Source: an uncultured Muribaculaceae bacterium
GTDB lineage: Bacteria > Cyanobacteriota > Vampirovibrionia > Gastranaerophilales > Gastranaerophilaceae
DNA length: 64,000 nt
Reading direction: 5' to 3'
Assembly: GCA_964446855.1 (NCBI GenBank)
Contig: CAYUQM010000001.1
Coordinates: 8,507 to 72,506, forward strand
The first letter of the stretch is position 1, and each line of letters starts with the position of its first letter. Position numbers and translations under genes: made by a program. Under the pieces are notes generated by a model. The model was given only the letters and a program-made list of their open reading frames with translations. It made no database searches and was not told the origin of the DNA. Below, piece after piece: positions 1 to 64,000 of the stretch.

Positions 1-1
1 T

Positions 2-766
2 GCCGATTTAGGTGTCGGATATGCTTCCGAAATTGTAGATAAGCTTCGCGGACAGTCTAGAATTAAACCGTCTGAGGTTAAGTCTTATTTGAAAGATGAG
101 TTTTTAAATACCTTGAAGTCAGCAGGTTCAAACGATTTGAATTTTAAAGAGGATGAATTAAATATTTATTTTATTGCAGGGGTTAACGGTGTCGGCAAAA
201 CAACGCTGATAGCTAAACTTGCTTATAAATTTAAGCAGGAAGGTAAAAAGGTTCTGATTGCCGCAGGAGATACATTTCGTGCAGCTGCCGAAGAACAGCT
301 TAATATTTGGTCTGAGCGTGCAGGTGCTGATATTGTAAGGCGAGATAAGGCTGACCCTGCCTCTGTTGTTTATGAAGCTATTCAAAAAGCAAAAAACGAG
401 CATTACGACGTTGTTCTTGTTGATACGGCAGGACGTTTACAAAATAAATTTAACTTGATGGAAGAGCTTTCTAAGATTAAAAACGTTATAGATAAAAACG
501 CTCCTGAAAATTTAAGAGAAAGTATTCTGGTATTGGACGCAAATACAGGTCAGAATGGTTTGCAGCAGGCTAAAGTTTTTCTTGAAGCTGTGAATTTGAC
601 TTCAGTTGCTCTTACAAAGCTTGACGGTTCTGCTAAGGGGGCAATTGTTCTTGCTGTAGCTAAAGAAATGAAGCTTCCTGTTAAACTTATTGGTGTTGGC
701 GAAAAAATGGAAGATTTGAAAGCGTTTAATGCAGAGGAATTTATTAACGCACTGTTTGAGGGGTAA
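2..766 (+). CDS. ftsY: Signal recognition particle receptor FtsY (5' end cut by window edge)
   Basis: The frame is open from nt 2 (ADLGVGYASEIVDKLR...), so the ORF-track Met at 89 is internal. SRP-GTPase motifs present: GVNGVGKTT, DTAGRL, TKLDGSAKG. Confidence 0.9.
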   Translation, partial: ADLGVGYASEIVDKLRGQSRIKPSEVKSYLKDEFLNTLKSAGSNDLNFKEDELNIYFIAGVNGVGKTTLIAKLAYKFKQEGKKVLIAAGDTFRAAAEEQLNIWSERAGADIVRRDKADPASVVYEAIQKAKNEHYDVVLVDTAGRLQNKFNLMEELSKIKNVIDKNAPENLRESILVLDANTGQNGLQQAKVFLEAVNLTSVALTKLDGSAKGAIVLAVAKEMKLPVKLIGVGEKMEDLKAFNAEEFINALFEG

Positions 767-769
767 GAC

Positions 770-1867
770 GTGAGAAAAGTCTTAAAGACTGCTAAATCTA
801 AAAACGGAAATTTAATAGAGCTGGTAACAAACGGTGAAATTTCTGATAATAATGTGTTAATAATCGGAGTTTTTCACGGTGATGAGCCGCAGGGAAAGTG
901 TTTGATTGAGAGGTATCTTGAGGACGCCCCCCCTCGAAATCGAAGATTTCGGTCCCCCCACAGAGGGGGGGACATGCCCTATGTTGATAGGCAGCAAATA
1001 ATTAAATTTGCTCAGTATATGAGAAATAATTCAACCGAGCCTGAAATTATTCTTTGGCAATATTTGAAGAATAGGCAGATGGGAGTTAAATTTCGCAGAC
1101 AGGCACCTATTGGTAATTATATTGTAGATTTTGTCAGCTATGATGTAAAACTGATTATTGAACTTGACGGTGGTCAGCATAATGAGTCAGAGCAGATAAG
1201 TAGTGATGAAAAACGAACAGATGATTTGAAAAATTGCGGTTTCAGAGTTCTAAGGTTTTGGAATAATGAAGTTCAGAGTAATTTAAATGATGTTTTAAAT
1301 TGTATAAAGTATTATGTTGATAATGATAAAGAAGATTTAATGTCCCCATTTGATAGGGGGACCGAAATCTTTGATTTCGAGGGGGATGTAAACGCTTTAA
1401 TCTTCATCCCTTGCTTAAACCCTGACGGAATGGCTCAAAATACTAGGACAAACGCAAACGGCGTGGATTTAAACCGTAATTTTCCGACAAAAAATTGGGG
1501 TGAAGACGGAAGTGCCGCTGGAGAGGATGCTTCTTCTTATTTTGGTGGTACGGCTCCTGCAAGTGAGGTTGAAACTCGATTTGTTATAGATGTTATTGAA
1601 GAGTATAAACCTAAACTTATTTTAACTCTTCATGCACCGTATAAGGTTGTGAATTACGATGGTCCTGCAAAAGAGATTGCGGAAGAAATTTCTGAAATAA
1701 TAAAATATCCAGTTGAAGCTTCTATCGGTTATCCTACTCCGGGGAGTTTCGGTACTTATTGCGGGGGTGAGCGTTCTATCCCGACAATTACGCTAGAGCT
1801 GGATGAAGAAATTCCTGTTGAAGAATTAATCGAACCTGTACATAATATCTTTGATATCTTAATATAA
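770..1867 (+). CDS. M14-family zinc carboxypeptidase (MpaA / gamma-D-Glu-DAP peptidase-like) carrying an in-frame 153-codon DUF559 insertion
   Basis: GTG start 4 nt after the ftsY stop, with GAGGGG as SD. N-part has VFHGDEPQG (HxxE zinc motif). C-part has CLNPDG, NGVDLNRNFP, TLHAPY and ITLELDEE. An unrelated DUF559 domain lies between them (aa ~53-205). Confidence 0.75.
   Translation: MRKVLKTAKSKNGNLIELVTNGEISDNNVLIIGVFHGDEPQGKCLIERYLEDAPPRNRRFRSPHRGGDMPYVDRQQIIKFAQYMRNNSTEPEIILWQYLKNRQMGVKFRRQAPIGNYIVDFVSYDVKLIIELDGGQHNESEQISSDEKRTDDLKNCGFRVLRFWNNEVQSNLNDVLNCIKYYVDNDKEDLMSPFDRGTEIFDFEGDVNALIFIPCLNPDGMAQNTRTNANGVDLNRNFPTKNWGEDGSAAGEDASSYFGGTAPASEVETRFVIDVIEEYKPKLILTLHAPYKVVNYDGPAKEIAEEISEIIKYPVEASIGYPTPGSFGTYCGGERSIPTITLELDEEIPVEELIEPVHNIFDILI
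927..972. repeat. Left terminal inverted repeat of the DUF559 cassette (two hairpins)
   Basis: First hairpin: CGAAATC-gaa-GATTTCG (935-951). Second hairpin: TCCCCCC-acagag-GGGGGGA (953-972). The reverse complement matches 1356-1385 at 29 of 30 positions. Confidence 0.8.
1342..1385. repeat. Right terminal inverted repeat of the DUF559 cassette (two hairpins)
   Basis: First hairpin: TCCCC-atttgatag-GGGGA (1343-1361). Second hairpin: CGAAATC-ttt-GATTTCG (1363-1379), followed by AGGGGG. Confidence 0.8.
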
Positions 1868-1941
1868 CTTTACATTTAAGCAATTATTTATACAATAAAT
1901 ACTTTATATATAGGTACATAGAAAAATTTGCGAGGATTATT

Positions 1942-2496
1942 ATGGCAGGACCAGGTGACGTTTCACGCAACGATTCGACACAGCGTGTATACTTAAATAG
2001 GTTAACCGGAGAGTATCCATATACCGGATATAAACCTAAGAAAGAACAAATTGATATAAAATATGGTGATAGCAAAGTTGGTATTGAGGCAAAGTTTAGT
2101 TCCAAAGTTTCACAACCTAAGTCTTTTTCTCATAGTTTAGATTGTGAAAACCCTGCTTACGTAACTCCCGGTAGTCTTCCTAAAAGACGTGCCAGAGATT
2201 TCTTTAATGAGTTGGAGAAGAAAGGTTATGCAAAACAAGAAACTATTGAAGTCTCAAGTGGAAATTCTTTTGTAGATTTTCTCTTTGGAACCGACAAAGT
2301 TCCTGTTTACAGCGTAAAAATGCCTAAAAATGAAAACGGCGCATATCCTAATTTGAAATACTTTATGGAATTGACAAATCTTCCGGAAAAAGCGTTTCTT
2401 AATCTGCCGAAAGAGGCATTAGAGCATCCTGAAAAATATGTTCTAAAAGGTACGGTCCATATTGATGCCAATATGGTAAATGATTTATGGAATTAA
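1942..2496 (+). CDS. Hypothetical protein (184 aa), no recognisable family
   Basis: Long ORF followed directly by an intrinsic terminator. No motif recognised. Confidence 0.5.
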   Translation: MAGPGDVSRNDSTQRVYLNRLTGEYPYTGYKPKKEQIDIKYGDSKVGIEAKFSSKVSQPKSFSHSLDCENPAYVTPGSLPKRRARDFFNELEKKGYAKQETIEVSSGNSFVDFLFGTDKVPVYSVKMPKNENGAYPNLKYFMELTNLPEKAFLNLPKEALEHPEKYVLKGTVHIDANMVNDLWN

Positions 2497-2508
2497 TAAT
2501 ATTTAATT

Positions 2509-2535
2509 AAGGCGGATTAAATTCCGCCTTTTTTG
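2509..2535 (+). terminator. Rho-independent terminator
   Basis: AAGGCGGA-ttaaat-TCCGCCTT followed by a T-run. Confidence 0.8.
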
Positions 2536-2569
2536 TGTTAGAATTATCTCAGAAAGAGGGATATTGTTT

Positions 2570-3943
2570 ATGAGATTACATAATTCTTACACGAATGCAG
2601 TTGAAGAGTTCACTCCGATTGACGGAAACAAAGTTAAAATGTATGTTTGCGGACCTACTGTTTATGATTTTGCACACCTGGGACATGCCAGATGTTATAT
2701 TACTTGGGATGTTTTGTACAGATATTTGAAGTTTAAAGGGTATGATGTTACATATTGCCGTAACGTTACCGATGTTGATGATAAAATTCTTAAAAAAGCC
2801 GATAAAGAGGAGAAAACTCCTGAGGAAGTTTCTCAATACTGGTATAAACAGTTTGATAACTCAATGAAGTCTTTGAATACCTTGAAACCTGATATTGAAC
2901 CGTTTGCTACAAAAACTTTAGGTGAAATGATTTCTATTGTGAAAGATTTAATCGCAAAAGGATATGCTTACGAGGCTGACGGGGATGTTTATTTCAGGGT
3001 TAAGAAGTTTCCTCAATACGGTTATCTTTCAAAGCAGCCTATTGATCAGTTGGAAAGCGGTGCGAGAATTGACGTCGGAGAAGTTAAAGAAGATCCGCTC
3101 GATTTTGCATTATGGAAAAAAGATGAGAAATTCGGCTACAAATCTCCTTGGGGCGTCGGACGCCCGGGGTGGCATATTGAGTGTTCCGCTATGAGTAGAA
3201 AATATCTCGGAAAAACAATTGATATCCACGCGGGAGGTGCGGATTTAATATTTCCTCACCACGAAAACGAGATTGCGCAGTCCGAGTGTGCAAACGGATG
3301 TAAGTTTGTTAATTACTGGCTTCATAACGGGTTTGTAACTATTAATAAAGAAAAAATGTCTAAGTCTTTAGGCAATTTCCTGACAATTGACGAATTGCTT
3401 AAGAAATATGATGCAAACACTATCCGGTTCTTTATTCTGACAAACCACTACAGAATGCCTGTAGAGTTTTCTGATGAAGCTTTGTCGTCTGCTCAGTCCG
3501 GTGTTAAGAGGATGCTTAATGCTAAGCAGACTAAAGTTGATGACAGTTTGGATATTACGACTACAGAGGCTTATAAGCAGTTTGTTGAAGCAATGGATGA
3601 TGATTTGAATACGTCCAAAGCGCTTGCTGTTCTTTTTGACCTGACTAACAGAGCAAATAAGGATGAAGCCGGCGCGTTTACAGTGCTATTTAAACTTGCA
3701 ACTGCCCTTGGTTTTACTTTCGATAAACCTGAACTTTCAAAAGAAGAGTTGGATAAGGCTGTAAGCTTAGTTTCAGAAAAACTCGGAGAGCACTTTGCTT
3801 CTATGGACGAGCTTATTTCTTATCGTAAGAAAGCTCGAGAAGAAAAGAACTGGGCGGTTGCCGATACTATAAGAATTACTCTTGACGAATGCGGAATTTT
3901 ACTGAAGGATTCTAAAGACGGGACAAAAATTGAAGCTAAGTAA
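2570..3943 (+). CDS. cysS: Cysteine--tRNA ligase
   Basis: HLGHARCY (HIGH-type motif), KMSKSLGN (KMSKS motif), [15 protein letters not shown]. The ATG at 2570 has an AGAGGG SD about 10 nt upstream. The ORF track starts 6 nt earlier at a TTG. Confidence 0.95.
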
Positions 3944-3944
3944 T

Positions 3945-3973
3945 AAAAAAGGAGCAATATTTGCTCCTTTTTT
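3945..3973. terminator. Bidirectional intrinsic terminator between convergent genes
   Basis: A-run, then GGAGCAA-tat-TTGCTCC, then T-run. Confidence 0.8.
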
Positions 3974-3974
3974 A

Positions 3975-4496
3975 TTATGCGTTATAGCCAAATCGTTTTT
4001 GTAGTCTTTCTGTTTTTTCTTGTACTGTTTCGTTTTTATGTGCTTCTGCATATTTTTCTGCTGCGATTTTGTTATAAAAACAGTCTTTATCAAGAATTAT
4101 ATTTTTTGCGGCTTCAATTTCGTTGAGTGGGTAGTGGTTTCTAAATACATTTGTAGTATTGGTATTGGTTAATTTTCTGTAAGCATTTCTTGAGTAGTTT
4201 TCTGCAACAATTGCCAAAACATCTCTTGAGTTTCCATTTGCTTGAACGATAGATCCGCTTTGATTTTCTTTTGGGTGTTTATAGAAAACTTGGTTTCCGT
4301 CAAAAATGACTTCGCCATCGCTTTCTTCCAGAGGCTTTGCAATATTAAGCATAAAATCGGCTTCAAAATTAGGGTTTTGCACGAACTCTTCTGCTAAACT
4401 CTGGGCGCCGTATTCGACTACTTTAAAAGAGCCAAAGCTGCACTGTGATACGTTTGAAATTGCATTAATATTCATTTTATACTCCTTTTTATACAC
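3975..4496 (-). CDS. Hypothetical protein (166-173 aa)
   Basis: ORF only. An alternative start MNINAISNV lies at 4475. No family recognised. Confidence 0.5.
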   Translation of the reverse strand: MYKKEYKMNINAISNVSQCSFGSFKVVEYGAQSLAEEFVQNPNFEADFMLNIAKPLEESDGEVIFDGNQVFYKHPKENQSGSIVQANGNSRDVLAIVAENYSRNAYRKLTNTNTTNVFRNHYPLNEIEAAKNIILDKDCFYNKIAAEKYAEAHKNETVQEKTERLQKRFGYNA

Positions 4497-4584
4497 CCTA
4501 TATTAAAGCGTTAAAATATTCCTTTTGCTATTATAATAAGTTATTTGTTACAAAAGGTAATGTTTGTCGTATAATTAAATTACC

Positions 4585-6321
4585 ATGATGAGATATGTGT
4601 TAGTTGTGTTATTAATGTTACAAATTTTCTCAGGGGCTGCGTTTTCAAAAGTCCCGACTGTGACGTTAGAAATTGCCCAAAAAGCGGAACAAGCTGGTTT
4701 AAAAAAACTTCCGGACTTGGAAATTGTAAGAGTCGGAATCGGAAACCAATCTTTTGGAACCTATGTATATAAAAATATCGGAGTTTATGGAACTGCTCCG
4801 CTTGAAATCTACGCTAAAGACAGGGGTCTTATTGATAAGATTGCGGCTAATAAGAATGTCAATGTATTCATTAACCCTGATTTAACTTATTCTTTAAAAG
4901 AAGATGATGGTACAGAGATTGCAACACTTAATGAAGGTATTTCTTTTAAATGCCCGTTAGGCAGACTTGGTGTAAAATCATTGAAGAGGTCGGGTGCGCC
5001 AGCTCTTTACCGTGGAGAATTTCAAGTGGTCAAATCTTCAAGCGGAGTTCAATTTAATTTGGTGAATGTTCTTCCGGTAGAGGATTATTTAAAGGGGGTT
5101 GTTCCTAATGAAATGCCTGTAAGTTTTGGGCTGGAAGCCTTAAAAGCTCAAAGTGTTGCGGCTAGAAATTATGTCTTGTCCCCGAGAGCAAAAGCTTGTC
5201 CAAATTATGATGTGGTTGATTCTGTAGCCAGTCAGGTGTATTTTGGAGCGAATACTGAAAAAGAATTAAGTAATCAGGCTGTAATCCAAACCGAAGGGGT
5301 TGTTGCTCTTTATAATTGGGATTTGATTTTAGCATTGTATTCGTCTACGGCAGGTGGTTATACTGAAAGTTATTCTAATGCATTTTCGGATCCTATTACA
5401 AAGTCTTTCCCTGCACCCGATAAGCCTTATCTCAGGGCAAAACCTGATATATTATACCAAACCCCGTTAAATGACGAGGATGCTGCTGTTGCGTATTATA
5501 AATCAAAACCTGACGCTTATGATATTCGTTCGTCTTATTTCCGTTGGACAAGAGAGTGGAATGCAGAAGAACTTCAGAGTGAGTTAGTGCAGACATTAGA
5601 AACTCAATCTGCAACGGGGTTTGTAAAGCCGGTATTTAACAAAGGTGAACGGCTGGATGACTTGGTTGAGTTAAAAGTTATCAAACGTGGTGAGTCTGGA
5701 AAGGTTATAGAGTTAGAGATTATTACACAGTCAAAAACTTATAAAATTTTTAAAGAGTTGGTTATTCGCAGACTTCTTACAAAGGATGGAAAAGCTTTGC
5801 CGAGTGCAAATGTTATTTTTGAAAATGCTCAGGATAATGAAGGTAAGCTTGTTGCTGTTAAAGCTTATGGCGGTGGTTATGGACACGGTGTAGGCTTAAG
5901 TCAATATGGGGCAGGTTTTATGGGTTCAGAGTTGCATTTGCCATTTTATAAAATTTTACAGCACTATTATTCAGGGGTAACTCTTGCTACAAAGCCGATT
6001 ATTATTTCAACGGAGGCTTCTCAAGTGTCTGCGGTTCAGCATTTTTATGCTCCTAAAAAATCTGCGCGAGTTGTCCTCGATAATAAGTATGGAGTAAATG
6101 AACTCTTAATAACTATTAACGGAATAGAACATAAGTATCAGCTTCCTAAAGAGGTTTTCGGTTATAAGAGATATTGTGAAATTGATATTTCGGATTTTAT
6201 TCGGGTAGGTAAAAATGAGGTAATATTTACGTCGCCGGAGTTTGCCGGAAGTTCTGTAAATAAAGGTTTAAGATTGTATGTGGAATTGGTAGGTAGAGAT
6301 GACGGTGGAAGTATCTGGTAA
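4585..6321 (+). CDS. SpoIID/LytB-domain protein (peptidoglycan remodelling), signal peptide
   Basis: N-terminal hydrophobic signal sequence. Motifs: VVPNEMPVSFGLEALKAQSVAARNY, YSSTAGGYTES, GHGVGLSQYGA. Confidence 0.85.
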   Translation: MMRYVLVVLLMLQIFSGAAFSKVPTVTLEIAQKAEQAGLKKLPDLEIVRVGIGNQSFGTYVYKNIGVYGTAPLEIYAKDRGLIDKIAANKNVNVFINPDLTYSLKEDDGTEIATLNEGISFKCPLGRLGVKSLKRSGAPALYRGEFQVVKSSSGVQFNLVNVLPVEDYLKGVVPNEMPVSFGLEALKAQSVAARNYVLSPRAKACPNYDVVDSVASQVYFGANTEKELSNQAVIQTEGVVALYNWDLILALYSSTAGGYTESYSNAFSDPITKSFPAPDKPYLRAKPDILYQTPLNDEDAAVAYYKSKPDAYDIRSSYFRWTREWNAEELQSELVQTLETQSATGFVKPVFNKGERLDDLVELKVIKRGESGKVIELEIITQSKTYKIFKELVIRRLLTKDGKALPSANVIFENAQDNEGKLVAVKAYGGGYGHGVGLSQYGAGFMGSELHLPFYKILQHYYSGVTLATKPIIISTEASQVSAVQHFYAPKKSARVVLDNKYGVNELLITINGIEHKYQLPKEVFGYKRYCEIDISDFIRVGKNEVIFTSPEFAGSSVNKGLRLYVELVGRDDGGSIW

Positions 6322-7900
6322 CGACAAAACAACAAGTGTATTAAAGGCTGCGTGGCTTATAGCATTAGTTACAATTATAAGTAAACTTATTGGGTTTGTT
6401 CGAGATATTGTTATTGCAAACTATTATGGTGCGTCTATGGTTTCGGATGCTTATTATTATGCATACCAAATACCTGCATTGTCATTAATTATTCTTGGTG
6501 GTGTTGGTGGTCCGTTTCATAGTGCCACGGTTGCTGTATTTTCGAAGTTGATACCATCTTTTAAAGATAAACCTGCGGATGAGGTTAATAAATTATATTC
6601 TACATTTATGACAGCAACAATAATTTTCTTTTTGTTGTTGTCTGTAATATTGTTTTTTTTCTCGCAAGAAATTATGGGCTTAATTATTTCAAGTGGTTCT
6701 GCTGAATTGGTTACCCTTGCCGCTACGCATTTGAAAATTATGACACCATTACTTTTGATAGGTGGTATTGTTGGAATATATTACGGACTTTTAATTATTT
6801 ACAAGCAGTTTATGTTACCGAATTTGTCGCCGATTATAATGAGTATAGCAATTATTACGATTGCTGTTGCCGTAGCTCCGAATGACCAAAAGGGTATAGC
6901 CTTGGCATGGGCGACCACATTGGGTGCAATATTACAGCTTGTAATCCAATACCCTAATATCAAAAAACTTGGGTTTAAGATAAAGCCTAATTTTGAATAT
7001 ACTAATAATCCGCATTTTAAAGAAATTTGCGAACTTCTTTTTCCTGCGGTTTTAAGCTCTACGGTAGGTCAAATTCATATTTATGTCGATATGTTTTTTA
7101 CTTCTTCAATTTCAGAAGGCGCTTGGACTGCAATAGGGTATGCGAACAGAGTGTTTCAGTTTCCGGTTGGAATTCTTGTAACGGCATTCCTCGTTCCGCT
7201 GTTTCCGATTTTTGCAAGGTTGGTTGCAGATAAAGATTATGGTGGAATAAGAGAGTATTTTAATAAAGGGGTCGGTGTTTTATTCTTTGTTGCAATTCCT
7301 ATTATAATTGGGATCCTTGTTGTCGGGCTCGATGCTGTAAGACTTGTTTTTGAACGAGGTGCATTTGACTCACAGGCTACATTTATGGTTGCTGAAGCTT
7401 TGTGGTTCTTGTCTGTTTCGATTTTGCCTTATGTGTTTAGGGATTCTATAACAAGGGTTTATTACTCATTCAATGATAGCAAAACTCCGTTTATTGTGGC
7501 ATTTTCGTCTATTGTTCTGAAGTTTGTTTTAAATGTTTTATTCATTGTAAAGTTGGGGATGGGTATTGGCGGAATTACTTTTTCTACTTCGCTTGTGACA
7601 TTATTTAATGCTTGTGTCCTTGGAATTTTGATGAAAAAGAAAATGCAAATGGATTACAAGTCCCTGTTTATCAATTTGTTTAAAATGATTGTTGCAGGTG
7701 TTCTAACCTTTGGTGTTTGTTTAGTTGCTGCTTATGCGTTTGATAAACTCATAGTGCTTCCGCGTTTAGTATTTGAGATTGTAAAAATTTTAAGTATTAT
7801 GATTGTTTGCTCTCTTGTATATATACCGCTTAATCTTATGATGAATATGGATTATGCAAAAGAACTTGCAGTTCGAGTTACAGCAAAGTTTAAGAAATAA
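6299..7900 (+). CDS. murJ: Lipid II flippase MurJ (MviN)
   Basis: ISKLIGFVRDIVIANYYGASMVSDAYYYAYQIP is the typical MurJ N-terminus. Polytopic membrane protein of about 530 aa. Overlaps the upstream gene by 23 nt. Confidence 0.9.
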   Translation: MTVEVSGNDKTTSVLKAAWLIALVTIISKLIGFVRDIVIANYYGASMVSDAYYYAYQIPALSLIILGGVGGPFHSATVAVFSKLIPSFKDKPADEVNKLYSTFMTATIIFFLLLSVILFFFSQEIMGLIISSGSAELVTLAATHLKIMTPLLLIGGIVGIYYGLLIIYKQFMLPNLSPIIMSIAIITIAVAVAPNDQKGIALAWATTLGAILQLVIQYPNIKKLGFKIKPNFEYTNNPHFKEICELLFPAVLSSTVGQIHIYVDMFFTSSISEGAWTAIGYANRVFQFPVGILVTAFLVPLFPIFARLVADKDYGGIREYFNKGVGVLFFVAIPIIIGILVVGLDAVRLVFERGAFDSQATFMVAEALWFLSVSILPYVFRDSITRVYYSFNDSKTPFIVAFSSIVLKFVLNVLFIVKLGMGIGGITFSTSLVTLFNACVLGILMKKKMQMDYKSLFINLFKMIVAGVLTFGVCLVAAYAFDKLIVLPRLVFEIVKILSIMIVCSLVYIPLNLMMNMDYAKELAVRVTAKFKK

Positions 7901-7999
7901 TTTACATAAAATATGTTATGTTGCTGATGTATAACGCCATAACTCTGAGTTTATAAATTATATAATATTTATGCTAAAATAAGAAAAAAGGAGTCAGTT

Positions 8000-9241
8000 A
8001 TGGGACAAACATTGGTAGAAAAGATTATTTCAGAGCATGCAGGGCATGAAGTTAAAGCTGGAGAACTTGTTATTGCAAACGTTGATGTTACGGCAGTTCA
8101 AGACGGAACCGGTCCTCTGACGGTTCAAGAATTTAAAAAATTGGGTATTCCGAAACTTCATAATCCTGAAAGAAGTATTCTTTTTATTGACCACGCGTCC
8201 CCAAGTCCTAGAAAAGAGCTTTCTAATACCCATACTGTGCTAAGAGATTTTTCCAAAGAATACGGAGCTGTTTTATCCGATGTCGGAGCCGGGGTTTGCC
8301 ATCAAAGGCTTATTGAAACATTTGTTAATCCGGGCGAAATACTTGTTGGAGCAGATTCGCATACTTGTACTTCTGGTGCACTTGGTGCTTTTGCAACCGG
8401 TATGGGGTCAACAGATATTGCTGTTGCAATGGCTTTGGGTAAAACTTGGTTAAAAGTTCCTGCAACTTATAAAATAGAAGTAACTGGCAAATTTAAAGAT
8501 GGTATTTGTGCTAAAGATTTAATGCTCTACCTTATAGGGATGATTGGGGCTGATGGTGCAACATACAAGGCTCTTGAATTTTGCGGTGATACTATTGAAA
8601 ACATGATGATGTCAGAAAGATTTACACTTGCAAATATGGCAGTAGAAGCTGGCGCTAAATGTGGGTTGTTTGTGGCGGATGATAAAACAAAAGAATTCTT
8701 AAAATCAAGAGGAAGGGAAGATAAATTTAAATCAACCTTACCTGATTCAGATGCAATTTATGAAAGAGTTATTAAAATTAATGCGGAAGATGTTCCTCAT
8801 ACCGTATCTTGTCCGCACACTGTTGATAATACAAGACCTGTTGAAGAACTAAAAGATGTAAAAGTAAATCAGGTCTTTGTCGGAACCTGTACAAACGGAA
8901 GAATTGAAGATCTACGTATTGTTGCTGAAATTTTGAAAGGTAAAACTATAAACGGCGACGTGAGAATGTTGATATGTCCGGCATCAAAAGATGTTTATCT
9001 TCAAGCTCTTGAGGAAGGTTTAATTAATATTTTCGTAGAAGCAAATGCGACAATTCTGCCACCCGGTTGTGGGCCTTGTGTCGGAGTTCACGCAGGGACA
9101 CTTGCTGATGGAGAAGTTTGTCTTGCAACCCAAAACAGAAACTTTCAGGGCAGAATGGGTAATACTAATGGGTTTATTTATCTGGCTTCTCCTTATGTAG
9201 CAGCATATACCGCTTTGCGTGGATATATTTCGGCAGAATAA
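8000..9241 (+). CDS. leuC: Aconitase-family dehydratase large subunit, LeuC type 2 / homoaconitase HacA-like
   Basis: About 413 aa with Fe-S ligand contexts GADSHTCTSG, VGTCTNGR and PPGCGPCVG. No small subunit is adjacent. Confidence 0.8.
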   Translation: MGQTLVEKIISEHAGHEVKAGELVIANVDVTAVQDGTGPLTVQEFKKLGIPKLHNPERSILFIDHASPSPRKELSNTHTVLRDFSKEYGAVLSDVGAGVCHQRLIETFVNPGEILVGADSHTCTSGALGAFATGMGSTDIAVAMALGKTWLKVPATYKIEVTGKFKDGICAKDLMLYLIGMIGADGATYKALEFCGDTIENMMMSERFTLANMAVEAGAKCGLFVADDKTKEFLKSRGREDKFKSTLPDSDAIYERVIKINAEDVPHTVSCPHTVDNTRPVEELKDVKVNQVFVGTCTNGRIEDLRIVAEILKGKTINGDVRMLICPASKDVYLQALEEGLINIFVEANATILPPGCGPCVGVHAGTLADGEVCLATQNRNFQGRMGNTNGFIYLASPYVAAYTALRGYISAE

Positions 9242-9342
9242 ATTCCAATTATAAAACTTATAATATAACCCGATTATTTTATATTATAGTGTAAGCAAAA
9301 CTTAAAAAATCTCCTTATTATGTTAGTAAGGAGATTTTTATT

Positions 9343-9942
9343 ATGTCCTCTTCTAAGCTGCAATATAGAAAAATGTCTTTAGAAGAACTTGTTGTCCTTG
9401 CACAACAAGATGACTTTAAAGCATTGGAAGAACTTATCAAGAATGAACAAAAAAATATATTTGCAACATTTTCTTACCTCACGCATAAGCGAGAAAATGT
9501 TGCAGACTTGACTCAAGAAGCTTTGCTTAAGGTTGCTAAAAATATAAAAAGCCTTAAAAATCCTAAAAATTTCCGCAGCTGGCTAAACCAGATAGTAACT
9601 CATCTTTTTTATGACGAACTTAGAAAAAAAGCTCGGAAACCGGATGTTGTATCAATTGATGAGGAAATTGATGAGGAAAACCAATTTACGATAAAATCGG
9701 TACTTGCGGATAAAAAATGTAAACCTCCGGAAAAATGTATAACTTCTGAAATTGAAAAATTAATTAAAGAACAAATAAGAAATCTACCGGATCCGTTTCG
9801 TATTGCTATTGTATTGAGGGAATTGCAAGGACTTTCTTACGAGGAAATCGCAGAAGCTACGAAAGCAAGTGTAGGAACGGTAAAATCAAGAATTTCCAGA
9901 GCAAGATTGAAATTACAAGATAGCCTAAAAGGTTATATTTAA
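9343..9942 (+). CDS. ECF-type sigma-70 family RNA polymerase sigma factor
   Basis: Region 2 (DLTQEALLKVAKNI...FRSWLNQIVTHLFYDELRK) and region 4 (LRELQGLSYEEIAEATKASVGTVKSRISRARLKL). Confidence 0.85.
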   Translation: MSSSKLQYRKMSLEELVVLAQQDDFKALEELIKNEQKNIFATFSYLTHKRENVADLTQEALLKVAKNIKSLKNPKNFRSWLNQIVTHLFYDELRKKARKPDVVSIDEEIDEENQFTIKSVLADKKCKPPEKCITSEIEKLIKEQIRNLPDPFRIAIVLRELQGLSYEEIAEATKASVGTVKSRISRARLKLQDSLKGYI

Positions 9943-9960
9943 AGGAAAGGAACACATATT

Positions 9961-10512
9961 ATGCAAGAACTAAATTGTGAGCAGGTGGTAACATTATTAA
10001 CTTTTTATATTGAAGGAAAGTTAAGCCGTAAATTATCCGAAAATGTTGAACATCACTTAAGTATGTGTCCTAGCTGTAAAGAAAAATATATTAAACTTAG
10101 CAAAATTTTGGAAAATTATGCAGGTATCAAAAACAAAATAAATGAAGACGAAATCGTTATAAATGAAGAGGAGTTTAATACCCCGCAATATCAGGTATTT
10201 CGAGATAATTTATCTGCCTATATTGATAATGAGTTGAGTGATGATGACAATCTGAAAATAAAAAAAATAGCTATTGCAAATCCTTTAGCACGTAAAGATT
10301 TAGAAAATATATACTATTTCAAACAAATTCTTCAGTCTTCATTCAACAAAACTAAAAACAGCATGAAACAAGACTATACTAAAAAGACTTTAAGCCAGCT
10401 TTATCCATCGCAAGAGGTCAATTCAGGAGCTTGGTTAAATAAAGTAGTTACCGCTTTTGTATTCTTTATGATTGTTATGCTGTTTGGAATTATTAACTTC
10501 CTAAATTTTTAA
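9961..10512 (+). CDS. Putative anti-sigma factor (zf-HC2) with C-terminal TM anchor
   Basis: H-x3-C-x2-C motif (HHLSMCPSCKEKY) immediately downstream of the ECF sigma gene. C-terminal hydrophobic helix present. Confidence 0.7.
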   Translation: MQELNCEQVVTLLTFYIEGKLSRKLSENVEHHLSMCPSCKEKYIKLSKILENYAGIKNKINEDEIVINEEEFNTPQYQVFRDNLSAYIDNELSDDDNLKIKKIAIANPLARKDLENIYYFKQILQSSFNKTKNSMKQDYTKKTLSQLYPSQEVNSGAWLNKVVTAFVFFMIVMLFGIINFLNF

Positions 10513-11166
10513 ACCTGAAGAATAAGGCTGCGGTCTTGAGTACGCAAGCTGCTGAAAATTCTTAAACGAAACTTTTGAGGTAGGAATATTTGACTCTACA
10601 GGCAGATTTGTTTTTTTAGCAAGAATTTCCTTTTGCCTGTTAGCAGCATAGCGGTTTCTGAAAATTGGGGTTACTAGGTTGCAGGAAAGAATGGAACCCA
10701 CAAGACCAGCTATAACCTCAACACCATTATTAAGGGGTTTATATACATCTTTTAATTCAGTTTCATAATTAGGTAATTTTGTAACATTAAAATTCCAATC
10801 GCCTGCATAAGCTTTTCCATCAACCCTATCGGCAGGATTTTTTAGAATATGTCCGTCACGTTCAAGAATGACTGTTAAATCTTTTGAGCGAATTTTTGCT
10901 GTGGTTGATAATTTCTTACCAATATTCTTAATCCCTGCAGATAATGTCAAAAATGCCAGAGCGTTTACAAACCCGTCTGCAAATTCTTGCGGAATAAGGA
11001 ATAATTTATCTTTTTTTGAAATTTTATCATTAATTGCAATTGCAAAAATTTGAGCAGCAGAAGATAATCCCCAGCCTATCAAGCCGGTAACAACGAGCAT
11101 TCCAGCCGGGTCAGGTCCGAATTTATCGTATATATAAGTTTTTCTCAAGACTTTAGGCGCTTTCAT
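10501..11166 (-). CDS. Hypothetical membrane protein (221 aa)
   Basis: ORF with hydrophobic helices. Start overlaps the upstream gene stop (ATGA-type junction at 11166). No family recognised. Confidence 0.5.
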   Translation of the reverse strand: MKAPKVLRKTYIYDKFGPDPAGMLVVTGLIGWGLSSAAQIFAIAINDKISKKDKLFLIPQEFADGFVNALAFLTLSAGIKNIGKKLSTTAKIRSKDLTVILERDGHILKNPADRVDGKAYAGDWNFNVTKLPNYETELKDVYKPLNNGVEVIAGLVGSILSCNLVTPIFRNRYAANRQKEILAKKTNLPVESNIPTSKVSFKNFQQLAYSRPQPYSSGLKI

Positions 11167-11765
11167 TATGCAGCATCTCCTTTCTTCTGAGCTTCTTCAT
11201 GATTTTTTCTTATATCATTAAATTTGTTTGTTAAAAATTTCGTAAGCGGTGCGTCAATAAGGAAGTTTGTAAACATCATAATTACAAGTGACCAAATTGT
11301 TCCCATAGCATTACGGTACTGTTTAAGAGAATCGGTTTCTCCGCCTACATGATTACTTGGAGTAAGGAATGTCTGGAACTTTTTCTTTAATGGTGAAATA
11401 TCAGTCGCAACTTCAGATAACGGTTTGGACATCGCTGCTATACCCTTAATACAAGCATATCTGATAGCAAAACCGGTTAAAGTACCAGCAATAATTTTTG
11501 CACAAGTTCTTGCAATAGAAACTTTTCTGGTTTCATCGTCAACTTTTTTGTTTCGGGCGTCAATCAATGGCTGCATTACAATAGCAGTGGCACCCTGCAC
11601 AAGACGTTGTTGAGGAGAAGTCCAAGTTCGCCCGATATGAGCAACATGGTCAACAATAGTGTCTTTTTGAATAACAAGAGAAGGCATCTTATTATAAGCT
11701 GACTTAACCGAATTTGTTATTGGAGATATAATTTTTAAAGATACCATATTCCCTACCCACACCAA
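11166..11765 (-). CDS. Hypothetical membrane protein (193-199 aa)
   Basis: ORF with hydrophobic helices. Alternative start at 11747. No family recognised. Confidence 0.5.
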   Translation of the reverse strand: MVWVGNMVSLKIISPITNSVKSAYNKMPSLVIQKDTIVDHVAHIGRTWTSPQQRLVQGATAIVMQPLIDARNKKVDDETRKVSIARTCAKIIAGTLTGFAIRYACIKGIAAMSKPLSEVATDISPLKKKFQTFLTPSNHVGGETDSLKQYRNAMGTIWSLVIMMFTNFLIDAPLTKFLTNKFNDIRKNHEEAQKKGDAA

Positions 11766-11894
11766 TAAAGATTATCAAGCCGATAAATTGCCCAAATCGT
11801 GGGGTAATTTAACAATTATTTACAATAACTTTATTGAGGCAAGAGATATTATACTACATTTTTAGTTTTTTGTAAAGTGTTATATGTACACTTT

Positions 11895-13130
11895 CTATAA
11901 AATTGCACCTTTTGGTACAACAGTTACTCCTCCTGGAGAAACATGGAATCCGCGGCGTAAATCTTCCTCTTTATCGTATCCGATTCGAGTATTTGGCGGT
12001 ATTACAACATTTTTGTCAATGATTGCTCGCTTAATACGAGAATACCTTCCGACAGAAACATCCTCCATTAATATACTTTCATAAACTTGAGAATAACTGT
12101 TAACTCTTACCTTAGGGGAGAGCACGCACTTAGAAATACTACCTCCGGAAACAATACAACCCTCTGATACCATAGAGTTTGTTGCCATACCCACCCTATC
12201 GCCTTCTTGCCAAATAAATTTAGCAGGCGGATAGTTATAATTAAATGTTCTTATAGGCCATTCTTTCGAATAAAGATTCAGTTCAGGATTGGCAGTAAGT
12301 AAATCCATATTAGCCTGCCAGTATGCATCAATACTACCTACATCTCGCCAATATCCGCGTTCGGCTTCGGTAATTCCTGGGAATTCATTTGTTGCAAAGT
12401 TATAAATATAGATGTTTTTGCCTTCTTTTAATAGCATAGGGATAACATTTTTGCCAAAATCATGGTTAGATTGTTGGGTCTGCTCATCTTCATTAAGGGC
12501 ACCCAATAAAATCTCTTTATTAAATATGTAATTCCCCATTGAAGCCAGGCACATTTTGTCATTACCCGGAATCGTTTTTGGTCGGGTTTGCGGTTTCTCA
12601 ACAAAGTTTACAAGTCTCCAATTTTCATCTACCTCAATAATACCGAATTCGGAAGCTTCTTCTACCGGAATAGGAATTGCGGAAATTGTTAAATCTGATT
12701 TTTTACTCTTGTGATAGTCAAGCATCTGTGAAACATCCATCTTGTAGATATGGTCTCCGCCAAAAATACAAACATAATCAGGATCCTCATCCGTTATGTG
12801 AAAAACATTTTGATAAATAGCATCGGCAGTACCACGATACCAATCTTGACCTGTACGCATTTGGGCAGGAGCCAAATCAACATATTGATTTAAGAATGGT
12901 GATAATGCCCAACCTCTGGTTATATGTTTATTCAAAGAATCTGATTTATATTGTGTTAATACTTTTATTTTGAAAAAACCTGAATTTATAAAATTATTAA
13001 GTACAAAATCTATAATTCTATACCGACCTCCAAAAGGAACGGCAGGTTTCGCTCTATCTTTTGTTAGCGGTAAAAGGCGTTTTCCTTCACCTCCTGCTAA
13101 TATCATAACTAAAGCATCATCAATAGACAT
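11895..13130 (-). CDS. glgC: Glucose-1-phosphate adenylyltransferase
   Basis: [41 protein letters not shown], plus a left-handed beta-helix C-terminal part. Confidence 0.9.
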
Positions 13131-13307
13131 AACACAATCCCTCTTCTATCTGTAATTTATGTGATAATTATAACTCAAAATACAAACTTTTGCATTAGCT
13201 TAACATTGTAAATTAATATTAAAATCAAAAATTTAAAGACAATTTTTTTTAAAGAAAATACTTTATATATTAGTAAGTGTCAGTGCAAACTTTTGGTGTG
13301 AAAAGTA

Positions 13308-14099
13308 GTGGGAATTTTATTTAACAAACTGGTATTTCCGTACCTGAATAAAAATTTACAAGCTGAACCGGCAAATACAATTCCGAATTCAAATATAAAG
13401 TTCGGCACAACCCTTACTGCGGACACTTTTGAGAGCTCAAGCCCACAAAAATACACTTCTGAGGCAATGATTAGAAAGCTTGCGGACACTAATCCAAAAA
13501 TAAAACAAATACTGTCTGATGTTAATGCCCCATTTGTCATAAATATAAAGGGATTAAACCAAGTTCAAGCTACTCATGCAGAATCAACTCGTAAGATTGC
13601 AGAAGGAATTATTAACAATTTGCCTGCAAGTTTAAAAATGAAAAGTGACCCAAAAACGATTATTGAGGCAGCATGTCTTCATGATGTTGGAAAAGTATTT
13701 ATACCGGATGAAATTTTAAATAAGAACGGAAAACTTACGGACGCCGAAACAAAAATAATGCATGCGCACTCCGAGCTTGGGTATGAATTATTAAAAAACA
13801 GTAACTTAGATGCTAAGGTGCTTAACTTAATAAAAAATCATCACCAAAATGCAAATAAAAACGGATATCCAAAAGTTGATTCACACTTTTTTGCAGATAT
13901 AAATTTGCAAATTTTATCTATGGCAGATAAATATTCTGCACTTACGGAGGATAGAGCATATAAAAAAGCGCTTTCTCGAAAAGAGGCACTTACATTGATA
14001 AGAAATGACGTAAGAGAGGGTAAACTTAATCCATTAATATTTAATGCGCTTGTTACATATACTGATAACTTAATTCTTGCTCAAAACGTTAACGTATGA
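13308..14099 (+). CDS. HD-GYP-type HD-domain phosphohydrolase (possible c-di-GMP phosphodiesterase) with unknown N-terminal region
   Basis: GTG start. Motifs: ACLHDVGKVFIPDEIL, HAHSELG, HHQNANKNGYP (HHE...GYP-like), ADKYSALTEDRAYK. Confidence 0.75.
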   Translation: MGILFNKLVFPYLNKNLQAEPANTIPNSNIKFGTTLTADTFESSSPQKYTSEAMIRKLADTNPKIKQILSDVNAPFVINIKGLNQVQATHAESTRKIAEGIINNLPASLKMKSDPKTIIEAACLHDVGKVFIPDEILNKNGKLTDAETKIMHAHSELGYELLKNSNLDAKVLNLIKNHHQNANKNGYPKVDSHFFADINLQILSMADKYSALTEDRAYKKALSRKEALTLIRNDVREGKLNPLIFNALVTYTDNLILAQNVNV

Positions 14100-14185
14100 T
14101 AATTTTTGTTAAAAATTTGTATTTGAAGCATGACAAAAAATCGTGATTGTCATATTATTAAGAAAAGTAGCAGGAGGAAGTTTTT

Positions 14186-14665
14186 GTGATTGAAGAACTT
14201 ATTGATAAAAAATCAGGATTTGACTTAACTTCAAAGAGTGCGTTTTCTAATCAGGAAGATACTTTTACTTCCCGTTCACATGCCGCACTTCTTGCAAAAA
14301 ATGTCATTCCTTATTCTCACAAAAGAGTTGCCGATAATTACATCGTTATTAAGCGTATTTATAAATTTCAGGCTGTTCAGAGCCGGATAACACAGACAGA
14401 AAAAGAATTGCTGTTGAAATATGATTTTAATACTTTGGAGTACACTACAGCTAAACAAATGTATGAGGAATTAGCTTTATTACAAAAGTGGTCATCCTCA
14501 GATAATCTTCAACTTAAAGCAGACTCTGATAAAATTGTAGAGATTAGGGGCAAAGAGCTTAAGTTTATTGATGCGAATTGTTATGTAACAATTTCTAATG
14601 AAATTTATAAAGGCTATGTTGCCCTTTCGCATTACTTTGAAGAAATAAGTAAGTTTAAAAATTAA
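14186..14665 (+). CDS. Hypothetical protein (159 aa)
   Basis: GTG-start ORF with an AGGAGG SD upstream. No family recognised. Confidence 0.45.
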   Translation: MIEELIDKKSGFDLTSKSAFSNQEDTFTSRSHAALLAKNVIPYSHKRVADNYIVIKRIYKFQAVQSRITQTEKELLLKYDFNTLEYTTAKQMYEELALLQKWSSSDNLQLKADSDKIVEIRGKELKFIDANCYVTISNEIYKGYVALSHYFEEISKFKN

Positions 14666-14723
14666 GAATGTTGAACTAAAAAGTGCCTAGATGTTAAACT
14701 ATGATTTCAAAATAAAATCTAAT

Positions 14724-14757
14724 AAAAGACCCTCTCTAATTTGGAGAGGGTTTTTTA
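14724..14757. terminator. Bidirectional intrinsic terminator
   Basis: A-run, then ACCCTCTC-taatttg-GAGAGGGT, then T-run, between convergent genes. Confidence 0.8.
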
Positions 14758-15288
14758 TTAATATTTTAACATTGAAACAATTTTACCGCAATCTTGGAGC
14801 TTTTCTCTACCCTTTAATGCTTCTAATTCAATTAAGAATCCGACTCCTACAAGATTTGCACCTGTTTTTTTAACAAGCTTACATGCTGCTTCTGCGGTTC
14901 CGCCGGTTGCTAATAAGTCATCAATAATTAATACATTGTCGCCTTCTCCGAATGCATCTTTGTGAATTTCTATCTTGTCTGTACCATATTCAAGTTCGTA
15001 TTCTTGAGCGATTGTTTCAGCAGGTAACTTATTTGGTTTACGAACAGGTATAAACCCTGCATTCATATTGTAAGCCATAGGCATTCCGAAAATAAATCCA
15101 CGGCTTTCAATACCGGCTATGTAATCAATTTTAACGTCTTTAAATTGGTCGCATAAATAATCAATAATGGTCTTCATTACTTCAGGTTGTTTCAAAGCTG
15201 TTGTAATATCGCGAAATAAAATTCCTTTTTTAGGGAAATCAGGGATTTCTCTAATGCTTTCTTTTACATTATCCAAAGATGTAATCAT
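14758..15288 (-). CDS. apt: Adenine phosphoribosyltransferase
   Basis: FPKKGILFRDIT and the PRPP-binding motif VLIIDDLLATGGTA. Confidence 0.93.
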   Translation of the reverse strand: MITSLDNVKESIREIPDFPKKGILFRDITTALKQPEVMKTIIDYLCDQFKDVKIDYIAGIESRGFIFGMPMAYNMNAGFIPVRKPNKLPAETIAQEYELEYGTDKIEIHKDAFGEGDNVLIIDDLLATGGTAEAACKLVKKTGANLVGVGFLIELEALKGREKLQDCGKIVSMLKY

Positions 15289-15317
15289 TTTTCTTCTCCA
15301 TTCTGTATTAATTTCGA

Positions 15318-16658
15318 CTAAATTCTTAATTTTCCATGTTCTTGCTGTATATGCTCTTCCTCCTCAAGAATCAATCCGTGAGCTGTTTTACCCCATTTCA
15401 TATCTTTTTTAAAGAACAATATCTTAAAGCATATAAATAACTCAAGAGGGAACCATATAATTAACAGATAAATACTGGTAATAAATGCTTCTTTTATAGC
15501 TTCCAGTCTGCCTACATTATCGTAACGTCTTAGGGCATATCTGATACCCGTAAAAAACCCAAATCCGATAGCACAGCTTATAATAATTGATGAATAAAGC
15601 ATGTGCGGAGATGCGCTTTTTGCAATAACCTTAAATGCACGTATAAGAAATTCCATAACGCACCATAAAGGCATGATACATTCCGAGATATAAGCGGTCA
15701 TATCAAGACTGGCTCTCAGTGACATTGTTTTCGAGCGTAAAACTTTTCCGGAATATTCGAGATATCTTCTTAACGTTCCTTCAAGCCACCTGCGGCGCTG
15801 TCTAAATAAAGGGTACAGATATGCGATACCTTCTTCATATACAACAGCGTCCAAACAAAAACGAATATCCCACCCTTTTATATGAAGTCTTGTTGACATA
15901 TCCAAATCGTCGGTAATAGTGTAATTATTCCAGCCGCCAATATCTTCTAATGCTTCACGTTTAATAAGTTCTCCGTTCCCGCGAAGTTCAACAGCACCCT
16001 TAACTGAATCTCTTCCTATTTGCATGTACGTGTCAAAAGAATATTCATTATTTTGGCAACGTGTAAGTATGTTATAGTCTTTGTTCCTGATGATTTTTCT
16101 AGCTTGGACTGCACCAACATCTTTTGGTTCCAACATCGGAACGAGTTTACTTAAAAAATCAGACTCAACTGTTGCATCTGCATCGAAAACAAGAATAGCA
16201 TCGCCCTTTGCGTATTCCAATGCATCGTTTAGGACCGCTGATTTGCCGGGGAAGGCGTCTTGTGGACGAATTAAAGCCTTAACTTTATCATATTTTTTAT
16301 CAAGGTCTGAAATTACCTGAGATGTGTTGTCTGTACTTCTGTCGTCAATAACGATGATTTCAAAATTTTCATAGTCAAGTTTCAATATATTTTCAACGGT
16401 ATTTGTAATGACAGACTCTTCATTGTGTCCCGGGATCATTATTGTAACAAATGGTTTATAGCCAGTATTGATAATTTCCGGATGTTTTTTTAACTTTCGT
16501 TTTTTTAATTTATAAGCAAGAGTAGAAAATATAGCATACACGGTCATGAGTGTACACAAAAATGCCAGTCCCCAGACTGTATTAAAATAGTTTTGGAATA
16601 TATAGAGAAATATCCCTAAGCCAAAAACTATGGTAAATAGTATAAATCTTTCTTTCAT
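15318..16658 (-). CDS. Family 2 glycosyltransferase, processive PgaC/IcaA/cellulose-synthase-like, membrane-embedded
   Basis: IPGHNEE...IIVIDDRSTDNT, LVFDADA, TITDDLD and QRRRWLEG (QxxRW motif), with TM helices at both ends. The ORF extends to 16739; MKERFILF at 16658 is the more likely start. Confidence 0.85.
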   Translation of the reverse strand: MKERFILFTIVFGLGIFLYIFQNYFNTVWGLAFLCTLMTVYAIFSTLAYKLKKRKLKKHPEIINTGYKPFVTIMIPGHNEESVITNTVENILKLDYENFEIIVIDDRSTDNTSQVISDLDKKYDKVKALIRPQDAFPGKSAVLNDALEYAKGDAILVFDADATVESDFLSKLVPMLEPKDVGAVQARKIIRNKDYNILTRCQNNEYSFDTYMQIGRDSVKGAVELRGNGELIKREALEDIGGWNNYTITDDLDMSTRLHIKGWDIRFCLDAVVYEEGIAYLYPLFRQRRRWLEGTLRRYLEYSGKVLRSKTMSLRASLDMTAYISECIMPLWCVMEFLIRAFKVIAKSASPHMLYSSIIISCAIGFGFFTGIRYALRRYDNVGRLEAIKEAFITSIYLLIIWFPLELFICFKILFFKKDMKWGKTAHGLILEEEEHIQQEHGKLRI

Positions 16659-16808
16659 ATCCCTTTTTTGCCTACAAATTCCTCTAATATTGTACCAGAA
16701 AACAAAAAAAAATACAGAATTTTTAACGATTTGTATCATTTAAACCTTCAAATATCAAACAAACAGATGTTTTTTAGGCATAAAATTGTTAAAATTCCTT
16801 AACGATAC

Positions 16809-16836
16809 TTGCACAAACAAAAATATTCGCTATAAT
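16809..16836 (+). promoter_or_regulatory. Sigma-70-type promoter for hup
   Basis: TTGCAC, 16-nt spacer, TATAAT. AAGGAG SD lies upstream of the ATG at 16869. Confidence 0.5.
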
Positions 16837-16868
16837 AAGGGAGTACAAATAAGAAAAGGAGTTTTACA

Positions 16869-17147
16869 ATGAACAAAGAAGAATTAGTACAAGAAGTTGC
16901 AAAAAAAGCTAACGTTTCACAAAAAGAAGCTGCAGAAGTTATCAATGCTTGGGTTGAAACTGTGGAAAAAACTGTAGCTAAAGGTAAAAAAGTTACTTTG
17001 GTAGGCTTCGGTACTTTTGAAGCTAGAAAAAGAGCTGCTAGAACTGGTAGAAACCCTCAAACAGGTAAAGAAATTAAAATCCCTGCTAAAACAGTTCCTG
17101 CTTTCTCAGCTGGTAAAAAATTCAAAACTGTTGTTAATGGTAAATAG
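16869..17147 (+). CDS. hup: DNA-binding protein HU
   Basis: 92 aa with MNKEELV...GFGTFEARKRAARTGRNPQTGKEIKIPA, the canonical HU arm. Confidence 0.95.
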   Translation: MNKEELVQEVAKKANVSQKEAAEVINAWVETVEKTVAKGKKVTLVGFGTFEARKRAARTGRNPQTGKEIKIPAKTVPAFSAGKKFKTVVNGK

Positions 17148-17171
17148 TTTTTGATTTAATCAAATTTTAAA

Positions 17172-17202
17172 GCGGTTGTCATTTTGGCAGCCGCTTTTTT
17201 TT
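17172..17202 (+). terminator. Rho-independent terminator of hup
   Basis: GCGGTTGTC-atttt-GGCAGCCGC followed by T8. Confidence 0.8.
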
Positions 17203-17216
17203 GAACATTTTATTTG

Positions 17217-17245
17217 TAAAAAAATCCGCCTTGTTAAGGCGGATT
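17217..17245 (-). terminator. Rho-independent terminator of lysS
   Basis: ATCCGCC-ttgttaa-GGCGGAT, with a T-run on the minus strand. Confidence 0.75.
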
Positions 17246-17276
17246 TTCTATCAGAACTCATCTTTCTCGGACGAAA

Positions 17277-18779
17277 TTAGTTTTGTCTTTTCTTCAATGT
17301 TGGGAATGCCATTACATCTCTGATTGAAGGTGAATTAGTAAGAAGCATTACCAGTCTGTCGATACCGAGTCCTAAACCGCCCATAGGAGGAGCACCATGT
17401 TCTAATGCACAGATATAATCTTCATCAATAGGCATAGCCTCGTCATCGCCATTTACTTTTGCTTGCATTTGAGCTTCAAATCTCATTCTTTGATCTATCG
17501 GATCTGTTAACTCAGAGAATGCGTTAGCAATTTCCCAACCGTTTACTCTTGTTTCAAAACGTTCGGTCAACCTGTCATTATCTCTGTGAACCTTAGCTAA
17601 CGGTGATATATCACGAGGATAATCTATAATATGGACAGGTTGAATTAATGTCGGTTCAACTTTTTCTTCAAAAATCAAATCAATAACCTTGCCCCAGTTA
17701 TCGCAATCTTCAGGATTAATACCCAAAGATTTTGCTTTATTCTTAGCATCTTCTACCGTAAAGCAAGTTGAAAAATCAATACCTGTTTTTTCTTTGATAG
17801 CGCCAATCATAGTTTTTCTATCCCAAGGTGGCGTCAAATCGATTTCGTTGTCACCGTAAGTGATTTTCATGGTACCCAAAACTTCTTGAGCTACGGAAGC
17901 AACTAAATTTTCGGTTAATGTCATCATTTCGTTATAATCAACGTAAGCCTGATATAACTCCATCATAGTAAATTCAGGGTTATGACGAATATCGATACCT
18001 TCATTTCTGAAGCTTCTGTTGATTTCGAAGATTTTTTCACTCACACCGCCAACCATAAGTCTTTTCAAATAAAGTTCCGGCGCAATTCTTAAAAACATAT
18101 CCATATCAAGAGTATTGTGGTGAGTTACAAATGGTCTTGCGTTAGCTCCGCCTGCTTGCGGATGAAGCATAGGTGTTTCAACTTCTAAGAAACCTTTGTT
18201 TGTTAAATACTCTCTAATTTTTTGGATAATTAAACTTCTTGTTCTGAATGTTTTTCTAACGTCTTCATTAACAATCATGTCAACGTATCTTTGTCTGTAT
18301 CTTGTTTCTACATCAGTTAAGCCATGGAATTTTTCAGGCAAAGGCAATAACGATTTAGATAATAATGTTAAAGATGTTGATTTAATAGAAAGTTCTCCAC
18401 GCGGAGTTCTTCTTATTGTTCCTTTAAATCCAACAATGTCACCAATATCAATTAGTTTTAAGATTTTTAATTGCTCTTCGTTAAGATTTTCTTTATGAGA
18501 AAATATTTGAATTTTTCCTGAAGCATCCATTAAATCTATGAACATACCGGTATTTCTGATAGCCATAACGCGACCGGCAACAGAGTATTCGTCTTCGGTT
18601 TCAACTCCTGCTTCAAGATCCTTATATTTATTTTGTAAGTCAGCCGCATCTGCATTTTTATTATACACATAAGGGTATGGATTAACCCCTCTATCGGCTA
18701 AATCCGTAAGTTTTTGAATTCTCGTCTGTCTGATTTGATCTCTAGCCGAATTAAATTCATGAGTTTGTTGTTCTGTCAT
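17277..18779 (-). CDS. lysS: Lysine--tRNA ligase (class II)
   Basis: OB-fold N-domain, FLEVETPML, FRNEGID..HNPEFT, GGLGLGIDRLVMLL. Confidence 0.95.
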   Translation of the reverse strand: MTEQQTHEFNSARDQIRQTRIQKLTDLADRGVNPYPYVYNKNADAADLQNKYKDLEAGVETEDEYSVAGRVMAIRNTGMFIDLMDASGKIQIFSHKENLNEEQLKILKLIDIGDIVGFKGTIRRTPRGELSIKSTSLTLLSKSLLPLPEKFHGLTDVETRYRQRYVDMIVNEDVRKTFRTRSLIIQKIREYLTNKGFLEVETPMLHPQAGGANARPFVTHHNTLDMDMFLRIAPELYLKRLMVGGVSEKIFEINRSFRNEGIDIRHNPEFTMMELYQAYVDYNEMMTLTENLVASVAQEVLGTMKITYGDNEIDLTPPWDRKTMIGAIKEKTGIDFSTCFTVEDAKNKAKSLGINPEDCDNWGKVIDLIFEEKVEPTLIQPVHIIDYPRDISPLAKVHRDNDRLTERFETRVNGWEIANAFSELTDPIDQRMRFEAQMQAKVNGDDEAMPIDEDYICALEHGAPPMGGLGLGIDRLVMLLTNSPSIRDVMAFPTLKKRQN

Positions 18780-19058
18780 TTCTACTTCCTTATAAATTAG
18801 TGTAACTCTCTGGTAACAATATTAGCATGGACATATTATAAAGTAAAACACATATATCTGTTACAGTTTTGTAAACTTTCTGTTATATTTGTAGTAAAAG
18901 GCTTGAAGTTTTAATTAATATTAAGTATAATAAGTACACTTATTGTCATGAGTTTTGTAAATAAAACTTAAAACTTATCCCCGAAAAGGCAATAAGTACA
19001 AAGTAAAATTTTTAATATGTATATGTGTAGTTAGTTATGAATAATGTAAAGTAGGGAC

Positions 19059-21143
19059 ATGCCAGTAAAAGCTATCACTGCGGCGGAACTAAATGTCGCA
19101 AAAAACCAAAGACAAAAACAAAATACAACGAACAACAATAATCCATCTTTCCAAGGTTTAGAACAAATTCCTGTTGCGGTGGCAAACGCAATTAACAACG
19201 GCGGATTTGCATTCTCATTTATTGCTCAGGATTGTGTGGGTATGGCATTGCCTCGTATTGGCGAAGGGTTAAACCGTCGTCCGATTAACCCTGAAACTGG
19301 GAAAAAAGAAGGTCCGTATAACTGGGCTTTTGCCAGAAGAGAAGGTATTAGGGAAATATTAAGCGGTCCTAGCGCATTTATCATACCTGCATTTATATTG
19401 CATTTTGTGAAAAAATATTCAGGGTCAGCGAATAATGTTCCTGTAAGTATGATTCAGGGTTTAGGTGCTAACTTTATAAATTACGCATCAAAAAATAGCG
19501 ATACCCTTGATGATGTAGTAAAAACTAAACAAGAATTTTACCACGGCGTGTTTAAAAACGTATTAAATACAACTTTGGAAGGTAAGGTTCCTGAAGAACA
19601 GCTTGATGAACTTGCCGGTTCATTCATGCGACGTGCTATCGAGATTGAAGAAGCTAAAGGTAATAAAAAGTCACTTATTAAAAAAGTTTTAAACCAGAAA
19701 GTGGAAGGTTCTCCGGAGGATTTGACCGATAGTCTGCTAAAAGACTTTATGTCCTTGAAGAAAAAATTACTTCCTGCCTCAACAAACGAAGTTGTAGCAT
19801 CTATAACCGTTAATCCTGAAAAAATAGGACAATACGGTGTCGATATTGCTGCTGCCGACAAAGAAGGAATTGGATTTACTAAGTTATTGAAAGTAATGAC
19901 TGATTTTACTGATGATGTCGTTGAATCGACAGGTCACGCGATGAAAAAAGCTAAAGAAGGCTTCAATCCAGATGAATTTTTAAAACACTTTGTTGCTCGT
20001 CGTTCAGGTTCAAGAATTGTTACGAACTTAGGGATGTGGTCTGCTGTAGTCGGTTTTTATGCACTAATACCAAAATTATATTCTATGGGATTAAAAGGCA
20101 AAAACCCTGCGTTCATGCATGAGCAGGCTGTTGCAAAAACAGAAGATAAATCTGATGCTCAAACAGGTAAAAATCCGTCTTTCAGCGGTAAGGAACATGT
20201 GTTTGCAAATACGGCCGACAGAGTTCTTAATTCTAATAAGTTAAAAAGTATAGTTAGTCACTTTGAATTTGACGGACCGGCGATGTCAGTTCCGGCTATG
20301 CTTGGGTTATTATTCGGTTTTTGTTTGCCAACAAGGTTAGTGAAAGCTTATAAAACTGATAAGCAGGAAGCAAAGGATAATCCTTCACTAAATAATAAAA
20401 CAAATTATTATGATGTTAAGGAAACTTTGGCTCGTGATATTACAAGCTTTACTGCAATTTTGTTTGCAGCTCAAGGTATTGCTCGCGGATTTTCTGACAT
20501 ATTTTCAAAAATTTCAGGTTTAGCATTGAATGTAAAACCTGCTGACCATAATAAAAATTTGTGGCATACCTTTAAAGATTACTTCTCGCCAATGGGCGGA
20601 ATTAATGTCCTTGATAACAGACAGCTTGATTCTAAATATACAAATATCCATGAGTATAAAGATGGTATTAACGGCTTCTTTGAGTTCATTGAAGAAAATG
20701 GCGGAAACTTGAAGAAAGTTTTACAGATAGATAAGAATGTAGCCGAACAAGCTAAAATAATTATCGGTAAAGATGTAAAAGAAGCAAGTCGAGATGAAAT
20801 CGTTGCTGCTTTCAAAAATATTACTACAGATAAAGCCAAAGAAGCACAAAAAACTATTGAAAATATCTTTAAGGATGGCAAAAATACGTTCGTAAAACGT
20901 GCAAAAACGTTTAACAGTACATTTACATTCTTATCAACAATAGCACTTGTTCCTTCGTTTATGATATGGTTAGCCCGCAGGTGTGATAAAATGACACGTA
21001 ATGCAAGAGCGAAAGATATGGCTCTAAGAACTCAGCAGCAGCAAGCTGAATTATCTCAGAACCAACAAAATCTCATAAATCAGGCGGCACAAACAAGAGT
21101 AAATGCTACAGCTCCAACAATGGCAGGGTTTTTGAAGAAATAA
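19059..21143 (+). CDS. Hypothetical membrane-associated protein (694 aa), Q-rich C-terminus
   Basis: Long ORF with several hydrophobic helices. NPSF[QS]G occurs twice. No family recognised. Confidence 0.55.
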   Translation: MPVKAITAAELNVAKNQRQKQNTTNNNNPSFQGLEQIPVAVANAINNGGFAFSFIAQDCVGMALPRIGEGLNRRPINPETGKKEGPYNWAFARREGIREILSGPSAFIIPAFILHFVKKYSGSANNVPVSMIQGLGANFINYASKNSDTLDDVVKTKQEFYHGVFKNVLNTTLEGKVPEEQLDELAGSFMRRAIEIEEAKGNKKSLIKKVLNQKVEGSPEDLTDSLLKDFMSLKKKLLPASTNEVVASITVNPEKIGQYGVDIAAADKEGIGFTKLLKVMTDFTDDVVESTGHAMKKAKEGFNPDEFLKHFVARRSGSRIVTNLGMWSAVVGFYALIPKLYSMGLKGKNPAFMHEQAVAKTEDKSDAQTGKNPSFSGKEHVFANTADRVLNSNKLKSIVSHFEFDGPAMSVPAMLGLLFGFCLPTRLVKAYKTDKQEAKDNPSLNNKTNYYDVKETLARDITSFTAILFAAQGIARGFSDIFSKISGLALNVKPADHNKNLWHTFKDYFSPMGGINVLDNRQLDSKYTNIHEYKDGINGFFEFIEENGGNLKKVLQIDKNVAEQAKIIIGKDVKEASRDEIVAAFKNITTDKAKEAQKTIENIFKDGKNTFVKRAKTFNSTFTFLSTIALVPSFMIWLARRCDKMTRNARAKDMALRTQQQQAELSQNQQNLINQAAQTRVNATAPTMAGFLKK

Positions 21144-21152
21144 CATAAAAAT

Positions 21153-21187
21153 TAAAAGCTATTCTCAATAAAGGATAGCTTTTTTTA
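21153..21187. terminator. Bidirectional intrinsic terminator
   Basis: AAAAGCTATTC-tcaataaa-GGATAGCTTTTTT between convergent genes. Confidence 0.7.
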
Positions 21188-21886
21188 AAACCCTACACTT
21201 AGTCCTGCGCATAGATTTATGCTTTGTCCCGTTACGCCTTTAGCATCTTCTGAAACTAAATATTTAACAAGTGCTGCAACTTCTGTAGGTTTAACAAATC
21301 TTCGCTGAGGAATACTCTCAATAATCTCGTCTTTAGAAAATTCACTTTCATCAATAGAGTTCATTCCTAATTCAGTGTCAACCCAGCCGGGATTTATTGT
21401 ATTTACGGTGATGTTAAATTCGGCGAGCTCCAAAGCTAAAGCTTTCGTTAATCCTATCAGACCAGCCTTTGATGAGGAGTATAGGCTGGCGTTAGCTTCG
21501 CCCATTACTCCGGATATTGAACCAATATTAATTATTCTCCCCCATTTAGAATTTTTCATGTAGGGAACGGCTGCATTAATAAGTTTAACGGGAGCTATAA
21601 GATTAGTTGAAAATATATTAGAAACGGCCTCCTCTGACATGTTTTCAATGCTGCCATAAATATAGGTTCCCGCATTATTAATCAAAACATCTATGCTGTT
21701 CTCTCTAATAAACTCGCAAAGCAGCTCAGGGTTTTTGGATAAATCACAAACGCAATAGTCTTTGGCATTAAGAGCTTTTAAAGCCTGTTCATTGCGGGCT
21801 GAAACATAAATTTCTCCCAAGGATTTCATCTCTTCGGCAATAGTACGACCGATACCTTTTGAAGCTCCGGTAATAAGTATATTCAT
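21185..21886 (-). CDS. SDR-family oxidoreductase (FabG-like)
   Basis: ITGASKGIGRTIA (TGxxxGxG), NNAG, and YSSSKAGLIGLTKALA (YxxxK). Confidence 0.85.
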   Translation of the reverse strand: MNILITGASKGIGRTIAEEMKSLGEIYVSARNEQALKALNAKDYCVCDLSKNPELLCEFIRENSIDVLINNAGTYIYGSIENMSEEAVSNIFSTNLIAPVKLINAAVPYMKNSKWGRIINIGSISGVMGEANASLYSSSKAGLIGLTKALALELAEFNITVNTINPGWVDTELGMNSIDESEFSKDEIIESIPQRRFVKPTEVAALVKYLVSEDAKGVTGQSINLCAGLSVGF

Positions 21887-21896
21887 AAAAACTTCT

Positions 21897-22121
21897 CTAT
21901 TTAATTAAACCAAATCCCAAAAGAAAAGTTGTAACAAGGAAAACTCCGGCAACAATACCTGTTACTTTATTCAATCCTTTTTCTGCACTTTTTTGTGATG
22001 AAAAAATCTGTGAAGCTCCGCCTAATCCTGCGATACCATCACCTTTCGGATCGTGAAGTAAAATTAATATTATAAGCAAAATTGCAGCAATAATCTGTAT
22101 TGCCCAAACAAAAGTTAACAT
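21897..22121 (-). CDS. secG: Preprotein translocase subunit SecG
   Basis: 74 aa, two TM helices, central GGA...F motif typical of SecG (LLHDPKGDGIAGLGGASQIFS). Confidence 0.8.
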   Translation of the reverse strand: MLTFVWAIQIIAAILLIILILLHDPKGDGIAGLGGASQIFSSQKSAEKGLNKVTGIVAGVFLVTTFLLGFGLIK

Positions 22122-22123
22122 CT

Positions 22124-22807
22124 TTATTTTTTCTCCTTTTTCTTAGAAATGAAATGCGCACGTTTAGAGTTTAATTCAATGTTTTCAAACGTGTACAATC
22201 TTGCAGGACGTTTTGATGAAGATTTGGTAAATTCATTTAATTCGATCAAACCGTCAGTAGAAAGAGCTTTTTTCCTAAAATTACGTTTGTCTAAATTTTT
22301 GCCCATAATCAATTCATAAGATTTCTGCATTTCGGTTAAAGTAAATTTTTCATTCAACAACTGATATGCAACAGGACAAATTTCAAGTCTTTCTCGAGTA
22401 CGTTTAAGAGAATATTCAATAATGTCTTTGTGGTCAAATGCTAAAGGTGGTAAATCCGAAACCTTATGCCAACCTAATTCAGGAGAAGATATAATTTTAA
22501 TATCTTCAGCTCTTACAAGTGCAAAGTAGGCACAAGTAATAACTCTGGCGTTAGGGTGACGAAGCGGATCTCCGAATGTATAAAGTTGTTCCAAATAGAT
22601 ATTATCCACATTAGTACGTTCTTTCAGTACGCGTAATGCGGCTTGATCCAGATTTTCAGACAACCTTACGTAACCACCTGGAATTGCCCATTTATCTTTA
22701 AACGGTTCATTTAACCTTTTAACAAGCAAAACTTGAATAGCGTTGTTAATAATAGTTAAAATAACAACGTCGACTGTAATTTCATGTGTTTTAGTTTCGT
22801 TAAACAT
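22124..22807 (-). CDS. Nudix hydrolase fused to winged-helix domain (NrtR-like regulator)
   Basis: Nudix fold (WAIPGGYVRLSENLDQAALRVLKERTNV), followed by LAFDHKDII...FTLTEMQKSYELIMGK..DKRNFRKK, which is characteristic of NrtR-type proteins. Confidence 0.7.
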   Translation of the reverse strand: MFNETKTHEITVDVVILTIINNAIQVLLVKRLNEPFKDKWAIPGGYVRLSENLDQAALRVLKERTNVDNIYLEQLYTFGDPLRHPNARVITCAYFALVRAEDIKIISSPELGWHKVSDLPPLAFDHKDIIEYSLKRTRERLEICPVAYQLLNEKFTLTEMQKSYELIMGKNLDKRNFRKKALSTDGLIELNEFTKSSSKRPARLYTFENIELNSKRAHFISKKKEKK

Positions 22808-22962
22808 ATTTATCTCTTACCCTTACTCAATAATACAATAAAAATATAATTTTACATAAATTAATAAAATTTGTTAATATTTTTTTACAACATTGACTCT
22901 TTTGTAGCAATTTTAAGGCTACAATATTGTTTATATATATAGGGAAAAGTTATGGGGAAAAT

Positions 22963-24078
22963 ATGTACGCGCATTACTGCTATCATAATTGCAATATGAA
23001 TTGGCTGATGGGTGTCGGACTTTTGTTTAACACGCTGGGCAATATTATATCAGGAACCAGAAATAGGTCGATGTTTCCAAATTTTGGAATGCCTGTATTT
23101 TCATACCCGTATTACCAATCTTATCCGCAATATAATTATAATCAATATCAATATTATTCACCTTCTGTTTCATGCAATGATTTTTACGTTGGAAATACTT
23201 TAGCTGGCTTAAATACTGCTCAAACAGGATTACAAAATTATGATAATACCGGTTCAATATTCAACGCAGTACCGAATACTTACAATACGCGATTAAATAA
23301 TGATAATCTTGTAGGTAACACCCTAAGCTCAATTCAATCACAACCAAGCTATGAAAATTTGAGTTATACCCCATTGTATACATCACTTGGAGAGCATCCT
23401 ATGTATTCAATTATGGGTTCTTCTATAAATCCGTTTCCCCAAATAAGTTCTTATCATCCAAGCAGTACTGTTCTACAACAGGCTCCGCAATTGCAGCAAC
23501 AAATGGCAATACAGGATACTCCAACGAGTATTGGGAAAAATGATACAATTGTAAGAAATGGAGATTACATAAAAATAAGCAAAGATATTGAAAATAGAAT
23601 TAAGCAAATGGCAGTAAAACTCAATTGTGATTACATGGATTTAATCGGTATGATTTGGGCAGAATCCAAGTTTGATAAGGGTGCTTGGAACGGAAAAACT
23701 GCTGTCGGATTAATTCAATTTACACAAATTTGCATAGATGATCTGAACAACAAGTATGGGATGAACTTGACCAAACAAAAAATTGAAAAAATGTCAGTGT
23801 TCCAGCAACTTGATCTTGCTGAAAAAGCTTTGCTACGAGCAAAAGAAGTTGCCGGAATACCGCAATCTCAAAGGCTTAGTGCAGCAGACTTATACACCAT
23901 AAATTTTTTACCGGGAAGGTTTAAATCTCATGCAAATAAAGCTTATATAACAAAACGCGGAGAAAACTTCTATGCGCAAAATTCAGGAATAGACGTGAAT
24001 AAAGATGGTTTCATAACAAGAGAAGAACTTCGCCAGTTCGTCCAAAAAGGTCGAAATTATGTAACAACTATTGCTTAA
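22963..24078 (+). CDS. Secreted/periplasmic protein with Q/N/Y/S-rich N-terminal half and C-terminal lytic-transglycosylase (SLT)-like domain
   Basis: C-terminal IWAESKFDKGAWNGKTAVGLIQFT (catalytic E-S and GLxQ motifs). The ORF track begins at a TTG at 22927; the ATG at 22963 is preferred. Confidence 0.6.
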   Translation: MYAHYCYHNCNMNWLMGVGLLFNTLGNIISGTRNRSMFPNFGMPVFSYPYYQSYPQYNYNQYQYYSPSVSCNDFYVGNTLAGLNTAQTGLQNYDNTGSIFNAVPNTYNTRLNNDNLVGNTLSSIQSQPSYENLSYTPLYTSLGEHPMYSIMGSSINPFPQISSYHPSSTVLQQAPQLQQQMAIQDTPTSIGKNDTIVRNGDYIKISKDIENRIKQMAVKLNCDYMDLIGMIWAESKFDKGAWNGKTAVGLIQFTQICIDDLNNKYGMNLTKQKIEKMSVFQQLDLAEKALLRAKEVAGIPQSQRLSAADLYTINFLPGRFKSHANKAYITKRGENFYAQNSGIDVNKDGFITREELRQFVQKGRNYVTTIA

Positions 24079-24172
24079 CTTGCAACAATTCTCAATAATC
24101 CGTTGCTATAGATTTTTTTTTCGGTTATCTTCATGGTAGATAGATTTTTTACTATGTTTAGGAAGGAAAAGA

Positions 24173-25054
24173 ATGGAAAAGGGATACGTAGAAAACGGGT
24201 TTATTGTAGATTTAGCGCATTCGAAAAAGACATCCGAAGTTATTTATGAGTTAAGTAAAATTCTGGATATGCCGGAAGCCAAAAATAAAAAAATATGTCT
24301 TAAGTTAGGGGAAATGAATTTATCAGAACAAGAGCTAGTGAGTATTAAGGCTCTTATTGAAACAATGGATTCCAAAATTGAATTTATCAGCACTGCTTCT
24401 GATATAACAAAAGCATCTGCTTCAGAAATTGGTATTGAAATTTCTGAATTAGGGGCGACTTTGCCTGCTCTTGATATTACTGCGAGTGAAGAGAAAAATG
24501 AAACTGTTAATGCGGAATTGGAAACCGCACTTGATAAAATATTCGGTGATGGAGATTTTGAAGAACGTTATCCCGAAGAACACACAGAAGAAGAAAACAA
24601 AAAAAGGGCTGAAGTAGTTGAAGGTGATATTCAAATAGTAGAATTTGAGGAAATGGAAGATCTTGAAGAACTGAGAAAGCATGATAGAGAAACAGAAAAG
24701 CTTCCTACTCTCTATATACACCGAACTCTTCGTTCAGGTCAGAGTATTTCTTCTGAGGGTAACATTGTAATAATCGGAGATGTAAATCCCGGTGCAGAAG
24801 TTATTGCAAAAGGCGATATTACTGTATGGGGTATCTTAGGCGGGATTGCTCAAGCCGGTTCTGATGGGAATGTTTATTCAAAAATTAGGGCATTGAAGCT
24901 GAATGCTATTCAAATCCGTATCGGGAATGTTTTTGCAAGAAGACCTGATACGGTTAATACCCCATATATTCACAGGACAGATGCTTTTGTTCCTGAAGAA
25001 GCTAGGGTGAATAAAAAGCACATTGTAATATACAAGTTACATGAAGCGTCATAA
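24173..25054 (+). CDS. minC: Septum site-determining protein MinC
   Basis: C-terminal beta-helix RSGQSISSEGNIVIIGDVNPGAEVIAKGDITVWG, located immediately upstream of minD. Confidence 0.85.
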   Translation: MEKGYVENGFIVDLAHSKKTSEVIYELSKILDMPEAKNKKICLKLGEMNLSEQELVSIKALIETMDSKIEFISTASDITKASASEIGIEISELGATLPALDITASEEKNETVNAELETALDKIFGDGDFEERYPEEHTEEENKKRAEVVEGDIQIVEFEEMEDLEELRKHDRETEKLPTLYIHRTLRSGQSISSEGNIVIIGDVNPGAEVIAKGDITVWGILGGIAQAGSDGNVYSKIRALKLNAIQIRIGNVFARRPDTVNTPYIHRTDAFVPEEARVNKKHIVIYKLHEAS

Positions 25055-25123
25055 GGAAAAGGTGAGAATATGCCTGCAGTATGTGAAAAAGTTATAGAAG
25101 CAGAAAATAAAAAAGGAGATATA

Positions 25124-25939
25124 ATGAGCGGTCGCGTAATAGTAATTACATCCGGTAAAGGCGGAGTAGGTAAAACTACTACAAATGCAAATATTGGTAC
25201 TGCACTTGCCCGTGCCGGTAAAAAAGTTGTTATGATAGATACCGACTTAGGTTTAAGAAATTTGGACCTCTTGTTGGGGCTTGAGAACAGAATTGTTTAC
25301 ACTATAGTAGATGTTGTGGAAGAACGCTGCAAATTAAAACAGGCACTAGTTAAAGATAAGAAAAACCCTAATCTTTGTTTGCTCGCTGCTGCACAAACCA
25401 GAGATAAAACCGCAGTTACCGAAGAACAGTTAAAAGATATTTGCGAACAATTGAAAAAAGATTTTGATTTTATCCTTGTTGACTGTCCGGCTGGTATTGA
25501 ACAAGGTTTCCAAAATGCAGTTGCCGGTGCTTCCGAGGCTATTGTTGTAGCTACTCCTGAAATGTCTGCCGTTCGTGATGCTGACAGAATTATTGGTTTA
25601 CTTGAAGCAAAAGAAGAAATCAAATCTTACAAGCTTCTGTTAAACAGAGTAAGACCAAACATGATTAAGTCAAATGATATGATGAGTGTTGAAGATGTTG
25701 TAGAGATATTATCTGCCGAATTAATAGGGATTATTCCTGAAGATACAGGTATTATTACATCTACAAATAAAGGTGAACCTATCGTAAATGATGAAAAGTC
25801 ACTTGCTGGTCAAGCATATAGGAATGTTGCCCAGAGGATTATTGGAGAAGATGTTCCATTTCTTAATCTGGAAGAAGAAACCGGAGTTGTCGCTAAAGTT
25901 AAAAAGTTTTTTGCCGGTTTAATCGGTAAGGAGAAGTAA
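25124..25939 (+). CDS. minD: Septum site-determining ATPase MinD
   Basis: VITSGKGGVGKTT deviant Walker A, and a C-terminal amphipathic helix KKFFAGLIGK. The ATG at 25124 has an AAAGGAG SD; the ORF-track start at 25070 is probably too early. Confidence 0.95.
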   Translation: MSGRVIVITSGKGGVGKTTTNANIGTALARAGKKVVMIDTDLGLRNLDLLLGLENRIVYTIVDVVEERCKLKQALVKDKKNPNLCLLAAAQTRDKTAVTEEQLKDICEQLKKDFDFILVDCPAGIEQGFQNAVAGASEAIVVATPEMSAVRDADRIIGLLEAKEEIKSYKLLLNRVRPNMIKSNDMMSVEDVVEILSAELIGIIPEDTGIITSTNKGEPIVNDEKSLAGQAYRNVAQRIIGEDVPFLNLEEETGVVAKVKKFFAGLIGKEK

Positions 25940-25940
25940 G

Positions 25941-26456
25941 ATGAAAGACATATTTACAGATTTATATAACAAAGTTCTTGGCTTCTTCCGTAAAAACGAA
26001 AAAGAAGATATGGAAAGTGCAAAAGAGGTAGCTTGCAACAGATTAAAAGTTGTATTGATGCAAGACCGAACGAATCTTACTCCTGAACTTATGGACAGAA
26101 TGCGTAAGGAATTAGTAGAACTTCTTTCAAAGTATGTAGAAATGGATAAAGAAGCTCTTGAACTGGGATTTGAACAAGAAGGGAACCAGATGGCATTAAT
26201 GCTTTCAATTCCTGTATTAAGAGCAAGAGAAGAAGCTGAAATTGAAGCAACTCTTGCCGAAGAAGATGCTAAGAAATCTGAGGAAGCAGAATCTGATGAT
26301 GATAGTATAGAAAGTATTGACGAAGAATCAAAGGTTGAGACGGAAACGCAGGGAGCTGATACCAGTGAATCAGAGGAACAGTCTGAAGAAAAAGACGAAG
26401 AATCTTCCGAAGAACAAGAAATCGTTGAAACCGATGATAAAAAGGTAAAAAAATAA
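25941..26456 (+). CDS. minE: Cell division topological specificity factor MinE with long acidic C-terminal extension
   Basis: ARNRLKVVLMQDR-type motif (ACNRLKVVLMQDR) and minCDE gene order. At 171 aa it is about twice the usual length. Confidence 0.85.
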   Translation: MKDIFTDLYNKVLGFFRKNEKEDMESAKEVACNRLKVVLMQDRTNLTPELMDRMRKELVELLSKYVEMDKEALELGFEQEGNQMALMLSIPVLRAREEAEIEATLAEEDAKKSEEAESDDDSIESIDEESKVETETQGADTSESEEQSEEKDEESSEEQEIVETDDKKVKK

Positions 26457-26457
26457 T

Positions 26458-26491
26458 AAAAAGAACCCTGCTTTTAGTGGGGTTCTTTTTT
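26458..26491 (+). terminator. Rho-independent terminator of the min operon
   Basis: GAACCC-tgcttttagtg-GGGTTC followed by T6. Confidence 0.8.
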
Positions 26492-26540
26492 ATCGGAATT
26501 TATATGTAAGCTTGCACCGAGTTTTGTTAAACAATGGCCA

Positions 26541-26606
26541 TACTGAGCATTAGTGAAGTATCTCATAAAAAATCCAGATATTTTTTGTAAAAGTTTCTGA
26601 GTGACT
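26541..26606. repeat. Degenerate REP-like element
   Basis: TACTGAGCATTAGTGAAGTATCTCA ... TTTCTGAGTGAC. It shares the short motifs TGAGCAT(T)AG(C/T)GAA and CAGA(G/A)TGAC-like with 33041-33235 and 57153-57210. Confidence 0.4.
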
Positions 26607-26704
26607 GCAATCTAGTGAATTTTGCGTAAAGTTGCATATAAATCCCGATTTATATGACTTGTAAAAAAAAACTCTTTATAGTATATTTTTTATAGGGGTT
26701 TCAA

Positions 26705-27655
26705 GTGGAAGATAAGAGTAAATTGGATTTAGACGCTATAGCACAAGAATGCAATTTGTTTAATGGGACTAATCAGGAAGATGTAGTCTCAAGCATTAAG
26801 TCCCTTGGTGAAATTTATGAAGAATCCGATTTAGTGATTATTTACAACCATTTTTTGGCAAATTGTAAATCTCCTGACATATTGTGCGAATTAATAAGAC
26901 TTGAGGATAAAATTCGTGATAAATCATCTCTGGCAGTGCTGGTAGATATTTTATTGTGGAAAGTTGGCGATGAAGAGCATAAAGAAGAGTTTACGAATGT
27001 TCGCGTTATGAGCGCCAAAGCTATAGCTAATCTTAAAGATACATCTGCCGTAAACTCACTTTTATATTGCCTAAATAATAAAAATGAGCATTACAAAGTC
27101 AGATTTGCCTGTGCGGATGCTCTGGGTAAAATCGGTGATAGGTATGCTGTAGCCCCGCTTATTGAAGTGGTGAAAGATGAGGATGAGCGTTCTGTTTATT
27201 TGAGAGAATCTGCCGCATCTGCACTCGGAATGCTTGGTGATGTACGAGCTATTGACCCGCTGGTAAGTATTCTGGAAACAAAGAACGGGATTTTAGATAA
27301 GTTTACATTTTTAAAAGAAAGAGTTATTGAGGCACTGGGAAAATTGAAGCTTAACGGAGATGAACGAGTTTTTACTGCTTTAAAAAAATCATTAATGGAC
27401 GCATCCCCTCAAATTAGGATTAATGCAATAGAAGCCTTAATGGAAAGTGAACGACCTGAAGCCTTTGATATAATAAAATCTTGCTTGAAGGATGAAGATA
27501 ACGAAGTTAAACAGAATGCACTTATTGCTTTATACAATATGTCAGACAGAAGTATTTTGGATGAGGTTATAAATTCCCCTGAATATGGTGATTATTTAAA
27601 GATGGAAGCTGTATCAATTATTGATGAATACGAGGGAACGGATGACGAAGAATAA
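26705..27655 (+). CDS. HEAT-repeat protein (PBS-lyase HEAT-like repeats)
   Basis: GTG start. Repeated units: VR..AA.ALG.IGD..A...L (VRFACADALGKIGDRYAVAPLIEVV; LRESAASALGMLGDVRAIDPLVSIL; IRINAIEALM). Confidence 0.75.
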   Translation: MEDKSKLDLDAIAQECNLFNGTNQEDVVSSIKSLGEIYEESDLVIIYNHFLANCKSPDILCELIRLEDKIRDKSSLAVLVDILLWKVGDEEHKEEFTNVRVMSAKAIANLKDTSAVNSLLYCLNNKNEHYKVRFACADALGKIGDRYAVAPLIEVVKDEDERSVYLRESAASALGMLGDVRAIDPLVSILETKNGILDKFTFLKERVIEALGKLKLNGDERVFTALKKSLMDASPQIRINAIEALMESERPEAFDIIKSCLKDEDNEVKQNALIALYNMSDRSILDEVINSPEYGDYLKMEAVSIIDEYEGTDDEE

Positions 27656-28307
27656 GTCTATTGTATTACTCTCGGGAGGTTTAGATTCTTTTGTAAGTTT
27701 GGGATTATGTCATAAAGAATATAATGTTGAGCTCGCATTAGTATTTGATTACGGTCAAAAATCGGCGGCGCAGGAGATTAACGCTTCAAAAAAAATTGCA
27801 AATCACTATCAAATTAAGCATAAAGTAATAAAATTAGATTGGCTGAAAGAAATCACGAATACGGCGCTTGTATCCGATGAGGAAATTCCGCAAGGAATTG
27901 ATAATCCGGAGGATTCTGCAAAGGCAGTTTGGGTTCCAAACAGAAACGGACTCTTTTTAAATATTGCAGGCTGCTTTGCAGATAGTGAAAATTATACCCA
28001 TATTATACTTGGAGCAAATAAGGAAGAAGCACAGACTTTCCCTGATAATACACAAGAGTTTGCGAATAGAATAAACGCTGAGTTTGAGTTTTCTACTCAA
28101 AGTAAACCAAAATTACTTGTCCCCTTGATAAATTATGATAAAAATGCTATAGTAAGGTTGGCTTTGGAGTATCAGATGCCTTTGGAGTTAATACAAAGCT
28201 GTTATAAAGGCGGAGAGAAACATTGTGGTGAGTGTGAATCATGTACCAGATTAAAAAATGCACTCAAGTTCAATAAAGATACGTATTATAGTAAGATTTT
28301 ATTTTAG
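27642..28307 (+). CDS. queC: 7-cyano-7-deazaguanine synthase
   Basis: VLLSGGLDS PP-loop, and the C-terminal zinc cluster CYKGGEKHCGECESCTRL. The ORF opens at 27621; either start overlaps the end of the HEAT gene. Confidence 0.9.
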   Translation: MTKNKSIVLLSGGLDSFVSLGLCHKEYNVELALVFDYGQKSAAQEINASKKIANHYQIKHKVIKLDWLKEITNTALVSDEEIPQGIDNPEDSAKAVWVPNRNGLFLNIAGCFADSENYTHIILGANKEEAQTFPDNTQEFANRINAEFEFSTQSKPKLLVPLINYDKNAIVRLALEYQMPLELIQSCYKGGEKHCGECESCTRLKNALKFNKDTYYSKILF

Positions 28308-28310
28308 GAT

Positions 28311-28865
28311 ATGCAAACAAAATTAATAGAAAAAGAAATTAAATACGAAGGCTTTCAACTTGCTCCACACTGGATTTATAAGAACTTTAAAATTCAGGGG
28401 GATGCTATTGTTGCTTTTGCAGGTGAGTGTGATGTTAAATTGGAAGAAATGGTTGATATTGAAGATGTCATCAATAATGAACCAATTTACAGCAAATTAA
28501 TGTTAAGCTTTATTTCAGAACAGTTCAATATCGGGCTTGTGGAAGGTGTTTTCAGGCAACGGCTTTTAATATGTATAATAAAAGAAGCTCTTGAGAGACG
28601 TGGTATCAAACCTGTCAGAAGCGGTGATGATTTGTATGTGGGAAATAAGAAATTGACGGTTTCTATTGCGACAAAATCCGCAACCTCTGTATTAATACAT
28701 ACAGGTATCAATATAATATCAGACGGAGCTCCTATAGAGGCGTGCGGACTTGAGACTGATTTAGGGCTTACTGATATTGAAGATTTTGCCTACGAAATTC
28801 TAAGAAATTATGCAGATGAAATTAAAGACATTGTACAGGCAAGTACAAAGGTTAGAGGTGTATAG
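28311..28865 (+). CDS. DUF366-family protein (mostly archaeal family; function unknown)
   Basis: About 184 aa with GDAIVAFAGECDV...MVDIEDV, FRQRLLICIIKE, GDDLYV...KLTVSIAT and IHTGINI. These match my recollection of DUF366. Not verified by HMM. Confidence 0.5.
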   Translation: MQTKLIEKEIKYEGFQLAPHWIYKNFKIQGDAIVAFAGECDVKLEEMVDIEDVINNEPIYSKLMLSFISEQFNIGLVEGVFRQRLLICIIKEALERRGIKPVRSGDDLYVGNKKLTVSIATKSATSVLIHTGINIISDGAPIEACGLETDLGLTDIEDFAYEILRNYADEIKDIVQASTKVRGV

Positions 28866-28866
28866 G

Positions 28867-29565
28867 ATGAGAATAGAAAATAAATCAAAAAAATCATCAC
28901 AAAAAAAATCTAAGGAAAATAAAACCCAATTTACTAAAACCAAAAAACAAACAGTTTTAATGTTTATTTCTATATTCTTTGTACTGCTTTTAATATTCCT
29001 TGGATTTGCAAGACTAATGTCGCCTGATGTGGATATTTCAATTGGTGAAGATTACAACGCTTCGGAAATTAACAATTCTGAAGATTATAACCGTACAGGA
29101 AACGTTGATGACAGATTGAAGGCTTTACAGGAAGAAGATGAATCTTCTATAGAAGCAAGAACTGAAGAGGATGGATTGGTTAAAATCCCTGAACATAAAA
29201 AAGTTGCTGCAGAAGAAGATAAAAAAGAAGACTCAATTAAGACGGAAGAAGAAAGTGTTAAGAAAGCTCCTCAATCTGAAACTGCAATTCGTCCGGCTAT
29301 CCCGGATCCCGCGCCTGTACCGCAGCCAACTAACTCAATTACAGCACGTGTAGTTGTTGGTTCTTACGCTACTCAAGCGCAAGCAGAAGTTGCAAAAGGA
29401 ATTTTGCAGGAATCAGGACTTGGAGTTATCCCGCATATACGCCAGCTTGGAGGCGCTTATACATTGCAAGTCGGAGCTTACAGCTCAAAAGATGCGGCTA
29501 ACAACCTTGCAAATAAATTATTAATGAATAATTATCCTGCCAGAGTAATTGTCGAAAACAATTAA
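28867..29565 (+). CDS. SPOR-domain protein (septal peptidoglycan binding), N-terminal TM anchor
   Basis: ATG at 28867, 1 nt after the upstream stop. TM helix, then an acidic/proline linker. C-terminal VVVGSYATQAQAEVAKGIL...YTLQVGAYSSKDAANNLANKL. Confidence 0.75.
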   Translation: MRIENKSKKSSQKKSKENKTQFTKTKKQTVLMFISIFFVLLLIFLGFARLMSPDVDISIGEDYNASEINNSEDYNRTGNVDDRLKALQEEDESSIEARTEEDGLVKIPEHKKVAAEEDKKEDSIKTEEESVKKAPQSETAIRPAIPDPAPVPQPTNSITARVVVGSYATQAQAEVAKGILQESGLGVIPHIRQLGGAYTLQVGAYSSKDAANNLANKLLMNNYPARVIVENN

Positions 29566-29627
29566 TTGCACCCTGTGCACATTTGTGCTACAGTTTAAAC
29601 AGAATTATCTTAGAATAAGGAGAAGCA

Positions 29628-31070
29628 ATGGAAAATTTAAGAGATAAGTATGAAGTAGTTATCGGCTTGGAAGTTCATGCCCAGTTGAAAACTAAATCAA
29701 AAATATTTGCACCGGACGGTACTGAATTTGGTATGGAACCGAATACTCAGACTTGCCCTATAACATTAGGGATGCCGGGGGTTTTGCCTGTCTTGAACAA
29801 AGAAGCTGTTAATATGGGAATTTTAACAGGGCTTGCGCTTAATTGCGAAATTCCTGCAAGATGTAAATTTGACAGAAAACAATATTTTTATCCTGATTTG
29901 CCGAAAGGTTATCAGATTTCTCAATATGACGAGCCTATTTGCCTTGGCGGTCACTTAAATATCAACGGTAAAAGAATAGGGATTACACGTGCGCACCTTG
30001 AAGAAGACGCAGGGAAACTTGTTCACGCAGGCGCTGACGGGTTGGCAGGTTCAAGCTACTCTCTTGTTGACTTAAACCGTGCAGGGACTCCGCTGCTTGA
30101 AATAGTTTCAGAACCAGATATGAGAAGTTCTGACGAAGCAAGAGCTTATATGGAAGAATTAAGAAATATTGTTCGTTATATCGGCGTTTGCGATGGTAAC
30201 CTAGAAGAAGGTTCTATGAGATGCGACGCAAACATTTCTATTATGCCTAAAGGTTCTAAGGAATTCGGCACACGTGCGGAAATTAAAAATGTAAACAGTT
30301 TCTCAGCACTTCAAAGAGCTATCGAATACGAAATTGACAGACAAATTGAAATCGTCGAAGAAGGCGGGCAAGTTGTTCAAGAAACAAGACTTTGGGATGA
30401 CAACGCAAGAGAAACTCGTTCTATGAGAGGTAAAGAAGATGCTCACGATTACAGATATTTCCCTGAGCCTGACTTGATGCCGCTCGAAATTTCAAGAGAA
30501 TGGGTAGAAGAAATAAGAGCTAAGATGCCTGAACTCCCTTCTCAAAAAAGAGAAAGATATCAAAGCTTGGGCTTAAGCGAATATGACGCAAATGTTATCG
30601 TTGAACAAATGAGCCTTGCATTATTCTTCGATGAAGTATTAAAACTCGGCGCTACTCCAAAAATTGCCGTAAACTTCATTATGGGCGAAATTGCAGCTTA
30701 CTTGAAAGAAGAAAAACTTGATATTAATGAAACAAAATTAACTCCTGAAAATCTTGCGGAATTAATTTCATTAATCGAAAAAAATACAATTTCTAACAAC
30801 ATCGGTAAACAAATTATTGTTGATATGTTGAAAGATGGTACAAAAGCCTCTGAAATCGTTGAAAAGAAAGGTTTAAGCCAGATTACTGACACATCCGCAA
30901 TCAAAGAGATTTGTCAAAAGATTGTTGACGCTAATCCAAATCAAGTTAGCGCTTACCAAGGCGGAAAAGTTCAACTGTTCGGCTTCTTCGTTGGTCAGGT
31001 AATGAAAGAAACTAAAGGCAGAGCTAACCCGAAAGTTGTTAATGACTTGTTAAAAGAAATTCTAGGTTAA
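29628..31070 (+). CDS. gatB: Asp/Glu-tRNA(Asn/Gln) amidotransferase subunit B
   Basis: YEVVIGLEVHAQL, DLNRAGTPLLEIVSEPD, MRCDANIS, and a YqeY-like C-terminal tail. Confidence 0.95.
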   Translation: MENLRDKYEVVIGLEVHAQLKTKSKIFAPDGTEFGMEPNTQTCPITLGMPGVLPVLNKEAVNMGILTGLALNCEIPARCKFDRKQYFYPDLPKGYQISQYDEPICLGGHLNINGKRIGITRAHLEEDAGKLVHAGADGLAGSSYSLVDLNRAGTPLLEIVSEPDMRSSDEARAYMEELRNIVRYIGVCDGNLEEGSMRCDANISIMPKGSKEFGTRAEIKNVNSFSALQRAIEYEIDRQIEIVEEGGQVVQETRLWDDNARETRSMRGKEDAHDYRYFPEPDLMPLEISREWVEEIRAKMPELPSQKRERYQSLGLSEYDANVIVEQMSLALFFDEVLKLGATPKIAVNFIMGEIAAYLKEEKLDINETKLTPENLAELISLIEKNTISNNIGKQIIVDMLKDGTKASEIVEKKGLSQITDTSAIKEICQKIVDANPNQVSAYQGGKVQLFGFFVGQVMKETKGRANPKVVNDLLKEILG

Positions 31071-31081
31071 AAACAGAACAT

Positions 31082-31127
31082 GTCCTCCCCTTGTGGGAGG
31101 ACCGAAATCTTTGATTTCGAGGAGGGG
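31082..31127. repeat. Solo copy of the DUF559-cassette terminal repeat (same orientation as the right arm)
   Basis: TCCTCC-ccttgtg-GGAGGA, then CCGAAATC-ttt-GATTTCGAGG. The core ACCGAAATCTTTGATTTCGAGG is identical to 1361-1382. Confidence 0.8.
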
Positions 31128-31136
31128 TTACCTTAT

Positions 31137-32177
31137 ATGAAATCCAGTATGGAGCAGGAAATTTTTGAACAGCCTGAAATCCTAAAAAATCTGTTCGAAA
31201 CGCACGTAAACAAAAATAATTATATTCAGTTTGATATCCCGACAGATATAGAGAAGATTGTCTTTGTCGCAAGCGGTTCGTCATACCATTGCGCAAGATA
31301 TGGTGCTGACCTTTTCGGAAACATTGCAAACATAGAGGCCCGCGCGATTTATTCAAGCGAATTTCTTCTAAAAGCTGCGGTTCCGCATGAACAGAACATT
31401 TTATATGTATTTATTACCCAATCAGGTGAAACATCCGACACAAACCAAGCTTTAAACAGAGCAAAAGAGTTTGGAATGAGAACCCTTTGCATTACAAACA
31501 AAAAAGGGTCTACCATCTGGAAAGCAGCAGATTTCAAAATTGATTGCTGTGCAGGGGAGGAAAAAAGTATTGCGGCGACAAAATCATTAACAACGCAAAT
31601 GATGTGTACAACTTTGCTTGTATTAAAATATGCAGCCCATAAAGGTATTGATATTTTGCCATACTTAAATGAGCTAAAAACTCTTTCCGATAAGATTACG
31701 GAAACTTTTAGCCTGCATGACAAAATCAAAGAAATTGCAAAGGCACTATCCGAATATAAAATTATAGTAGTAACGGCGGACGGGATATCTTATGCTATTG
31801 CAAAAGAAGCTTCTCTAAAAATAAAAGAAACTTCTTATATTTGTACACTATCCAGTATTTTAGGCGAATTTATGCATGGGCACGTTGCGGTATTTAATAA
31901 CAAATCAGCACAAATTCATATATCAGTGGACAAACTTAGCAAAACCGCAGAGAAAAACCTCTTAAAAATCAAAGAAGATTACAATATTCCGCTTTGTGTT
32001 ATAGGAAACACAACAGATAAATTACAAGCAGAATGGAATGTTGATATAGAGAGTAACAGCGAAATAATCAAGTCTTTCTGTCTGGTTGTGATAAGCCAGC
32101 TTCTTGCACTTGAAACAGCCCAAGCTTTAAACAGAAACGTCGACAAACCTCACGGATTACACAAAGTTGTAAAGTAG
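31137..32177 (+). CDS. Tandem SIS-domain sugar-phosphate isomerase/aminotransferase (GlmS isomerase-half-like; no glutaminase domain)
   Basis: MEQEIFEQPEIL, VASGSSYHCARYG, ITQSGETSDT, and a second SIS repeat. ATG 31137 lies 11 nt after a GGAGG located inside the repeat. The ORF-track start at 31080 reads through the repeat. Confidence 0.75.
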   Translation: MKSSMEQEIFEQPEILKNLFETHVNKNNYIQFDIPTDIEKIVFVASGSSYHCARYGADLFGNIANIEARAIYSSEFLLKAAVPHEQNILYVFITQSGETSDTNQALNRAKEFGMRTLCITNKKGSTIWKAADFKIDCCAGEEKSIAATKSLTTQMMCTTLLVLKYAAHKGIDILPYLNELKTLSDKITETFSLHDKIKEIAKALSEYKIIVVTADGISYAIAKEASLKIKETSYICTLSSILGEFMHGHVAVFNNKSAQIHISVDKLSKTAEKNLLKIKEDYNIPLCVIGNTTDKLQAEWNVDIESNSEIIKSFCLVVISQLLALETAQALNRNVDKPHGLHKVVK

Positions 32178-32264
32178 AGGAATTTTACTTACCTTAACAT
32201 ATTAGCAAATATTATATTAGCGCAGACTTTATATAAATATGTGTAGGAAAAGAAGGTAGTTTTA

Positions 32265-33032
32265 ATGTCAATTTCAAAAATTAGTTTCACTGCAGAAAAT
32301 AGTCTGCTTAATAAAATGTATAACAATGTTTCTCAGCAGGCACCTGTTACAACAACACCAACAAATGTAACTGAAGAAACCGCAGAAAAGCCCAAAAGTC
32401 ATAAGGTTAGAAACTGGTCTATCGGTTTGAGTTCTGCTGCCGTACTAATTAGTATTGGAGTTCTAGGACGTAAAGGTAAGCTTGGCGAAGGTGTCCAAAA
32501 ATTTCTCGGCGGGGTAAAAAAGAACACTTCAGACCTTGCCGAAGAACTGGAAACAAAAGGTGAAGAGCTTGTCGAGGGTAAAAAACCTGAAATCAAACCA
32601 GAAACACCGGCGAAACCTCAAACCGGTGAGAGTATCCGAATTAACGGAAAACTTTCAAAAGCTGAAATTGACAAAATCAATGCAGGATTAGACAGAACAA
32701 TCCCGCAAATTGATGAAAATAGGTTTACAATAGAACTCTCTGAAAAAATAACCCAAAATCAAAAAGGAGTGTTTGTTCTAGACATAAATGACTTAAAATA
32801 TGCCTATACTCAAGATGGTAAATTATCCCAGATTTGGGACTTCTCTTCTATTGATGGAACTCAAAAAGTGATTATAATAGATAACAAAAAGGTTGTAACA
32901 ATCGAATACTTAAATAAAGATCATGATTTTAGAAAAACAGAAAAATTTATTGACGGAAAACTTGCCGTAGAAACATTTTTCCATGGCGCAGACGGCAAAT
33001 GTAAAACCGAAGTTATCCATGAGTTGGGTTAA
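32265..33032 (+). CDS. Hypothetical protein (255 aa) with one TM helix
   Basis: ORF only. No family recognised. Confidence 0.5.
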   Translation: MSISKISFTAENSLLNKMYNNVSQQAPVTTTPTNVTEETAEKPKSHKVRNWSIGLSSAAVLISIGVLGRKGKLGEGVQKFLGGVKKNTSDLAEELETKGEELVEGKKPEIKPETPAKPQTGESIRINGKLSKAEIDKINAGLDRTIPQIDENRFTIELSEKITQNQKGVFVLDINDLKYAYTQDGKLSQIWDFSSIDGTQKVIIIDNKKVVTIEYLNKDHDFRKTEKFIDGKLAVETFFHGADGKCKTEVIHELG

Positions 33033-33040
33033 AATATTAC

Positions 33041-33108
33041 GTCATCCTGAAAGACCTGAAAAATCCTTTGAGCATAGCGAAAAGTGATTTTTGGGATGTT
33101 CAGGATCT
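33041..33108. repeat. REP-like nested imperfect palindrome
   Basis: gtcATCCTGAAagacctgAAAAATC...GATTTTTgggatgTTCAGGATc. Located directly downstream of a stop codon. Confidence 0.6.
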
Positions 33109-33241
33109 ATCAATGCTGGTGTATATACATTAAATGGACAAACCCAGTGTGGAAACAAGACATTTTGCACGAAAACAAGTTTTCGAGCAGTCAAATAAAT
33201 TCAGAGTGACGTGATAAGTGTCATGCTAAGCATTGTACCAA

Positions 33242-34276
33242 TTAAAACTGTTTTAAAAACCTTACGTCATCATTAAAGAATAAGCGAATGTCGTCGATTG
33301 CGTATTTCAGCATTGCAAGACGTTCAATCCCCATACCAAAAGCAAAGCCCGAATATACTTCAGGGTCAATACCGACTCCGCGAAGCACATTAGGGTCAAC
33401 CATACCACAGCCTAAAACTTCAAGCCAGCCTGTACCCGAACAAGTCCTGCAACCTTTACCCTGACACATAATGCACTGAACATCAACTTCCGCAGAAGGT
33501 TCGGTGAACGGGAAGAAACTGTTTCTAAACCTTGTTGGACGGCTTGCACCAAAATAAATTCTGATAAACTCGTTAAGAACACCCTTCAAGTCGCCGAAAG
33601 TAATATCTTTATCCACGTACAAACCTTCAATTTGATGGAAGAAATTATTTTTACGAGCGTTAATATTTTCGTTTCTGTAAACCCTACCCGGAGAAATAAC
33701 CCTGATAGGAGGTTTCTGCTCTTCCATTACGTGAATTTGCGCACCTGAAGTCTGGCTTCTTAAAACAACGTTCGGTGCTAAATTTGTAAAGAAAGTATCC
33801 TGAACATCACGCGCAGGATGATCTTTTGGGATATTTAGCATATCAAAGTTAAAGTATTCTGTTTCAACTTCAGGGGAATGCTTACTATCAATAAGAGAAA
33901 AGCCCAAACTCTGGAAAATAGACACAATTTCGTTAGTAGTTGATGTAATAGGGTGAACTTTCCCGCGTGGAACAAATTTTCCCGGAAGAGTAACATCAAT
34001 CTTTTCTTTCGCAAGTTTTTCATCTAATTCTTTTTTATAAAACTCGTCATGTTTTAAACGAATAGAGGACTCAAGCTTCTGTGTAATTTCGTTAGCAAGT
34101 GCACCTACCACTCTTTTATCTGCATCAGAAAGGTTTTTAAGGTTTTTCTTAATCTCGTTAAACTCACCTTTACGGCTCAAATATTTACCTCTAAGCTCTT
34201 CCAAGTCGCTGATAGAAGCAGCTTTTTCCAAATCACACATTGCATCTGAATAAATTTTTTCCAGTTGTTCTTTCAT
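33242..34276 (-). CDS. pheS: Phenylalanine--tRNA ligase alpha subunit
   Basis: HPARDVQDTFF, FRNE, FPFTEPSAEVDV, GMGIERLAMLKY. Confidence 0.95.
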   Translation of the reverse strand: MKEQLEKIYSDAMCDLEKAASISDLEELRGKYLSRKGEFNEIKKNLKNLSDADKRVVGALANEITQKLESSIRLKHDEFYKKELDEKLAKEKIDVTLPGKFVPRGKVHPITSTTNEIVSIFQSLGFSLIDSKHSPEVETEYFNFDMLNIPKDHPARDVQDTFFTNLAPNVVLRSQTSGAQIHVMEEQKPPIRVISPGRVYRNENINARKNNFFHQIEGLYVDKDITFGDLKGVLNEFIRIYFGASRPTRFRNSFFPFTEPSAEVDVQCIMCQGKGCRTCSGTGWLEVLGCGMVDPNVLRGVGIDPEVYSGFAFGMGIERLAMLKYAIDDIRLFFNDDVRFLKQF

Positions 34277-34289
34277 CTTTATTCCTCTT

Positions 34290-34910
34290 TTATCTGTTTA
34301 TTTCATTATGAAGTTTTTCGTGACCTATTGTTGAACTTGCGCCGTGCCCCGGATAAACAACAACAGAGTCATTAAGTTTAAATAGAATTTCTTTAAGGCT
34401 ATACTTAATCTTAGAGAAATCACCGCCGAACAAGTCTGTTCTGCCGTAGCAATCTCTAAACAAAGTATCACCCGAAAATAAATTATTTTCAATCAGGTAG
34501 CAGACACCGCCTTCGGTATGCCCTGAGGTATGAATAACCTTTATTTTAATATCACCGATATTAAGCTCCTGTCCATCTTCCACATTCAAATCGTATTGCG
34601 GAATTTCTTGAGGCGGCATTGCAAAAAATCTACCAAACTCATTGATATTATCAAGCATAACAACGTCATCTTTATGAATTGCAGCCTGAGCACCAGTCGC
34701 CTTTTTAGTTTCGTTCAACCCGAGTACGTGGTCAAAATGTCCATGGGTCAAAAGAATATATTTTAGTTTCAAACCATTTTCTTTAATATCGCTTATTATG
34801 GTTTCCTCATAATCAGAACAATCAATTAAGACCGCCTCTTTGGATTTTTCATCCCAAATAAGATAGTTATTAGCATCAATCGGACCTGATATATAGGTTT
34901 TCATCATCAT
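34290..34910 (-). CDS. MBL-fold metallo-hydrolase
   Basis: LLTHGHFDH (HxHxDH), HTSGHTEG, GDTLF. Confidence 0.85.
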   Translation of the reverse strand: MMMKTYISGPIDANNYLIWDEKSKEAVLIDCSDYEETIISDIKENGLKLKYILLTHGHFDHVLGLNETKKATGAQAAIHKDDVVMLDNINEFGRFFAMPPQEIPQYDLNVEDGQELNIGDIKIKVIHTSGHTEGGVCYLIENNLFSGDTLFRDCYGRTDLFGGDFSKIKYSLKEILFKLNDSVVVYPGHGASSTIGHEKLHNEINR

Positions 34911-34913
34911 AAT

Positions 34914-35729
34914 TTATTTTCTCACCAATTCAAAAATATCACGGCAAATTCTGAACAATTCTTCCGCATCGTCCAATGAAACCATGTTCGGACCGTCGCA
35001 AAGCGCATTGTCAGGGTCAGGGTGAACCTCAAAGAACAAGACATTTGCTCCAGCCGCAACAGCAGCCTTAGCAAGTACAGGAACAAATCTTCTGTCACCG
35101 CCGGAACAAGTTCCGTTAGCCCCCGGAAGTTGTACGCTGTGAGTTGCATCAAAAACAATAGGATAATCAAATGATTGCATAATCGGAATTCCTCTGAAAT
35201 CCACAACCAGATTATTATATCCGAATGAAGTTCCTCTGTCTGTCAGCAAAATATTATGATTTCCGGCATCCTCAACTTTTTTAACAAGGGTTCCCATCTG
35301 TTCAGGTGCGAGGAACTGACCTTTTTTAATATTAATTATCTTACCTGTTTTTGCAGCCGCAACAAGCAAATCGGTTTGTCTGCACAAAAACGCAGGGATT
35401 TGCACAATGTCCGCAACCTTTGCAACAGGCTCAGCCTGATCAGGAGTATGGATATCGGTTACAATCGGAACATTATATTTATCCTTAATCTCTTGAAGCA
35501 TTTCAAGCCCTTTTTTCATCCCCGGACCTCTATAAGAAGTTATTGAAGAACGGTTCGCCTTATCAAAAGAAGACTTGAATACAAAGTTTATACCTAGTTT
35601 ATCTGTAATTTCTTTTAACTTTTTAGCGGTAATATCGAGAATTTCAGGACTTTCAGCCGCACAAGGCCCTGCCAGAATAGTCAACTTATCTCCGCCAATT
35701 TCGAAATTTCCTAATTTTATTTTTTTCAT
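34914..35729 (-). CDS. kdsA: 3-deoxy-8-phosphooctulonate (KDO-8-P) synthase
   Basis: ILAGPCAAES, FKSSFDKANRSS, QIPAFLCRQTDLL, FDATHSVQLPG. Confidence 0.93.
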   Translation of the reverse strand: MKKIKLGNFEIGGDKLTILAGPCAAESPEILDITAKKLKEITDKLGINFVFKSSFDKANRSSITSYRGPGMKKGLEMLQEIKDKYNVPIVTDIHTPDQAEPVAKVADIVQIPAFLCRQTDLLVAAAKTGKIINIKKGQFLAPEQMGTLVKKVEDAGNHNILLTDRGTSFGYNNLVVDFRGIPIMQSFDYPIVFDATHSVQLPGANGTCSGGDRRFVPVLAKAAVAAGANVLFFEVHPDPDNALCDGPNMVSLDDAEELFRICRDIFELVRK

Positions 35730-35873
35730 AATTAATTTCCCTAATATAAATCTCTCTTACGATATGTAAATTATATTTAAAACACAGGATAATTACAAGC
35801 GGTTAAACCGAAAGGGGGTTGGAAATTTACAAATAAAATTTTATTATAATGCCATGAATAAAAGGAGACAATT

Positions 35874-36209
35874 ATGTTCTTAAAAATACTTTTAAAATGG
35901 ATTGCATTTGCACTGATTATTATGTTTGTAGCCTGGATTATTCCCGGAATTCAGATTGAAAACTTCTGGACAGCAATGGTTGCCGCAGTCGTTATTGGGT
36001 TAATTAATGCTGTCATAAAACCCGTTCTTATGTTTTTAACTCTTCCGATAAATATATTAACTCTCGGGATTTTCACGCTTGTAATTAATGCTCTGTTATT
36101 TATGTTCGCAGGTTACTTGGTTCCCGGTGTTGAAATTAGCGGATTCTTAAGTGCATTTTTAGGTTCTTTATTGTTATCAATTCTGTCAGTCGCAATAGCT
36201 TGGCTATAA
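35874..36209 (+). CDS. Small 4-TM membrane protein, DUF360 / phage-holin-4_2 (YvlD-like) family
   Basis: 111 aa with LINAVIKPVLMFLTLPINILTLGIFTLVINALLF, typical of this family. Identified from memory. Confidence 0.65.
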   Translation: MFLKILLKWIAFALIIMFVAWIIPGIQIENFWTAMVAAVVIGLINAVIKPVLMFLTLPINILTLGIFTLVINALLFMFAGYLVPGVEISGFLSAFLGSLLLSILSVAIAWL

Positions 36210-37090
36210 TCAATCTTTGATAGAATAACCGCAAAAATCATAAAAAAGCATCCTAAAAGTTCCCTTTCTGTCATCGTTTCGCCTAATAAAAGCATTCCTC
36301 CGAGTACCGCAAACAGGGACTCAAGCGAAAGTAATAATGAAGCAATTACAGGAGGGGTATACTTTTGTCCAAAAATTTGGAGAGTAAAGGCTACTCCGCA
36401 GGTCAAAACTCCGGCATACAATAATGGAACACGGCATGCATAAATATCGTTTGCAGCAGGAGTTTCGAAAAGGAGCATCAAGACGGAAGACAATGCACTG
36501 ACTACAAAAAACTGTACGCAAGATAACTTTGCAGGGTTAGTTTTCGTGGTAAAATAATCTATTACGAGAATATGCACTCCGTAAAGCACCGCAGAAATCA
36601 AAAGCCCCACGTCGTAAATATTAAACTCATAGGAGCCCGCCTTAAAGCATAAGAGGTACAAACCGGCTATTGCAATAAAAATACTAATAACCACATTTTT
36701 CTTTAATTTTTGTCCGAGAAAAACTGCAATAAGCGGAACAAAAATTAAATATAGTGATGAAATAAAACCACCTTTTCCTGCTGTGACATATTTCATACAA
36801 ATTTGCTGTATTGACATTGCTAAAAACAAAACCGTACCACAGCAAAGTCCGCCCTTAAACAGTTCTACATGTTGATTATGCTTTTCTTCCGGAGTTCTTA
36901 TTTCTTTTGAAATATATTTTATCAAGCCGATAACAGGAAGAAGGCTTAATGCGCCTAAAAAACTTCTGACTGCGTTAAACGTAAAAGGTTCGACGTATTC
37001 CATTCCTGCACGCTGAGCTACGAACGAAATCCCCCAGATTAATCCGGTCAACAACAATGCAATATTTGCTGTAAATTTAATCTTTTTCAT
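36113..37090 (-). CDS. DMT-superfamily (EamA) transporter
   Basis: 10-TM duplicated EamA architecture. The last ~32 codons overlap the convergent gene 35874-36209. Confidence 0.8.
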   Translation of the reverse strand: MKKIKFTANIALLLTGLIWGISFVAQRAGMEYVEPFTFNAVRSFLGALSLLPVIGLIKYISKEIRTPEEKHNQHVELFKGGLCCGTVLFLAMSIQQICMKYVTAGKGGFISSLYLIFVPLIAVFLGQKLKKNVVISIFIAIAGLYLLCFKAGSYEFNIYDVGLLISAVLYGVHILVIDYFTTKTNPAKLSCVQFFVVSALSSVLMLLFETPAANDIYACRVPLLYAGVLTCGVAFTLQIFGQKYTPPVIASLLLSLESLFAVLGGMLLLGETMTERELLGCFFMIFAVILSKIDYSQAIATDRIDNNKEPKNALKNPLISTPGTK

Positions 37091-37175
37091 TATTCCCCAA
37101 CCTTTTACAGTATTATATATTTTTTTATAAGAATAATCAAATCGCGGATAGTTTTAACTATCCGCGACAACAAGA

Positions 37176-38471
37176 TTACATTTCAAATTCTTCTTTAGAC
37201 ATTTTTGTATATTCTTCTACGGTAACCGTATTTGGCGCTTGAGCCTTTTTCTCTAACCCTTTTTCAAGAAGTTTCGGAGCATCTTTTTTAAGCTTTTCAT
37301 CTGCAAGAATAAGGTCACGTTTTTTTGCAACTTTGATAAGGCTTATGACTGTTTCTGTCGGAGAACCGTCAGCCCCGACAGCTTCCTGAACATCGTAACT
37401 TGCCCAATCATCAGGAAGCTTATCTAATTTTGCGTAATCTTTATCAGTGCCGATACGTTTGTCGATTTCATTGAGTAGAATATTTTTAACATATTCCTTT
37501 TGAGATTCAAAATGACAAGGTATAACGATATCTTTGCCGATAATTTCTTCGGCATCACGGTTTTCGCGTTTTTCGAACAAATCTGCAGCAACTTTCAAGT
37601 GACCGATTTCAAAAGCTAAAAACTCTTCCCAAATTAGTTTTAATTTTTCGTCTTTTTCGTCTTGCATGCAAGTGTAGTAATTGCAGACTTCTGTAAACTC
37701 GTGGAGAAGAAGTTTTTCGTAAATGGTTTCAGTCGGGTCGATAAGAGATTCGTACATAGTAACGTGTTCTTCTTCAACGTCTTTAATTTCCGCGTAAGTT
37801 TCGCGTAAGCATTCATTACCGTAACAAAGTCCGTGCTCTGCGTAGTAGTTATGAGTTTGCTGCTCGCCTGAGACGAGGGTCAGGATATTAACTTTTGTCT
37901 GAATTGATGTTTTATTTTTGTCGTAAGGTTTGCGAAGTCTTAAAACATTGCAGTTATGGTGGTTCTGGGTGGGACGAGAAAGCATAATGTCAGTCTGCCC
38001 CTGAACGATTTCGTTAGGGTTAATGCCGTGCATCATATAAGCCCATTGGCTGTATCTGTATAAATGGTCAAAATCTTCCAATAAGCCGAAGTTAAATGTT
38101 TCGCGAACATAATCATCAGGTTCGTTTTGAGCAAGCCAAGCCGTCAGGTCGACTGCAACTTGTTCATATCCGAGAGTTGTTTCTAATACGGATTGGTCGG
38201 CAGGTGCAAGCCAGTTAACTGTAGTCTGTTGAGCATCTTCAAGCCGTCTTGTTTGAGCAAGAAATGCCAATAACTCTTCATCATCAGTCATTCGAGCCGC
38301 GTTGTGTTTAAAATTCCATCCTTCAATTTCAATCCCGTTCATAAGAATTTGACGGGTTCTGGAATAGCAATCCACTTCGTTTTTATTAAAATGTCTGTGT
38401 GCAATATCGTGCCAAGTGCGAAGCTGGTCATCAATGGCAATACCTTTTTCTTTTAACGCGTTAAAACTCAT
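37176..38471 (-). CDS. Hypothetical protein, possibly ferritin-like/di-iron helical fold
   Basis: ATG at 38471 has an AAAGGAG SD; the ORF opens at 38531. ExxH-type motifs present (VEEEHVTMYE, FEIGHLKV) with helical character. Family not recognised. Confidence 0.4.
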   Translation of the reverse strand: MSFNALKEKGIAIDDQLRTWHDIAHRHFNKNEVDCYSRTRQILMNGIEIEGWNFKHNAARMTDDEELLAFLAQTRRLEDAQQTTVNWLAPADQSVLETTLGYEQVAVDLTAWLAQNEPDDYVRETFNFGLLEDFDHLYRYSQWAYMMHGINPNEIVQGQTDIMLSRPTQNHHNCNVLRLRKPYDKNKTSIQTKVNILTLVSGEQQTHNYYAEHGLCYGNECLRETYAEIKDVEEEHVTMYESLIDPTETIYEKLLLHEFTEVCNYYTCMQDEKDEKLKLIWEEFLAFEIGHLKVAADLFEKRENRDAEEIIGKDIVIPCHFESQKEYVKNILLNEIDKRIGTDKDYAKLDKLPDDWASYDVQEAVGADGSPTETVISLIKVAKKRDLILADEKLKKDAPKLLEKGLEKKAQAPNTVTVEEYTKMSKEEFEM

Positions 38472-38568
38472 AAAATTAAACTCCTTTCGTTCTAAAATAT
38501 CCGATATTGGATAACGAAAAGAGTTTAACATTGAATATAATAAAATTTATCCGACTGGTGTACAGAAA

Positions 38569-39198
38569 TTATCTTTGGTTTTCAATCATATTTGTAGTAC
38601 CAATGTAATCTCTGGCAATAGTACCATTAACTCTCATTTTCCCATCAGCTCTTACTCCGAGAGGGAATCTATCAGGTTGTATACATCCTTCCTCGTTTTC
38701 CGTACAATTTGGGTCATTGTCTCCGTTTACGTCAAGCAATATATTATGATACGTAGCCTGATCCGCAAAATCAGTATATGGAATAATCCATTTTACACCA
38801 TCAGTTGTCGTAAAGCTCGGGTTATCATAATTTGCACCATCTACGCAATTTGGTTCTTCTGACAAGGTGTTCATTTTGAGGGCGAAGAGGCGGCATAACT
38901 TTGCTTTCTTCTCTTCATCGCCGGCACCACCATATACTGTCCCGTTAATAGTGACTGCACTAGTATTATCAAATCCAACTCTGGAATCAACGAACGGATA
39001 AGCTTCTTCATCATTTACAAGTTCTGAAATAATACGTTCAGCCAAATAATATGCCTTTTTAAACATAACTTTGTTCTTGTTAGGACGCAGTCTGTTAATC
39101 GCAGGCATAAGCAATGTTGCAATAATTGAAATTATTGCCAAGCAGACCATTAATTCTGCCAAAGTAAAAGCTTTATGATTTTTGCAAATATTTTTCAT
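38569..39198 (-). CDS. Prepilin-type N-terminal cleavage/methylation-domain protein (minor pilin/pseudopilin-like, 209 aa)
   Basis: KAFTLAELMVCLAIISIIATLL has Glu at +5 after the putative cleavage site, then the hydrophobic helix. LLDVNGDNDPN is a pseudopilin-like motif. Confidence 0.75.
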   Translation of the reverse strand: MKNICKNHKAFTLAELMVCLAIISIIATLLMPAINRLRPNKNKVMFKKAYYLAERIISELVNDEEAYPFVDSRVGFDNTSAVTINGTVYGGAGDEEKKAKLCRLFALKMNTLSEEPNCVDGANYDNPSFTTTDGVKWIIPYTDFADQATYHNILLDVNGDNDPNCTENEEGCIQPDRFPLGVRADGKMRVNGTIARDYIGTTNMIENQR

Positions 39199-39220
39199 TA
39201 TTAATCCTTTCAGTTACATT

Positions 39221-41866
39221 TTACCACATGATAACAATTGCGCCCGGATAACCGTTCTGTCCTTGAATTTCATCAAACTGTTGCAGGTAATTTGAGCCAC
39301 AGTGTGGTATATTCGCAATATCAGTATCTCTGAAATTCGTATAGCCTTCCCACTCATCAAATTCATCACCATCAGTGTTGTCAAAGTTTGCAACATCTTT
39401 ATAATAATAGTCGTATGTAGATGTACTCCCATATTCGGAATATCGAAAATATTGAGGTCTCAGCCAACAGTTATGTTTTACATATCCTGCATCCCCACCG
39501 CGACCTAACAGAGCTACAACATCGCCATCTTCAATCATAGACAAATCTGATAAGAAGGAAACAGATTGGAACTGAGAATCTTCTCCCAAATAGGTTCCGT
39601 CTTCATAGGCATCAGAATTTTTTACGATGTCTTCTGCACTGACTCCTGCCGAATTTTGAATATAATTATAAACTTGTTCGTTGGTTAAGTTAGGAGAGTG
39701 GTATGATTCAAGGAAGTGACTGCGACCACCGAGTCCACCGGCAACCTGAACTGTAGTGCCACAGTTTTCCTGATTTGCATCACAGCCGGTTCTTATTTGA
39801 GTTACCTCCCCATTGGCAGCAGTGCCTGCAGATCCCGGAGTTATATCCAGATTAGCTCCACCGCGTCCGGGCAGCAATACTAAATCTGAATTTCCGAATG
39901 AACGGGCAAACAGTGCTTTGTATCCGCCAGCTTTACCTCGTTCTCCGTGGCTGAGCCTGATGGTTCCTGTATAATGGCTCACCCTTAACCCAATTGTATT
40001 GTTCGTACTGCTAGTAGGGCATGTGTAGGCATTATACAGTCTGAACATAGACGCATAACCACCGGTATGAACAAATCCGACATTTTGGGTACAAGCATAG
40101 CCGTTTGAGTTCAAATTAGTAACCCAGTTACTTACAAAACTTTGAGAACCGCTTTCGCCGACAAGTCCACCGTTTGATTGTGCAGCATAAGGGCTCTTGC
40201 ATTGACTTGATAATGAACCTGTAAATGCCCTTGTTAAATGCTCGTCTAACATAGATGCAGTCATTGTAGCACCCAGTCCACCCTTACCAACAGCATAGGT
40301 TTCAGCTCCGGTAATCTTAGAATTAGAGGTTGTTTTAGTTTGACAAACATCAGGAGCTGTGCATATTCTGACACCATACTTATCCACATTTCCTGAATTA
40401 TCTAGAAAATATTGGTACGTACCATCCTGACCTGTTTTCGCTCGAAAAATACCAGGACTGACTTCTTCACAACCCGGAGTTAGCGGTTCTAACTCAACTT
40501 TTAAAGAGAGTGTAGGATATTGCTTGAAGAACAAAGCATCTGTATCTGTATAATTTAAAGAACTGCTAGCAGGGTAGTAGCTATAAAAATAATATTGTAT
40601 ATTGGAATAATTTGTCCCATTAAAATATTTACCTGAGCTAACAAATCCGTTGGCATCTTCAACAGGATCTTCAATGTCTATTCCTTCAATGTCTTTGCAA
40701 GCTCCTGATGCACACGCCTCTGCATAAGGATATAGTACCCCCGGTGCAGCTGTGGTTGCTACGACTTCTACTTTAGGTTTGACTATACATTCTGCCCCCT
40801 TACCGTTTTGACGGCTATTCCCATCAACAATCCAATTATCAAGTGGATTACCATCATCGTCATTCTTTGAACGTTCTGCGGTTTGATAATATACTCCATA
40901 GCCAAAATCAACAGCATCAGATGCAATATAGCCGCCGCTTCCGCCATTACCTCCAGAGCATTGGATAAGTTCACTTGTATTAGAAAGAACAGGCTGGTAG
41001 GTTCCAACAACATTACCGCTTGCATCAGTAAATGAACTCTTTATCCAAGGGCAATTTTTGTAAATAGGAGAACGTAACTGACAATATGGAGCAGCTGCTT
41101 CTGAGCCAAACACAAGCTGTTGCCCTGCTAAATTATTAAATTGTACAATATCACCATTATTCCTGTTATATCCTATAATTCTCTGGAGACAATCCATAGG
41201 GTCTTTTGAGTTTTTATCACTTGTATTCCCGTAAAAACACAAAGATTTGTACCAATGGAATGGTTCTGATGAGTTCGCTTTTTCGTAATCTGATTTGAAT
41301 AAATAATACAGTGTAAGGTTTCCGCCATTAGCCCCACTTCCAGCGGTATCGTAGGAAAACATTTTTACCTTATATGTATCCATAATCCACTTAAATGCTC
41401 TGGATGAAAATGTAGCATTATTTACTTGAATTTGGACATCAGCAGGTGTTAACCCCTTTTTGGGATTATCTTTCGTGTATTTAACTTTATCGCCAAATGG
41501 TATGGTCGCAGATGCAGTACTGCTGGAGTAGCTTTCGTTATAATCAAAATTAGCATTACCGCCGGCACCGCCACCGCCTATAAGCTGTACATACAGATAA
41601 GAGGCGGTCTTTGGAGCATTGAATGTACAGCGTTCAATATCGTTGTTATTTAATAGCAAGCTTTTGCCTGAATACATAATTTCATGCAACGCGCCGTCCT
41701 CCCAGTTACGGTAGCAAATGTATGTACCGTGCACGCTACGTCTAGGTTTTAATTTATGCTTTCTGGTAATAACAGAAGTCGAACTTGCAAAAATAAGTGA
41801 CAATACAACCAGCAATAACATTACTTCTATAAGCGTAAACGCTTTTTTTAATTTTATATTTTTCAT
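39221..41866 (-). CDS. Giant prepilin-signal protein with glycine-rich modules, C-terminus GYPGAIVIMW (881 aa)
   Basis: KAFTLIEVMLLLVVLSLIF, HGTYICY, CTFNAPKTASYLYVQLIGGGGAGGN. Multiple GG-x-GG motifs. AAGGAG SD present. Paralog of the two upstream genes. Confidence 0.7.
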   Translation of the reverse strand: MKNIKLKKAFTLIEVMLLLVVLSLIFASSTSVITRKHKLKPRRSVHGTYICYRNWEDGALHEIMYSGKSLLLNNNDIERCTFNAPKTASYLYVQLIGGGGAGGNANFDYNESYSSSTASATIPFGDKVKYTKDNPKKGLTPADVQIQVNNATFSSRAFKWIMDTYKVKMFSYDTAGSGANGGNLTLYYLFKSDYEKANSSEPFHWYKSLCFYGNTSDKNSKDPMDCLQRIIGYNRNNGDIVQFNNLAGQQLVFGSEAAAPYCQLRSPIYKNCPWIKSSFTDASGNVVGTYQPVLSNTSELIQCSGGNGGSGGYIASDAVDFGYGVYYQTAERSKNDDDGNPLDNWIVDGNSRQNGKGAECIVKPKVEVVATTAAPGVLYPYAEACASGACKDIEGIDIEDPVEDANGFVSSGKYFNGTNYSNIQYYFYSYYPASSSLNYTDTDALFFKQYPTLSLKVELEPLTPGCEEVSPGIFRAKTGQDGTYQYFLDNSGNVDKYGVRICTAPDVCQTKTTSNSKITGAETYAVGKGGLGATMTASMLDEHLTRAFTGSLSSQCKSPYAAQSNGGLVGESGSQSFVSNWVTNLNSNGYACTQNVGFVHTGGYASMFRLYNAYTCPTSSTNNTIGLRVSHYTGTIRLSHGERGKAGGYKALFARSFGNSDLVLLPGRGGANLDITPGSAGTAANGEVTQIRTGCDANQENCGTTVQVAGGLGGRSHFLESYHSPNLTNEQVYNYIQNSAGVSAEDIVKNSDAYEDGTYLGEDSQFQSVSFLSDLSMIEDGDVVALLGRGGDAGYVKHNCWLRPQYFRYSEYGSTSTYDYYYKDVANFDNTDGDEFDEWEGYTNFRDTDIANIPHCGSNYLQQFDEIQGQNGYPGAIVIMW

Positions 41867-41885
41867 TTATATCCGTACTCCTTAA

Positions 41886-42896
41886 TTACCAAGCAATAAC
41901 AACAGCTCCCGGTCCACCGCTTTGCCCTCGGGCACCACCTTCACCCGGTTTAGGGTTTGTTACTGTAGCAACCCCATCAGTTAAATCCAATGCATTTAAA
42001 TAAACCTCAAAGTCAGAAGGTTGGGTTCCAGTCGTAAAATTACCATCTTTCCTTAAAAATAAGTTGTAAAGAACTGTCTTTCCGCCAAGATATGCTACAG
42101 TTTTACTTGTATCAATCTGTGTGCAAAACTTTATCGGACTAGCGTTTTCATTACCTGTACAATAGAAATTCGAAGAAGAACTTGATGTTGTCAAGTTACT
42201 GTAAGTGTATTCCTTAATAGCTTCACAACTTGCATCTTCATTGTCACAACTGCAATATCCGACCCTTATTTTATTTTCAGATTCCAATATGTTGCAAAAG
42301 GCTTCTCTACGACAATTATATTCCTTGTAGCTAACCTCGCAAGAACTATATGATAATGAACTGCCTGAGTTAGATCTGCCTCCTTTTAGTCTCATTACCT
42401 CTCTGTTGTTGGAATCATCGTCAGTTATGTAGGTATCATCTCCTCTGGGTCTTATGTTGGAATAATTGTAAGTGGTCTTTTTCCCCGGATATATGCTAAG
42501 TTTGTGGGTTGTGGTTGTCAAAAAGATACTGGTATATGCTCCGGCAGAACCGCCATAACTGGACGAATAACCTGATCGTCCTCCGGAACCGCCTGCAGCT
42601 ACAGCATTTATTGCAAGATATGCTGCGGCTTTAACCGGTTCGAATGTACAATGACCTGTAGAAACATTAGTATCTTGAACAACAACGTTTTCAGAGATTA
42701 ATCGTTGGTGAAGAACGTCGTTATTATCATAATAACATTCAAATCTGCCGTGTGCAGGGATCGCAATTTTTTTCTTGAATTTCTGAGTGAAAACATTGGA
42801 AGCTGCGGCTATGAATATTGAAATAATAGCCATAGTAACAACAACTTCGAACATTGAAAATCCGTACTTATTTTTTGTTTTCCAATCAAATAACAT
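41886..42896 (-). CDS. Prepilin-signal glycine-rich protein, minimal paralog, C-terminus GGPGAVVIAW (336 aa)
   Basis: YGFSMFEVVVTMAIISIFIAAA, HGRFECY, CTFEPVKAAAYLAINAVAAGGSGG. The ATG at 42896 has an AAGGA SD; the ORF-track start at 42914 would overlap the upstream stop. Confidence 0.7.
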   Translation of the reverse strand: MLFDWKTKNKYGFSMFEVVVTMAIISIFIAAASNVFTQKFKKKIAIPAHGRFECYYDNNDVLHQRLISENVVVQDTNVSTGHCTFEPVKAAAYLAINAVAAGGSGGRSGYSSSYGGSAGAYTSIFLTTTTHKLSIYPGKKTTYNYSNIRPRGDDTYITDDDSNNREVMRLKGGRSNSGSSLSYSSCEVSYKEYNCRREAFCNILESENKIRVGYCSCDNEDASCEAIKEYTYSNLTTSSSSSNFYCTGNENASPIKFCTQIDTSKTVAYLGGKTVLYNLFLRKDGNFTTGTQPSDFEVYLNALDLTDGVATVTNPKPGEGGARGQSGGPGAVVIAW

Positions 42897-42907
42897 ATTC
42901 AATTCCT

Positions 42908-45325
42908 TTACCATACAATTACAACAGCACCCGGATAGCCTTTGGTAGGCTTACATATATTATTAGGAGAGTCAGAGTAATGGACAACGGCACCCGTCGG
43001 GTTGTCAAAGGCATCACCCTTTTTGTAACAAGTATAATCACTCATTACCGTATTAGTAGCATCCGCAGGATATTCCCGCTCCCAGCCGTTATCGTATCCT
43101 GTCGTAATAACGGCGTAATTGTCGTCATAATATATAGCTTCTAATTTCTCAATACCGGCTGTACTTCGTATAAACGAGTAACCGCCATCTCCTGCTGTTC
43201 CCGGCATAACCGTTCCCAGTTCACCCTCAGCACCATAAAGATAATTAATAGCTGATGGTGTTCTTGTGTTAGGGTCCAACTCAAGAATAGTATAGAATTG
43301 TGAATCATCAGCAAAGCGTCTAGGGTCATCTGTCGATACGTCCTTATCTAAACAGCCGTGAATTCTAAGTGCCTCTCCGGTTGTCAGTTGAGGGGTGCAC
43401 ACACCTGTTATTGCTACTGCAGGATGACCATCCGGAGATGTAGTTGCATCCATTGCAGCTTGACCTTTGAATGTACCCTCACCAAACATTACTATTTTTA
43501 TTCCTGTAGCACCGTCTGCTGATCCTACCCCCCCAGGAGCTTGTAGAATTACAGTTCCTGCAGACGATACCGTTGTCGTACCACCCGAACTGCCGGCTCT
43601 GTCGATACGACTTTGCCCAGGATTTCCGCCTAAACCTATATCAAAAGTCAAATCATCCTTAAGTTTTGGTAAAAACATTGAAACACTTGTACCCGGAGTT
43701 CCGGCAAAGCCGACAGTAGGAGTATCATAACCGTAAGTTCTCTTATATTCAATCTTGCGAGGGAATGTCGGATATTGTATCTGTGCTTCAATCTCATCGT
43801 TCCATCCATCAGCAGTCCAAGAGCCGGTTGTTCCACCGTTGCAATCTATATAACCTTTATCACCTTTATAAGCATCTTCATTTTGTATAACCACATTTTC
43901 AAGCTCTGTAGTGCCTTCATGTCCGTTATATCCAGGGTTTATACGACAGTTTGCGGTAGAATCTTGAATTTTTACATAGTTACTTGCAAACCACTGACCG
44001 CATCTTGCAGTATTCCCACCAACGGTGTAAAGCGTTCGTAGAATAGGATTCCCACTGGCATCAGTTAAATGCCCTTCGTATGTTCGTGGATTTTGCCAGC
44101 TTTCAAATTCTGCGTTCTCGGGAGAGGCAAATTCCCATGATAATTTGATAACATTACACCCGCTATTAATTCCAGCTATAGTTTTATAAGTAGGGTAGAC
44201 ATTTGTTTTTGCCTTGTACATACTACAATTAGTAATGCTGGATCTATAGTCATACTTATAATTTGCGTCATTAACAAAAAAGAACCCTTTTCCCATTGTG
44301 GAGCCGTTATTGTCTGTATAGGACGGATATGCATAGGTCACGGAGCTACTATAGGTTTTTTCCCCAGATTCTCTATCTGAGTATTCAACCCTATAGTTGT
44401 TTGAGGCAGTCAACGTTACATCACTTCCCGGACGTTTGTAGCAGGCGCCCTCTCCGCCTTTCCCTCCGTAGAAAAAGTCATACGATTCCTCTCCGCCTTC
44501 GGCAGCTACTAAGTTGTTTGCCAAGGGTGCACCTGTATATCCTTTGCCGGAGCAAAATCTCATTGTATCTCTACCTTGAACCGGTATAAAATAGCTGCTT
44601 ATCCAATTGGTTTCAGGTTTACTTGCCCAGTAATTAATTGAATTTTTATAATTTATACATTTTTCGTATAGTCTATCAGTAGTTTTATAACCACCTGTTG
44701 TATATGATGCACAAGGACGTGTGCCTCCTGCTATGGTATAATCCGCACCGCTGCCATCACGCATTTCTCCATTAGCCATGTAATGGTAGTCATAGTAGTT
44801 GTTCGTTATTGTTGGGGCATCTGTCTGTTGATAACCCAATTTGCAAGAACCCCATTGATCCGGACTAGAACAGTTGCATTCTGCATTTCGATAAATAGTA
44901 GCAGTTTCAGTATAACTGTCGTTTTTGTAATTGGTGCTTGTCGGATCGTATGGCGGATACGCACCGCCGGCACCGCCGCCTATAGCTTGGAATGAGAAAT
45001 ATGCCGCATTAGGCGCCTGATCATGCGGGCTGAATCTACACTGAGCAACCTCTTCTCCTACCGGATTGCCGGCGGCATCCAAATATCTGGGGTCGGCACC
45101 GTTTCTTTCTGTTGCGTAAAACTCTTTCAACGCACCGGTATCAGGATCTCTCCAGCATTCATAACGACCATGCTCACCGCGAGTGATACGTTTTTCAACT
45201 TTCTTATGTACGATTGGAGGTAGTGCTAAAACTAAAAAAGAAAGAATTAATAATACCAGAAGCATTTCTGCAACTGAAAAACCATCCTTTATATCCTTAA
45301 ATTTGTCTTTTATCCTCTTTTGCAT
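42908..45325 (-). CDS. Giant prepilin-signal protein with glycine-rich modules, C-terminus GYPGAVVIVW (805 aa)
   Basis: DGFSVAEMLLVLLILSFLVLAL, HGRYECW, CRFSPHDQAPNAAYFSFQAIGGGAGGA. First gene of the minus-strand operon. Confidence 0.7.
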   Translation of the reverse strand: MQKRIKDKFKDIKDGFSVAEMLLVLLILSFLVLALPPIVHKKVEKRITRGEHGRYECWRDPDTGALKEFYATERNGADPRYLDAAGNPVGEEVAQCRFSPHDQAPNAAYFSFQAIGGGAGGAYPPYDPTSTNYKNDSYTETATIYRNAECNCSSPDQWGSCKLGYQQTDAPTITNNYYDYHYMANGEMRDGSGADYTIAGGTRPCASYTTGGYKTTDRLYEKCINYKNSINYWASKPETNWISSYFIPVQGRDTMRFCSGKGYTGAPLANNLVAAEGGEESYDFFYGGKGGEGACYKRPGSDVTLTASNNYRVEYSDRESGEKTYSSSVTYAYPSYTDNNGSTMGKGFFFVNDANYKYDYRSSITNCSMYKAKTNVYPTYKTIAGINSGCNVIKLSWEFASPENAEFESWQNPRTYEGHLTDASGNPILRTLYTVGGNTARCGQWFASNYVKIQDSTANCRINPGYNGHEGTTELENVVIQNEDAYKGDKGYIDCNGGTTGSWTADGWNDEIEAQIQYPTFPRKIEYKRTYGYDTPTVGFAGTPGTSVSMFLPKLKDDLTFDIGLGGNPGQSRIDRAGSSGGTTTVSSAGTVILQAPGGVGSADGATGIKIVMFGEGTFKGQAAMDATTSPDGHPAVAITGVCTPQLTTGEALRIHGCLDKDVSTDDPRRFADDSQFYTILELDPNTRTPSAINYLYGAEGELGTVMPGTAGDGGYSFIRSTAGIEKLEAIYYDDNYAVITTGYDNGWEREYPADATNTVMSDYTCYKKGDAFDNPTGAVVHYSDSPNNICKPTKGYPGAVVIVW

Positions 45326-45374
45326 AACTATAAATCTCCAACTCGTGTCAAAATAACAACAATTACATAAGTAT

Positions 45375-45409
45375 ATTATACCATGTTTCCTTGTATATGT
45401 AACAACTTT
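45375..45409 (-). promoter_or_regulatory. Candidate extended -10 promoter for the minus-strand pilin-like operon
   Basis: On the minus strand: TTGTTA(CA)...TGgTATAAT. The TATAAT is the reverse complement of 45375-45380. Confidence 0.35.
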
Positions 45410-45460
45410 GTTACAAAAAGTTATAAAAAATAAATTCTCTTAATCTTCCAGATGTCAAAC

Positions 45461-45489
45461 TTGACCCCTATTGACTGATATGTTATAAT
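45461..45489 (+). promoter_or_regulatory. Sigma-70 promoter with extended -10 for the plus-strand pilin-like gene
   Basis: TTGACC (45461-66), 17-nt spacer ending in TGt, TATAAT (45484-89). Confidence 0.55.
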
Positions 45490-45530
45490 TATATACATAA
45501 TCTATTTTGATATGAGAGGTGGGGTTCAGG

Positions 45531-46523
45531 ATGTTTAATTTTTTTGAAAAGATAAAAAGAAAATCTGCTATCACTTTGGGTGAGTTGTTGGTTGTTTTCG
45601 TTATTATGGGCGTAATTGCCGGTATGACAATGGTTACGGTTAAACCTAACGAAAAATCTTTGAAGTATATGTATTATAGAATTTATAATACCCTTGGTAC
45701 TGCTTTCTACAACTCGTCTATAAACATTGATCCTGCGTTAAGAAATCACCCTGCTATGGATAGGCAATTCCCTAGAACAGCAGAATTGTTCTGCAAGCTT
45801 TTGCTTGAATACATGAACTCTAAAGAACCTAATACTACTTGTAGCAATGACAAGACTATTGATATTGATAATCCTGAATTTACCAATGAAAATGTTCAAT
45901 TTATTACAAGTAATGGTACGAAAATCTGGATTGGACATAGTGCAGGAGCAGCAAAAGGTGGTTTTTCAACTCTGACAGCAACAGATAATACCAATTCTGA
46001 GTTTACACTAAGGTATTATTTCGTTTTCGCTGATCTTAATGGTGAAATGGGGCCAAACTCACATCTTTCAAACGGAAGAGGAATGGCAGACATTGTTGCT
46101 TTTGTCGTAACAGAGGATTATGATGTTGTGCCGTTGGGTATTCCGGAAGTCGATACCAGATACTTTACAGCCAGAGTTGCATACTCTGTTGTAGCAGGGC
46201 TTGATGCAGAAGATGTTACAACTTCTATGCCAATGCCTTATTTGGCAGCAAAAAGACATGCTTGGGGAATGCCTAATAAAGGGTTTTATGTTTCTGCGAA
46301 CGAACCTATGTCTATGAATTTTTACGACGGGGTGAATATTACCCAAGCCAGTCCGTTTTGGCTTGATTATAATGATGCCCAGTATGACAGTATAATGTCT
46401 GCAACCGTAAACCAAAATTGCGGATTTAATGAACATCCGATTGACCCTAGCGTGGAAGATTCCCCTACCGTATATGATGTTGAACCGGATGCTTGTTATA
46501 TAACTGTTAAAGATTATTACTAA
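45531..46523 (+). CDS. Prepilin-type N-terminal domain protein (pilin/pseudopilin-like, 330 aa)
   Basis: KSAITLGELLVVFVIMGVIAGMTMV (Glu at +5) and FADLNGEMGPN. The ATG at 45531 has a GAGGTG SD; the ORF track starts at a GTG at 45519. Confidence 0.7.
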   Translation: MFNFFEKIKRKSAITLGELLVVFVIMGVIAGMTMVTVKPNEKSLKYMYYRIYNTLGTAFYNSSINIDPALRNHPAMDRQFPRTAELFCKLLLEYMNSKEPNTTCSNDKTIDIDNPEFTNENVQFITSNGTKIWIGHSAGAAKGGFSTLTATDNTNSEFTLRYYFVFADLNGEMGPNSHLSNGRGMADIVAFVVTEDYDVVPLGIPEVDTRYFTARVAYSVVAGLDAEDVTTSMPMPYLAAKRHAWGMPNKGFYVSANEPMSMNFYDGVNITQASPFWLDYNDAQYDSIMSATVNQNCGFNEHPIDPSVEDSPTVYDVEPDACYITVKDYY

Positions 46524-46594
46524 GAAAATGTATTTGCGGTATAAGTATGTTTATGCTAACCTGTCTGTAACGTAGAATCTGATAGGTGTATTTT

Positions 46595-47326
46595 ATGTCA
46601 ATGAAAAAATATCTCATTGTTTTGCTCTTGTTTGTTACTGCAATTGTTACTGTATATATATTGTGTTTAACAAGACATGCTGATATTGAAATATTTAACG
46701 CAACTGTTAATGTTGAATCTGTTGAAGTTAAATCAAGTGTTGGTGGCAAAATTAAGAGTATAAATGTTTCAGACAACAACGAAGTGAAAAAAGGACAGCT
46801 CATCGCTGAAATTGAAACAGTTTTGCAACCTCAGAGGAAAATTATCTCTCAGGATGAGTCTGAAGCAGATTACGAAAATATAGCTATTATGTATAAAGAT
46901 GGCGTTATCTCAAAAGAAGAATATGATGCTCAAGTGAAAAATATGATGGAAAAATCTTCCGTCTCAGAGCAAAAAAACGAAAATATTAAAACTACCAAAA
47001 TTTATTCACCAATAGATGGTTTTGCTAAAATCGCTGATGTAAAAATAGGTGATTATGTTAAAAAAGAAGCTCTTATTGCTAATGTCTATTCTCTGGATAG
47101 AAGTGTTAGGGCATATTTTCCGGTTACATACAAGAATGCCGTTAAAGTTGATAAGAATGTCGAAATTTCTATAATAAAATATCCGGAAAAGGAATTCACT
47201 GGCAAGATTTCAGCATTAGAAAAACCTGAGCCGCAAGGACTTCCGGTTACTATATTGTTCAATGATGATACTTCTAACTTAGATATCCAAAATGGTGATT
47301 CGGTTATTGTAAAACTAAAAAACTAA
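46595..47326 (+). CDS. Membrane-fusion (HlyD/RND adaptor)-like protein, short form, N-terminal TM anchor
   Basis: Two barrel-sandwich half motifs: [30 protein letters not shown] and [22 protein letters not shown]. Start is ambiguous (46586, 46595 or 46601). Confidence 0.55.
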
Positions 47327-49308
47327 TCACACATTTCTCGAAGCTTTTTCAATTTATCTCTAATTTCTGCTGCGCGTTCGAAATCAAGAATTTTCGCTGC
47401 TTTGTGCATATCTTTTTCAAGCTTATCAATAAGTTTAGGTAAGTCTTTCTTGTCAATACCCAAATCAACCATTTCTTCGGCAACAATATCCTCTAAATCA
47501 CGATAACTTGCAACAAGTGAAAGTAAATTATTTTCGATAGGCTTTTTAATGGTTTGCGGAACAATACCGTACTTATTATTGTGTGCTATTTGAATTTTTC
47601 GGCGACGTTCTGTTTCGTCAATAGCCTTCTGCATTGAGTCGGTAATCTTATCCGCATACATTATAACCTCACCGCAAGCGTTACGCGCAGCACGACCAAT
47701 CGTCTGGATTAAACTTGTTTCAGAACGCAAGAAACCTTCCTTATCCGCATCCATAATCGCAACGAGCGAAACCTCAGGAATATCCAAACCTTCTCTTAAG
47801 AGGTTTACCCCGATAAGCACATCAAACTCACCAAGACGCAAATCCCTGAGAATTTCTACGCGTTCCAGCGACTGAATACCGCTATGCAAATATCTTACTC
47901 TAATTCCTTCTTGTATAAAGAAATCAGTTAAATCTTCTGCCATACGTTTTGTAAGGGTTGTAATAAGTACGCGCTCGTTTTTATCGCAGCGCTTCTGAAT
48001 TTCGCCTTTTAAGTCATTAATTTGAGTTGCAATAGGACGGACAGAAATTTTAGGGTCAACAAGTCCCGTTGGACGAATAATTTGTTCAACAAGCTGCGTT
48101 GAAGTATTTCGCTCGAAATCGGCAGGAGTTGCTGAAATATAAATCTTTTGATGAACCTTATCGAAAAACTCATCATTCTTAAGCGGTCTGTTATCCTTTG
48201 CGCAAGGAAGTCTGAACCCGTAATTAATAAGCGTATCTTTTCTTGCAGCATCCCCGTGAGACATCCCTTTTAATTGTGGCAGGGTAACGTGAGATTCGTC
48301 GATTACGGTTAAAAAATCACCCCTGAAATAATCCAATAATGTTGCAGGAGCTGAACCCGGAGCACGGCGTTCAATAATTCTTGAATAATTCTCAATTCCT
48401 GAACAGTAGCCCATTTCCTTAATCATTTCAATATCATATTTTACACGCTGTTCAAGCCTTTGAGCTTCCACGAGTTTATTTTCATTATTCAACTCAACAA
48501 GCCTGTGTTGCAATTCTTCCCTAATAAGGGCAATCGTCTCGTCAACATTTTCATCATAAGAAAGGTAGTGAACCGCAGGATAAATAACCACGCTTTCTGG
48601 AGTTTCGAGGATTTCGCCCGTAACATTATCAATTCTTACGATTTTTTCGATTTCATCCCCGAAAAAACAAATTCTTGTGATAACCTTCTCGTAAGCAGGC
48701 ATAATTTCAACGATATCGCCTTTAGCACGGAAGGTTGATCGCTCAAGCACCAAATCGTTTCGTGAATACTGAACACTTACAAGGTGATTGAGCAAAACAT
48801 CACGTTCAACTTCATCCCCGACTTTAAGCTCAACAGAACCCCTGAAATAATTTTCAGGAAGCCCCAATCCGTAAATACAACTCACGGAAGCCACAATAAT
48901 AACATCATCACGTTCGTAAAGGCTTCTGGTCGTGTTATGTCTCAGCCGGTCTATTTCTTCGTTAATAGAAGCTGATTTTTCGATATAAGTATCTGTACGC
49001 GGGATATAAGCCTCAGGCTGGTAGTAATCATAATAACTTATAAAATACTCAACCGCATTATCGGGAAAAAGTTCCTTAAATTCGTTATATAACTGAGCCG
49101 CAAGGGTCTTATTATGCGCTATAATAAGAGTTGGTTTCTGCACCTTTTCGATAACATTTGCGATAGTAAATGTTTTACCTGAACCGGTAATCCCCAGCAA
49201 CGTCTGCGCATCATCCCCGCGAAAAACTCCGTCTACAAGTTCATTAATTGCCTTTGGCTGATCCCCTGCTGGGGTATATTTAGAATTTATCTTAAACTTT
49301 TTCTCCAT
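47323..49308 (-). CDS. uvrB: Excinuclease ABC subunit B
   Basis: [23 protein letters not shown], a helicase C domain, and a C-terminal UVR motif (FERAAEIRD). The ORF opens at 49344; [11 protein letters not shown] at 49308 fits the usual N-terminus. Confidence 0.95.
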
Positions 49309-49366
49309 ATAACTAAATTTTACCAAACAAATTGAATTTTTCAAACCTCAGTGATACAATTTCTCT

Positions 49367-50284
49367 ATGAAAGAAATTAAAAATGTATTGTTATGCGGAC
49401 TGGGTGCTGTAGGAACAGTTTACGCAGAAAAATTTCATAAAAATAACTCCGAAAATTTTCGAGTGCTTGTTGATAAGGATAGGTTAGTGCGTTATCAGCA
49501 GAATCCGATATCATATAACGGCAAAATTATTGAATTTAATTATATTCTGCCCGAAGACACCAGTTTTAAAGCTGATTTAATTATTATTGCAACAAAACAA
49601 ACGGGTTTAGAAGAAGCCTTAAACAACATAACAAACTTTATAAAAGAAGAAACAATCATTATCCCGCTTTTAAACGGTGTTACGAGTGAAGAACTAACCG
49701 CCACAAAATACGGATGGGAGAAAGTCCTCTATGGATACTTTATCGGGCACAGCGCGGTCAGAAAAGGCAATTCAATAAGTCACGACGGAGTCAACACTCT
49801 TGTCTTCGGCTCAGAAAACCAATCTGATGAAAGGGTTCAAGCTGTTCAAAAATATTTTGAGGAAGTCGGGATTAATTATTCCATTCCCGAAGATATTCGC
49901 CGTTCCTTGTGGCTTAAATTTATGCTGAACGTAGCTTCAAACCCGACCACAGCATTACTGAGGATGACTTTTGGCGAGATGCTCAATTCAAAAAAGTTTA
50001 TGCAGCTTGCGATAGCTATAATGAAAGAAGTTCAAGCCGTTGCAAAAGCCGAAGGTATTAACAATACGGACACAATGATTGACGAAACAATCACGCATTT
50101 AAAAACTATGCTTCCTGATGGAAAAACCTCAATGTTACAGGATGTTGAGGCTGGCAGACTGACTGAAAATGATATGTTTGCGGGTACTGTAATTAAGCTC
50201 GCGGAAAAACATCATATTAAAGCACCCTACTGTAGTTTTTTAGATGAGATGTTTCAAATTATTCACGAAAACTATAGTGCCTGA
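49367..50284 (+). CDS. panE: 2-dehydropantoate 2-reductase (ApbA/PanE family)
   Basis: CGLGAVGTVYA Rossmann motif, and TSMLQDVEAGRLTE in the C-domain. Confidence 0.8.
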   Translation: MKEIKNVLLCGLGAVGTVYAEKFHKNNSENFRVLVDKDRLVRYQQNPISYNGKIIEFNYILPEDTSFKADLIIIATKQTGLEEALNNITNFIKEETIIIPLLNGVTSEELTATKYGWEKVLYGYFIGHSAVRKGNSISHDGVNTLVFGSENQSDERVQAVQKYFEEVGINYSIPEDIRRSLWLKFMLNVASNPTTALLRMTFGEMLNSKKFMQLAIAIMKEVQAVAKAEGINNTDTMIDETITHLKTMLPDGKTSMLQDVEAGRLTENDMFAGTVIKLAEKHHIKAPYCSFLDEMFQIIHENYSA

Positions 50285-50459
50285 GTCACGGCACTATTAC
50301 GCTTTATAATCAGTCCTACACTAACCCTCTCCTATTGGGTACAGTCTGGTTCTTTGCAATGATGTTTCAAGATGTGCACATAACATGTTTTATGTAGAGT
50401 TAACCTATTGTGTTGTAATCACTTTAGTGATAATATCTCTCATGAATAAGGGGATATAT

Positions 50460-51431
50460 ATGGATATTTTATTTATTATTGATAGAGTTGAGTTGAAGTA
50501 TTTTGAGTTTAATAATCTTGTTACCAATTTTTGGCTGATTAAAGAACTCATAAGTAACAATAATAATGTTTATATTACGACTATTGACGGTTTGCTTTTA
50601 AAATCAGGAAAGGCATGGACTCACTGTTTTAAGGCTTATGAACAAGACGAGAATATTTTCTATGATAAATCAGATATCCTTAAAGAAATCGAAAGCTTTA
50701 AGCTTGTTATGTTCAGACAAGATCCGCCTTTTGATTTGGATTACTTAAATTCAACTTATATTTTTGATTTTGTTGATAGTGAAAAAACTCTTGTTTTGAA
50801 CAATCCTGCAGCGATTAGAGATTTTAACGAAAAACTCCATGCGGTGAGATTTTTGGACTTGATGCCTGAAAATATAGTTACATCTTCAAAGTCAGATATC
50901 ATATCTTTCTTAAACGAACATGAAGAAATTGTCCTGAAACCTTTGAACAGATGCTTTGGGGCAGGAGTAATGACCCTGAAGAGAGGGGATAAAAACACAG
51001 CCGTTATTATAAATTCTATGACAAATAACGGTTCTACTCTTTGCATGGTTCAAAAATATATCCCTAAGGCTGTTTGTGGCGATAAACGGGTGTTATTCTT
51101 AGGCGGAAAGGTTCTTCCATACTGTGTGCAAAAATTGCCGAGCAATGATGATTTTAAATTTAATGAGCATTGTGATGAAAATATTATTAAGGCGGAGCTT
51201 ACAGCAGATGAGCTTGAAAAATTTACTCCTGTTGCTGAAGAAATGTATAAAATGGGGCTTTCAATGGTTGGATTGGATGTTATCGACGGCAAAATTATTG
51301 AAATTAACGTAACAAGTCCTTGTTATTTTATTAAAGAAACTAACAATCACTTTGGCTGCCATCTTGAAAAAGAAATCACGCAATTTATTTTGGGCGAAGT
51401 TCGGAATAAATTTATGGCGGGTGTTATTTAA
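50460..51431 (+). CDS. gshB: ATP-grasp enzyme, prokaryotic glutathione synthetase (GshB)-like
   Basis: FRQDPPFDLDYLNSTYIFD, NNPAAIRDFNEKL, LKPLNRCFGAGV, GDKRVLFLGGKVLPYCVQKLPSNDDFKFN and EINVTSP. The ATG at 50460 has an AAGGGG SD. Confidence 0.75.
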   Translation: MDILFIIDRVELKYFEFNNLVTNFWLIKELISNNNNVYITTIDGLLLKSGKAWTHCFKAYEQDENIFYDKSDILKEIESFKLVMFRQDPPFDLDYLNSTYIFDFVDSEKTLVLNNPAAIRDFNEKLHAVRFLDLMPENIVTSSKSDIISFLNEHEEIVLKPLNRCFGAGVMTLKRGDKNTAVIINSMTNNGSTLCMVQKYIPKAVCGDKRVLFLGGKVLPYCVQKLPSNDDFKFNEHCDENIIKAELTADELEKFTPVAEEMYKMGLSMVGLDVIDGKIIEINVTSPCYFIKETNNHFGCHLEKEITQFILGEVRNKFMAGVI

Positions 51432-54267
51432 GATTTAATCTGAAACGTTTAATTCTTTCTTTGACCAATTCGTCTTTTTCCGGCATATTTTCATCAGGGT
51501 TTAATATAAACACTAAATCCTGAAGTGTTGCATTGCCGTTTTTGACATCGGAATTAACCCAATCTGATATTTCGTTACGATAGTCAAGGTATTTGTGTTG
51601 CAGTCCTGCTAAATTCAGACGTTTTGTTGCTTTTAATTCCATATGTGTACCATTTTGGGATGTGTAGCATCTTTTTTCAGACGGGAATTTCTTTACCATC
51701 CCAAATAGCTCGATTTTGTCACAGAGTTCTTCAAATTGTAGTCCGTAAACGACAGTGTTTCCGGTTATATCAAATAATACGTCTGCAAGTACCTCTTCCA
51801 TTGCAAGTGTGCTGAGTGCATTTTCTGTAGAAAAATCTTCTTTAGGTATAATAAATAATTTTTGTATTGATTTAATGTTGGGACGTTTTTGACAAGCTAG
51901 TTTTATTGTATCAAAAGAGTTTGTTATTGTTTGAGATTGCCTAAAGTTGAGTCCAAGTTCTGATGTGTATTTGTCCATAAAAATGCTTGGTATAAAGTTA
52001 AAACGCTTGCTTATAAGAAATTTTATTTGTTTTATTTGTTCTTCTTTTTTTAATTCGTTTACTCCGGATATCAGGCATTTAGTGTTTTTAATAACAGCAG
52101 CAGGTGCATTGTTTTTGAATTTTTCTAACATATTAGCTTTTACCTGTAGAGGGTATCCGCTTTTGTCAGAAAATATTATGTTAAGTGTTTTTCCGTATGT
52201 TTTCAGGTATTTTATTAAATTCTCATTATCTTGCGATATAAAATATTCATGGGCAATTTTGTTGAGGTTATATTCTGACAGCGGTTCTACGAAACCGTTA
52301 TATAGCGTGTTTATTCTTGCTTTGTCGATTTTTCTTTTTAGTATAGGAAACTCAAATTGTTTTTGTAATTTATGGGAGCCGATTATTATTTCTTTCTCTC
52401 CTCTGTCAATTTGATGAATGGCTACTTTCAAGTCAGAGAAAGAAAGTTTGTAAACTTCAGGGTTTCCTGTGCATTCATAAACTATTGCCGCAAGAGCGCC
52501 TTCGAGTGCTCTATTAATCCTTGCACCTTCTTCAGATTCGGTTTGGCTTATTTTTACCAACAGTTCTTTTTCGTAATCAGATATAGGCTGACCTTTAAGA
52601 TGTTTCGTCCAAGCTTCAACTTGCTCCTGAGTAAAATCATTTTCTACCACTTTAAAGTAATCATTAATGTAGCTCTGCGGTAAATTCTTTAAATGTCCGC
52701 CGAGAACCGAAAAATACGTATTTTTAAAGTCTTGCATATAACTGATTGCAGCTTTTTGCTCTTCAGTATTTTGTGCAAGTTCTTTTGTTTGATTTAATTT
52801 AAATTGTGCGAGTTCTTTTATTCGTTGTGTTTTGTTTCGTAAAATTTGGCGTTTTAATTCTTCAAACGTACCGCGCGCAATTGCAGTTTGGACTTTTATT
52901 TGAGATTGTCTGATATTGTAACCTAATTTATCTGCATGTTGCGGGTTGTTTTGCCAAAATTCGTTCATTACTCTTGACTGAAATTCACTGAATTCTTTGT
53001 CAGAATATAGTAAGTCAGCAGGTTTGTAAATTTGATTTTCTTTAAGATGTTGTGATAAATCTTTTATTATATCTGTGGAGTTATTCCATGCATCAATCAT
53101 TGTGAATTTCAGCGGTTCTGAACCGGCTTTCAATTTTGAAATATAGTCAGTTCTTTCTGCCGGTGTCATTTCTGCCCATCTTGAAACGAGATGCTGCATA
53201 CGACGGATATGAAGACTGTCTTTTTCAGCTTCTGTCATACGTTCTTGATATAGTTTCAGGTTGTTTGTTGCCCATTTTATAAAAAATTCGTCTTTTGCAA
53301 GCAGAGTCGAGCCGACTTTTACATGCTTTCTGGGAGAACGTTTAATCGCAGGTTCTTGTCCTTCTGATTTGGTCTGCTCTTTTTTTGCCTCATCCCGTTG
53401 AAACTTTTTGAATTGCTTGAGCATATCCAATTCTGAAGTTTGAGTTGCAATCATATCTAAAATCTCGTTTCTGGAAAGAGAAGCCCACCAACTTTCAAAC
53501 TCTTGAACAGATTTTTTATTTCTTGCAGTTCGTTCCTCCATTGGTAAGTTATTCCAAAATTCGGAAATTTTATTTCCTACATAATCAGAATATCCGTCAA
53601 CGGTATATCTTAGAGATTGTCTGTATTCAAATTCTGGAACCTTAATTCCCAGCGAAGTAAGTGTACTCGGATAAATATAGCGTGCGTCATTGTTTCCGGA
53701 TTTAAAATCGGTCTTAAAATCTTCGTTTAAGTCTTTGTCTAAATCTTTGTTAATTTCTGCAATGGTTTTATTTTCAAGGAATATTTTCTTTATGAGATAT
53801 ACAGTCAAATTACTTTTATCTTTTAATACACCTTGATTATAGAGTTCCAGCAATTCATTGTTTTCTCTTACTGAATTCAAAATTCCCCTGGTTGCTTTTG
53901 ACTCAGTCGGATTAATTAAGCTGTCAAACAAAGATTCGTCAGGGTATGCGGACTTGATATCTTCAATACTTTGAGAAATTTCCAATAATTCAAATGCATT
54001 TTTTTGAGCTTCCAGTGGTGTCTGCTTTGATTTATCATCAAGACTTTCTATATATGTTCTAACTGTTTCCGGCATTCTATCTTTGTTTACGTTATAAAAA
54101 CGTTCCAACCCTTTATCAACCCTCGCTTCAAAAGATAATAAATAATCGTTGTAGCCGAGAGGTAATGTATTAGTGTTATTTGGTTCTATTTTAGGATTCT
54201 TATTTTTTGATTCTGGTAAATTTTGAGCTTTGTAAAAATGGGTAATCGGGTAAATTTTCATGCACAC
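51424..54267 (-). CDS. Large hypothetical protein (about 945 aa), predicted all-helical, internally repetitive
   Basis: Uninterrupted 2.8-kb ORF. No family recognised. Repeated W-x2-[LM]-[PT]-x2-ER and L-x2-[VA]-[LV]-x-[DE]-x-TGN-x2-VY-x-L-x-F-x-[DE]L segments. Confidence 0.55.
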   Translation of the reverse strand: MCMKIYPITHFYKAQNLPESKNKNPKIEPNNTNTLPLGYNDYLLSFEARVDKGLERFYNVNKDRMPETVRTYIESLDDKSKQTPLEAQKNAFELLEISQSIEDIKSAYPDESLFDSLINPTESKATRGILNSVRENNELLELYNQGVLKDKSNLTVYLIKKIFLENKTIAEINKDLDKDLNEDFKTDFKSGNNDARYIYPSTLTSLGIKVPEFEYRQSLRYTVDGYSDYVGNKISEFWNNLPMEERTARNKKSVQEFESWWASLSRNEILDMIATQTSELDMLKQFKKFQRDEAKKEQTKSEGQEPAIKRSPRKHVKVGSTLLAKDEFFIKWATNNLKLYQERMTEAEKDSLHIRRMQHLVSRWAEMTPAERTDYISKLKAGSEPLKFTMIDAWNNSTDIIKDLSQHLKENQIYKPADLLYSDKEFSEFQSRVMNEFWQNNPQHADKLGYNIRQSQIKVQTAIARGTFEELKRQILRNKTQRIKELAQFKLNQTKELAQNTEEQKAAISYMQDFKNTYFSVLGGHLKNLPQSYINDYFKVVENDFTQEQVEAWTKHLKGQPISDYEKELLVKISQTESEEGARINRALEGALAAIVYECTGNPEVYKLSFSDLKVAIHQIDRGEKEIIIGSHKLQKQFEFPILKRKIDKARINTLYNGFVEPLSEYNLNKIAHEYFISQDNENLIKYLKTYGKTLNIIFSDKSGYPLQVKANMLEKFKNNAPAAVIKNTKCLISGVNELKKEEQIKQIKFLISKRFNFIPSIFMDKYTSELGLNFRQSQTITNSFDTIKLACQKRPNIKSIQKLFIIPKEDFSTENALSTLAMEEVLADVLFDITGNTVVYGLQFEELCDKIELFGMVKKFPSEKRCYTSQNGTHMELKATKRLNLAGLQHKYLDYRNEISDWVNSDVKNGNATLQDLVFILNPDENMPEKDELVKERIKRFRLNLK

Positions 54268-54327
54268 TTATCCTATAAGTACTTCACAATTTTTTAAAAA
54301 CAGAAACAAAATAAAATTTGCTAGTGT

Positions 54328-55401
54328 TTATTTAACTCGTGAAAATACTTCAACGTTAATATCGTCAAAGGTATTAGTGTTAAAATAAGCGCAAGATGCA
54401 ACCATTGCTGCGTTATCCGTGCAGTATTTCATTGGAGGTGCAAAAACTTTGTACCCTTCATCGGACAGCGCGAAAATTTTCTTTCTGATTTCGGAATTTG
54501 CCGCAACTCCGCCTGCTATGACTACTTGATTATAACCGCTTTCTTTAAGCGCTTTTTTAACTTTTTTAACTAATGTAGAAGACACGCACTCCTGAAAACT
54601 TGCGCACACATCCGCCACAGGAACTTCTTGTTCGCCAAATGATTTTACAAGTCGGAGCACTGCAGTTTTTAATCCGCTGAAACTAAACTCAAATTCACCA
54701 ACTTTAGCTTGCGGAAGCTGAAAAGCTTTCGGATTACCTTCTTGAGCCATTTTATCTAGTTTTGGTCCTCCCGGGTATGGCAAACCTATCAAACGAGCAA
54801 CTTTGTCATAAGCTTCTCCGACTGCGTCATCAATGGTTTCTCCGATAATAGTTTGTTCGGAATATGATTTTACGTCAATAAGTTGTGTATGTCCGCCGCT
54901 CACAAGAAGAGCCATAAAAGGCGGCTTTAAATCTGTATCAAGGTAATTCCCGCAAAGGTGTGCGTTCAAATGATTTACTCCGATAAAAGGTTTATCATAC
55001 ACAAGCGCAAGAGATTTTGCGGCATTTAAGCCTACAAGCAAGCATCCGACAAGTCCGGGACCGACGGTTCCCGCAAAAGCGGTTATATCTTCGGGGTTAA
55101 TATTTGCATTTTCTTTTGCTTGGCGAAAAGCTTCTTCAACGACAATATTGATTGAATCCATGTGCTCTCTTGCCGCAATCTCAGGGATAACTCCACCAAA
55201 TTGAGCGTGAGTTTTTATCTGAGAAGCCACAACATTTGCGATTACTTCCCGTCCGTTTTTAACGATAGCGCAGGCAGTCTCGTCACAGCTTGATTCAATT
55301 GCCATTATATAATTATCATATCCGCTTTCGGGACCTATTTGTACAGGTTCTTCCGAAAATAATTTCTTTTTTATCATTTTCATAGTATGATTGTAACACA
55401 A
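54328..55401 (-). CDS. tsaD: tRNA N6-adenosine threonylcarbamoyltransferase
   Basis: AIESSCDETA, VSGGHT, GLPYPGGP, AGGVAAN. The true start is probably internal (for example near 55305). Confidence 0.93.
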   Translation of the reverse strand: MCYNHTMKMIKKKLFSEEPVQIGPESGYDNYIMAIESSCDETACAIVKNGREVIANVVASQIKTHAQFGGVIPEIAAREHMDSINIVVEEAFRQAKENANINPEDITAFAGTVGPGLVGCLLVGLNAAKSLALVYDKPFIGVNHLNAHLCGNYLDTDLKPPFMALLVSGGHTQLIDVKSYSEQTIIGETIDDAVGEAYDKVARLIGLPYPGGPKLDKMAQEGNPKAFQLPQAKVGEFEFSFSGLKTAVLRLVKSFGEQEVPVADVCASFQECVSSTLVKKVKKALKESGYNQVVIAGGVAANSEIRKKIFALSDEGYKVFAPPMKYCTDNAAMVASCAYFNTNTFDDINVEVFSRVK

Positions 55402-55421
55402 ATAAAAAAGGATATGTGTAA

Positions 55422-56705
55422 ATGCAATTTTTAGATAAAACGAAAATCAGAATTATTTCAGGTAAAGGCGGCAACGGAATGGTTGCGTGGCGCCGCGAAA
55501 AATATGTTGATAAAGGCGGACCTGCCGGCGGAGACGGCGGAAAAGGCGGAGACGTCTATCTCGTAGCTGATGAAAATATGTCCACATTAATGGATTTTAA
55601 GTATAAATCTGTATTCAAAGCCGACAGCGGTGAAAACGGCGGTATTAAAAACTGTCACGGTCACGGTGCAAAAGATTTGTTTATAAAGGTTCCTGTCGGA
55701 ACAGTCGTAAGAGACGTTAAAACAGGGAATATTATTGCAGATTTGGTAGACCACGAACAGCAGGTTCTTGTTGCGAAAGGCGGCAGAGGCGGCAGAGGGA
55801 ATGCAAGGTTTGCTACTGCTCAAAAACGCGCTCCGCAATTTTGTGAACCCGGAGAACCTCCTATCGAAAGAGAACTTATCCTTGAGTTGAAACTTATTGC
55901 TGATGTCGGGCTTCTTGGTATGCCAAATGCGGGTAAATCAACCTTTATCAGCCGTATAAGTTCTGCCAAACCTAAAATTGCGGATTATCCGTTTACAACG
56001 CTTATTCCAAACCTTGGGGTTGTGCATAAGCCTTCAGGTGACGGGTTTGTTGTGGCTGATATTCCGGGATTAATCGAAGGTGCAAGCGATGGGGTTGGAC
56101 TGGGTCACGATTTCTTGCGTCATGTTGAACGCTGCCGTTTTCTTGTCCATGTTGTTGATACCACAGCAGATGACCCTATGGCAAATTATGAGATTATTAA
56201 CTCTGAGTTAAAAAAACATTCGGAAAAACTCGCAGGGTTATACCAAATAGTTGCGTTGAATAAAATTGACTCTATTGATGAAGAAAGAAAAACAGAACTT
56301 CTTAAACAGTTTAAAGAAAAATCACAGGATGTGTTCTTAATTTCCTCTGTTACCGGCGAAAATATCGACAGTTTAAAATATTTTATGGGTGAAATGGTTG
56401 AAAAAATTGAAAAACCTGTTTCGGATATTGTTGTTGAAGAGGATTTAGGCGCAACAAACAACGATGATAGTGCTTATGAAATTTCTAAAGTTGCTAAAGA
56501 TACATTTGTTATTGTCGGCGGAAAAATCGGTCGTTTGGCGCAGGTTACGGATGAAAGAAATACCGAGCAGGTAATCAGGTTCCAAAACATCCTGACAGGT
56601 ATGGGAGTATTTGATAAACTTAACGCAATGGGTGTAAAAGACGGCGATACGATTATTGTCGGACATCTTGAATTTGCATATTATGCAGATGAATTTTACG
56701 GCTAA
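55422..56705 (+). CDS. obg: GTPase Obg/CgtA
   Basis: FLDKTKI..GKGGNGMV.WRREK, Gly-rich Obg fold, GMPNAGKST, DIPGLIEGA, NKID, and a C-terminal OCT domain. Confidence 0.95.
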   Translation: MQFLDKTKIRIISGKGGNGMVAWRREKYVDKGGPAGGDGGKGGDVYLVADENMSTLMDFKYKSVFKADSGENGGIKNCHGHGAKDLFIKVPVGTVVRDVKTGNIIADLVDHEQQVLVAKGGRGGRGNARFATAQKRAPQFCEPGEPPIERELILELKLIADVGLLGMPNAGKSTFISRISSAKPKIADYPFTTLIPNLGVVHKPSGDGFVVADIPGLIEGASDGVGLGHDFLRHVERCRFLVHVVDTTADDPMANYEIINSELKKHSEKLAGLYQIVALNKIDSIDEERKTELLKQFKEKSQDVFLISSVTGENIDSLKYFMGEMVEKIEKPVSDIVVEEDLGATNNDDSAYEISKVAKDTFVIVGGKIGRLAQVTDERNTEQVIRFQNILTGMGVFDKLNAMGVKDGDTIIVGHLEFAYYADEFYG

Positions 56706-56722
56706 GATTTTGAGGGGTTTAT

Positions 56723-57139
56723 ATGGCGGTTATTAATGAAAAAATAGTTCTTCATACAAAAGGGAACACAGATATAATTGACATAACACGGCAGGTTAAG
56801 AGTGCTGTGTATAAACATAATCTGCAAAGTGCCGTGGTGCATGTTTATGCGGCAGGCAGTACCGTCGGGATTACGAATATAGAATACGAACCGGGTTTAT
56901 TACAGGATTTGCCTGAAGCTTTAGAAAAATTTGCGGCTGTAAACGCAGAATATCATCACGACGAAACTTGGCACGACGGTAACGGTTACGCGCACGTGAG
57001 AGCTTCTATCGTCGGTAATAATACGATGGTGCCGCTGGTTGACGGAGCTTTGCAGCTCGGACAGTGGCAGCAGATTGTTTTGATTGATTTTGATAACAAA
57101 GCACGTACCAGAAATGTTTGGGTACAGATTGTTGTTTAG
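56723..57139 (+). CDS. yjbQ: YjbQ/UPF0047 family protein (secondary thiamine-phosphate synthase-like)
   Basis: 138 aa with HTTA-like core (HVYAAGSTVGIT), NGYAHVRASIVG and GQWQQIVLIDFD. Confidence 0.8.
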   Translation: MAVINEKIVLHTKGNTDIIDITRQVKSAVYKHNLQSAVVHVYAAGSTVGITNIEYEPGLLQDLPEALEKFAAVNAEYHHDETWHDGNGYAHVRASIVGNNTMVPLVDGALQLGQWQQIVLIDFDNKARTRNVWVQIVV

Positions 57140-57152
57140 TGCAAAAGTTACC

Positions 57153-57204
57153 CTGAACTTGTTCCGAGGTCTTACAGCTAGAGATTCTGAAACAAGTTCA
57201 GAAT
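57153..57204. repeat. REP-like palindrome with two alternative hairpins
   Basis: CTGAACTTGTT (57153-63) pairs with AACAAGTTCAG (57191-201). The alternative is ATTCTGAA-acaag-TTCAGAAT (57184-204), followed by GACATGAG. Confidence 0.65.
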
Positions 57205-57229
57205 GACATGAGATTTTTGAAAGGGATTT

Positions 57230-58330
57230 ATGAAAAAAATATTTTTAATATTTCTTGTATTATTGGGTTTGAATTTACCTGTATTTTCTGATGACGGGTT
57301 TACTCTTCCGTCTGAAACTGCTGTTGTAGAAGATGTTCAATATGAGGATGCACAAGCACTGCAGCAGGGTGAAAATACAATCAAACAAATTGTAAAAGTT
57401 AAAATCCTCTCGGGAGAATTCAAAGGACTTGAACGCTATGTTGAAAATATGCTTACGGGTAATCCTGCATATGATATAGTTTTGGAGGAAGGCAGTAAAG
57501 TAATCCTTCATGTTGAAGCGTCTTCTGAAAATTATGAATCCGCAGATGATGTTAGCTTTTTTATTGCAGATATAAAGCGTGATAATACTGTTTTATTTAC
57601 CGTCGGGCTGTTTTTCGCCCTGCTTGTTCTAATCGGAAGAAAAAAGGGGGTGGCAAGTCTTGTTTCAATCGGGGCAACCGTTGCGTTAATTTTCTGCGTT
57701 ATGATACCGCTTGTATTAAACGGGTTTAGTCCGATTTTGACCGCTCTTTTTGTTTCAATTCTTTCAACTGTGATTACAATATATCTTGTCGGAGGGTTTA
57801 ATTATAAAAGTACCTCTGCCGTCTTAGGCACCTCTGCAAGTATAATATTATCGGCTCTGCTTGCTATGGGGGTAATTTATTTTGCTAAATTAACGGGTTT
57901 TGACGGTGAGGAAGCAATGTTTCTTTACTCTTCAAACCCAGAGCTTAACTTTAAAGGAATTCTTGCGGCTTCTATGATTATCGCGGCTCTTGGAGCATTA
58001 ATGGACACTGCGGTTTCAATTGCAAGTACGATTAATGAAATTCATGAAACAGACAAAAGTCTTACGGTCAAGCAATTATTTATTTCGGGAATGAATGTCG
58101 GACGGGATATTATAGGAACTATGTCAAACACTTTAATTCTGGTTTATCTTGGAAGTTCTTTGCCGTTAGTTTTATTGTCAAGCAATATAGATTTGCAAAA
58201 ATTCTTTAATTTAAATCAAGTTGCAACAGAGATTACATCTGCGTTGGTCGGCAGTATTGCAATTCTGGCTTGTGTTCCCCTAACAGCTATTATTTCATCT
58301 TATTTGGTTAAAAAAAAGAACGCCTCGTAA
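57230..58330 (+). CDS. YibE/F-like integral membrane protein with signal peptide and N-terminal extracytoplasmic domain
   Basis: Signal peptide, a soluble segment of about 110 aa, then 6-7 TM helices. Family assignment is from memory only. Confidence 0.5.
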   Translation: MKKIFLIFLVLLGLNLPVFSDDGFTLPSETAVVEDVQYEDAQALQQGENTIKQIVKVKILSGEFKGLERYVENMLTGNPAYDIVLEEGSKVILHVEASSENYESADDVSFFIADIKRDNTVLFTVGLFFALLVLIGRKKGVASLVSIGATVALIFCVMIPLVLNGFSPILTALFVSILSTVITIYLVGGFNYKSTSAVLGTSASIILSALLAMGVIYFAKLTGFDGEEAMFLYSSNPELNFKGILAASMIIAALGALMDTAVSIASTINEIHETDKSLTVKQLFISGMNVGRDIIGTMSNTLILVYLGSSLPLVLLSSNIDLQKFFNLNQVATEITSALVGSIAILACVPLTAIISSYLVKKKNAS

Positions 58331-58345
58331 AGGCGTCCTTTTTAT
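58319..58345. terminator. Candidate bidirectional terminator
   Basis: A-rich run, then ACGCCT-cgtaa-AGGCGT, then CCTTTTT. The stop codon of the upstream gene lies in the loop. Confidence 0.55.
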
Positions 58346-58361
58346 CTTCTAAAAGATTTTA

Positions 58362-59639
58362 TTACTTTGAGCAGCATCCGCAGGAACAAGCTTGAGATTT
58401 TAAGCTGTCTGCCTTATCTGTTTGTTCCCAAGGAACAACGATATCAGTTCTGCCCATATGACCGTAAGCAGCTAGTAATTGATAGAATTTACCGCCGTTT
58501 CTTGAAGGTAATCCTCTCAAATCAAACTGGCGGATAATTGCTGCAGGTCTGAGGTCAAAGTTTTTCGCAACAAGTTCTGAAATTTCATCATCAGAAATTT
58601 TACCTGTTCCAAAAGTATCAACCATGATTGATACAGGTTCAGCAACACCGATTGCGTAAGCTAATTCGATTTCGCATTTGTCTGCTAATCCTGCCGCAAC
58701 AATATTTTTAGCTACGTATCTTGAAGCGTAAGCTGCAGAACGGTCAACTTTTGTAGGATCTTTTCCTGAGAAAGCTCCGCCGCCGTGACGTGAATAACCG
58801 CCGTAAGTATCAACAATGATTTTACGTCCTGTTAAGCCAGCATCCCCTTGTGGTCCGCCAACTACAAATCTTCCTGACGGGTTAACAAGGATTTTTGTAT
58901 CAGAGCTTAAACCGATTGGAGATTCGTTTTCAAATACGTAATCAATAACGTGTTTTTTGATATCATTTTTAATTATTTCTTGAACTTTTGAATTATCAGA
59001 TACACCGTTAATTTCAGGATCGTGTTGAGTTGAAATTAATACAGTATCAATGCTTGCAGGTTTACCGTCAATATATCTGACAGTAACTTGAGATTTGCCA
59101 TCAGGTCTGAGGTATGGAAGAGTTCCGTTTTTTCTAACCTGAGCAAGTCTATAAGACAATTTGTGTGCCAAGCTTATCGGAAGCGGCATAAGTTCAGGTG
59201 TTTCGTTACAAGCGTAACCAAACATAATCCCTTGATCACCTGCGCCGATATTTTCTGTTTCAGAAGTTGAAGTATCTGCGTTTTCACTTCTTGATTCAAA
59301 AGCTTTATTAACGCCGCCTGCGATATCACAAGACTGTTCGTCGATACTTGTAAGCACTGCACAGGTATCAGCATCAAATCCGCCGCCGTGTGAGCCTGTG
59401 TAACCGATATTTTTAATAGTATTTCTAACAACTGACGGGATATCAACATAACAATCAGAAGTAATTTCTCCGCAAACTAAAGCCATACCTGTTGTTACGG
59501 TAGTTTCAGCAGCTACTCTTGATTGAGGGTATTTCGTCAAAAATTCATCCAAAATAGCGTCAGAAATCTGGTCGCATACTTTGTCGGGGTGTCCTTCGGT
59601 AACTGATTCCGAAGTGAATAAAAAGTTTCTTGGTGTCAT
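58362..59639 (-). CDS. metK: S-adenosylmethionine synthase with Cys-rich C-terminal tail
   Basis: [61 protein letters not shown]. Confidence 0.95.
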
Positions 59640-59649
59640 TCCAATTTCT

Positions 59650-59712
59650 CCTTAATTTAATTTTCTACTTGCCGGTAAGTTTTTTAATTCCAACCCGGCC
59701 ACATCATTAAGG
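59650..59712 (-). promoter_or_regulatory. Candidate SD-sequestering leader structure upstream of metK
   Basis: In the mRNA sense: CCUUAAU (59712-59706) ... GCCGG (59699-95) ... CCGGC (59675-71) ... AUUAAGG (59656-50). The last segment overlaps the AAGGAG SD 8 nt before the AUG. Confidence 0.25.
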
Positions 59713-59740
59713 TACAGTTTACATCGGAAAATATTGAAAA

Positions 59741-60538
59741 TCAAATATTTTCGTGTTTCAGCTTAATAATAGTAACAATCCCTATTACCCCTATTATAAT
59801 TGAGATGAAGGATACTATTTGCGCAATAGGGATCCCGATAAGATTAAGGGTACTGTCAGTTCTTAAGTGTTCTACAAAAATTCTTACTATAGAGTATAGT
59901 ACAATGTACGTGAACATTGTTAAACCATTGTATTTTTTTCCAAATTTTTTAATTATCATTAGAAGTATTACAAAAACACAAACGTCAAGGAGGCTTTCGT
60001 ATAGAAATGTTGGATGAAAATATTCAAAATCTGAAAATTCTGCAGGGCGTTGACTCAATGGTATGTACAGCTTCCAAGGTAAGTCCGTTGGGGTGCCGAA
60101 AGCTTCGGAATTAAAGAAATTCCCCCATCTTCCAATACTTTGGGCAAGTATTGTTCCGCAACTAAATGCGTCCAGAAGATTAAGAACCGGTAATTTGTAT
60201 TTTTTTGATAATAAGATTAAGGTAATTATTCCAAATATAATCCCCCCGTGCACAGAAAGCCCACCTTCTCTGAAATTTAGAGCCTCAAGAGGGTTTAGAG
60301 TGTAATAAGTGAAGTTCAAAAGGCAATAGTACAATCTTGCCCCCAAAAAACCGAATATCAGTATGAATGCTGCAAAATCCCATATTTTTTCATAATCACA
60401 CTTTGGGTTTATGTACCGAAATGTGTAATACGAAACTGATATGCCTGTAAGACAAGCAAAAGCCATAATTACACCGTAATAATATACAGGAAAAGAGCCT
60501 ATCTGTATTAATACATCGCCCGGTGATTGTAATATCAT
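59741..60538 (-). CDS. lgt: Prolipoprotein diacylglyceryl transferase
   Basis: YYGVIMA, GARLYY, GLSVHGG, SIGRWGNFFNSEAFG, HPTFLYESL. Confidence 0.9.
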   Translation of the reverse strand: MILQSPGDVLIQIGSFPVYYYGVIMAFACLTGISVSYYTFRYINPKCDYEKIWDFAAFILIFGFLGARLYYCLLNFTYYTLNPLEALNFREGGLSVHGGIIFGIITLILLSKKYKLPVLNLLDAFSCGTILAQSIGRWGNFFNSEAFGTPTDLPWKLYIPLSQRPAEFSDFEYFHPTFLYESLLDVCVFVILLMIIKKFGKKYNGLTMFTYIVLYSIVRIFVEHLRTDSTLNLIGIPIAQIVSFISIIIGVIGIVTIIKLKHENI

Positions 60539-60541
60539 ATT

Positions 60542-61126
60542 CTATTCTTCCGGCTGAGTCGTATTATCTGATATCTTTTGTTCAATCTCGCTGATGTGTT
60601 GTTGAAGTTCTTCTTTATCATTTGAACTTGGGGTTTTTGTTAAATATTCGTTGTAATTATTAACTGCATCTGTCAATAGGTCATTTATATAATTTTCTAC
60701 ATTTTGCGGTAAAGATTTAACTTTAGGAGTTGGGTCTTCTTCCTTGTTCTTTGCCAGATTGCCGCTTTCGTCAAGTGTTAAGATTTGTGCCTTTAAATCA
60801 GATACGATATTCTCTTCTGTTACTGCAAGTGAGTAGTATGTATCAGCATGTTCAGGGTTGAGTTCAATAGCCTTTTTATATGAGTTTAATGCGTTAACAT
60901 AATCATCTGACTTCGTATATGCAACAGCAAGATTATAATGTGATTCAAAAACGGAGTCATCTAAATCAATACTCGACTTAAGTCGTTCAATTGCTTCTGT
61001 ATAGTTTCCTTGTTCTATATATGACGTTGCTTTATTGTTCAGTTCTTGCACTGCAAATTTATTTATACAAGCCGTAGTAACTACTGATATAGCCAGCACG
61101 CTAACCAATAATAACGCTTTTTTCAT
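60542..61126 (-). CDS. TPR-repeat lipoprotein
   Basis: Lipobox VVTTAC after the signal peptide. TPR units: YTEAIERLKSSI, HYNLAVAYTK, ALNSYKKAIELNPEHADTYYSLA. Confidence 0.75.
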   Translation of the reverse strand: MKKALLLVSVLAISVVTTACINKFAVQELNNKATSYIEQGNYTEAIERLKSSIDLDDSVFESHYNLAVAYTKSDDYVNALNSYKKAIELNPEHADTYYSLAVTEENIVSDLKAQILTLDESGNLAKNKEEDPTPKVKSLPQNVENYINDLLTDAVNNYNEYLTKTPSSNDKEELQQHISEIEQKISDNTTQPEE

Positions 61127-61338
61127 TAATCATCCCTCTCCTGTAATTAAAACATTAATCGAATTATACTATGAAGTTTATATTCAGTCAATTATTTTAA
61201 GGCGATATCCTCTTATTGACTTATTTTTAAGAATATATGTTTTGTAACGTTTTGTTAACAATTAGCTCTAAAATATTAAAGTATTCTACTGATTGTACCG
61301 ATAAAAGAAGTAAGGAAATTAACAAAAGGATAAAAATT

Positions 61339-63369
61339 ATGGGAATGTCAGCTTCACAAGCAAGGTTATTATACCTCACAGCACAACTTAATAATTTATC
61401 TTTGAAGGGTCAGGCAGTTTCTGACGCAAAAGTCAGACTTTCTATGGATACAGAAGCTATTCAAGAAAAATATATTAATGCTTTGAACTCAACTCATTTA
61501 TTTGTTAATAACAATATTTTTACTGCAGGTGGTGCTGTTGCTTCAAGCGAACGTATTACTCTTGAAAACTTGAAAGCTCAAGGGTTAATGGTTGCTGACG
61601 GAAGCAAAGTTCTTGGTTATTCATATCAGCAAGTTGCTACGGGTAAAAAAGATAAGCTTCTTGTTGGGTATGAAGATGACTTAGAAAATCCGATTTATCC
61701 TACAAAAACTGTTGAAGTGCCAGGTTTTGAAGAACCTTCAGCTTCTGCAATAGGTGATATTGAAAAAATGAATGCTATTGTTGATTCATTAGCTTTAACA
61801 GAAGATGATTTAGCTGTTCAATCATATACAACTTTTGTAGATGGTAAATCAACTCAACTTAATTCAATTGTTATTAAGTCTCAAGCAGGTTTTGAAGCAA
61901 TATATGAAATGTTGGCTACAGAAGGAACAAGCGGTGTGCTGAACAATTCTCTTCAGCAAAACTATGTATTAGATATGGATACTGTGGATATGTCAAAATA
62001 TATAAGCCACGGTGTTCCTTTCTTCCAAGGAGTTTTTGACGGTAATGGAGCTACTATTACCGGTTTGCACGGTGATCAAGGTCTATTTAGAGATGTTTAC
62101 GGTGTTGTTAAAAATGTAAATATTGATGGTGCAAATATTTCAGCAGAAACCGATTCTATTGGTGGAGTTGCAGGTTATCTTGGTGATGGCGGTATTATTG
62201 AAAATTGTAATGTAACTAATGCAGATATTACTTGTAACCTGAAAAATCAAGAGTACGATTACGGATATGATTCAGAAAGAGCCGGTGTTGGTGCAATTGT
62301 TGGTTTCAACCAAGGCTCAATTAAGAATACTTCTGCTACAGGTACAATTAGTGTACCTCATGCTGATGAAAGTTTTGGTTATATCGGCGGATTTGTTGGA
62401 GCAAATATTAATCCTGCTTATGGCGATGTTGATAACGTAATTGAAAATTGTTATTCAGATGTAAATATTAAACTTGGTACAGGTGCAGATTATTCAAATT
62501 CAATCAATGCATTTATAGGTGATGATACTTATGAATCAATAGTTAAAAATTGTATTTCACTGGGTGCAATTACAACAATGGGTGGTGAGCCTATTAATGG
62601 TAAAGATTTGGCTAACTGGGGTCCGGTTATTGAATCAAATGTTGAAAATATGATGGCACTTGATACTAGAAATAATCAAGATGTTTTATTCTGGGGAACT
62701 GAAGAAAACCCAAGTTATGTAAACGGTTCAAAATTTCAACCGGATGAATTGAGAAAGCAAACATATAAAACCGCTGAAGGAGCAGACATTCCGTTATGGT
62801 TAAATCAAGGTGCTGAAGGTTATGCTGATCAAGCTCAATTTTCAGCTTCAAATAATGGTTTACCTGTGTTGAACTTATCTGCTATTCAGGCTGAAGGTTT
62901 GGTTTCTGAAGGTGAAAAAGAAGTTCCTGATACAGATGCAGAACCTATCGGATATCAGCAAAAGCCTATTTATGAGGAAGTTGACGTTTTGGAAACTCAA
63001 TTAGTAGAAGACAAAAGTTTCTCAATTACACAACAGGCTTTAGAACAAGGGTTGAGAAGTGGCGCTTTACAACTAGTTAGAGAAGTTGGTGATGAAACAA
63101 CTCAAACAGTGTCACTTAACGGTTTGTTCTACGAGGTTGTAAGTTTAAGTACTTGCTCAGTAATTACCGATAAGGCAGAAGAAGATGCTGCGAATAGGGC
63201 TGAAGCTGAGTACAATAAAGCAATGCAAGAAATTCAATCAAAAGACAAACGTTATGAAATGGATCAAAAGAAAATAGATACAGAATATAATGCGTGTTTA
63301 CAAGAAGAAGAAAGTATAAAAACTGTACTTAACAAAAACGTAGAAAGATCATTTAAAACATTCGGGTAA
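61339..63369 (+). CDS. GLUG-motif protein with helical N- and C-terminal segments (676 aa)
   Basis: ATG 61339 has an AAAGGA SD. Central repeats GGVAGYLGDGGIIENC, GAIVGFNQGSIKN and IGGFVGAN are GLUG-like. N-terminal MGMSASQARLLYLTAQLNNL. C-terminal coiled coil ends ERSFKTFG. Confidence 0.65.
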   Translation: MGMSASQARLLYLTAQLNNLSLKGQAVSDAKVRLSMDTEAIQEKYINALNSTHLFVNNNIFTAGGAVASSERITLENLKAQGLMVADGSKVLGYSYQQVATGKKDKLLVGYEDDLENPIYPTKTVEVPGFEEPSASAIGDIEKMNAIVDSLALTEDDLAVQSYTTFVDGKSTQLNSIVIKSQAGFEAIYEMLATEGTSGVLNNSLQQNYVLDMDTVDMSKYISHGVPFFQGVFDGNGATITGLHGDQGLFRDVYGVVKNVNIDGANISAETDSIGGVAGYLGDGGIIENCNVTNADITCNLKNQEYDYGYDSERAGVGAIVGFNQGSIKNTSATGTISVPHADESFGYIGGFVGANINPAYGDVDNVIENCYSDVNIKLGTGADYSNSINAFIGDDTYESIVKNCISLGAITTMGGEPINGKDLANWGPVIESNVENMMALDTRNNQDVLFWGTEENPSYVNGSKFQPDELRKQTYKTAEGADIPLWLNQGAEGYADQAQFSASNNGLPVLNLSAIQAEGLVSEGEKEVPDTDAEPIGYQQKPIYEEVDVLETQLVEDKSFSITQQALEQGLRSGALQLVREVGDETTQTVSLNGLFYEVVSLSTCSVITDKAEEDAANRAEAEYNKAMQEIQSKDKRYEMDQKKIDTEYNACLQEEESIKTVLNKNVERSFKTFG

Positions 63370-63375
63370 TCAAAA

Positions 63376-64000
63376 ATGACAGATATTACAAATTTACAAC
63401 AAAATAAATACTTGCAATGTGGAAGTCATGGACTTTTTAATCCTGTTGAAGTTTCTTCAAAGGTTAATAACGGACCTTCTTTCCTTTCAATGACTGCGTT
63501 TGATATCCCTTCCATTAAAGGTATTGAGTATGATGAAGCAGTATTAAACGGTACTGTTGCAAATGAAATTAAAGCTGTTGTACATGAAACCAAAATTATT
63601 AACTCTGTAGTTTCTAACAATGTGCTTGCAAGTCAGTTTGATTCAGAAAATGTTTTCACTTCAAAATCTTTAAATGCGACGGCTAGTACAGGTGAAGTTC
63701 CTGTAAGTAATACAAAAAATTTAAAAGAAAAAACAGATACCACTAAATTATTAACTAATATTTGTTACAGTGATAATTACAATAAGGACGTACAAAAAAA
63801 AGTTATTGAAAGTGGTATTAAAACCCTAGTTGATTGGTTGGATGACTACATCAATAATTATGAAGATAGAGTTGCTGAAGGAAAAAACAGAGGTGATTCT
63901 GAAGTTAAATTGTCTTTCTTGTTGAGATTAAGAAATGCTATTGAAAACTGTGATTTTCCTGTTGGTTTCGGTAATGATGACTATTTTAAACAAGCTTCAA
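63376..64000 (+). CDS. Hypothetical protein, 3' end beyond window (not in the supplied ORF track)
   Basis: I translated frame 1 from the ATG at 63376 (MTDITNLQQNKYLQCGSHGLFNPVEV...DDYFKQAS). It is open for all 208 codons to the window end and starts 6 nt after the upstream stop. Confidence 0.5.
   Translation, partial: MTDITNLQQNKYLQCGSHGLFNPVEVSSKVNNGPSFLSMTAFDIPSIKGIEYDEAVLNGTVANEIKAVVHETKIINSVVSNNVLASQFDSENVFTSKSLNATASTGEVPVSNTKNLKEKTDTTKLLTNICYSDNYNKDVQKKVIESGIKTLVDWLDDYINNYEDRVAEGKNRGDSEVKLSFLLRLRNAIENCDFPVGFGNDDYFKQAS

Follow-up and report, generated by a model that had tools for sequence, protein, structure and literature searches.

Directly downstream of ftsY (89-766) in the 64,000-nt stretch of DNA analysed here (the window), from a gut Melainabacterium, lies a gene for a cell-wall-recycling M14 peptidase that carries an additional domain in its interior (Table 1). 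The gene order nusB-ftsY-peptidase-cysS is kept among the orthologues. Pfam Peptidase_M14 covers aa 210-297 of the 365-aa protein, and the M14 part of the predicted model superposes on MpaA 4AXV with a TM-score of 0.70 (Foldseek; top matches 4AXV and 5HXD). Since the NCBIfam MpaA match (108 bits) falls below the equivalog cut-off of 157, the host protein is referred to as MpaA-like. Its third zinc ligand and catalytic Glu are intact, and H36, E39, H288 and E343 are invariant in the orthologue alignment.

The original prediction, made from the DNA letters alone, described in this gene an in-frame insert of 459 nt (153 codons) with a complete DUF559/Vsr-like domain, and each of its sequence-level statements was confirmed. 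The insert spans nt 926-1384, or 927-1385, the boundary being ambiguous by one base. Its junction residues are D52/A53 and G204-D205/D206-V207 (the stroke marks the junction), and the fusion junction peptides read ...YLEDAPPR... and ...FDFEGDVNALIFIPCLNPDGMAQNTR. In the amidase, the HxxE zinc motif and the NPDG strand are joined by a short variable loop, which is the insertion point; the HGDE-to-NPDG spacing is 181 residues in the window protein versus 27 in an empty orthologue. In the orthologue alignment this point is flanked by two nearly invariant motifs, a position typical of homing targets. No stop codon occurs from the start of the ORF through the insert up to 1865. The cassette lacks its own promoter and stop codon, and read-through makes it an internal domain of the amidase.

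Table 1. Coordinates of the host gene, the cassette and the solo repeat copy in the window
Feature	Position	Strand	Basis or remark
Host gene, whole ORF	770..1867	+	GTG start, 365 aa; ORF list
N-terminal host part, MpaA-like M14 murein-peptide amidase, zinc motif HGDE	770..925	+	ORF list, orthologue synteny, partial NCBIfam MpaA match
Left arm, dispersed triplex-motif (BoxC/PIT/TM-like) unit, reverse orientation	926..975	-	Inverted repeat, DNA fold, match to 48-nt consensus, mirrored G-blocks
Left arm, C-block2'	927..933	+	
Left arm, loop-2 hairpin	935..951	+	
Left arm, C-block	953..959	+	
Left arm, loop	960..964	+	
Left arm, G-block	965..972	+	
In-frame ATG from CATG end of left unit	974..976	+	2 nt after G7 run; possible internal start
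DUF559/Vsr-like PD-(D/E)XK nuclease domain, aa 77-180	998..1309	+	Pfam, PDB match, invariant residues, pLDDT
Right arm, same dispersed triplex-motif unit, forward orientation	1340..1385	+	Inverted repeat, consensus match, DNA fold
Right arm, ATG	1340..1342		
Right arm, C-block	1343..1347		
Right arm, enlarged loop	1348..1355		
Right arm, G-block1	1356..1361		
Right arm, hairpin	1363..1379		
Right arm, G-block2	1380..1385		
C-terminal host part of M14 amidase (NPDG, GVDLNRNF, LHAPY, TLELDEE)	1385..1867	+	Pfam, invariant columns, Foldseek
Solo copy of the repeat unit	31080..31127	+	Pattern search with 2 mismatches, DNA fold z -4.3

The inserted domain matches PF04480 over profile positions 3-105 of 109 (E 1.2e-35, 122 bits, cut-off 20.6). 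It has the family residues VDF, ELDGGQH (E-x-D-G-x-Q-H), D..R and G..V.RFWN. The motif residues are invariant in 38 free-standing relatives, while the 14 embedded copies keep DF, E-x-D-G-x-x-H, D..R and G..V.R, vary at the RFWN positions and show a single Q-to-H change. The best PDB match is the canonical DUF559 structure 3HRL (E 7e-24) and no sequence match to 3R3P was found, which rules out membership of the EDxHD/I-Bth0305I homing family. The earlier statement that DUF559 has no established mobility role overlooks the related Vsr-like/EDxHD homing endonucleases (PMC2677866, PMC9403480), although the window protein itself belongs to the canonical DUF559 branch. The window DUF559 has no close relative (best identity 60%). 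A tblastn search found no further DUF559 copy within the 64-kb window, and a domain search of the window protein returned DUF559/REase-like and M14 domains only, with no integrase or transposase domain.

The domain is bracketed by inverted arms (929-958 and 1356-1385) that are complementary at 29 of 30 nt (97%). This pattern had 0 matches in 100 shuffles, and each arm forms two hairpins in the single-stranded DNA fold (z -2.7 and -3.2), so the repeat core and hairpins originally described hold up. The left arm is translated as APPRNRRFRSPHRGGDM and the right arm as MSPFDRGTEIFDFEG; a TGA present in this frame of the consensus unit is missing from the right arm because of its enlarged first loop. 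In the frames used, the GC-rich arms contain no stop codon and are predicted to encode disordered linkers rich in Pro, Gly, Ser and Arg. The AlphaFold2 (AF2) model of the 365-aa protein has a mean pLDDT of 84.5, with high values in the DUF559 domain and values below 50 mainly at the arm-encoded aa 57-69, 189-191 and 195-206 and, in the host part, in a short loop (257-261). Both the amidase and the nuclease domains are predicted to fold, and judging by the model the host protein tolerates the insertion. The ATG at 974, described earlier as lying behind an SD-like G-run, is a possible internal start but not a conserved or designed feature, an in-frame Met at this position being present in only some sister cassettes. 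No target-site duplication was found at the window cassette, whose flanks read CTTGAGGAC/G and GGGGG/ATGTAAAC. An assembly artefact is ruled out by the independent Logan assembly of SRR9335148, which encodes an identical 365-aa protein, and by more than 20 related cassettes.

The arms were originally taken as the terminal repeats of the cassette itself. They are instead members of a dispersed, mostly solo 48-nt repeat of Gastranaerophilales genomes that belongs to the BoxC/PIT/TM class (PMC4666352). The exact 21-nt core of this repeat was found in at least 119 genomic stretches in a scan of a genome collection, with several copies per genome, which answers the earlier question of whether the core occurs elsewhere. 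Among the matches listed, about 90% of the copies are solo, without DUF559 within 8 kb, which rules out that the arms are private terminal repeats of a transposon. A solo copy missed by the original prediction is the third in the window (Table 1); it lies 10 nt past the gatB stop, with a SIS-domain (GlmS-like) gene shortly downstream, and its first hairpin carries a compensatory change (CCTCCC/GGGAGG). Some other units are found in frame within genes for MutL, radical-SAM and AMP-binding proteins. No consistent target duplication was found at the flanks of solo units.

In both arms and the solo copy, a C-block is accompanied by its complementary G-block and by another G-block, the mirror image of the first. 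The mirror is perfect in 58 of 125 units, and in 37 further units (the two commonest variants) the sole difference between the blocks is a central A-to-T or C-to-T; such substitutions are understood to be tolerated in purine-motif triplexes. Compensatory changes preserve the hairpin of the repeat, and the mirrored third block is also kept. Copies are nearly identical across species whose synonymous sites are saturated; such near-identity implies either active renewal of the repeat or strong constraint.

The BoxC repeat reportedly goes back to Bergler in 1992. BoxC/PIT/TM(ECO) repeats have been described as intrastrand triplex motifs (Hoyne 2000; Holder et al. 2015, PMC4666352). The Gastranaerophilales repeat shares with them the succession of C-rich block, loop, complementary G-rich block, second loop and mirrored second G-rich block, and like them it is dispersed, highly conserved, present in many copies, sometimes in inverted pairs, and tied to local genome variability. 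The type B sister cassettes and many metagenomic DUF559 flanks have the TMECO layout CCCTCNCCC-N3-6-GGGNGAGGG-N3-GGGNGAGGG, their blocks varying slightly. In contrast, the window subtype does not fit the TMECO loop geometry (3-6 nt and 3 nt): its second loop has 19 nt, a 17-nt hairpin plus flanking bases, and its homopolymer-like blocks are shorter. Because its second loop departs from the TMECO geometry while sister cassettes and E. coli ycjD carry canonical TMs, the window subtype is best regarded as a structural variant of the class. Triplex formation was demonstrated in vitro for TMECO only (PMC4666352); for the window repeat, hairpins are predicted by the DNA fold and triplex folding is putative. 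The copies studied here also differ from those described in lying inside coding regions, in frame, and in bracketing a nuclease gene, whereas published TM work names no associated protein and describes the motif as not tied to mobile elements (PMC4666352).

Comparison of orthologues provides a history for the peptidase site. A DUF559 domain occupies the same loop in 14 of the best 120 orthologues, and 8 further complete cassettes, all continuous ORFs, came from a DNA-level scan. At least 22 diverged Gastranaerophilales orthologues thus carry DUF559 at this loop, all in frame and in the ORF-preserving orientation; a metagenome scan added two further cassettes at the site (L145, L167). The proposal that the cassette keeps its target ORF open is borne out in all of these at least 22 cases, their arm peptides being predicted disordered linkers. 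In-frame insertion is not confined to the peptidase, as the metagenome scan also revealed an in-frame cassette inside an HrpA-like helicase. Among the matches listed for Gastranaerophilales, 13 of the 14 DUF559 genes adjoining type-A units sit at one single site. In most Gastranaerophilales orthologues the peptidase site is empty. The empty alleles that the original prediction called for were found, cleanly empty in P0020 and P0030 and in conserved synteny in L003. Cassette-bearing and cassette-free sister alleles are interleaved throughout the host tree, together with relics: P0078, 98% identical to P0063 in its host part, has lost DUF559 through an in-frame internal deletion, and P0070 has kept the right arm alone. 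Measured from FIPC, the position of the right-hand junction differs between lineages by 1-5 codons, and some cassettes have arms of different repeat subtypes, in opposite orientation or in direct orientation (L008, L030).

Among sister cassettes, which are separated by a dS of about 1, the nuclease has a dN/dS of 0.09-0.15, like the host (0.06-0.14). The cassette has long been co-inherited with its host under purifying selection. The alternative that it is a very recent disruption is refuted by the dS of about 1, the dN/dS of about 0.1 and the frame kept in all of the at least 22 cases. The selection argues only for a functional fold of the nuclease, whose endonuclease activity is putative. 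At the same time, the nuclease phylogeny disagrees with that of the host gene in at least three pairs: window and P0002 (host 90-91% identical, DUF559 48%), P0045 and P0081 (92% and 52%), and P0019 and P0115 (90% and 50%). Concordant pairs also exist, for example 94/92 and 85/81. With this discordance and the polymorphism at one site, the earlier view of a repeat-bounded cassette resembling mobile or selfish DNA has been strengthened.

The original prediction had also linked DUF559 to a defined repeat-bounded unit, and this link extends well beyond the present locus. In a survey of the flanks of 80 metagenomic DUF559 genes, with motifs counted within 120 nt on each side, inverted C/G-block hairpin motifs were found upstream of 61/76 genes versus 1/51 control windows and downstream of 68/75 versus 1/48 (80-91% versus 2%). 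Long inverted repeats between both flanks were present at 34 of 72 DUF559 loci, and many DUF559 genes are bracketed by inverted arms of up to 46-51 nt. The orientation of the window arms relative to the gene is a minority arrangement (about 10% of loci). A Dehalococcoidales DUF559 gene and a free-standing Gastranaerophilaceae gene have the same flanking architecture. E. coli has 23 TM copies (PMC4666352), and its DUF559 gene, ycjD, adjoins a TM. DUF559 is thus generally tied to such inverted motif repeats. Carriage by phages is low (10 good DUF559 matches in 2.9 million viral contigs). In the full-text literature searched, whose coverage is incomplete, we found neither DUF559 or ycjD tied to BoxC/TM repeats nor in-frame DUF559 insertions; the physical link may therefore be unreported, although a prior description is possible.

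Taken together, the cassette is a compact selfish-gene unit, a DUF559 nuclease gene between two inverted BoxC/PIT/TM-type repeats. It is inherited vertically over long periods. Deletions remove it and leave solo arms behind as in-frame relics, and at this one site closely related host alleles carry DUF559 of unrelated lineages or none. There is perhaps an even chance that a cycle of gain, loss and replacement like that of homing endonuclease genes explains this behaviour. The nuclease would be produced as part of the fusion protein and would cut copies of the locus that lack the cassette, or DNA that bears the repeat, and recombination repair from a cassette-bearing copy would then reinstall the cassette. 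The flanking triplex/hairpin repeats would probably be recognition or processing sites, or portable homology. In support of homing, presence and absence are polymorphic at a fixed site in a conserved gene, and host and element phylogenies are discordant; cleavage of the cassette-free allele is putative. Against it, the site has no intron or intein of the sort that normally renders homing insertions harmless, a right junction that varies by 1-5 codons makes nucleotide-precise homing no more than putative, and a recent transfer of the window copy could not be shown because the best relative of its DUF559 is only 60% identical. A comparison of identities in the N- and C-terminal host parts showed no consistent pattern of co-conversion tracts in the host flanks. 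Replacement could also come from homologous recombination of host flanks after transformation, or from gene conversion off free-standing DUF559 copies via shared repeats (L030, L128). Homing alone leaves about 100 well-conserved solo repeats unexplained, and the minority orientation of the window arms is a further point against it.

The nearest parallels to a homing-like cassette are the proven or predicted Vsr-like/EDxHD homing endonucleases, including I-Bth0305I and those of "fractured genes" (Dassa et al. 2009; PMC2677866, PMC9403480). There too a Vsr-fold nuclease lies inside conserved protein-coding genes, polymorphic between relatives, with hairpins adjoining the nuclease ORF, and one reported case, in an SbcD-like gene, is inserted without intron or intein (PMC2677866). 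However, those nucleases are free-standing ORFs that split the host gene, or lie in group I introns or split inteins, mainly in phages. The window cassette is chromosomal, of a kind rare in viral contigs, translated in frame and bracketed by dispersed repeats, and its protein is a canonical, 3HRL-like DUF559 with no detectable 3R3P match. Inteins with homing-endonuclease domains resemble it in being in frame, near conserved motifs, dependent on host expression signals and gained and lost at a fixed site. An intein is nevertheless ruled out, as neither a Hint or splicing domain nor Cys/Ser/Thr...HN splice-junction residues occur in the insert; without splicing, it must be retained as an additional domain of the mature protein. 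Rickettsia palindromic elements (RPEs) and MITE-like coding repeats (PMC1779305, PMC10969869) are likewise short palindromes in frame in functional genes that add surface or linker peptides, but they belong to another sequence family and host lineage, whereas the repeats studied here bracket a gene for a candidate cognate protein and some in-frame solo units are demonstrable relics of cassette deletion.

Alternatively, a resident, essentially single-copy DUF559 enzyme may make or maintain the dispersed repeats in trans by cutting their hairpin or triplex structures. Inverted repeats would then flank the gene for the same reason that REPs surround RAYT genes, and the peptidase loop would be an inherited parking place. 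As in REP/REPIN-RAYT systems, the gene of an enzyme is flanked by inverted copies of a structured repeat that is dispersed through the same genome, solo repeats are in the majority, and the repeat sequence appears to be conserved by renewal. Such a role agrees with arms that are ordinary members of an at least 119-copy, about 90% solo family, with repeats nearly identical across species saturated at synonymous sites, and with covariation that keeps the hairpin and the mirror third block. The inverted units around DUF559 genes across phyla, ycjD adjoining one of the 23 E. coli TMs, and long-term purifying selection on a nuclease at a fixed chromosomal site fit as well. We nevertheless consider it rather unlikely. 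The enzyme is a hydrolytic PD-(D/E)XK nuclease, which alone is incapable of the strand transfer of an HUH Y1 (IS200/IS605-like) transposase; unlike REPs, the triplex/mirror motifs can lie within genes; and the DUF559 gene is missing from this site in most Gastranaerophilales orthologues, yet type-A repeats are widespread. Its discordance with the host phylogeny also differs from the mostly vertical inheritance of RAYTs. An autonomous cut-and-paste or foldback transposon appears improbable. Here the inverted units would be true terminal repeats, DUF559 a transposase-like nuclease excising the unit, and solo copies and relics the footprints of excision or abortive repair. Arms of up to 46-51 nt, deletion derivatives with solo in-frame arms at the peptidase site, in-frame solo units in MutL, radical-SAM and AMP-binding genes, and in-frame cassettes in two unrelated hosts (M14 amidase and HrpA) would be expected of such an element. 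The absence of a target-site duplication at the window junctions and of an integrase or transposase domain would not, nor would arms of mixed subtype or orientation (L008, L030) or the concentration of 13/14 type-A-associated genes, among the matches listed, at one site instead of a scatter.

Two further readings place the function in the host. The nuclease may have been recruited for the cellular function of the amidase, with the repeats as incidental GC-rich linkers; the frame that is always kept, the purifying selection on both domains and the lack of a promoter or stop codon in the cassette agree with such a fusion. This is distinctly improbable, however, given that most orthologues are without the domain, near-identical alleles differ in its presence, unrelated DUF559 lineages occupy the same peptidase site, and the same architecture is found free-standing and in unrelated hosts; murein-tripeptide hydrolysis also seems to have no obvious functional tie to a Vsr-like nuclease. 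It is hardly credible that the arms mediate a programmed inversion of the DUF559 segment which switches the peptidase gene off and on. DUF559 is 14-fold enriched among computationally predicted targets of programmed inversion (PMC9881135), and the inverted repeats of the cassette are perfect enough, but all of the at least 22 sequenced cassettes have the same ORF-preserving orientation, no recombinase gene was found adjacent to the locus among the window ORFs or in the orthologue neighbourhoods, and the reported enrichment is simply explained by the inverted repeats that flank DUF559 genes.

Beyond the homing-like cycle at the peptidase site, we tentatively propose, at somewhat below an even chance, that the cognate enzymes of BoxC/PIT/TM repeats, missing for so long, are the DUF559 nucleases. 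Repeats and nucleases together would make up a pan-bacterial class of mobile elements not recognised before, in which inverted repeats able to form triplexes or hairpins enclose a gene for a Vsr-fold nuclease. Such elements would spread by structure-directed cleavage and repair, shed solo repeats as footprints and cause the genome instability linked to TMs, and they may persist as in-frame, linker-insulated domains inside essential or conserved proteins.

To our knowledge, BoxC/PIT/TM repeats have for about 30 years had no function, origin or mechanism of spreading assigned to them, the only link to genome instability being statistical. Few uncharacterised protein families are as abundant in bacteria as DUF559. 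The association between the two, seen in E. coli, Dehalococcoidia and Melainabacteria alike, merges two puzzles into one testable hypothesis, for which E. coli with ycjD and its 23 TMs is the obvious model. In the peptidase, a selfish nuclease gene lives within a conserved protein without intron or intein splicing, as what appears to be a separately folding domain with flexible linkers encoded by the repeats. For annotation, such "fusion" proteins are not domain inventions. For protein engineering, they mark naturally tolerated insertion sites and linkers, and they help to explain short in-frame repeats in coding sequence.

The interrupted host gene encodes an MpaA-like M14 amidase. A search with the window protein stripped of its extra block returned thousands of Candidatus Gastranaerophilales (Melainabacteria) amidases, about 210 aa in length and named in their sources MpaA, murein peptide amidase A or DUF2817. 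These relatives are considered orthologues because the gene order nusB-ftsY-amidase-cysS is conserved among them, and their alignment shows no variation at the M14 zinc ligands or the catalytic Glu. The original prediction of an in-frame insert between the M14 motifs holds: HGDE and NPDG are separated by 181 residues in the window protein and by 27 in a block-free orthologue. Pfam assigns aa 210-297 to Peptidase_M14 and, as predicted, aa 77-180 to a full-length DUF559 domain (E 1.2e-35), and NCBIfam returns partial matches to MpaA and to DUF559 (YcjD-type). The window protein is a bona fide DUF559. Intein and RAYT identities were rejected by domain search, and sequence comparison detected no membership in the EDxHD homing family. 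An assembly artefact is ruled out, since a second, independent assembly encodes the identical protein.

Features of the cassette, its host gene and the solo repeat in the window
Feature	Position (nt)	Strand	Remarks
Host ORF with insert	770-1867	+	GTG start, 365 aa; comes after ftsY (89-766)
Extra block (cassette)	926-1384		459 nt = 153 codons
Inverted repeat arms	929-958 / 1356-1385		Complementary at 29/30
Third, solo copy of the unit	31080-31127		About 48 nt; between gatB and SIS-domain gene

The two arms bracketing DUF559 have no counterpart in shuffled sequence at this level of complementarity, and folding as single-stranded DNA gave the expected adjacent hairpins in each (z -2.7 and -3.2). 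The frame is also open as described, with the first stop only at 1865 and an in-frame ATG at 974 behind a G7 run. In the AlphaFold2 model (mean pLDDT 84.5) both domains are placed with high confidence, and the M14 part superposes on the MpaA structures 4AXV and 5HXD across the insertion. The arm-encoded peptides (residues 57-69, 189-191 and 195-206) and a short host loop (257-261) have values below 50. The cassette is translated as part of the host protein, and in this model its arms encode predicted disordered linkers.

Other DUF559 copies are also in frame in this amidase. DUF559 occupies the identical loop in 14 of the 120 best orthologues, a DNA-level scan for the arm core added 8 complete cassettes, each a continuous ORF, and an unrelated metagenome scan added 2 more cases. 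For pairs whose host and nuclease divergence agree, dN/dS is 0.09-0.15 in the DUF559 core vs 0.06-0.14 in the host, with synonymous sites near saturation. Given these purifying values and the near-saturation, the very recent disruption entertained in the original prediction is excluded; the nuclease is selectively maintained. Host and nuclease identities are concordant in some pairs of orthologous proteins (94/92 and 85/81) and discordant in others: 90% vs 48% for the window protein and P0002, 92% vs 52% for P0045 and P0081, and 90% vs 50% for P0019 and P0115. In the tree of the host part, filled alleles are interleaved with empty alleles. In P0078, 98% identical to P0063 in the host part, an in-frame deletion has removed DUF559 together with the inner halves of the arms, P0070 retains the right arm alone, and in P0020, P0030 and P0003 (locus L003) the site is cleanly empty. 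The amidase site therefore cycles through filled, relic and empty states and takes in unrelated nuclease lineages. Homing endonuclease genes are known to go through such rounds of invasion, fixation, decay and re-invasion; moreover, homing sites usually lie between conserved blocks, and the cassette is inserted between two almost invariant ones.

The arms belong to a dispersed repeat. Scanning species-representative genomes with the 21-nt core yielded at least 119 core-bearing stretches, almost all in Gastranaerophilales or Melainabacteria MAGs and several per genome. The consensus of the window's subtype (type A) is (C)ATGTCCTCCCC-TTGA-GGGAGGAC-CGAAATC-TTT-GATTTCG-AGGAGGGG. Among the matches listed, cassette arms account for only about 13 of 125 units, and the remaining type-A units are solo, with DUF559 absent within the 8-kb locus. 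Solo units are mostly intergenic, and several lie in frame in real genes (a radical-SAM protein, a MutL linker, an AMP-binding enzyme), resembling Rickettsia palindromic elements. The first hairpin shows compensatory changes across units, and the 3' G-block mirrors the first G-block in 58 of the 125 listed units. Its two commonest variants (37 units) deviate solely by A-to-T or C-to-T at the centre of the block, changes that purine-motif triplexes tolerate. Judged from these alignments, the structure of the unit is conserved through covariation. Since the arms are translated in different frames in different cassettes and the consensus unit is open in 3/3 frames in reverse and in 1 in forward orientation, selection acts on openness and not on a particular peptide.

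The arms share the three-block layout of the BoxC/PIT/TM intrastrand triplex motif, defined as CCCTCNCCC-N3-6-GGGNGAGGG-N3-GGGNGAGGG (PMC4666352). E. coli K-12 carries 23 copies of that motif, and >260 genomes contain it; it forms a triplex in vitro, local genome instability is associated with it, and neither a function nor a partner protein nor a means of spreading is known for it (PMC4666352). The window arms are members of this class, as a structural variant in which a hairpin replaces the 3-nt second loop; sister cassettes carry near-canonical motifs deviating slightly from the consensus.

Several further repeat arrangements were observed. The solo unit in the window starts 10 nt past the gatB stop codon, and its ATG opens an ORF running in frame into the SIS-domain gene. 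The likelier start of that gene is at 31139, 11 nt downstream of the unit's last G-block (GGAGGGG, 31121-31127), so its ribosome-binding site may come from the repeat. A CCCTCTC...GAGAGGG hairpin followed by a T-run at 14730-14750 resembles the first hairpin without the third block and looks like an ordinary intrinsic terminator. A radical-SAM gene (L088, ORF of ~960 aa, around 4313-4366) contains several in-frame repeat-derived peptides, KPLLEIKDFGPPSRGGQK, LAPCGRGC(H/R)E(V/A)TGEG twice and TPHPYPSPARGKGK, between and behind Pfam domains; some genes therefore gather multiple repeat subtypes. An intergenic cluster (L030, 860-1620) has at least 5 GC-rich units of at least 3 subtypes around a free-standing DUF559 gene (966-1312, own stop codon), which has on its two sides copies of a CCTCTCTCC/GGGAGAGAG/GAGAGAGGGG unit in direct rather than inverted orientation, with a type-A unit nearby. 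In L008, whose genome has a type-C cassette, a unit with the variant hairpin GTGAATC-TTT-GATTCAC (5783-5835) lies between ftsY and the amidase start, so repeats cluster around this locus. Extended flanks GAATTTTAAGATTTTTGTCC...GGGGTAGCAATGAAAAGTTAACA are common to many type-A units (L013, L018, L034, L037, L043, L051, L058, L095, L104, L118), up to four in one genome (CALUVR01), which places the unit within or next to a larger repeated sequence as well. Chimeric units in L015, L021, L041 and L083 keep the CGAAATC hairpin and 3' G-block, and their 5' half is swapped for AAAAACA(A/C)TCC(A/G)GTGGATTGTTTTTGTGAGAGGAA, itself a hairpin. The exact core also occurs, in some cases with other outer blocks, in MAGs labelled Ruminococcus, Clostridia and Muribaculaceae (L039, L061, L080, L086, L119, L122); possible causes are horizontal transfer, hairpin convergence or mis-binning.

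The link between DUF559 and triplex motifs is general. Inverted motifs bracket free-standing DUF559 genes in Gastranaerophilaceae (L128) and Dehalococcoidales (L132), and in about half of 38 free-standing relatives the reading frame continues into a downstream motif, with tails such as PSPSPQPSPTRGEG. For 80 diverse DUF559 loci from metagenomes, the 120 nt on either side were searched for a C-block/G-block hairpin: 61/76 have one upstream, 68/75 downstream and 52/71 in both flanks, vs 1/51 and 1/48 in control windows about 600 nt away. Flank-to-flank inverted repeats exceeded any shuffle in 34/72. The canonical orientation places hairpins outermost (46 vs 5 upstream, 44 vs 5 downstream); hairpins lie innermost, the minority arrangement, in the window and in the type A/B amidase cassettes. 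DUF559 is rare in the viral-contig collection, and 10/10 such genes carry the motif. In E. coli K-12, the 3' end of ycjD (DUF559) falls inside a degenerate motif, and 170 nt downstream the interval between ycjD and fabI holds a perfect copy of the E. coli consensus form (TMECO); this is the region in which BoxC was originally discovered. Between the ycjD stop and this perfect copy, the ycjD 3' end is partially duplicated (GGAGACGGTGCTGGAGAATATTC...; L213, NC_000913.3, 1351200-1351420), which may be a trace of past rearrangement or a second, decayed copy. In metagenome contig Ga0233425_10014536 (L210), from a GC-rich organism, an HrpA-like DEAH helicase contains an in-frame DUF559 flanked by triplex-motif arms and placed between the DEAD and Helicase_C domains, so in-frame residence is not unique to the amidase. 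L168 shows another fusion, with an in-frame DUF559 preceding a type I restriction specificity (HsdS) domain. A published 14-fold enrichment of DUF559 genes among predicted inversion targets (PMC9881135) is accounted for by the inverted repeats flanking these genes.

We read the cassette as a selfish nuclease gene of the known homing type; this homing-type drive is the preferred reading, to which we give about an even chance. The DUF559 nuclease would cut cassette-free alleles or repeat-bearing DNA, and recombinational repair would copy the cassette back into the cut allele; the triplex/hairpin repeats may be recognition or processing sites, or portable homology. The main rival, a REP/RAYT-like relationship in which DUF559 would maintain the dispersed repeats in trans, seems unlikely, and the two are not mutually exclusive.

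Other explanations are less likely. A cut-and-paste transposon fits poorly with one dominant site and no target-site duplication, and a fusion kept for a benefit to the host with the presence/absence polymorphism and nuclease lineage swaps at the amidase site. An invertible switch is opposed by the single orientation of all copies, which come without a recombinase.

Three points appear to be new, and none was found reported in a full-text literature search of incomplete coverage: the systematic coupling of DUF559 genes with triplex-motif repeats, a cassette living as an in-frame, linker-insulated domain inside conserved enzymes, and homing-like turnover at one site without intron or intein. 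It is possible, albeit somewhat short of probable, that DUF559 cassettes constitute a distinct, widespread class of mobile element.

Follow-up and report, generated by a model that had tools for sequence, protein, structure and literature searches.

The window analyzed here, 64 kb from a member of the Gastranaerophilales, gut bacteria that are non-photosynthetic kin of the cyanobacteria, contains a chromosomal cluster of five genes, with D, C, B, and A on the minus strand and E divergent (Table 1). All five prepilin-signal reading frames of the original prediction are present in this layout. C probably starts at Met7 (41886–42896) and E at the ATG at 45531, and public gene calls concur with both; an alternative start for E is possible at GTG 45519. 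The minus-strand genes are tightly coupled, as predicted, with intergenic gaps of 11, 19, and 22 nt and an AGGA/GGAG-like ribosome-binding site for each. Pfam scans of ∼55 ORFs of the window identify the flanks of the cluster as housekeeping genes (CysS, MurJ, PheS, UvrB, TsaD, Obg, MetK, and others) and bear out the expectation that no PilB, PilC, PilD, PilQ, or PilT domain lies within the window. The cluster has a slight excess of G+C (∼0.40 versus ∼0.37 in its surroundings) and includes no obvious major pilin of ∼150 amino acids.

Table 1. Genes and sequence features of the cluster, by position in the window
Feature	Position	Strand	Basis and remarks
Gene A, pilin-like	38569..39198	-	209 aa; N_methyl, TIGR02532
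Gene B, triplet position 3	39221..41866	-	881 aa; ORF and motifs; D-like architecture plus several insertions
Gene C, triplet position 2, minimal triplet member	41886..42896	-	336 aa; ORF
Gly_rich_2 (PF21722) domain of C, residues 80–336, C-T-F-E-P...AAGGSGG to GGPGAVVIAW	41889..42659	-	Pfam and Foldseek
Prepilin cleavage motif G↓FSMFE and hydrophobic α1N of C, residues 8–39	42780..42875	-	N_methyl match, residues 8–32; AF2 helix
Gene D, triplet position 1	42908..45325	-	805 aa; ORF and motifs
Clade-specific insertion in D, residues 131–526, after first GGGxGG	43748..44935	-	Occupancy over 29 orthologs
Promoter-like site for D-C-B-A operon, GTTACA-17-TATAAT with TG extension	45375..45403	-	Consensus scan
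Perfect palindrome TGTAACAA-CT-TTGTTACA, overlapping the operon -35	45398..45415	.	Inverted repeat with 8-nt arms of 100% complementarity
Promoter-like site for E, TTGACC-17-TATAAT with TG extension	45461..45489	+	Consensus scan, 11/12 matches
Gene E, pilin-like paralog of A	45531..46523	+	330 aa; ORF, database product of 330 aa

Five Prepilin-like Proteins

A regular-expression scan of every ORF of at least 70 amino acids in the window returned these five as the sole prepilin-like products. Their leaders (KA↓FTLAE, KA↓FTLIE, YG↓FSMFE, DG↓FSVAE, and SA↓ITLGE) are class III signal peptides with Glu at +5, as had been read from the sequence; in D, C, and B, a short basic leader precedes a hydrophobic α1N helix of ∼25 residues. 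The Pfam N_methyl domain scores above its cut-off in A (31.4 bits) and C (26.3 bits) and below threshold in B, D, and E, and it matches 22 of the 29 D orthologs and 7 of the 29 B orthologs. Among orthologs, position −1 is always Gly or Ala, +5 is Glu, and +1 is Phe or Tyr, except in E, where it is Ile, Met, Phe, Leu, or Val. A median of 25–27 mature residues separates the start from the first charge after Glu5, and a lysine/arginine-rich stretch follows the hydrophobic helix. Each protein contains 10–20 cysteines.

The mature A protein has Phe1, Glu5, and Pro22 followed by an amphipathic helix, a TIGR02532 domain above cut-off, and profile matches to α1 of solved type IV pilins; E likewise has profile matches to pilin α1. 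Since the A and E families align with each other (hhalign probability 98.7%, E = 1.7e-16, 164 columns), we assign A and E as paralogous pilin-like proteins, more conventional in look than D, C, and B. Some sources label A homologs “type II secretion system protein,” a generic name for any protein with an N_methyl domain.

D, C, and B Share a Glycine-Rich Domain

The N-terminal module and C-terminal motif that the three consecutive minus-strand genes were predicted to share were all recovered by motif scan. The helix is followed by HGRYECW, HGRFECY, and HGTYICY in D, C, and B, respectively, then in all three by C[RT]F...A[AS]Y...GGGxGG, and the proteins end in GYPGAVVIVW, GGPGAVVIAW, and GYPGAIVIMW. 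They also align pairwise outside the low-complexity glycine runs, at 26%–29% identity, and their N-modules match in profile-profile comparison (probability 98.9%, E = 1e-17).

On the evidence of profile searches, we assign the shared N-module and C terminus as the two ends of a single Pfam domain, Gly_rich_2 (PF21722). C matches this profile above its curated cut-off (26.4–26.5 bits), from position 3 to 225 of 226, and matches are found in orthologs of all three proteins (9/29 for D, 6/29 for C, and 18/29 for B), many of them likewise above the cut-off, so the likeness to the glycine-rich domain of phage and virus fibers that the original prediction pointed out is well founded. The HMM searches named no ordinary characterized pilin or adhesin family, and D, C, and B are unnamed in databases.

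The description of the three as giant paralogs holds for D and B but not for C, which has only 336 residues. The large size of D and B is due to clade-specific insertions. The conserved core of D is ∼284 amino acids over 29 orthologs, comprising residues 4–130 and pieces of 527–805, and the shortest D orthologs have 353 residues; the intervening insertion contains no Pfam domain and has low pLDDT over much of its length in the AF2 model. An occupancy profile gives B a conserved core of ∼458 residues. The triplet proteins vary in size by insertions around a conserved core of ∼290 amino acids, as expected of a binding surface.

Predicted Structures

The AF2 model of C (mean pLDDT 82.4) comprises a helix (residues 15–39), a low-confidence linker (40–45), and a β domain. 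The D model (pLDDT 69) has a similar order, with a helix at 18–34, a low-confidence linker at 38–47, and β structure after it. In both, α1N is predicted to be joined directly, by a short flexible linker, to a fiber-like domain, with the pilin head absent. Foldseek places the tail fiber of cyanophage Pam3 (7ypx_A) first among PDB matches to the C model (probability 0.97, E = 1e-2), with low TM-scores to Pam3 gp24 (0.28–0.35); the tail tip of mycobacteriophage Bxb1 is a weak match at rank 9 (E = 0.14, probability 0.33). In addition, 59 viral models match C at E < 1e-3, mostly “glycine-rich domain” proteins or minor tail/tail-fiber proteins. The D model gave no significant structural match. Taken together, these models and the profile matches suggest that in D, C, and B a TNF-like/glycine-rich domain, the fold of phage fiber receptor-binding tips, stands in place of the globular pilin head.

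Conservation of the Triplet

The order D-C-B is fixed in ∼44 Gastranaerophilales/Melainabacteria genomes; 30 homologs of D were found. In all 31 complete loci, the best outside match of each triplet gene is the gene at the same position, whereas paralogs within a triplet are only ∼31% identical, which points to an ancient triplication in which every copy was retained. By this criterion of best matches, D, C, and B are three ancient positional ortholog groups. Two MAGs carry two triplet clusters apiece. A/E-type pilins adjoin the triplet in most loci, but none lies within 10 kb in ∼8 loci, and one genome (L025) has no third triplet gene within 10 kb; both observations weigh against a complex in which all five parts are strictly obligatory. 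Motif searches of 45 loci detected no assembly genes (PilB, PilC, PilD, PilT, or PilQ) within ±10 kb; a published Gastranaerophilus genome contains pilA, pilB, pilC, pilT, and pilD (PMC5877343).

A Possible Pilus-Tip Complex

We lean toward a model in which D, C, B, A, and E are minor pilins of a pilus-tip or priming complex that displays phage-fiber-like binding domains, possibly as a heterotrimer. All five would be cleaved by the prepilin peptidase PilD and would then pack through their α1N helices into a complex at the inner membrane that primes a type IV filament and is pushed outward to the pilus tip as the filament grows. There, D, C, and B, one copy each, may form a pseudo-threefold heterotrimer, which would mirror the helix-bundle trimer of the phage fiber and the tip trimers of GspK-I-J or CofB, with A and E joining it to the major pilin. 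The glycine-rich domains would serve as adhesins or receptor binders whose specificity is set by lineage-specific loop insertions. Of the pilus-displayed fiber or adhesin originally proposed, the prepilin features and the fiber-type domain are borne out, while display and adhesion are what we infer from them. Because the pilin head is absent, incorporation of D, C, and B into a filament would have no direct structural precedent.

The class III signal could instead serve only for insertion and anchoring in the membrane, or for PilD-mediated release, leaving the proteins unpolymerized and tethered to the inner membrane in the periplasm or cell envelope, a situation with a parallel in the large pilin-like families of Planctomycetes and Verrucomicrobia. 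The headless models of C and D are compatible with such anchors, as are the basic stretch past the hydrophobic helix, the lack of linked assembly genes in all 45 loci, and weak N-terminal NCBIfam matches that include Verru_Chthon cassette proteins. We nonetheless consider this rather unlikely: five co-regulated prepilins per cluster are the typical layout of a minor-pilin set, Glu5, which in type IV pilins functions in subunit-subunit packing inside filaments, is strictly conserved here, a phage-fiber-tip receptor-binding fold makes little sense buried in the periplasm, and the number of cysteines suggests exposed, disulfide-stabilized proteins.

It is less probable again that the five are (pseudo)pilins that build a short filament of the T2SS or competence type, with glycine-rich domains that bind secretion substrates or DNA rather than acting as an adhesin on a long pilus. 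Their number equals that of GspG-K or ComGC-GG, and the cluster lacks an obvious major pilin, but gspD/E/F or comGA/GB adjoin it in no locus. The best NCBIfam N-terminal matches are to ComGC/D/E/F and GspG/H/I, yet these span only the common N-terminal helix and fall far under family cut-offs, and the secretion-system name given to A-type homologs is generic. Domains of 300–1,400 amino acids with hypervariable insertions are also easier to reconcile with an exposed binding surface than with a periplasmic piston. The cargo of a T2SS-like pseudopilus, the alternative originally offered, is unlikely because, to our knowledge, T2SS cargo proteins carry no class III signal peptides, and all five proteins here do. 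That these are phage, prophage, or other mobile-element genes whose N termini only resemble pilins is very improbable, for although their nearest structural relatives are phage tail fibers and minor tail proteins, the locus has housekeeping flanks, synteny across ∼44 genomes of one taxonomic order, a G+C content barely above its surroundings, and no relatives in 2.9 million viral contigs or, by tblastn, in 50,697 phage genomes.

Comparison with Known Systems

The proposed tip complex would be a variation on the known “modular pilin” theme. Modular type IV pilins, including Streptococcus sanguinis PilB (vWA module) and PilC (lectin module) and 264 architectures in an InterPro survey, are known, as are tip complexes that are trimeric or heterotrimeric (PMC8179133). 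Like D, C, and B, modular pilins combine a class III signal peptide and α1N with a grafted functional (binding) domain, are minor pilins encoded with other pilins, and are proposed to act at the tip in adhesion. In S. sanguinis PilB and PilC, however, the extra module extends an intact small pilin module, whereas the models of C and D have no pilin head, and the modular pilins of this cluster come as a constant set of three paralogs. The main text of PMC8179133 discusses no architecture with Gly_rich_2, and no description of such a cluster was found in the literature searched. Within that literature, the claim that no described class fuses this domain to a pilin anchor stands, but the principle of grafting is not new; the novelty lies in the Gly_rich_2 domain, the missing pilin head, and the constancy of the triplet. 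If the model is correct, the cluster encodes a pilus-tip adhesin of an undescribed kind.

Minor pilins form both priming and tip complexes, and several such clusters per genome are possible (PMC7541494). The closest comparators are the GspK-I-J heterotrimer (T2SS), FimU-PilVWX with PilY1 (T4aP of Myxococcus and Pseudomonas), and the CofB/TcpB homotrimers (T4bP). As in the present cluster, 4–5 prepilin genes are co-transcribed apart from the major pilin, and some genomes have several alternative clusters; trimers cap the filament with a bulky adhesive part at the very tip, as proposed here. In contrast to these systems, our cluster shows no sequence homology past α1N and no PilY1 β-propeller, and the adhesive domain would lie within the pilins themselves. 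Glu5 is missing from GspK and PilX, which are topmost subunits (PMC7541494), whereas every member here keeps it, a point against the proposed model.

Pam3 gp24 (PDB 7YPX/7YFW) consists of an N-terminal helix, a TNF-like domain, and a glycine-rich domain, trimerizes mainly via its helix bundle, and binds a host receptor (PMC9608196). D, C, and B resemble it in the order of N-terminal α-helix, TNF-like β-sandwich, and glycine-rich motifs (GGGGxGG), and, like gp24 and related phage adhesins (S16/T4-type gp38, mycobacteriophage minor tail proteins), they alternate conserved glycine motifs with segments that vary. The helix is a prepilin membrane anchor here, in contrast to a baseplate-docking element in gp24, and the gp24 homotrimer requires a chaperone, gp25, whereas the cluster has three distinct paralogs and no recognizable chaperone. 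Glycine motifs are much scarcer in C than in gp24, which has 12, and sequence similarity to phage fibers appears only at the profile level, with no match by tblastn in phages. The extracellular TNF-like and glycine-rich domain of ALK/LTK (e.g., PDB 7LIR) is placed in one fold class with gp24 by PMC9608196; as the ectodomain of a eukaryotic receptor tyrosine kinase, absent from the Foldseek PDB matches of the C model, it is only indirectly related to D, C, and B.

Promoter-like Sites and a Candidate Operator

The divergent region contains two extended -10 promoter-like sites, one per direction, where one had been predicted, and both are conserved in orthologous loci. The element TGGTATAAT of the operon site is invariant across 8 orthologous intergenic regions, and the -35 and -10 boxes of the E site are kept in the closest loci. 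The palindrome at the operon -35 is a candidate operator; it is conserved in loci L004, L005, and L010 and partly in L006 and L009.

A divergent cluster encodes five prepilin-like proteins

Searching every ORF of 70 aa or longer with a regular expression identifies exactly five prepilin-like genes, A–E, in the 64 kb. Three of them, D, C, and B (positions 1, 2, and 3), form a minus-strand triplet whose products combine a prepilin signal with a glycine-rich domain. The triplet is accompanied by two more conventional pilin-like genes, A on the same strand and E on the opposite one. The organization of D-C-B-A is operon-like, with gene gaps of 11, 19, and 22 nt and an AGGA/GGAG-like site at each, as originally predicted. 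The divergent intergenic promoter proposed at the same time is borne out by two extended −10 promoter-like sites, both kept in orthologous loci.

Features of the prepilin cluster and its surroundings, with coordinates in the window
Feature	Coordinates	Strand	Description
Gene D	42908-45325	minus	805 aa ORF
Gene C	41886-42914 (ORF); 41886-42896 (public gene calls)	minus	public gene calls start at Met7, 336 aa
Gene B	39221-41866	minus	881 aa ORF
Gene A	38569-39198	minus	209 aa ORF
Gene E	45519/45531-46523	plus, divergent	database product 330 aa
Palindrome TGTAACAA-CT-TTGTTACA	45398-45415		perfect palindrome overlapping the D-C-B-A promoter at its −35 box
451-aa ORF	37176-38531	minus	37 nt downstream of A, same strand
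HlyD-like gene	46586-47326	plus	246 aa, adjoining E

All five predicted leaders are present in the sequence, and each is a class III signal peptide, with a short basic leader, G/A/S at −1, a hydrophobic residue (usually Phe) at +1, and Glu at +5. The same rules hold in all 116 orthologs (29+29+29+16+13), in which position −1 is occupied by G or A only, the leader is basic (net charge of +2.2 to +3.0 over the 12 positions preceding cleavage), and Glu is found at +5. Residue +1 is F/Y, or I/M/L/F/V in the E orthologs. A median of 25–27 mature residues precedes the first charged residue after Glu5, and the hydrophobic N-terminal pilin helix (α1N, ∼20–25 residues) is accordingly present, corresponding to AlphaFold2 helices at residues 15–39 of C and 18–34 of D.

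The pilin motif is detected with varying strength by profile. Against the Pfam N_methyl (PF07963) cut-off of 21.2 bits, A (31.4) and C (26.3) score above and B (14.2), D (12.9), and E (13.6) below; among orthologs, N_methyl is found at E<0.01 in 22/29 for D, 14/29 for C, and 7/29 for B. TIGR02532 likewise exceeds its cut-off in A and C and is sub-threshold in B, D, and E. Matches to the canonical minor-pilin families of NCBIfam reach only the first 20–45 residues, with 11–36 bits against cut-offs of 44–400, and a Pfam scan finds no PilX_N, GspK, or PilY1 domain in the cluster proteins. As judged by these profiles, the proteins do not belong to any canonical minor-pilin family (GspH/I/J/K; FimU/PilV/PilW/PilX; ComGD-GG).

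A and E are paralogs of each other (hhalign probability 98.7%, E 1.7e-16), sharing the pilin N terminus, an amphipathic helix, and the motifs FC..L..NT and VD(V/L)NG..PN. Their profiles match solved type IV pilins over α1 only, and the amphipathic helix that follows P22 suggests that both may possess a pilin head. Some sources label A homologs “type II secretion system protein,” a generic label for proteins with a pilin-type N terminus.

D, C, and B join a pilin helix to a phage-fiber-type domain

The motifs on which the original prediction relied, HG[RT][YF]xC[WY], C[RT]F...A[AS]Y...GGGxGG, and the three G-x-PGA-[VI]-VI-x-W C termini, are all recovered by regular expression, and the N- and C-terminal modules of the three paralogs can be aligned with 26%–29% identity. 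When the C and D families are compared profile to profile, the probability is 98.9% (E 1e-17), over the N-terminal 107 columns only. Taken together, the module alignment and the profile match argue that the resemblance is not a by-product of glycine runs. The shared C terminus of these two families rests on direct alignment and the regular expression, since insertions break the profile-profile alignment.

The resemblance to phage-fiber glycine-rich proteins noted in the original prediction proved to be correct: C matches Gly_rich_2 (PF21722) at 26.4 bits, over the gathering score of 24.3, and spans profile positions 3–225 of 226. The start (C-T-F-x-P...GGGxGG) and end (G-x-G-A-V-V-I-x-W) motifs thus mark the two ends of this domain. 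By themselves, B and D from the window do not match Gly_rich_2, because insertions split the domain; among orthologs it is detected in 18/29 for B (best E 1.7e-7) and 9/29 for D (best E 4.6e-6), and a precomputed PF21722 match is on record for P0060. The insertions contain no further Pfam domain in any of the 87 D/C/B orthologs.

From an alignment of 26 sequences, AlphaFold2 gives a model of C (mean pLDDT 82.4) that comprises a single helix, a low-confidence linker (residues 40–45), and a mostly β domain. The model of D (pLDDT 69) begins in the same way, with helix, linker, and β strands; in both, the helix ends near mature residue 27 and the linker leads into the Gly_rich_2 domain. The globular head of a pilin, in which an amphipathic α1C packs on an antiparallel β sheet, is missing from both models.

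The closest solved structure to the C model in a Foldseek search is the tail fiber gp24 of cyanophage Pam3 (7ypx_A, probability 0.97, E 1e-2; 7yfw_a, probability 0.85), with modest global scores (TM 0.28/0.35 for 7ypx_A), and the tail tip of Bxb1 follows as a weak match at rank 9 (probability 0.33). Among the predicted viral structures of BFVD, the C model has 59 matches at E<1e-3, mostly with probability 1.00; the majority are “glycine-rich domain-containing proteins” from phages and giant viruses, minor tail proteins of mycobacteriophages, and gp38-like proteins of cyanophages. The 805 aa D model has no significant match in the PDB (best, Bxb1 tail tip, probability 0.21). HMM matches and fold both place D, C, and B in the Gly_rich_2 domain family. 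A sequence profile of the C family was also compared with the PDB, returning spurious matches to scFv glycine linkers along with geopilin α1, and was uninformative.

The triplet is old and retained in order across genomes

The order of the three Gly_rich_2 prepilin genes is shared by 45 related loci. Protein lengths vary widely at the first (353–931 aa) and third (538–1406 aa) positions and less so at the second (291–394 aa). For complete triplets, the best out-of-locus match of the first 135 mature residues is the same-position gene in 31/31 cases at each position, and paralogs within a locus are ∼31% identical, from which we conclude that the triplication is old and that all three copies have been kept. 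Size differences arise within a constant framework. The conserved core of D is ∼284 aa (residues 4–130 and pieces of 527–805), residues 131–526 are an insertion limited to the clade of the window, and B has several insertions. Changes in size through inserted loops, with an unchanging core, are suggestive of a binding surface that varies.

A-type and E-type genes adjoin the triplet in most loci, with ∼8 loci lacking any within 10 kb. Eight loci (L019, L021, L023, L024, L026, L029, L040, and L042) have an extra A-related prepilin of 445–517 aa, which lies upstream of gene 1, mostly on the opposite strand, or in L040 downstream of gene 3; these clades therefore have a six-member pilin set. One locus, L025 (8913-14089), has genes 1 and 2 with A/E-type genes and no third gene within 10 kb, where tblastn finds paralogs only. 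Two MAGs have two triplet clusters on different contigs (L002/L003 in CALUUU01; L004/L008 in CALUWA01), and in CALUWA01 the second is only ∼35% identical. These are either alternative tip sets in one genome or mixed-strain bins; they recall Myxococcus, which has three minor-pilin/PilY1 clusters (PMC7541494).

In a scan of one genome per species, relatives of C lie almost entirely in MAGs labeled Gastranaerophilales, Melainabacteria, or “Cyanobacteria bacterium,” from human, chicken, yak, and rumen gut samples. Melainabacteria-type clusters also occur in the records of L013, L020, L014, and L042, whose titles (Brachyspira sp. CAG:484, uncultured Brachyspira, Acutalibacteraceae, and Bacteroidaceae) probably reflect wrong taxonomic labels or contig binning. 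An HMM search of the full library finds 812 representatives (50% identity) at E<1e-3, at least 375 of them at E<1e-10, and among the matches listed all 150 are either family fragments or proteins that open with the pilin/HGRxEC module. The few dozen word-indexed matches include no source name for the triplet proteins and at most “type II secretion system protein” for A-type proteins, and none of the five window proteins has a database name.

Genomic setting and alternative roles

The other genes of the window are ordinary housekeeping genes by Pfam: CysS, SpoIID-like, MurJ, an aconitase-family (LeuC-type) large subunit, an ECF sigma/anti-sigma pair, GlgC, LysS, MinCDE, QueC, GatB, PheS, a DAHP-synthase-family (KdsA-like) enzyme, EamA, UvrB, PanE, GshB, TsaD, Obg, MetK, and Lgt. 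They include no pilus or secretion machinery, in agreement with the earlier observation that PilB, PilC, PilD, PilQ, and PilT are not encoded here, and no sign of prophage. Signature motifs of PilB/T (Walker A), PilD, and secretins were sought in 621 ORFs near the 45 loci, and none turned up. Conserved neighbors in these loci (peptidase U32-like, HAD-like, SulP, ABC permease, EamA, and MFS/HlyD/TolC-like) have housekeeping or transport functions, and the others vary. For processing and filament assembly the evidence is at lineage level, in a published Gastranaerophilus genome with pilA, pilB, pilC, pilT, and pilD (PMC5877343).

The absence of linked machinery, like the missing pilin head, would suit proteins that use α1N for membrane anchoring and never polymerize. 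However, Glu5 is invariant and the genes cluster in the manner of minor pilins, and we consider anchoring alone rather unlikely. A T2SS- or competence-type pseudopilus is compatible with five pilin-like genes by count and with the weak ComG/Gsp matches at the N termini, but these matches are all limited to α1N and the cluster has no linked gene for a cognate ATPase or platform, making such an assignment decidedly improbable. The earlier suggestion of a T2SS cargo is unlikely, as cargo proteins lack class III signal peptides. We reject a phage or prophage origin of the locus as highly improbable, given the housekeeping context and searches that found no relatives in viral contigs or, by tblastn, in phage genomes.

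A proposed model for a headless pilus tip

The reading of the cluster as a pilus-tip adhesin, taken as a whole, is in our judgment slightly on the likely side. The five proteins would be processed by PilD and would then join, via α1N, as the priming complex of a type IV filament, thereby coming to lie at its tip. Canonical minor pilins and PilY1 form a priming complex that ends up at this position (PMC7541494). The tip would also be the natural place for these proteins, because a subunit with a domain of 300–1,400 aa and no pilin head cannot fit the filament body.

Pam3 gp24 is a receptor-binding fiber in which an N-terminal α helix leads into a TNF-like sandwich and then a glycine-rich domain carrying GGGGxGG motifs, and its homotrimer is held mainly by the helix bundle (PMC9608196). 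The three paralogs, each with an N-terminal helix and a TNF-like and glycine-rich domain, parallel this trimer, as they do the GspK-I-J and CofB tip trimers (PMC8179133). These parallels suggest that D, C, and B may assemble as a 1:1:1 heterotrimer, a stoichiometry that the conservation of three genes turns into a testable prediction. A stronger version, which we hold to be doubtful and put forward tentatively, is that an obligate heterotrimer of three “headless” pilins replaces the canonical minor-pilin/PilY1 priming complex in Gastranaerophilales. The α1N helices would cap the filament, with the TNF-like/polyglycine domains forming a pseudo-threefold tip resembling a phage tail fiber. A bacterial pilus would in effect have taken over a phage receptor-binding module, or been its donor, and hypervariable loop insertions would tune the targets to which the bacterium attaches in the gut.

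Modular pilins have been defined operationally by an N-terminal IPR012902 motif together with a domain not specific to pilus biology (PMC8179133), and by this definition D, C, and B, with N_methyl and Gly_rich_2 on one polypeptide, are modular pilins. In contrast, they fall outside the structural definition, in which a complete pilin module is followed by a short loop and the grafted domain (PMC8179133); in the C and D models, α1N and a linker alone precede the functional domain. Their closest functional counterparts are the modular pilins PilB and PilC of S. sanguinis (PMC8179133) and trimeric or heterotrimeric tip complexes (PMC8179133, PMC7541494). The original prediction considered the fusion to be undescribed. 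Its claim to novelty stands insofar as no description was found in the literature or databases (a literature search returned nothing on glycine-rich/TNF-like pilins or Melainabacteria minor pilins), but the principle of grafting is already established by modular pilins. What is new is the headless architecture, the phage-fiber domain, and the fixed triplet, a combination that would surprise a pilus specialist and yields a directly testable model.

Gastranaerophilales are common gut relatives of cyanobacteria and, to our knowledge, uncultured, and the finding may bear on how they attach to the host, to food particles, or to other microbes. If correct, a pilus tip of phage-fiber-like binding domains would represent a new way to equip type IV filaments with function, would extend the idea of the modular pilin to subunits without a pilin head, and would connect bacterial adhesins evolutionarily with phage receptor-binding proteins.

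Additional features of the locus

The palindrome TGTAACAA-CT-TTGTTACA is kept in the divergent intergenic regions of three related loci (L004, L005, and L010) and partly in two more (L006 and L009), and it is a candidate operator that may serve a dedicated regulator. The 451-aa ORF has no Pfam match and a weak ferritin-like (EncB family) NCBIfam match only (E 0.007); its position following A is syntenic in L002, L004, and L010. The HlyD-like gene is 376–388 aa in loci with MFS and TolC-like neighbors, and the window copy is probably a shortened syntenic remnant of an efflux operon, outside the pilin system.

Elsewhere in the window, a 947-aa ORF (51424-54267, minus) and a 694-aa ORF (19059-21143, plus) match nothing in Pfam or NCBIfam. 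The sole recognizable feature of a 710-aa ORF (61237-63369, plus) is a GLUG motif, and this may be another surface protein. Finally, an ORF at 770-1867 (plus) combines DUF559 (endonuclease-like) with a partial zinc carboxypeptidase M14, an unusual pairing.
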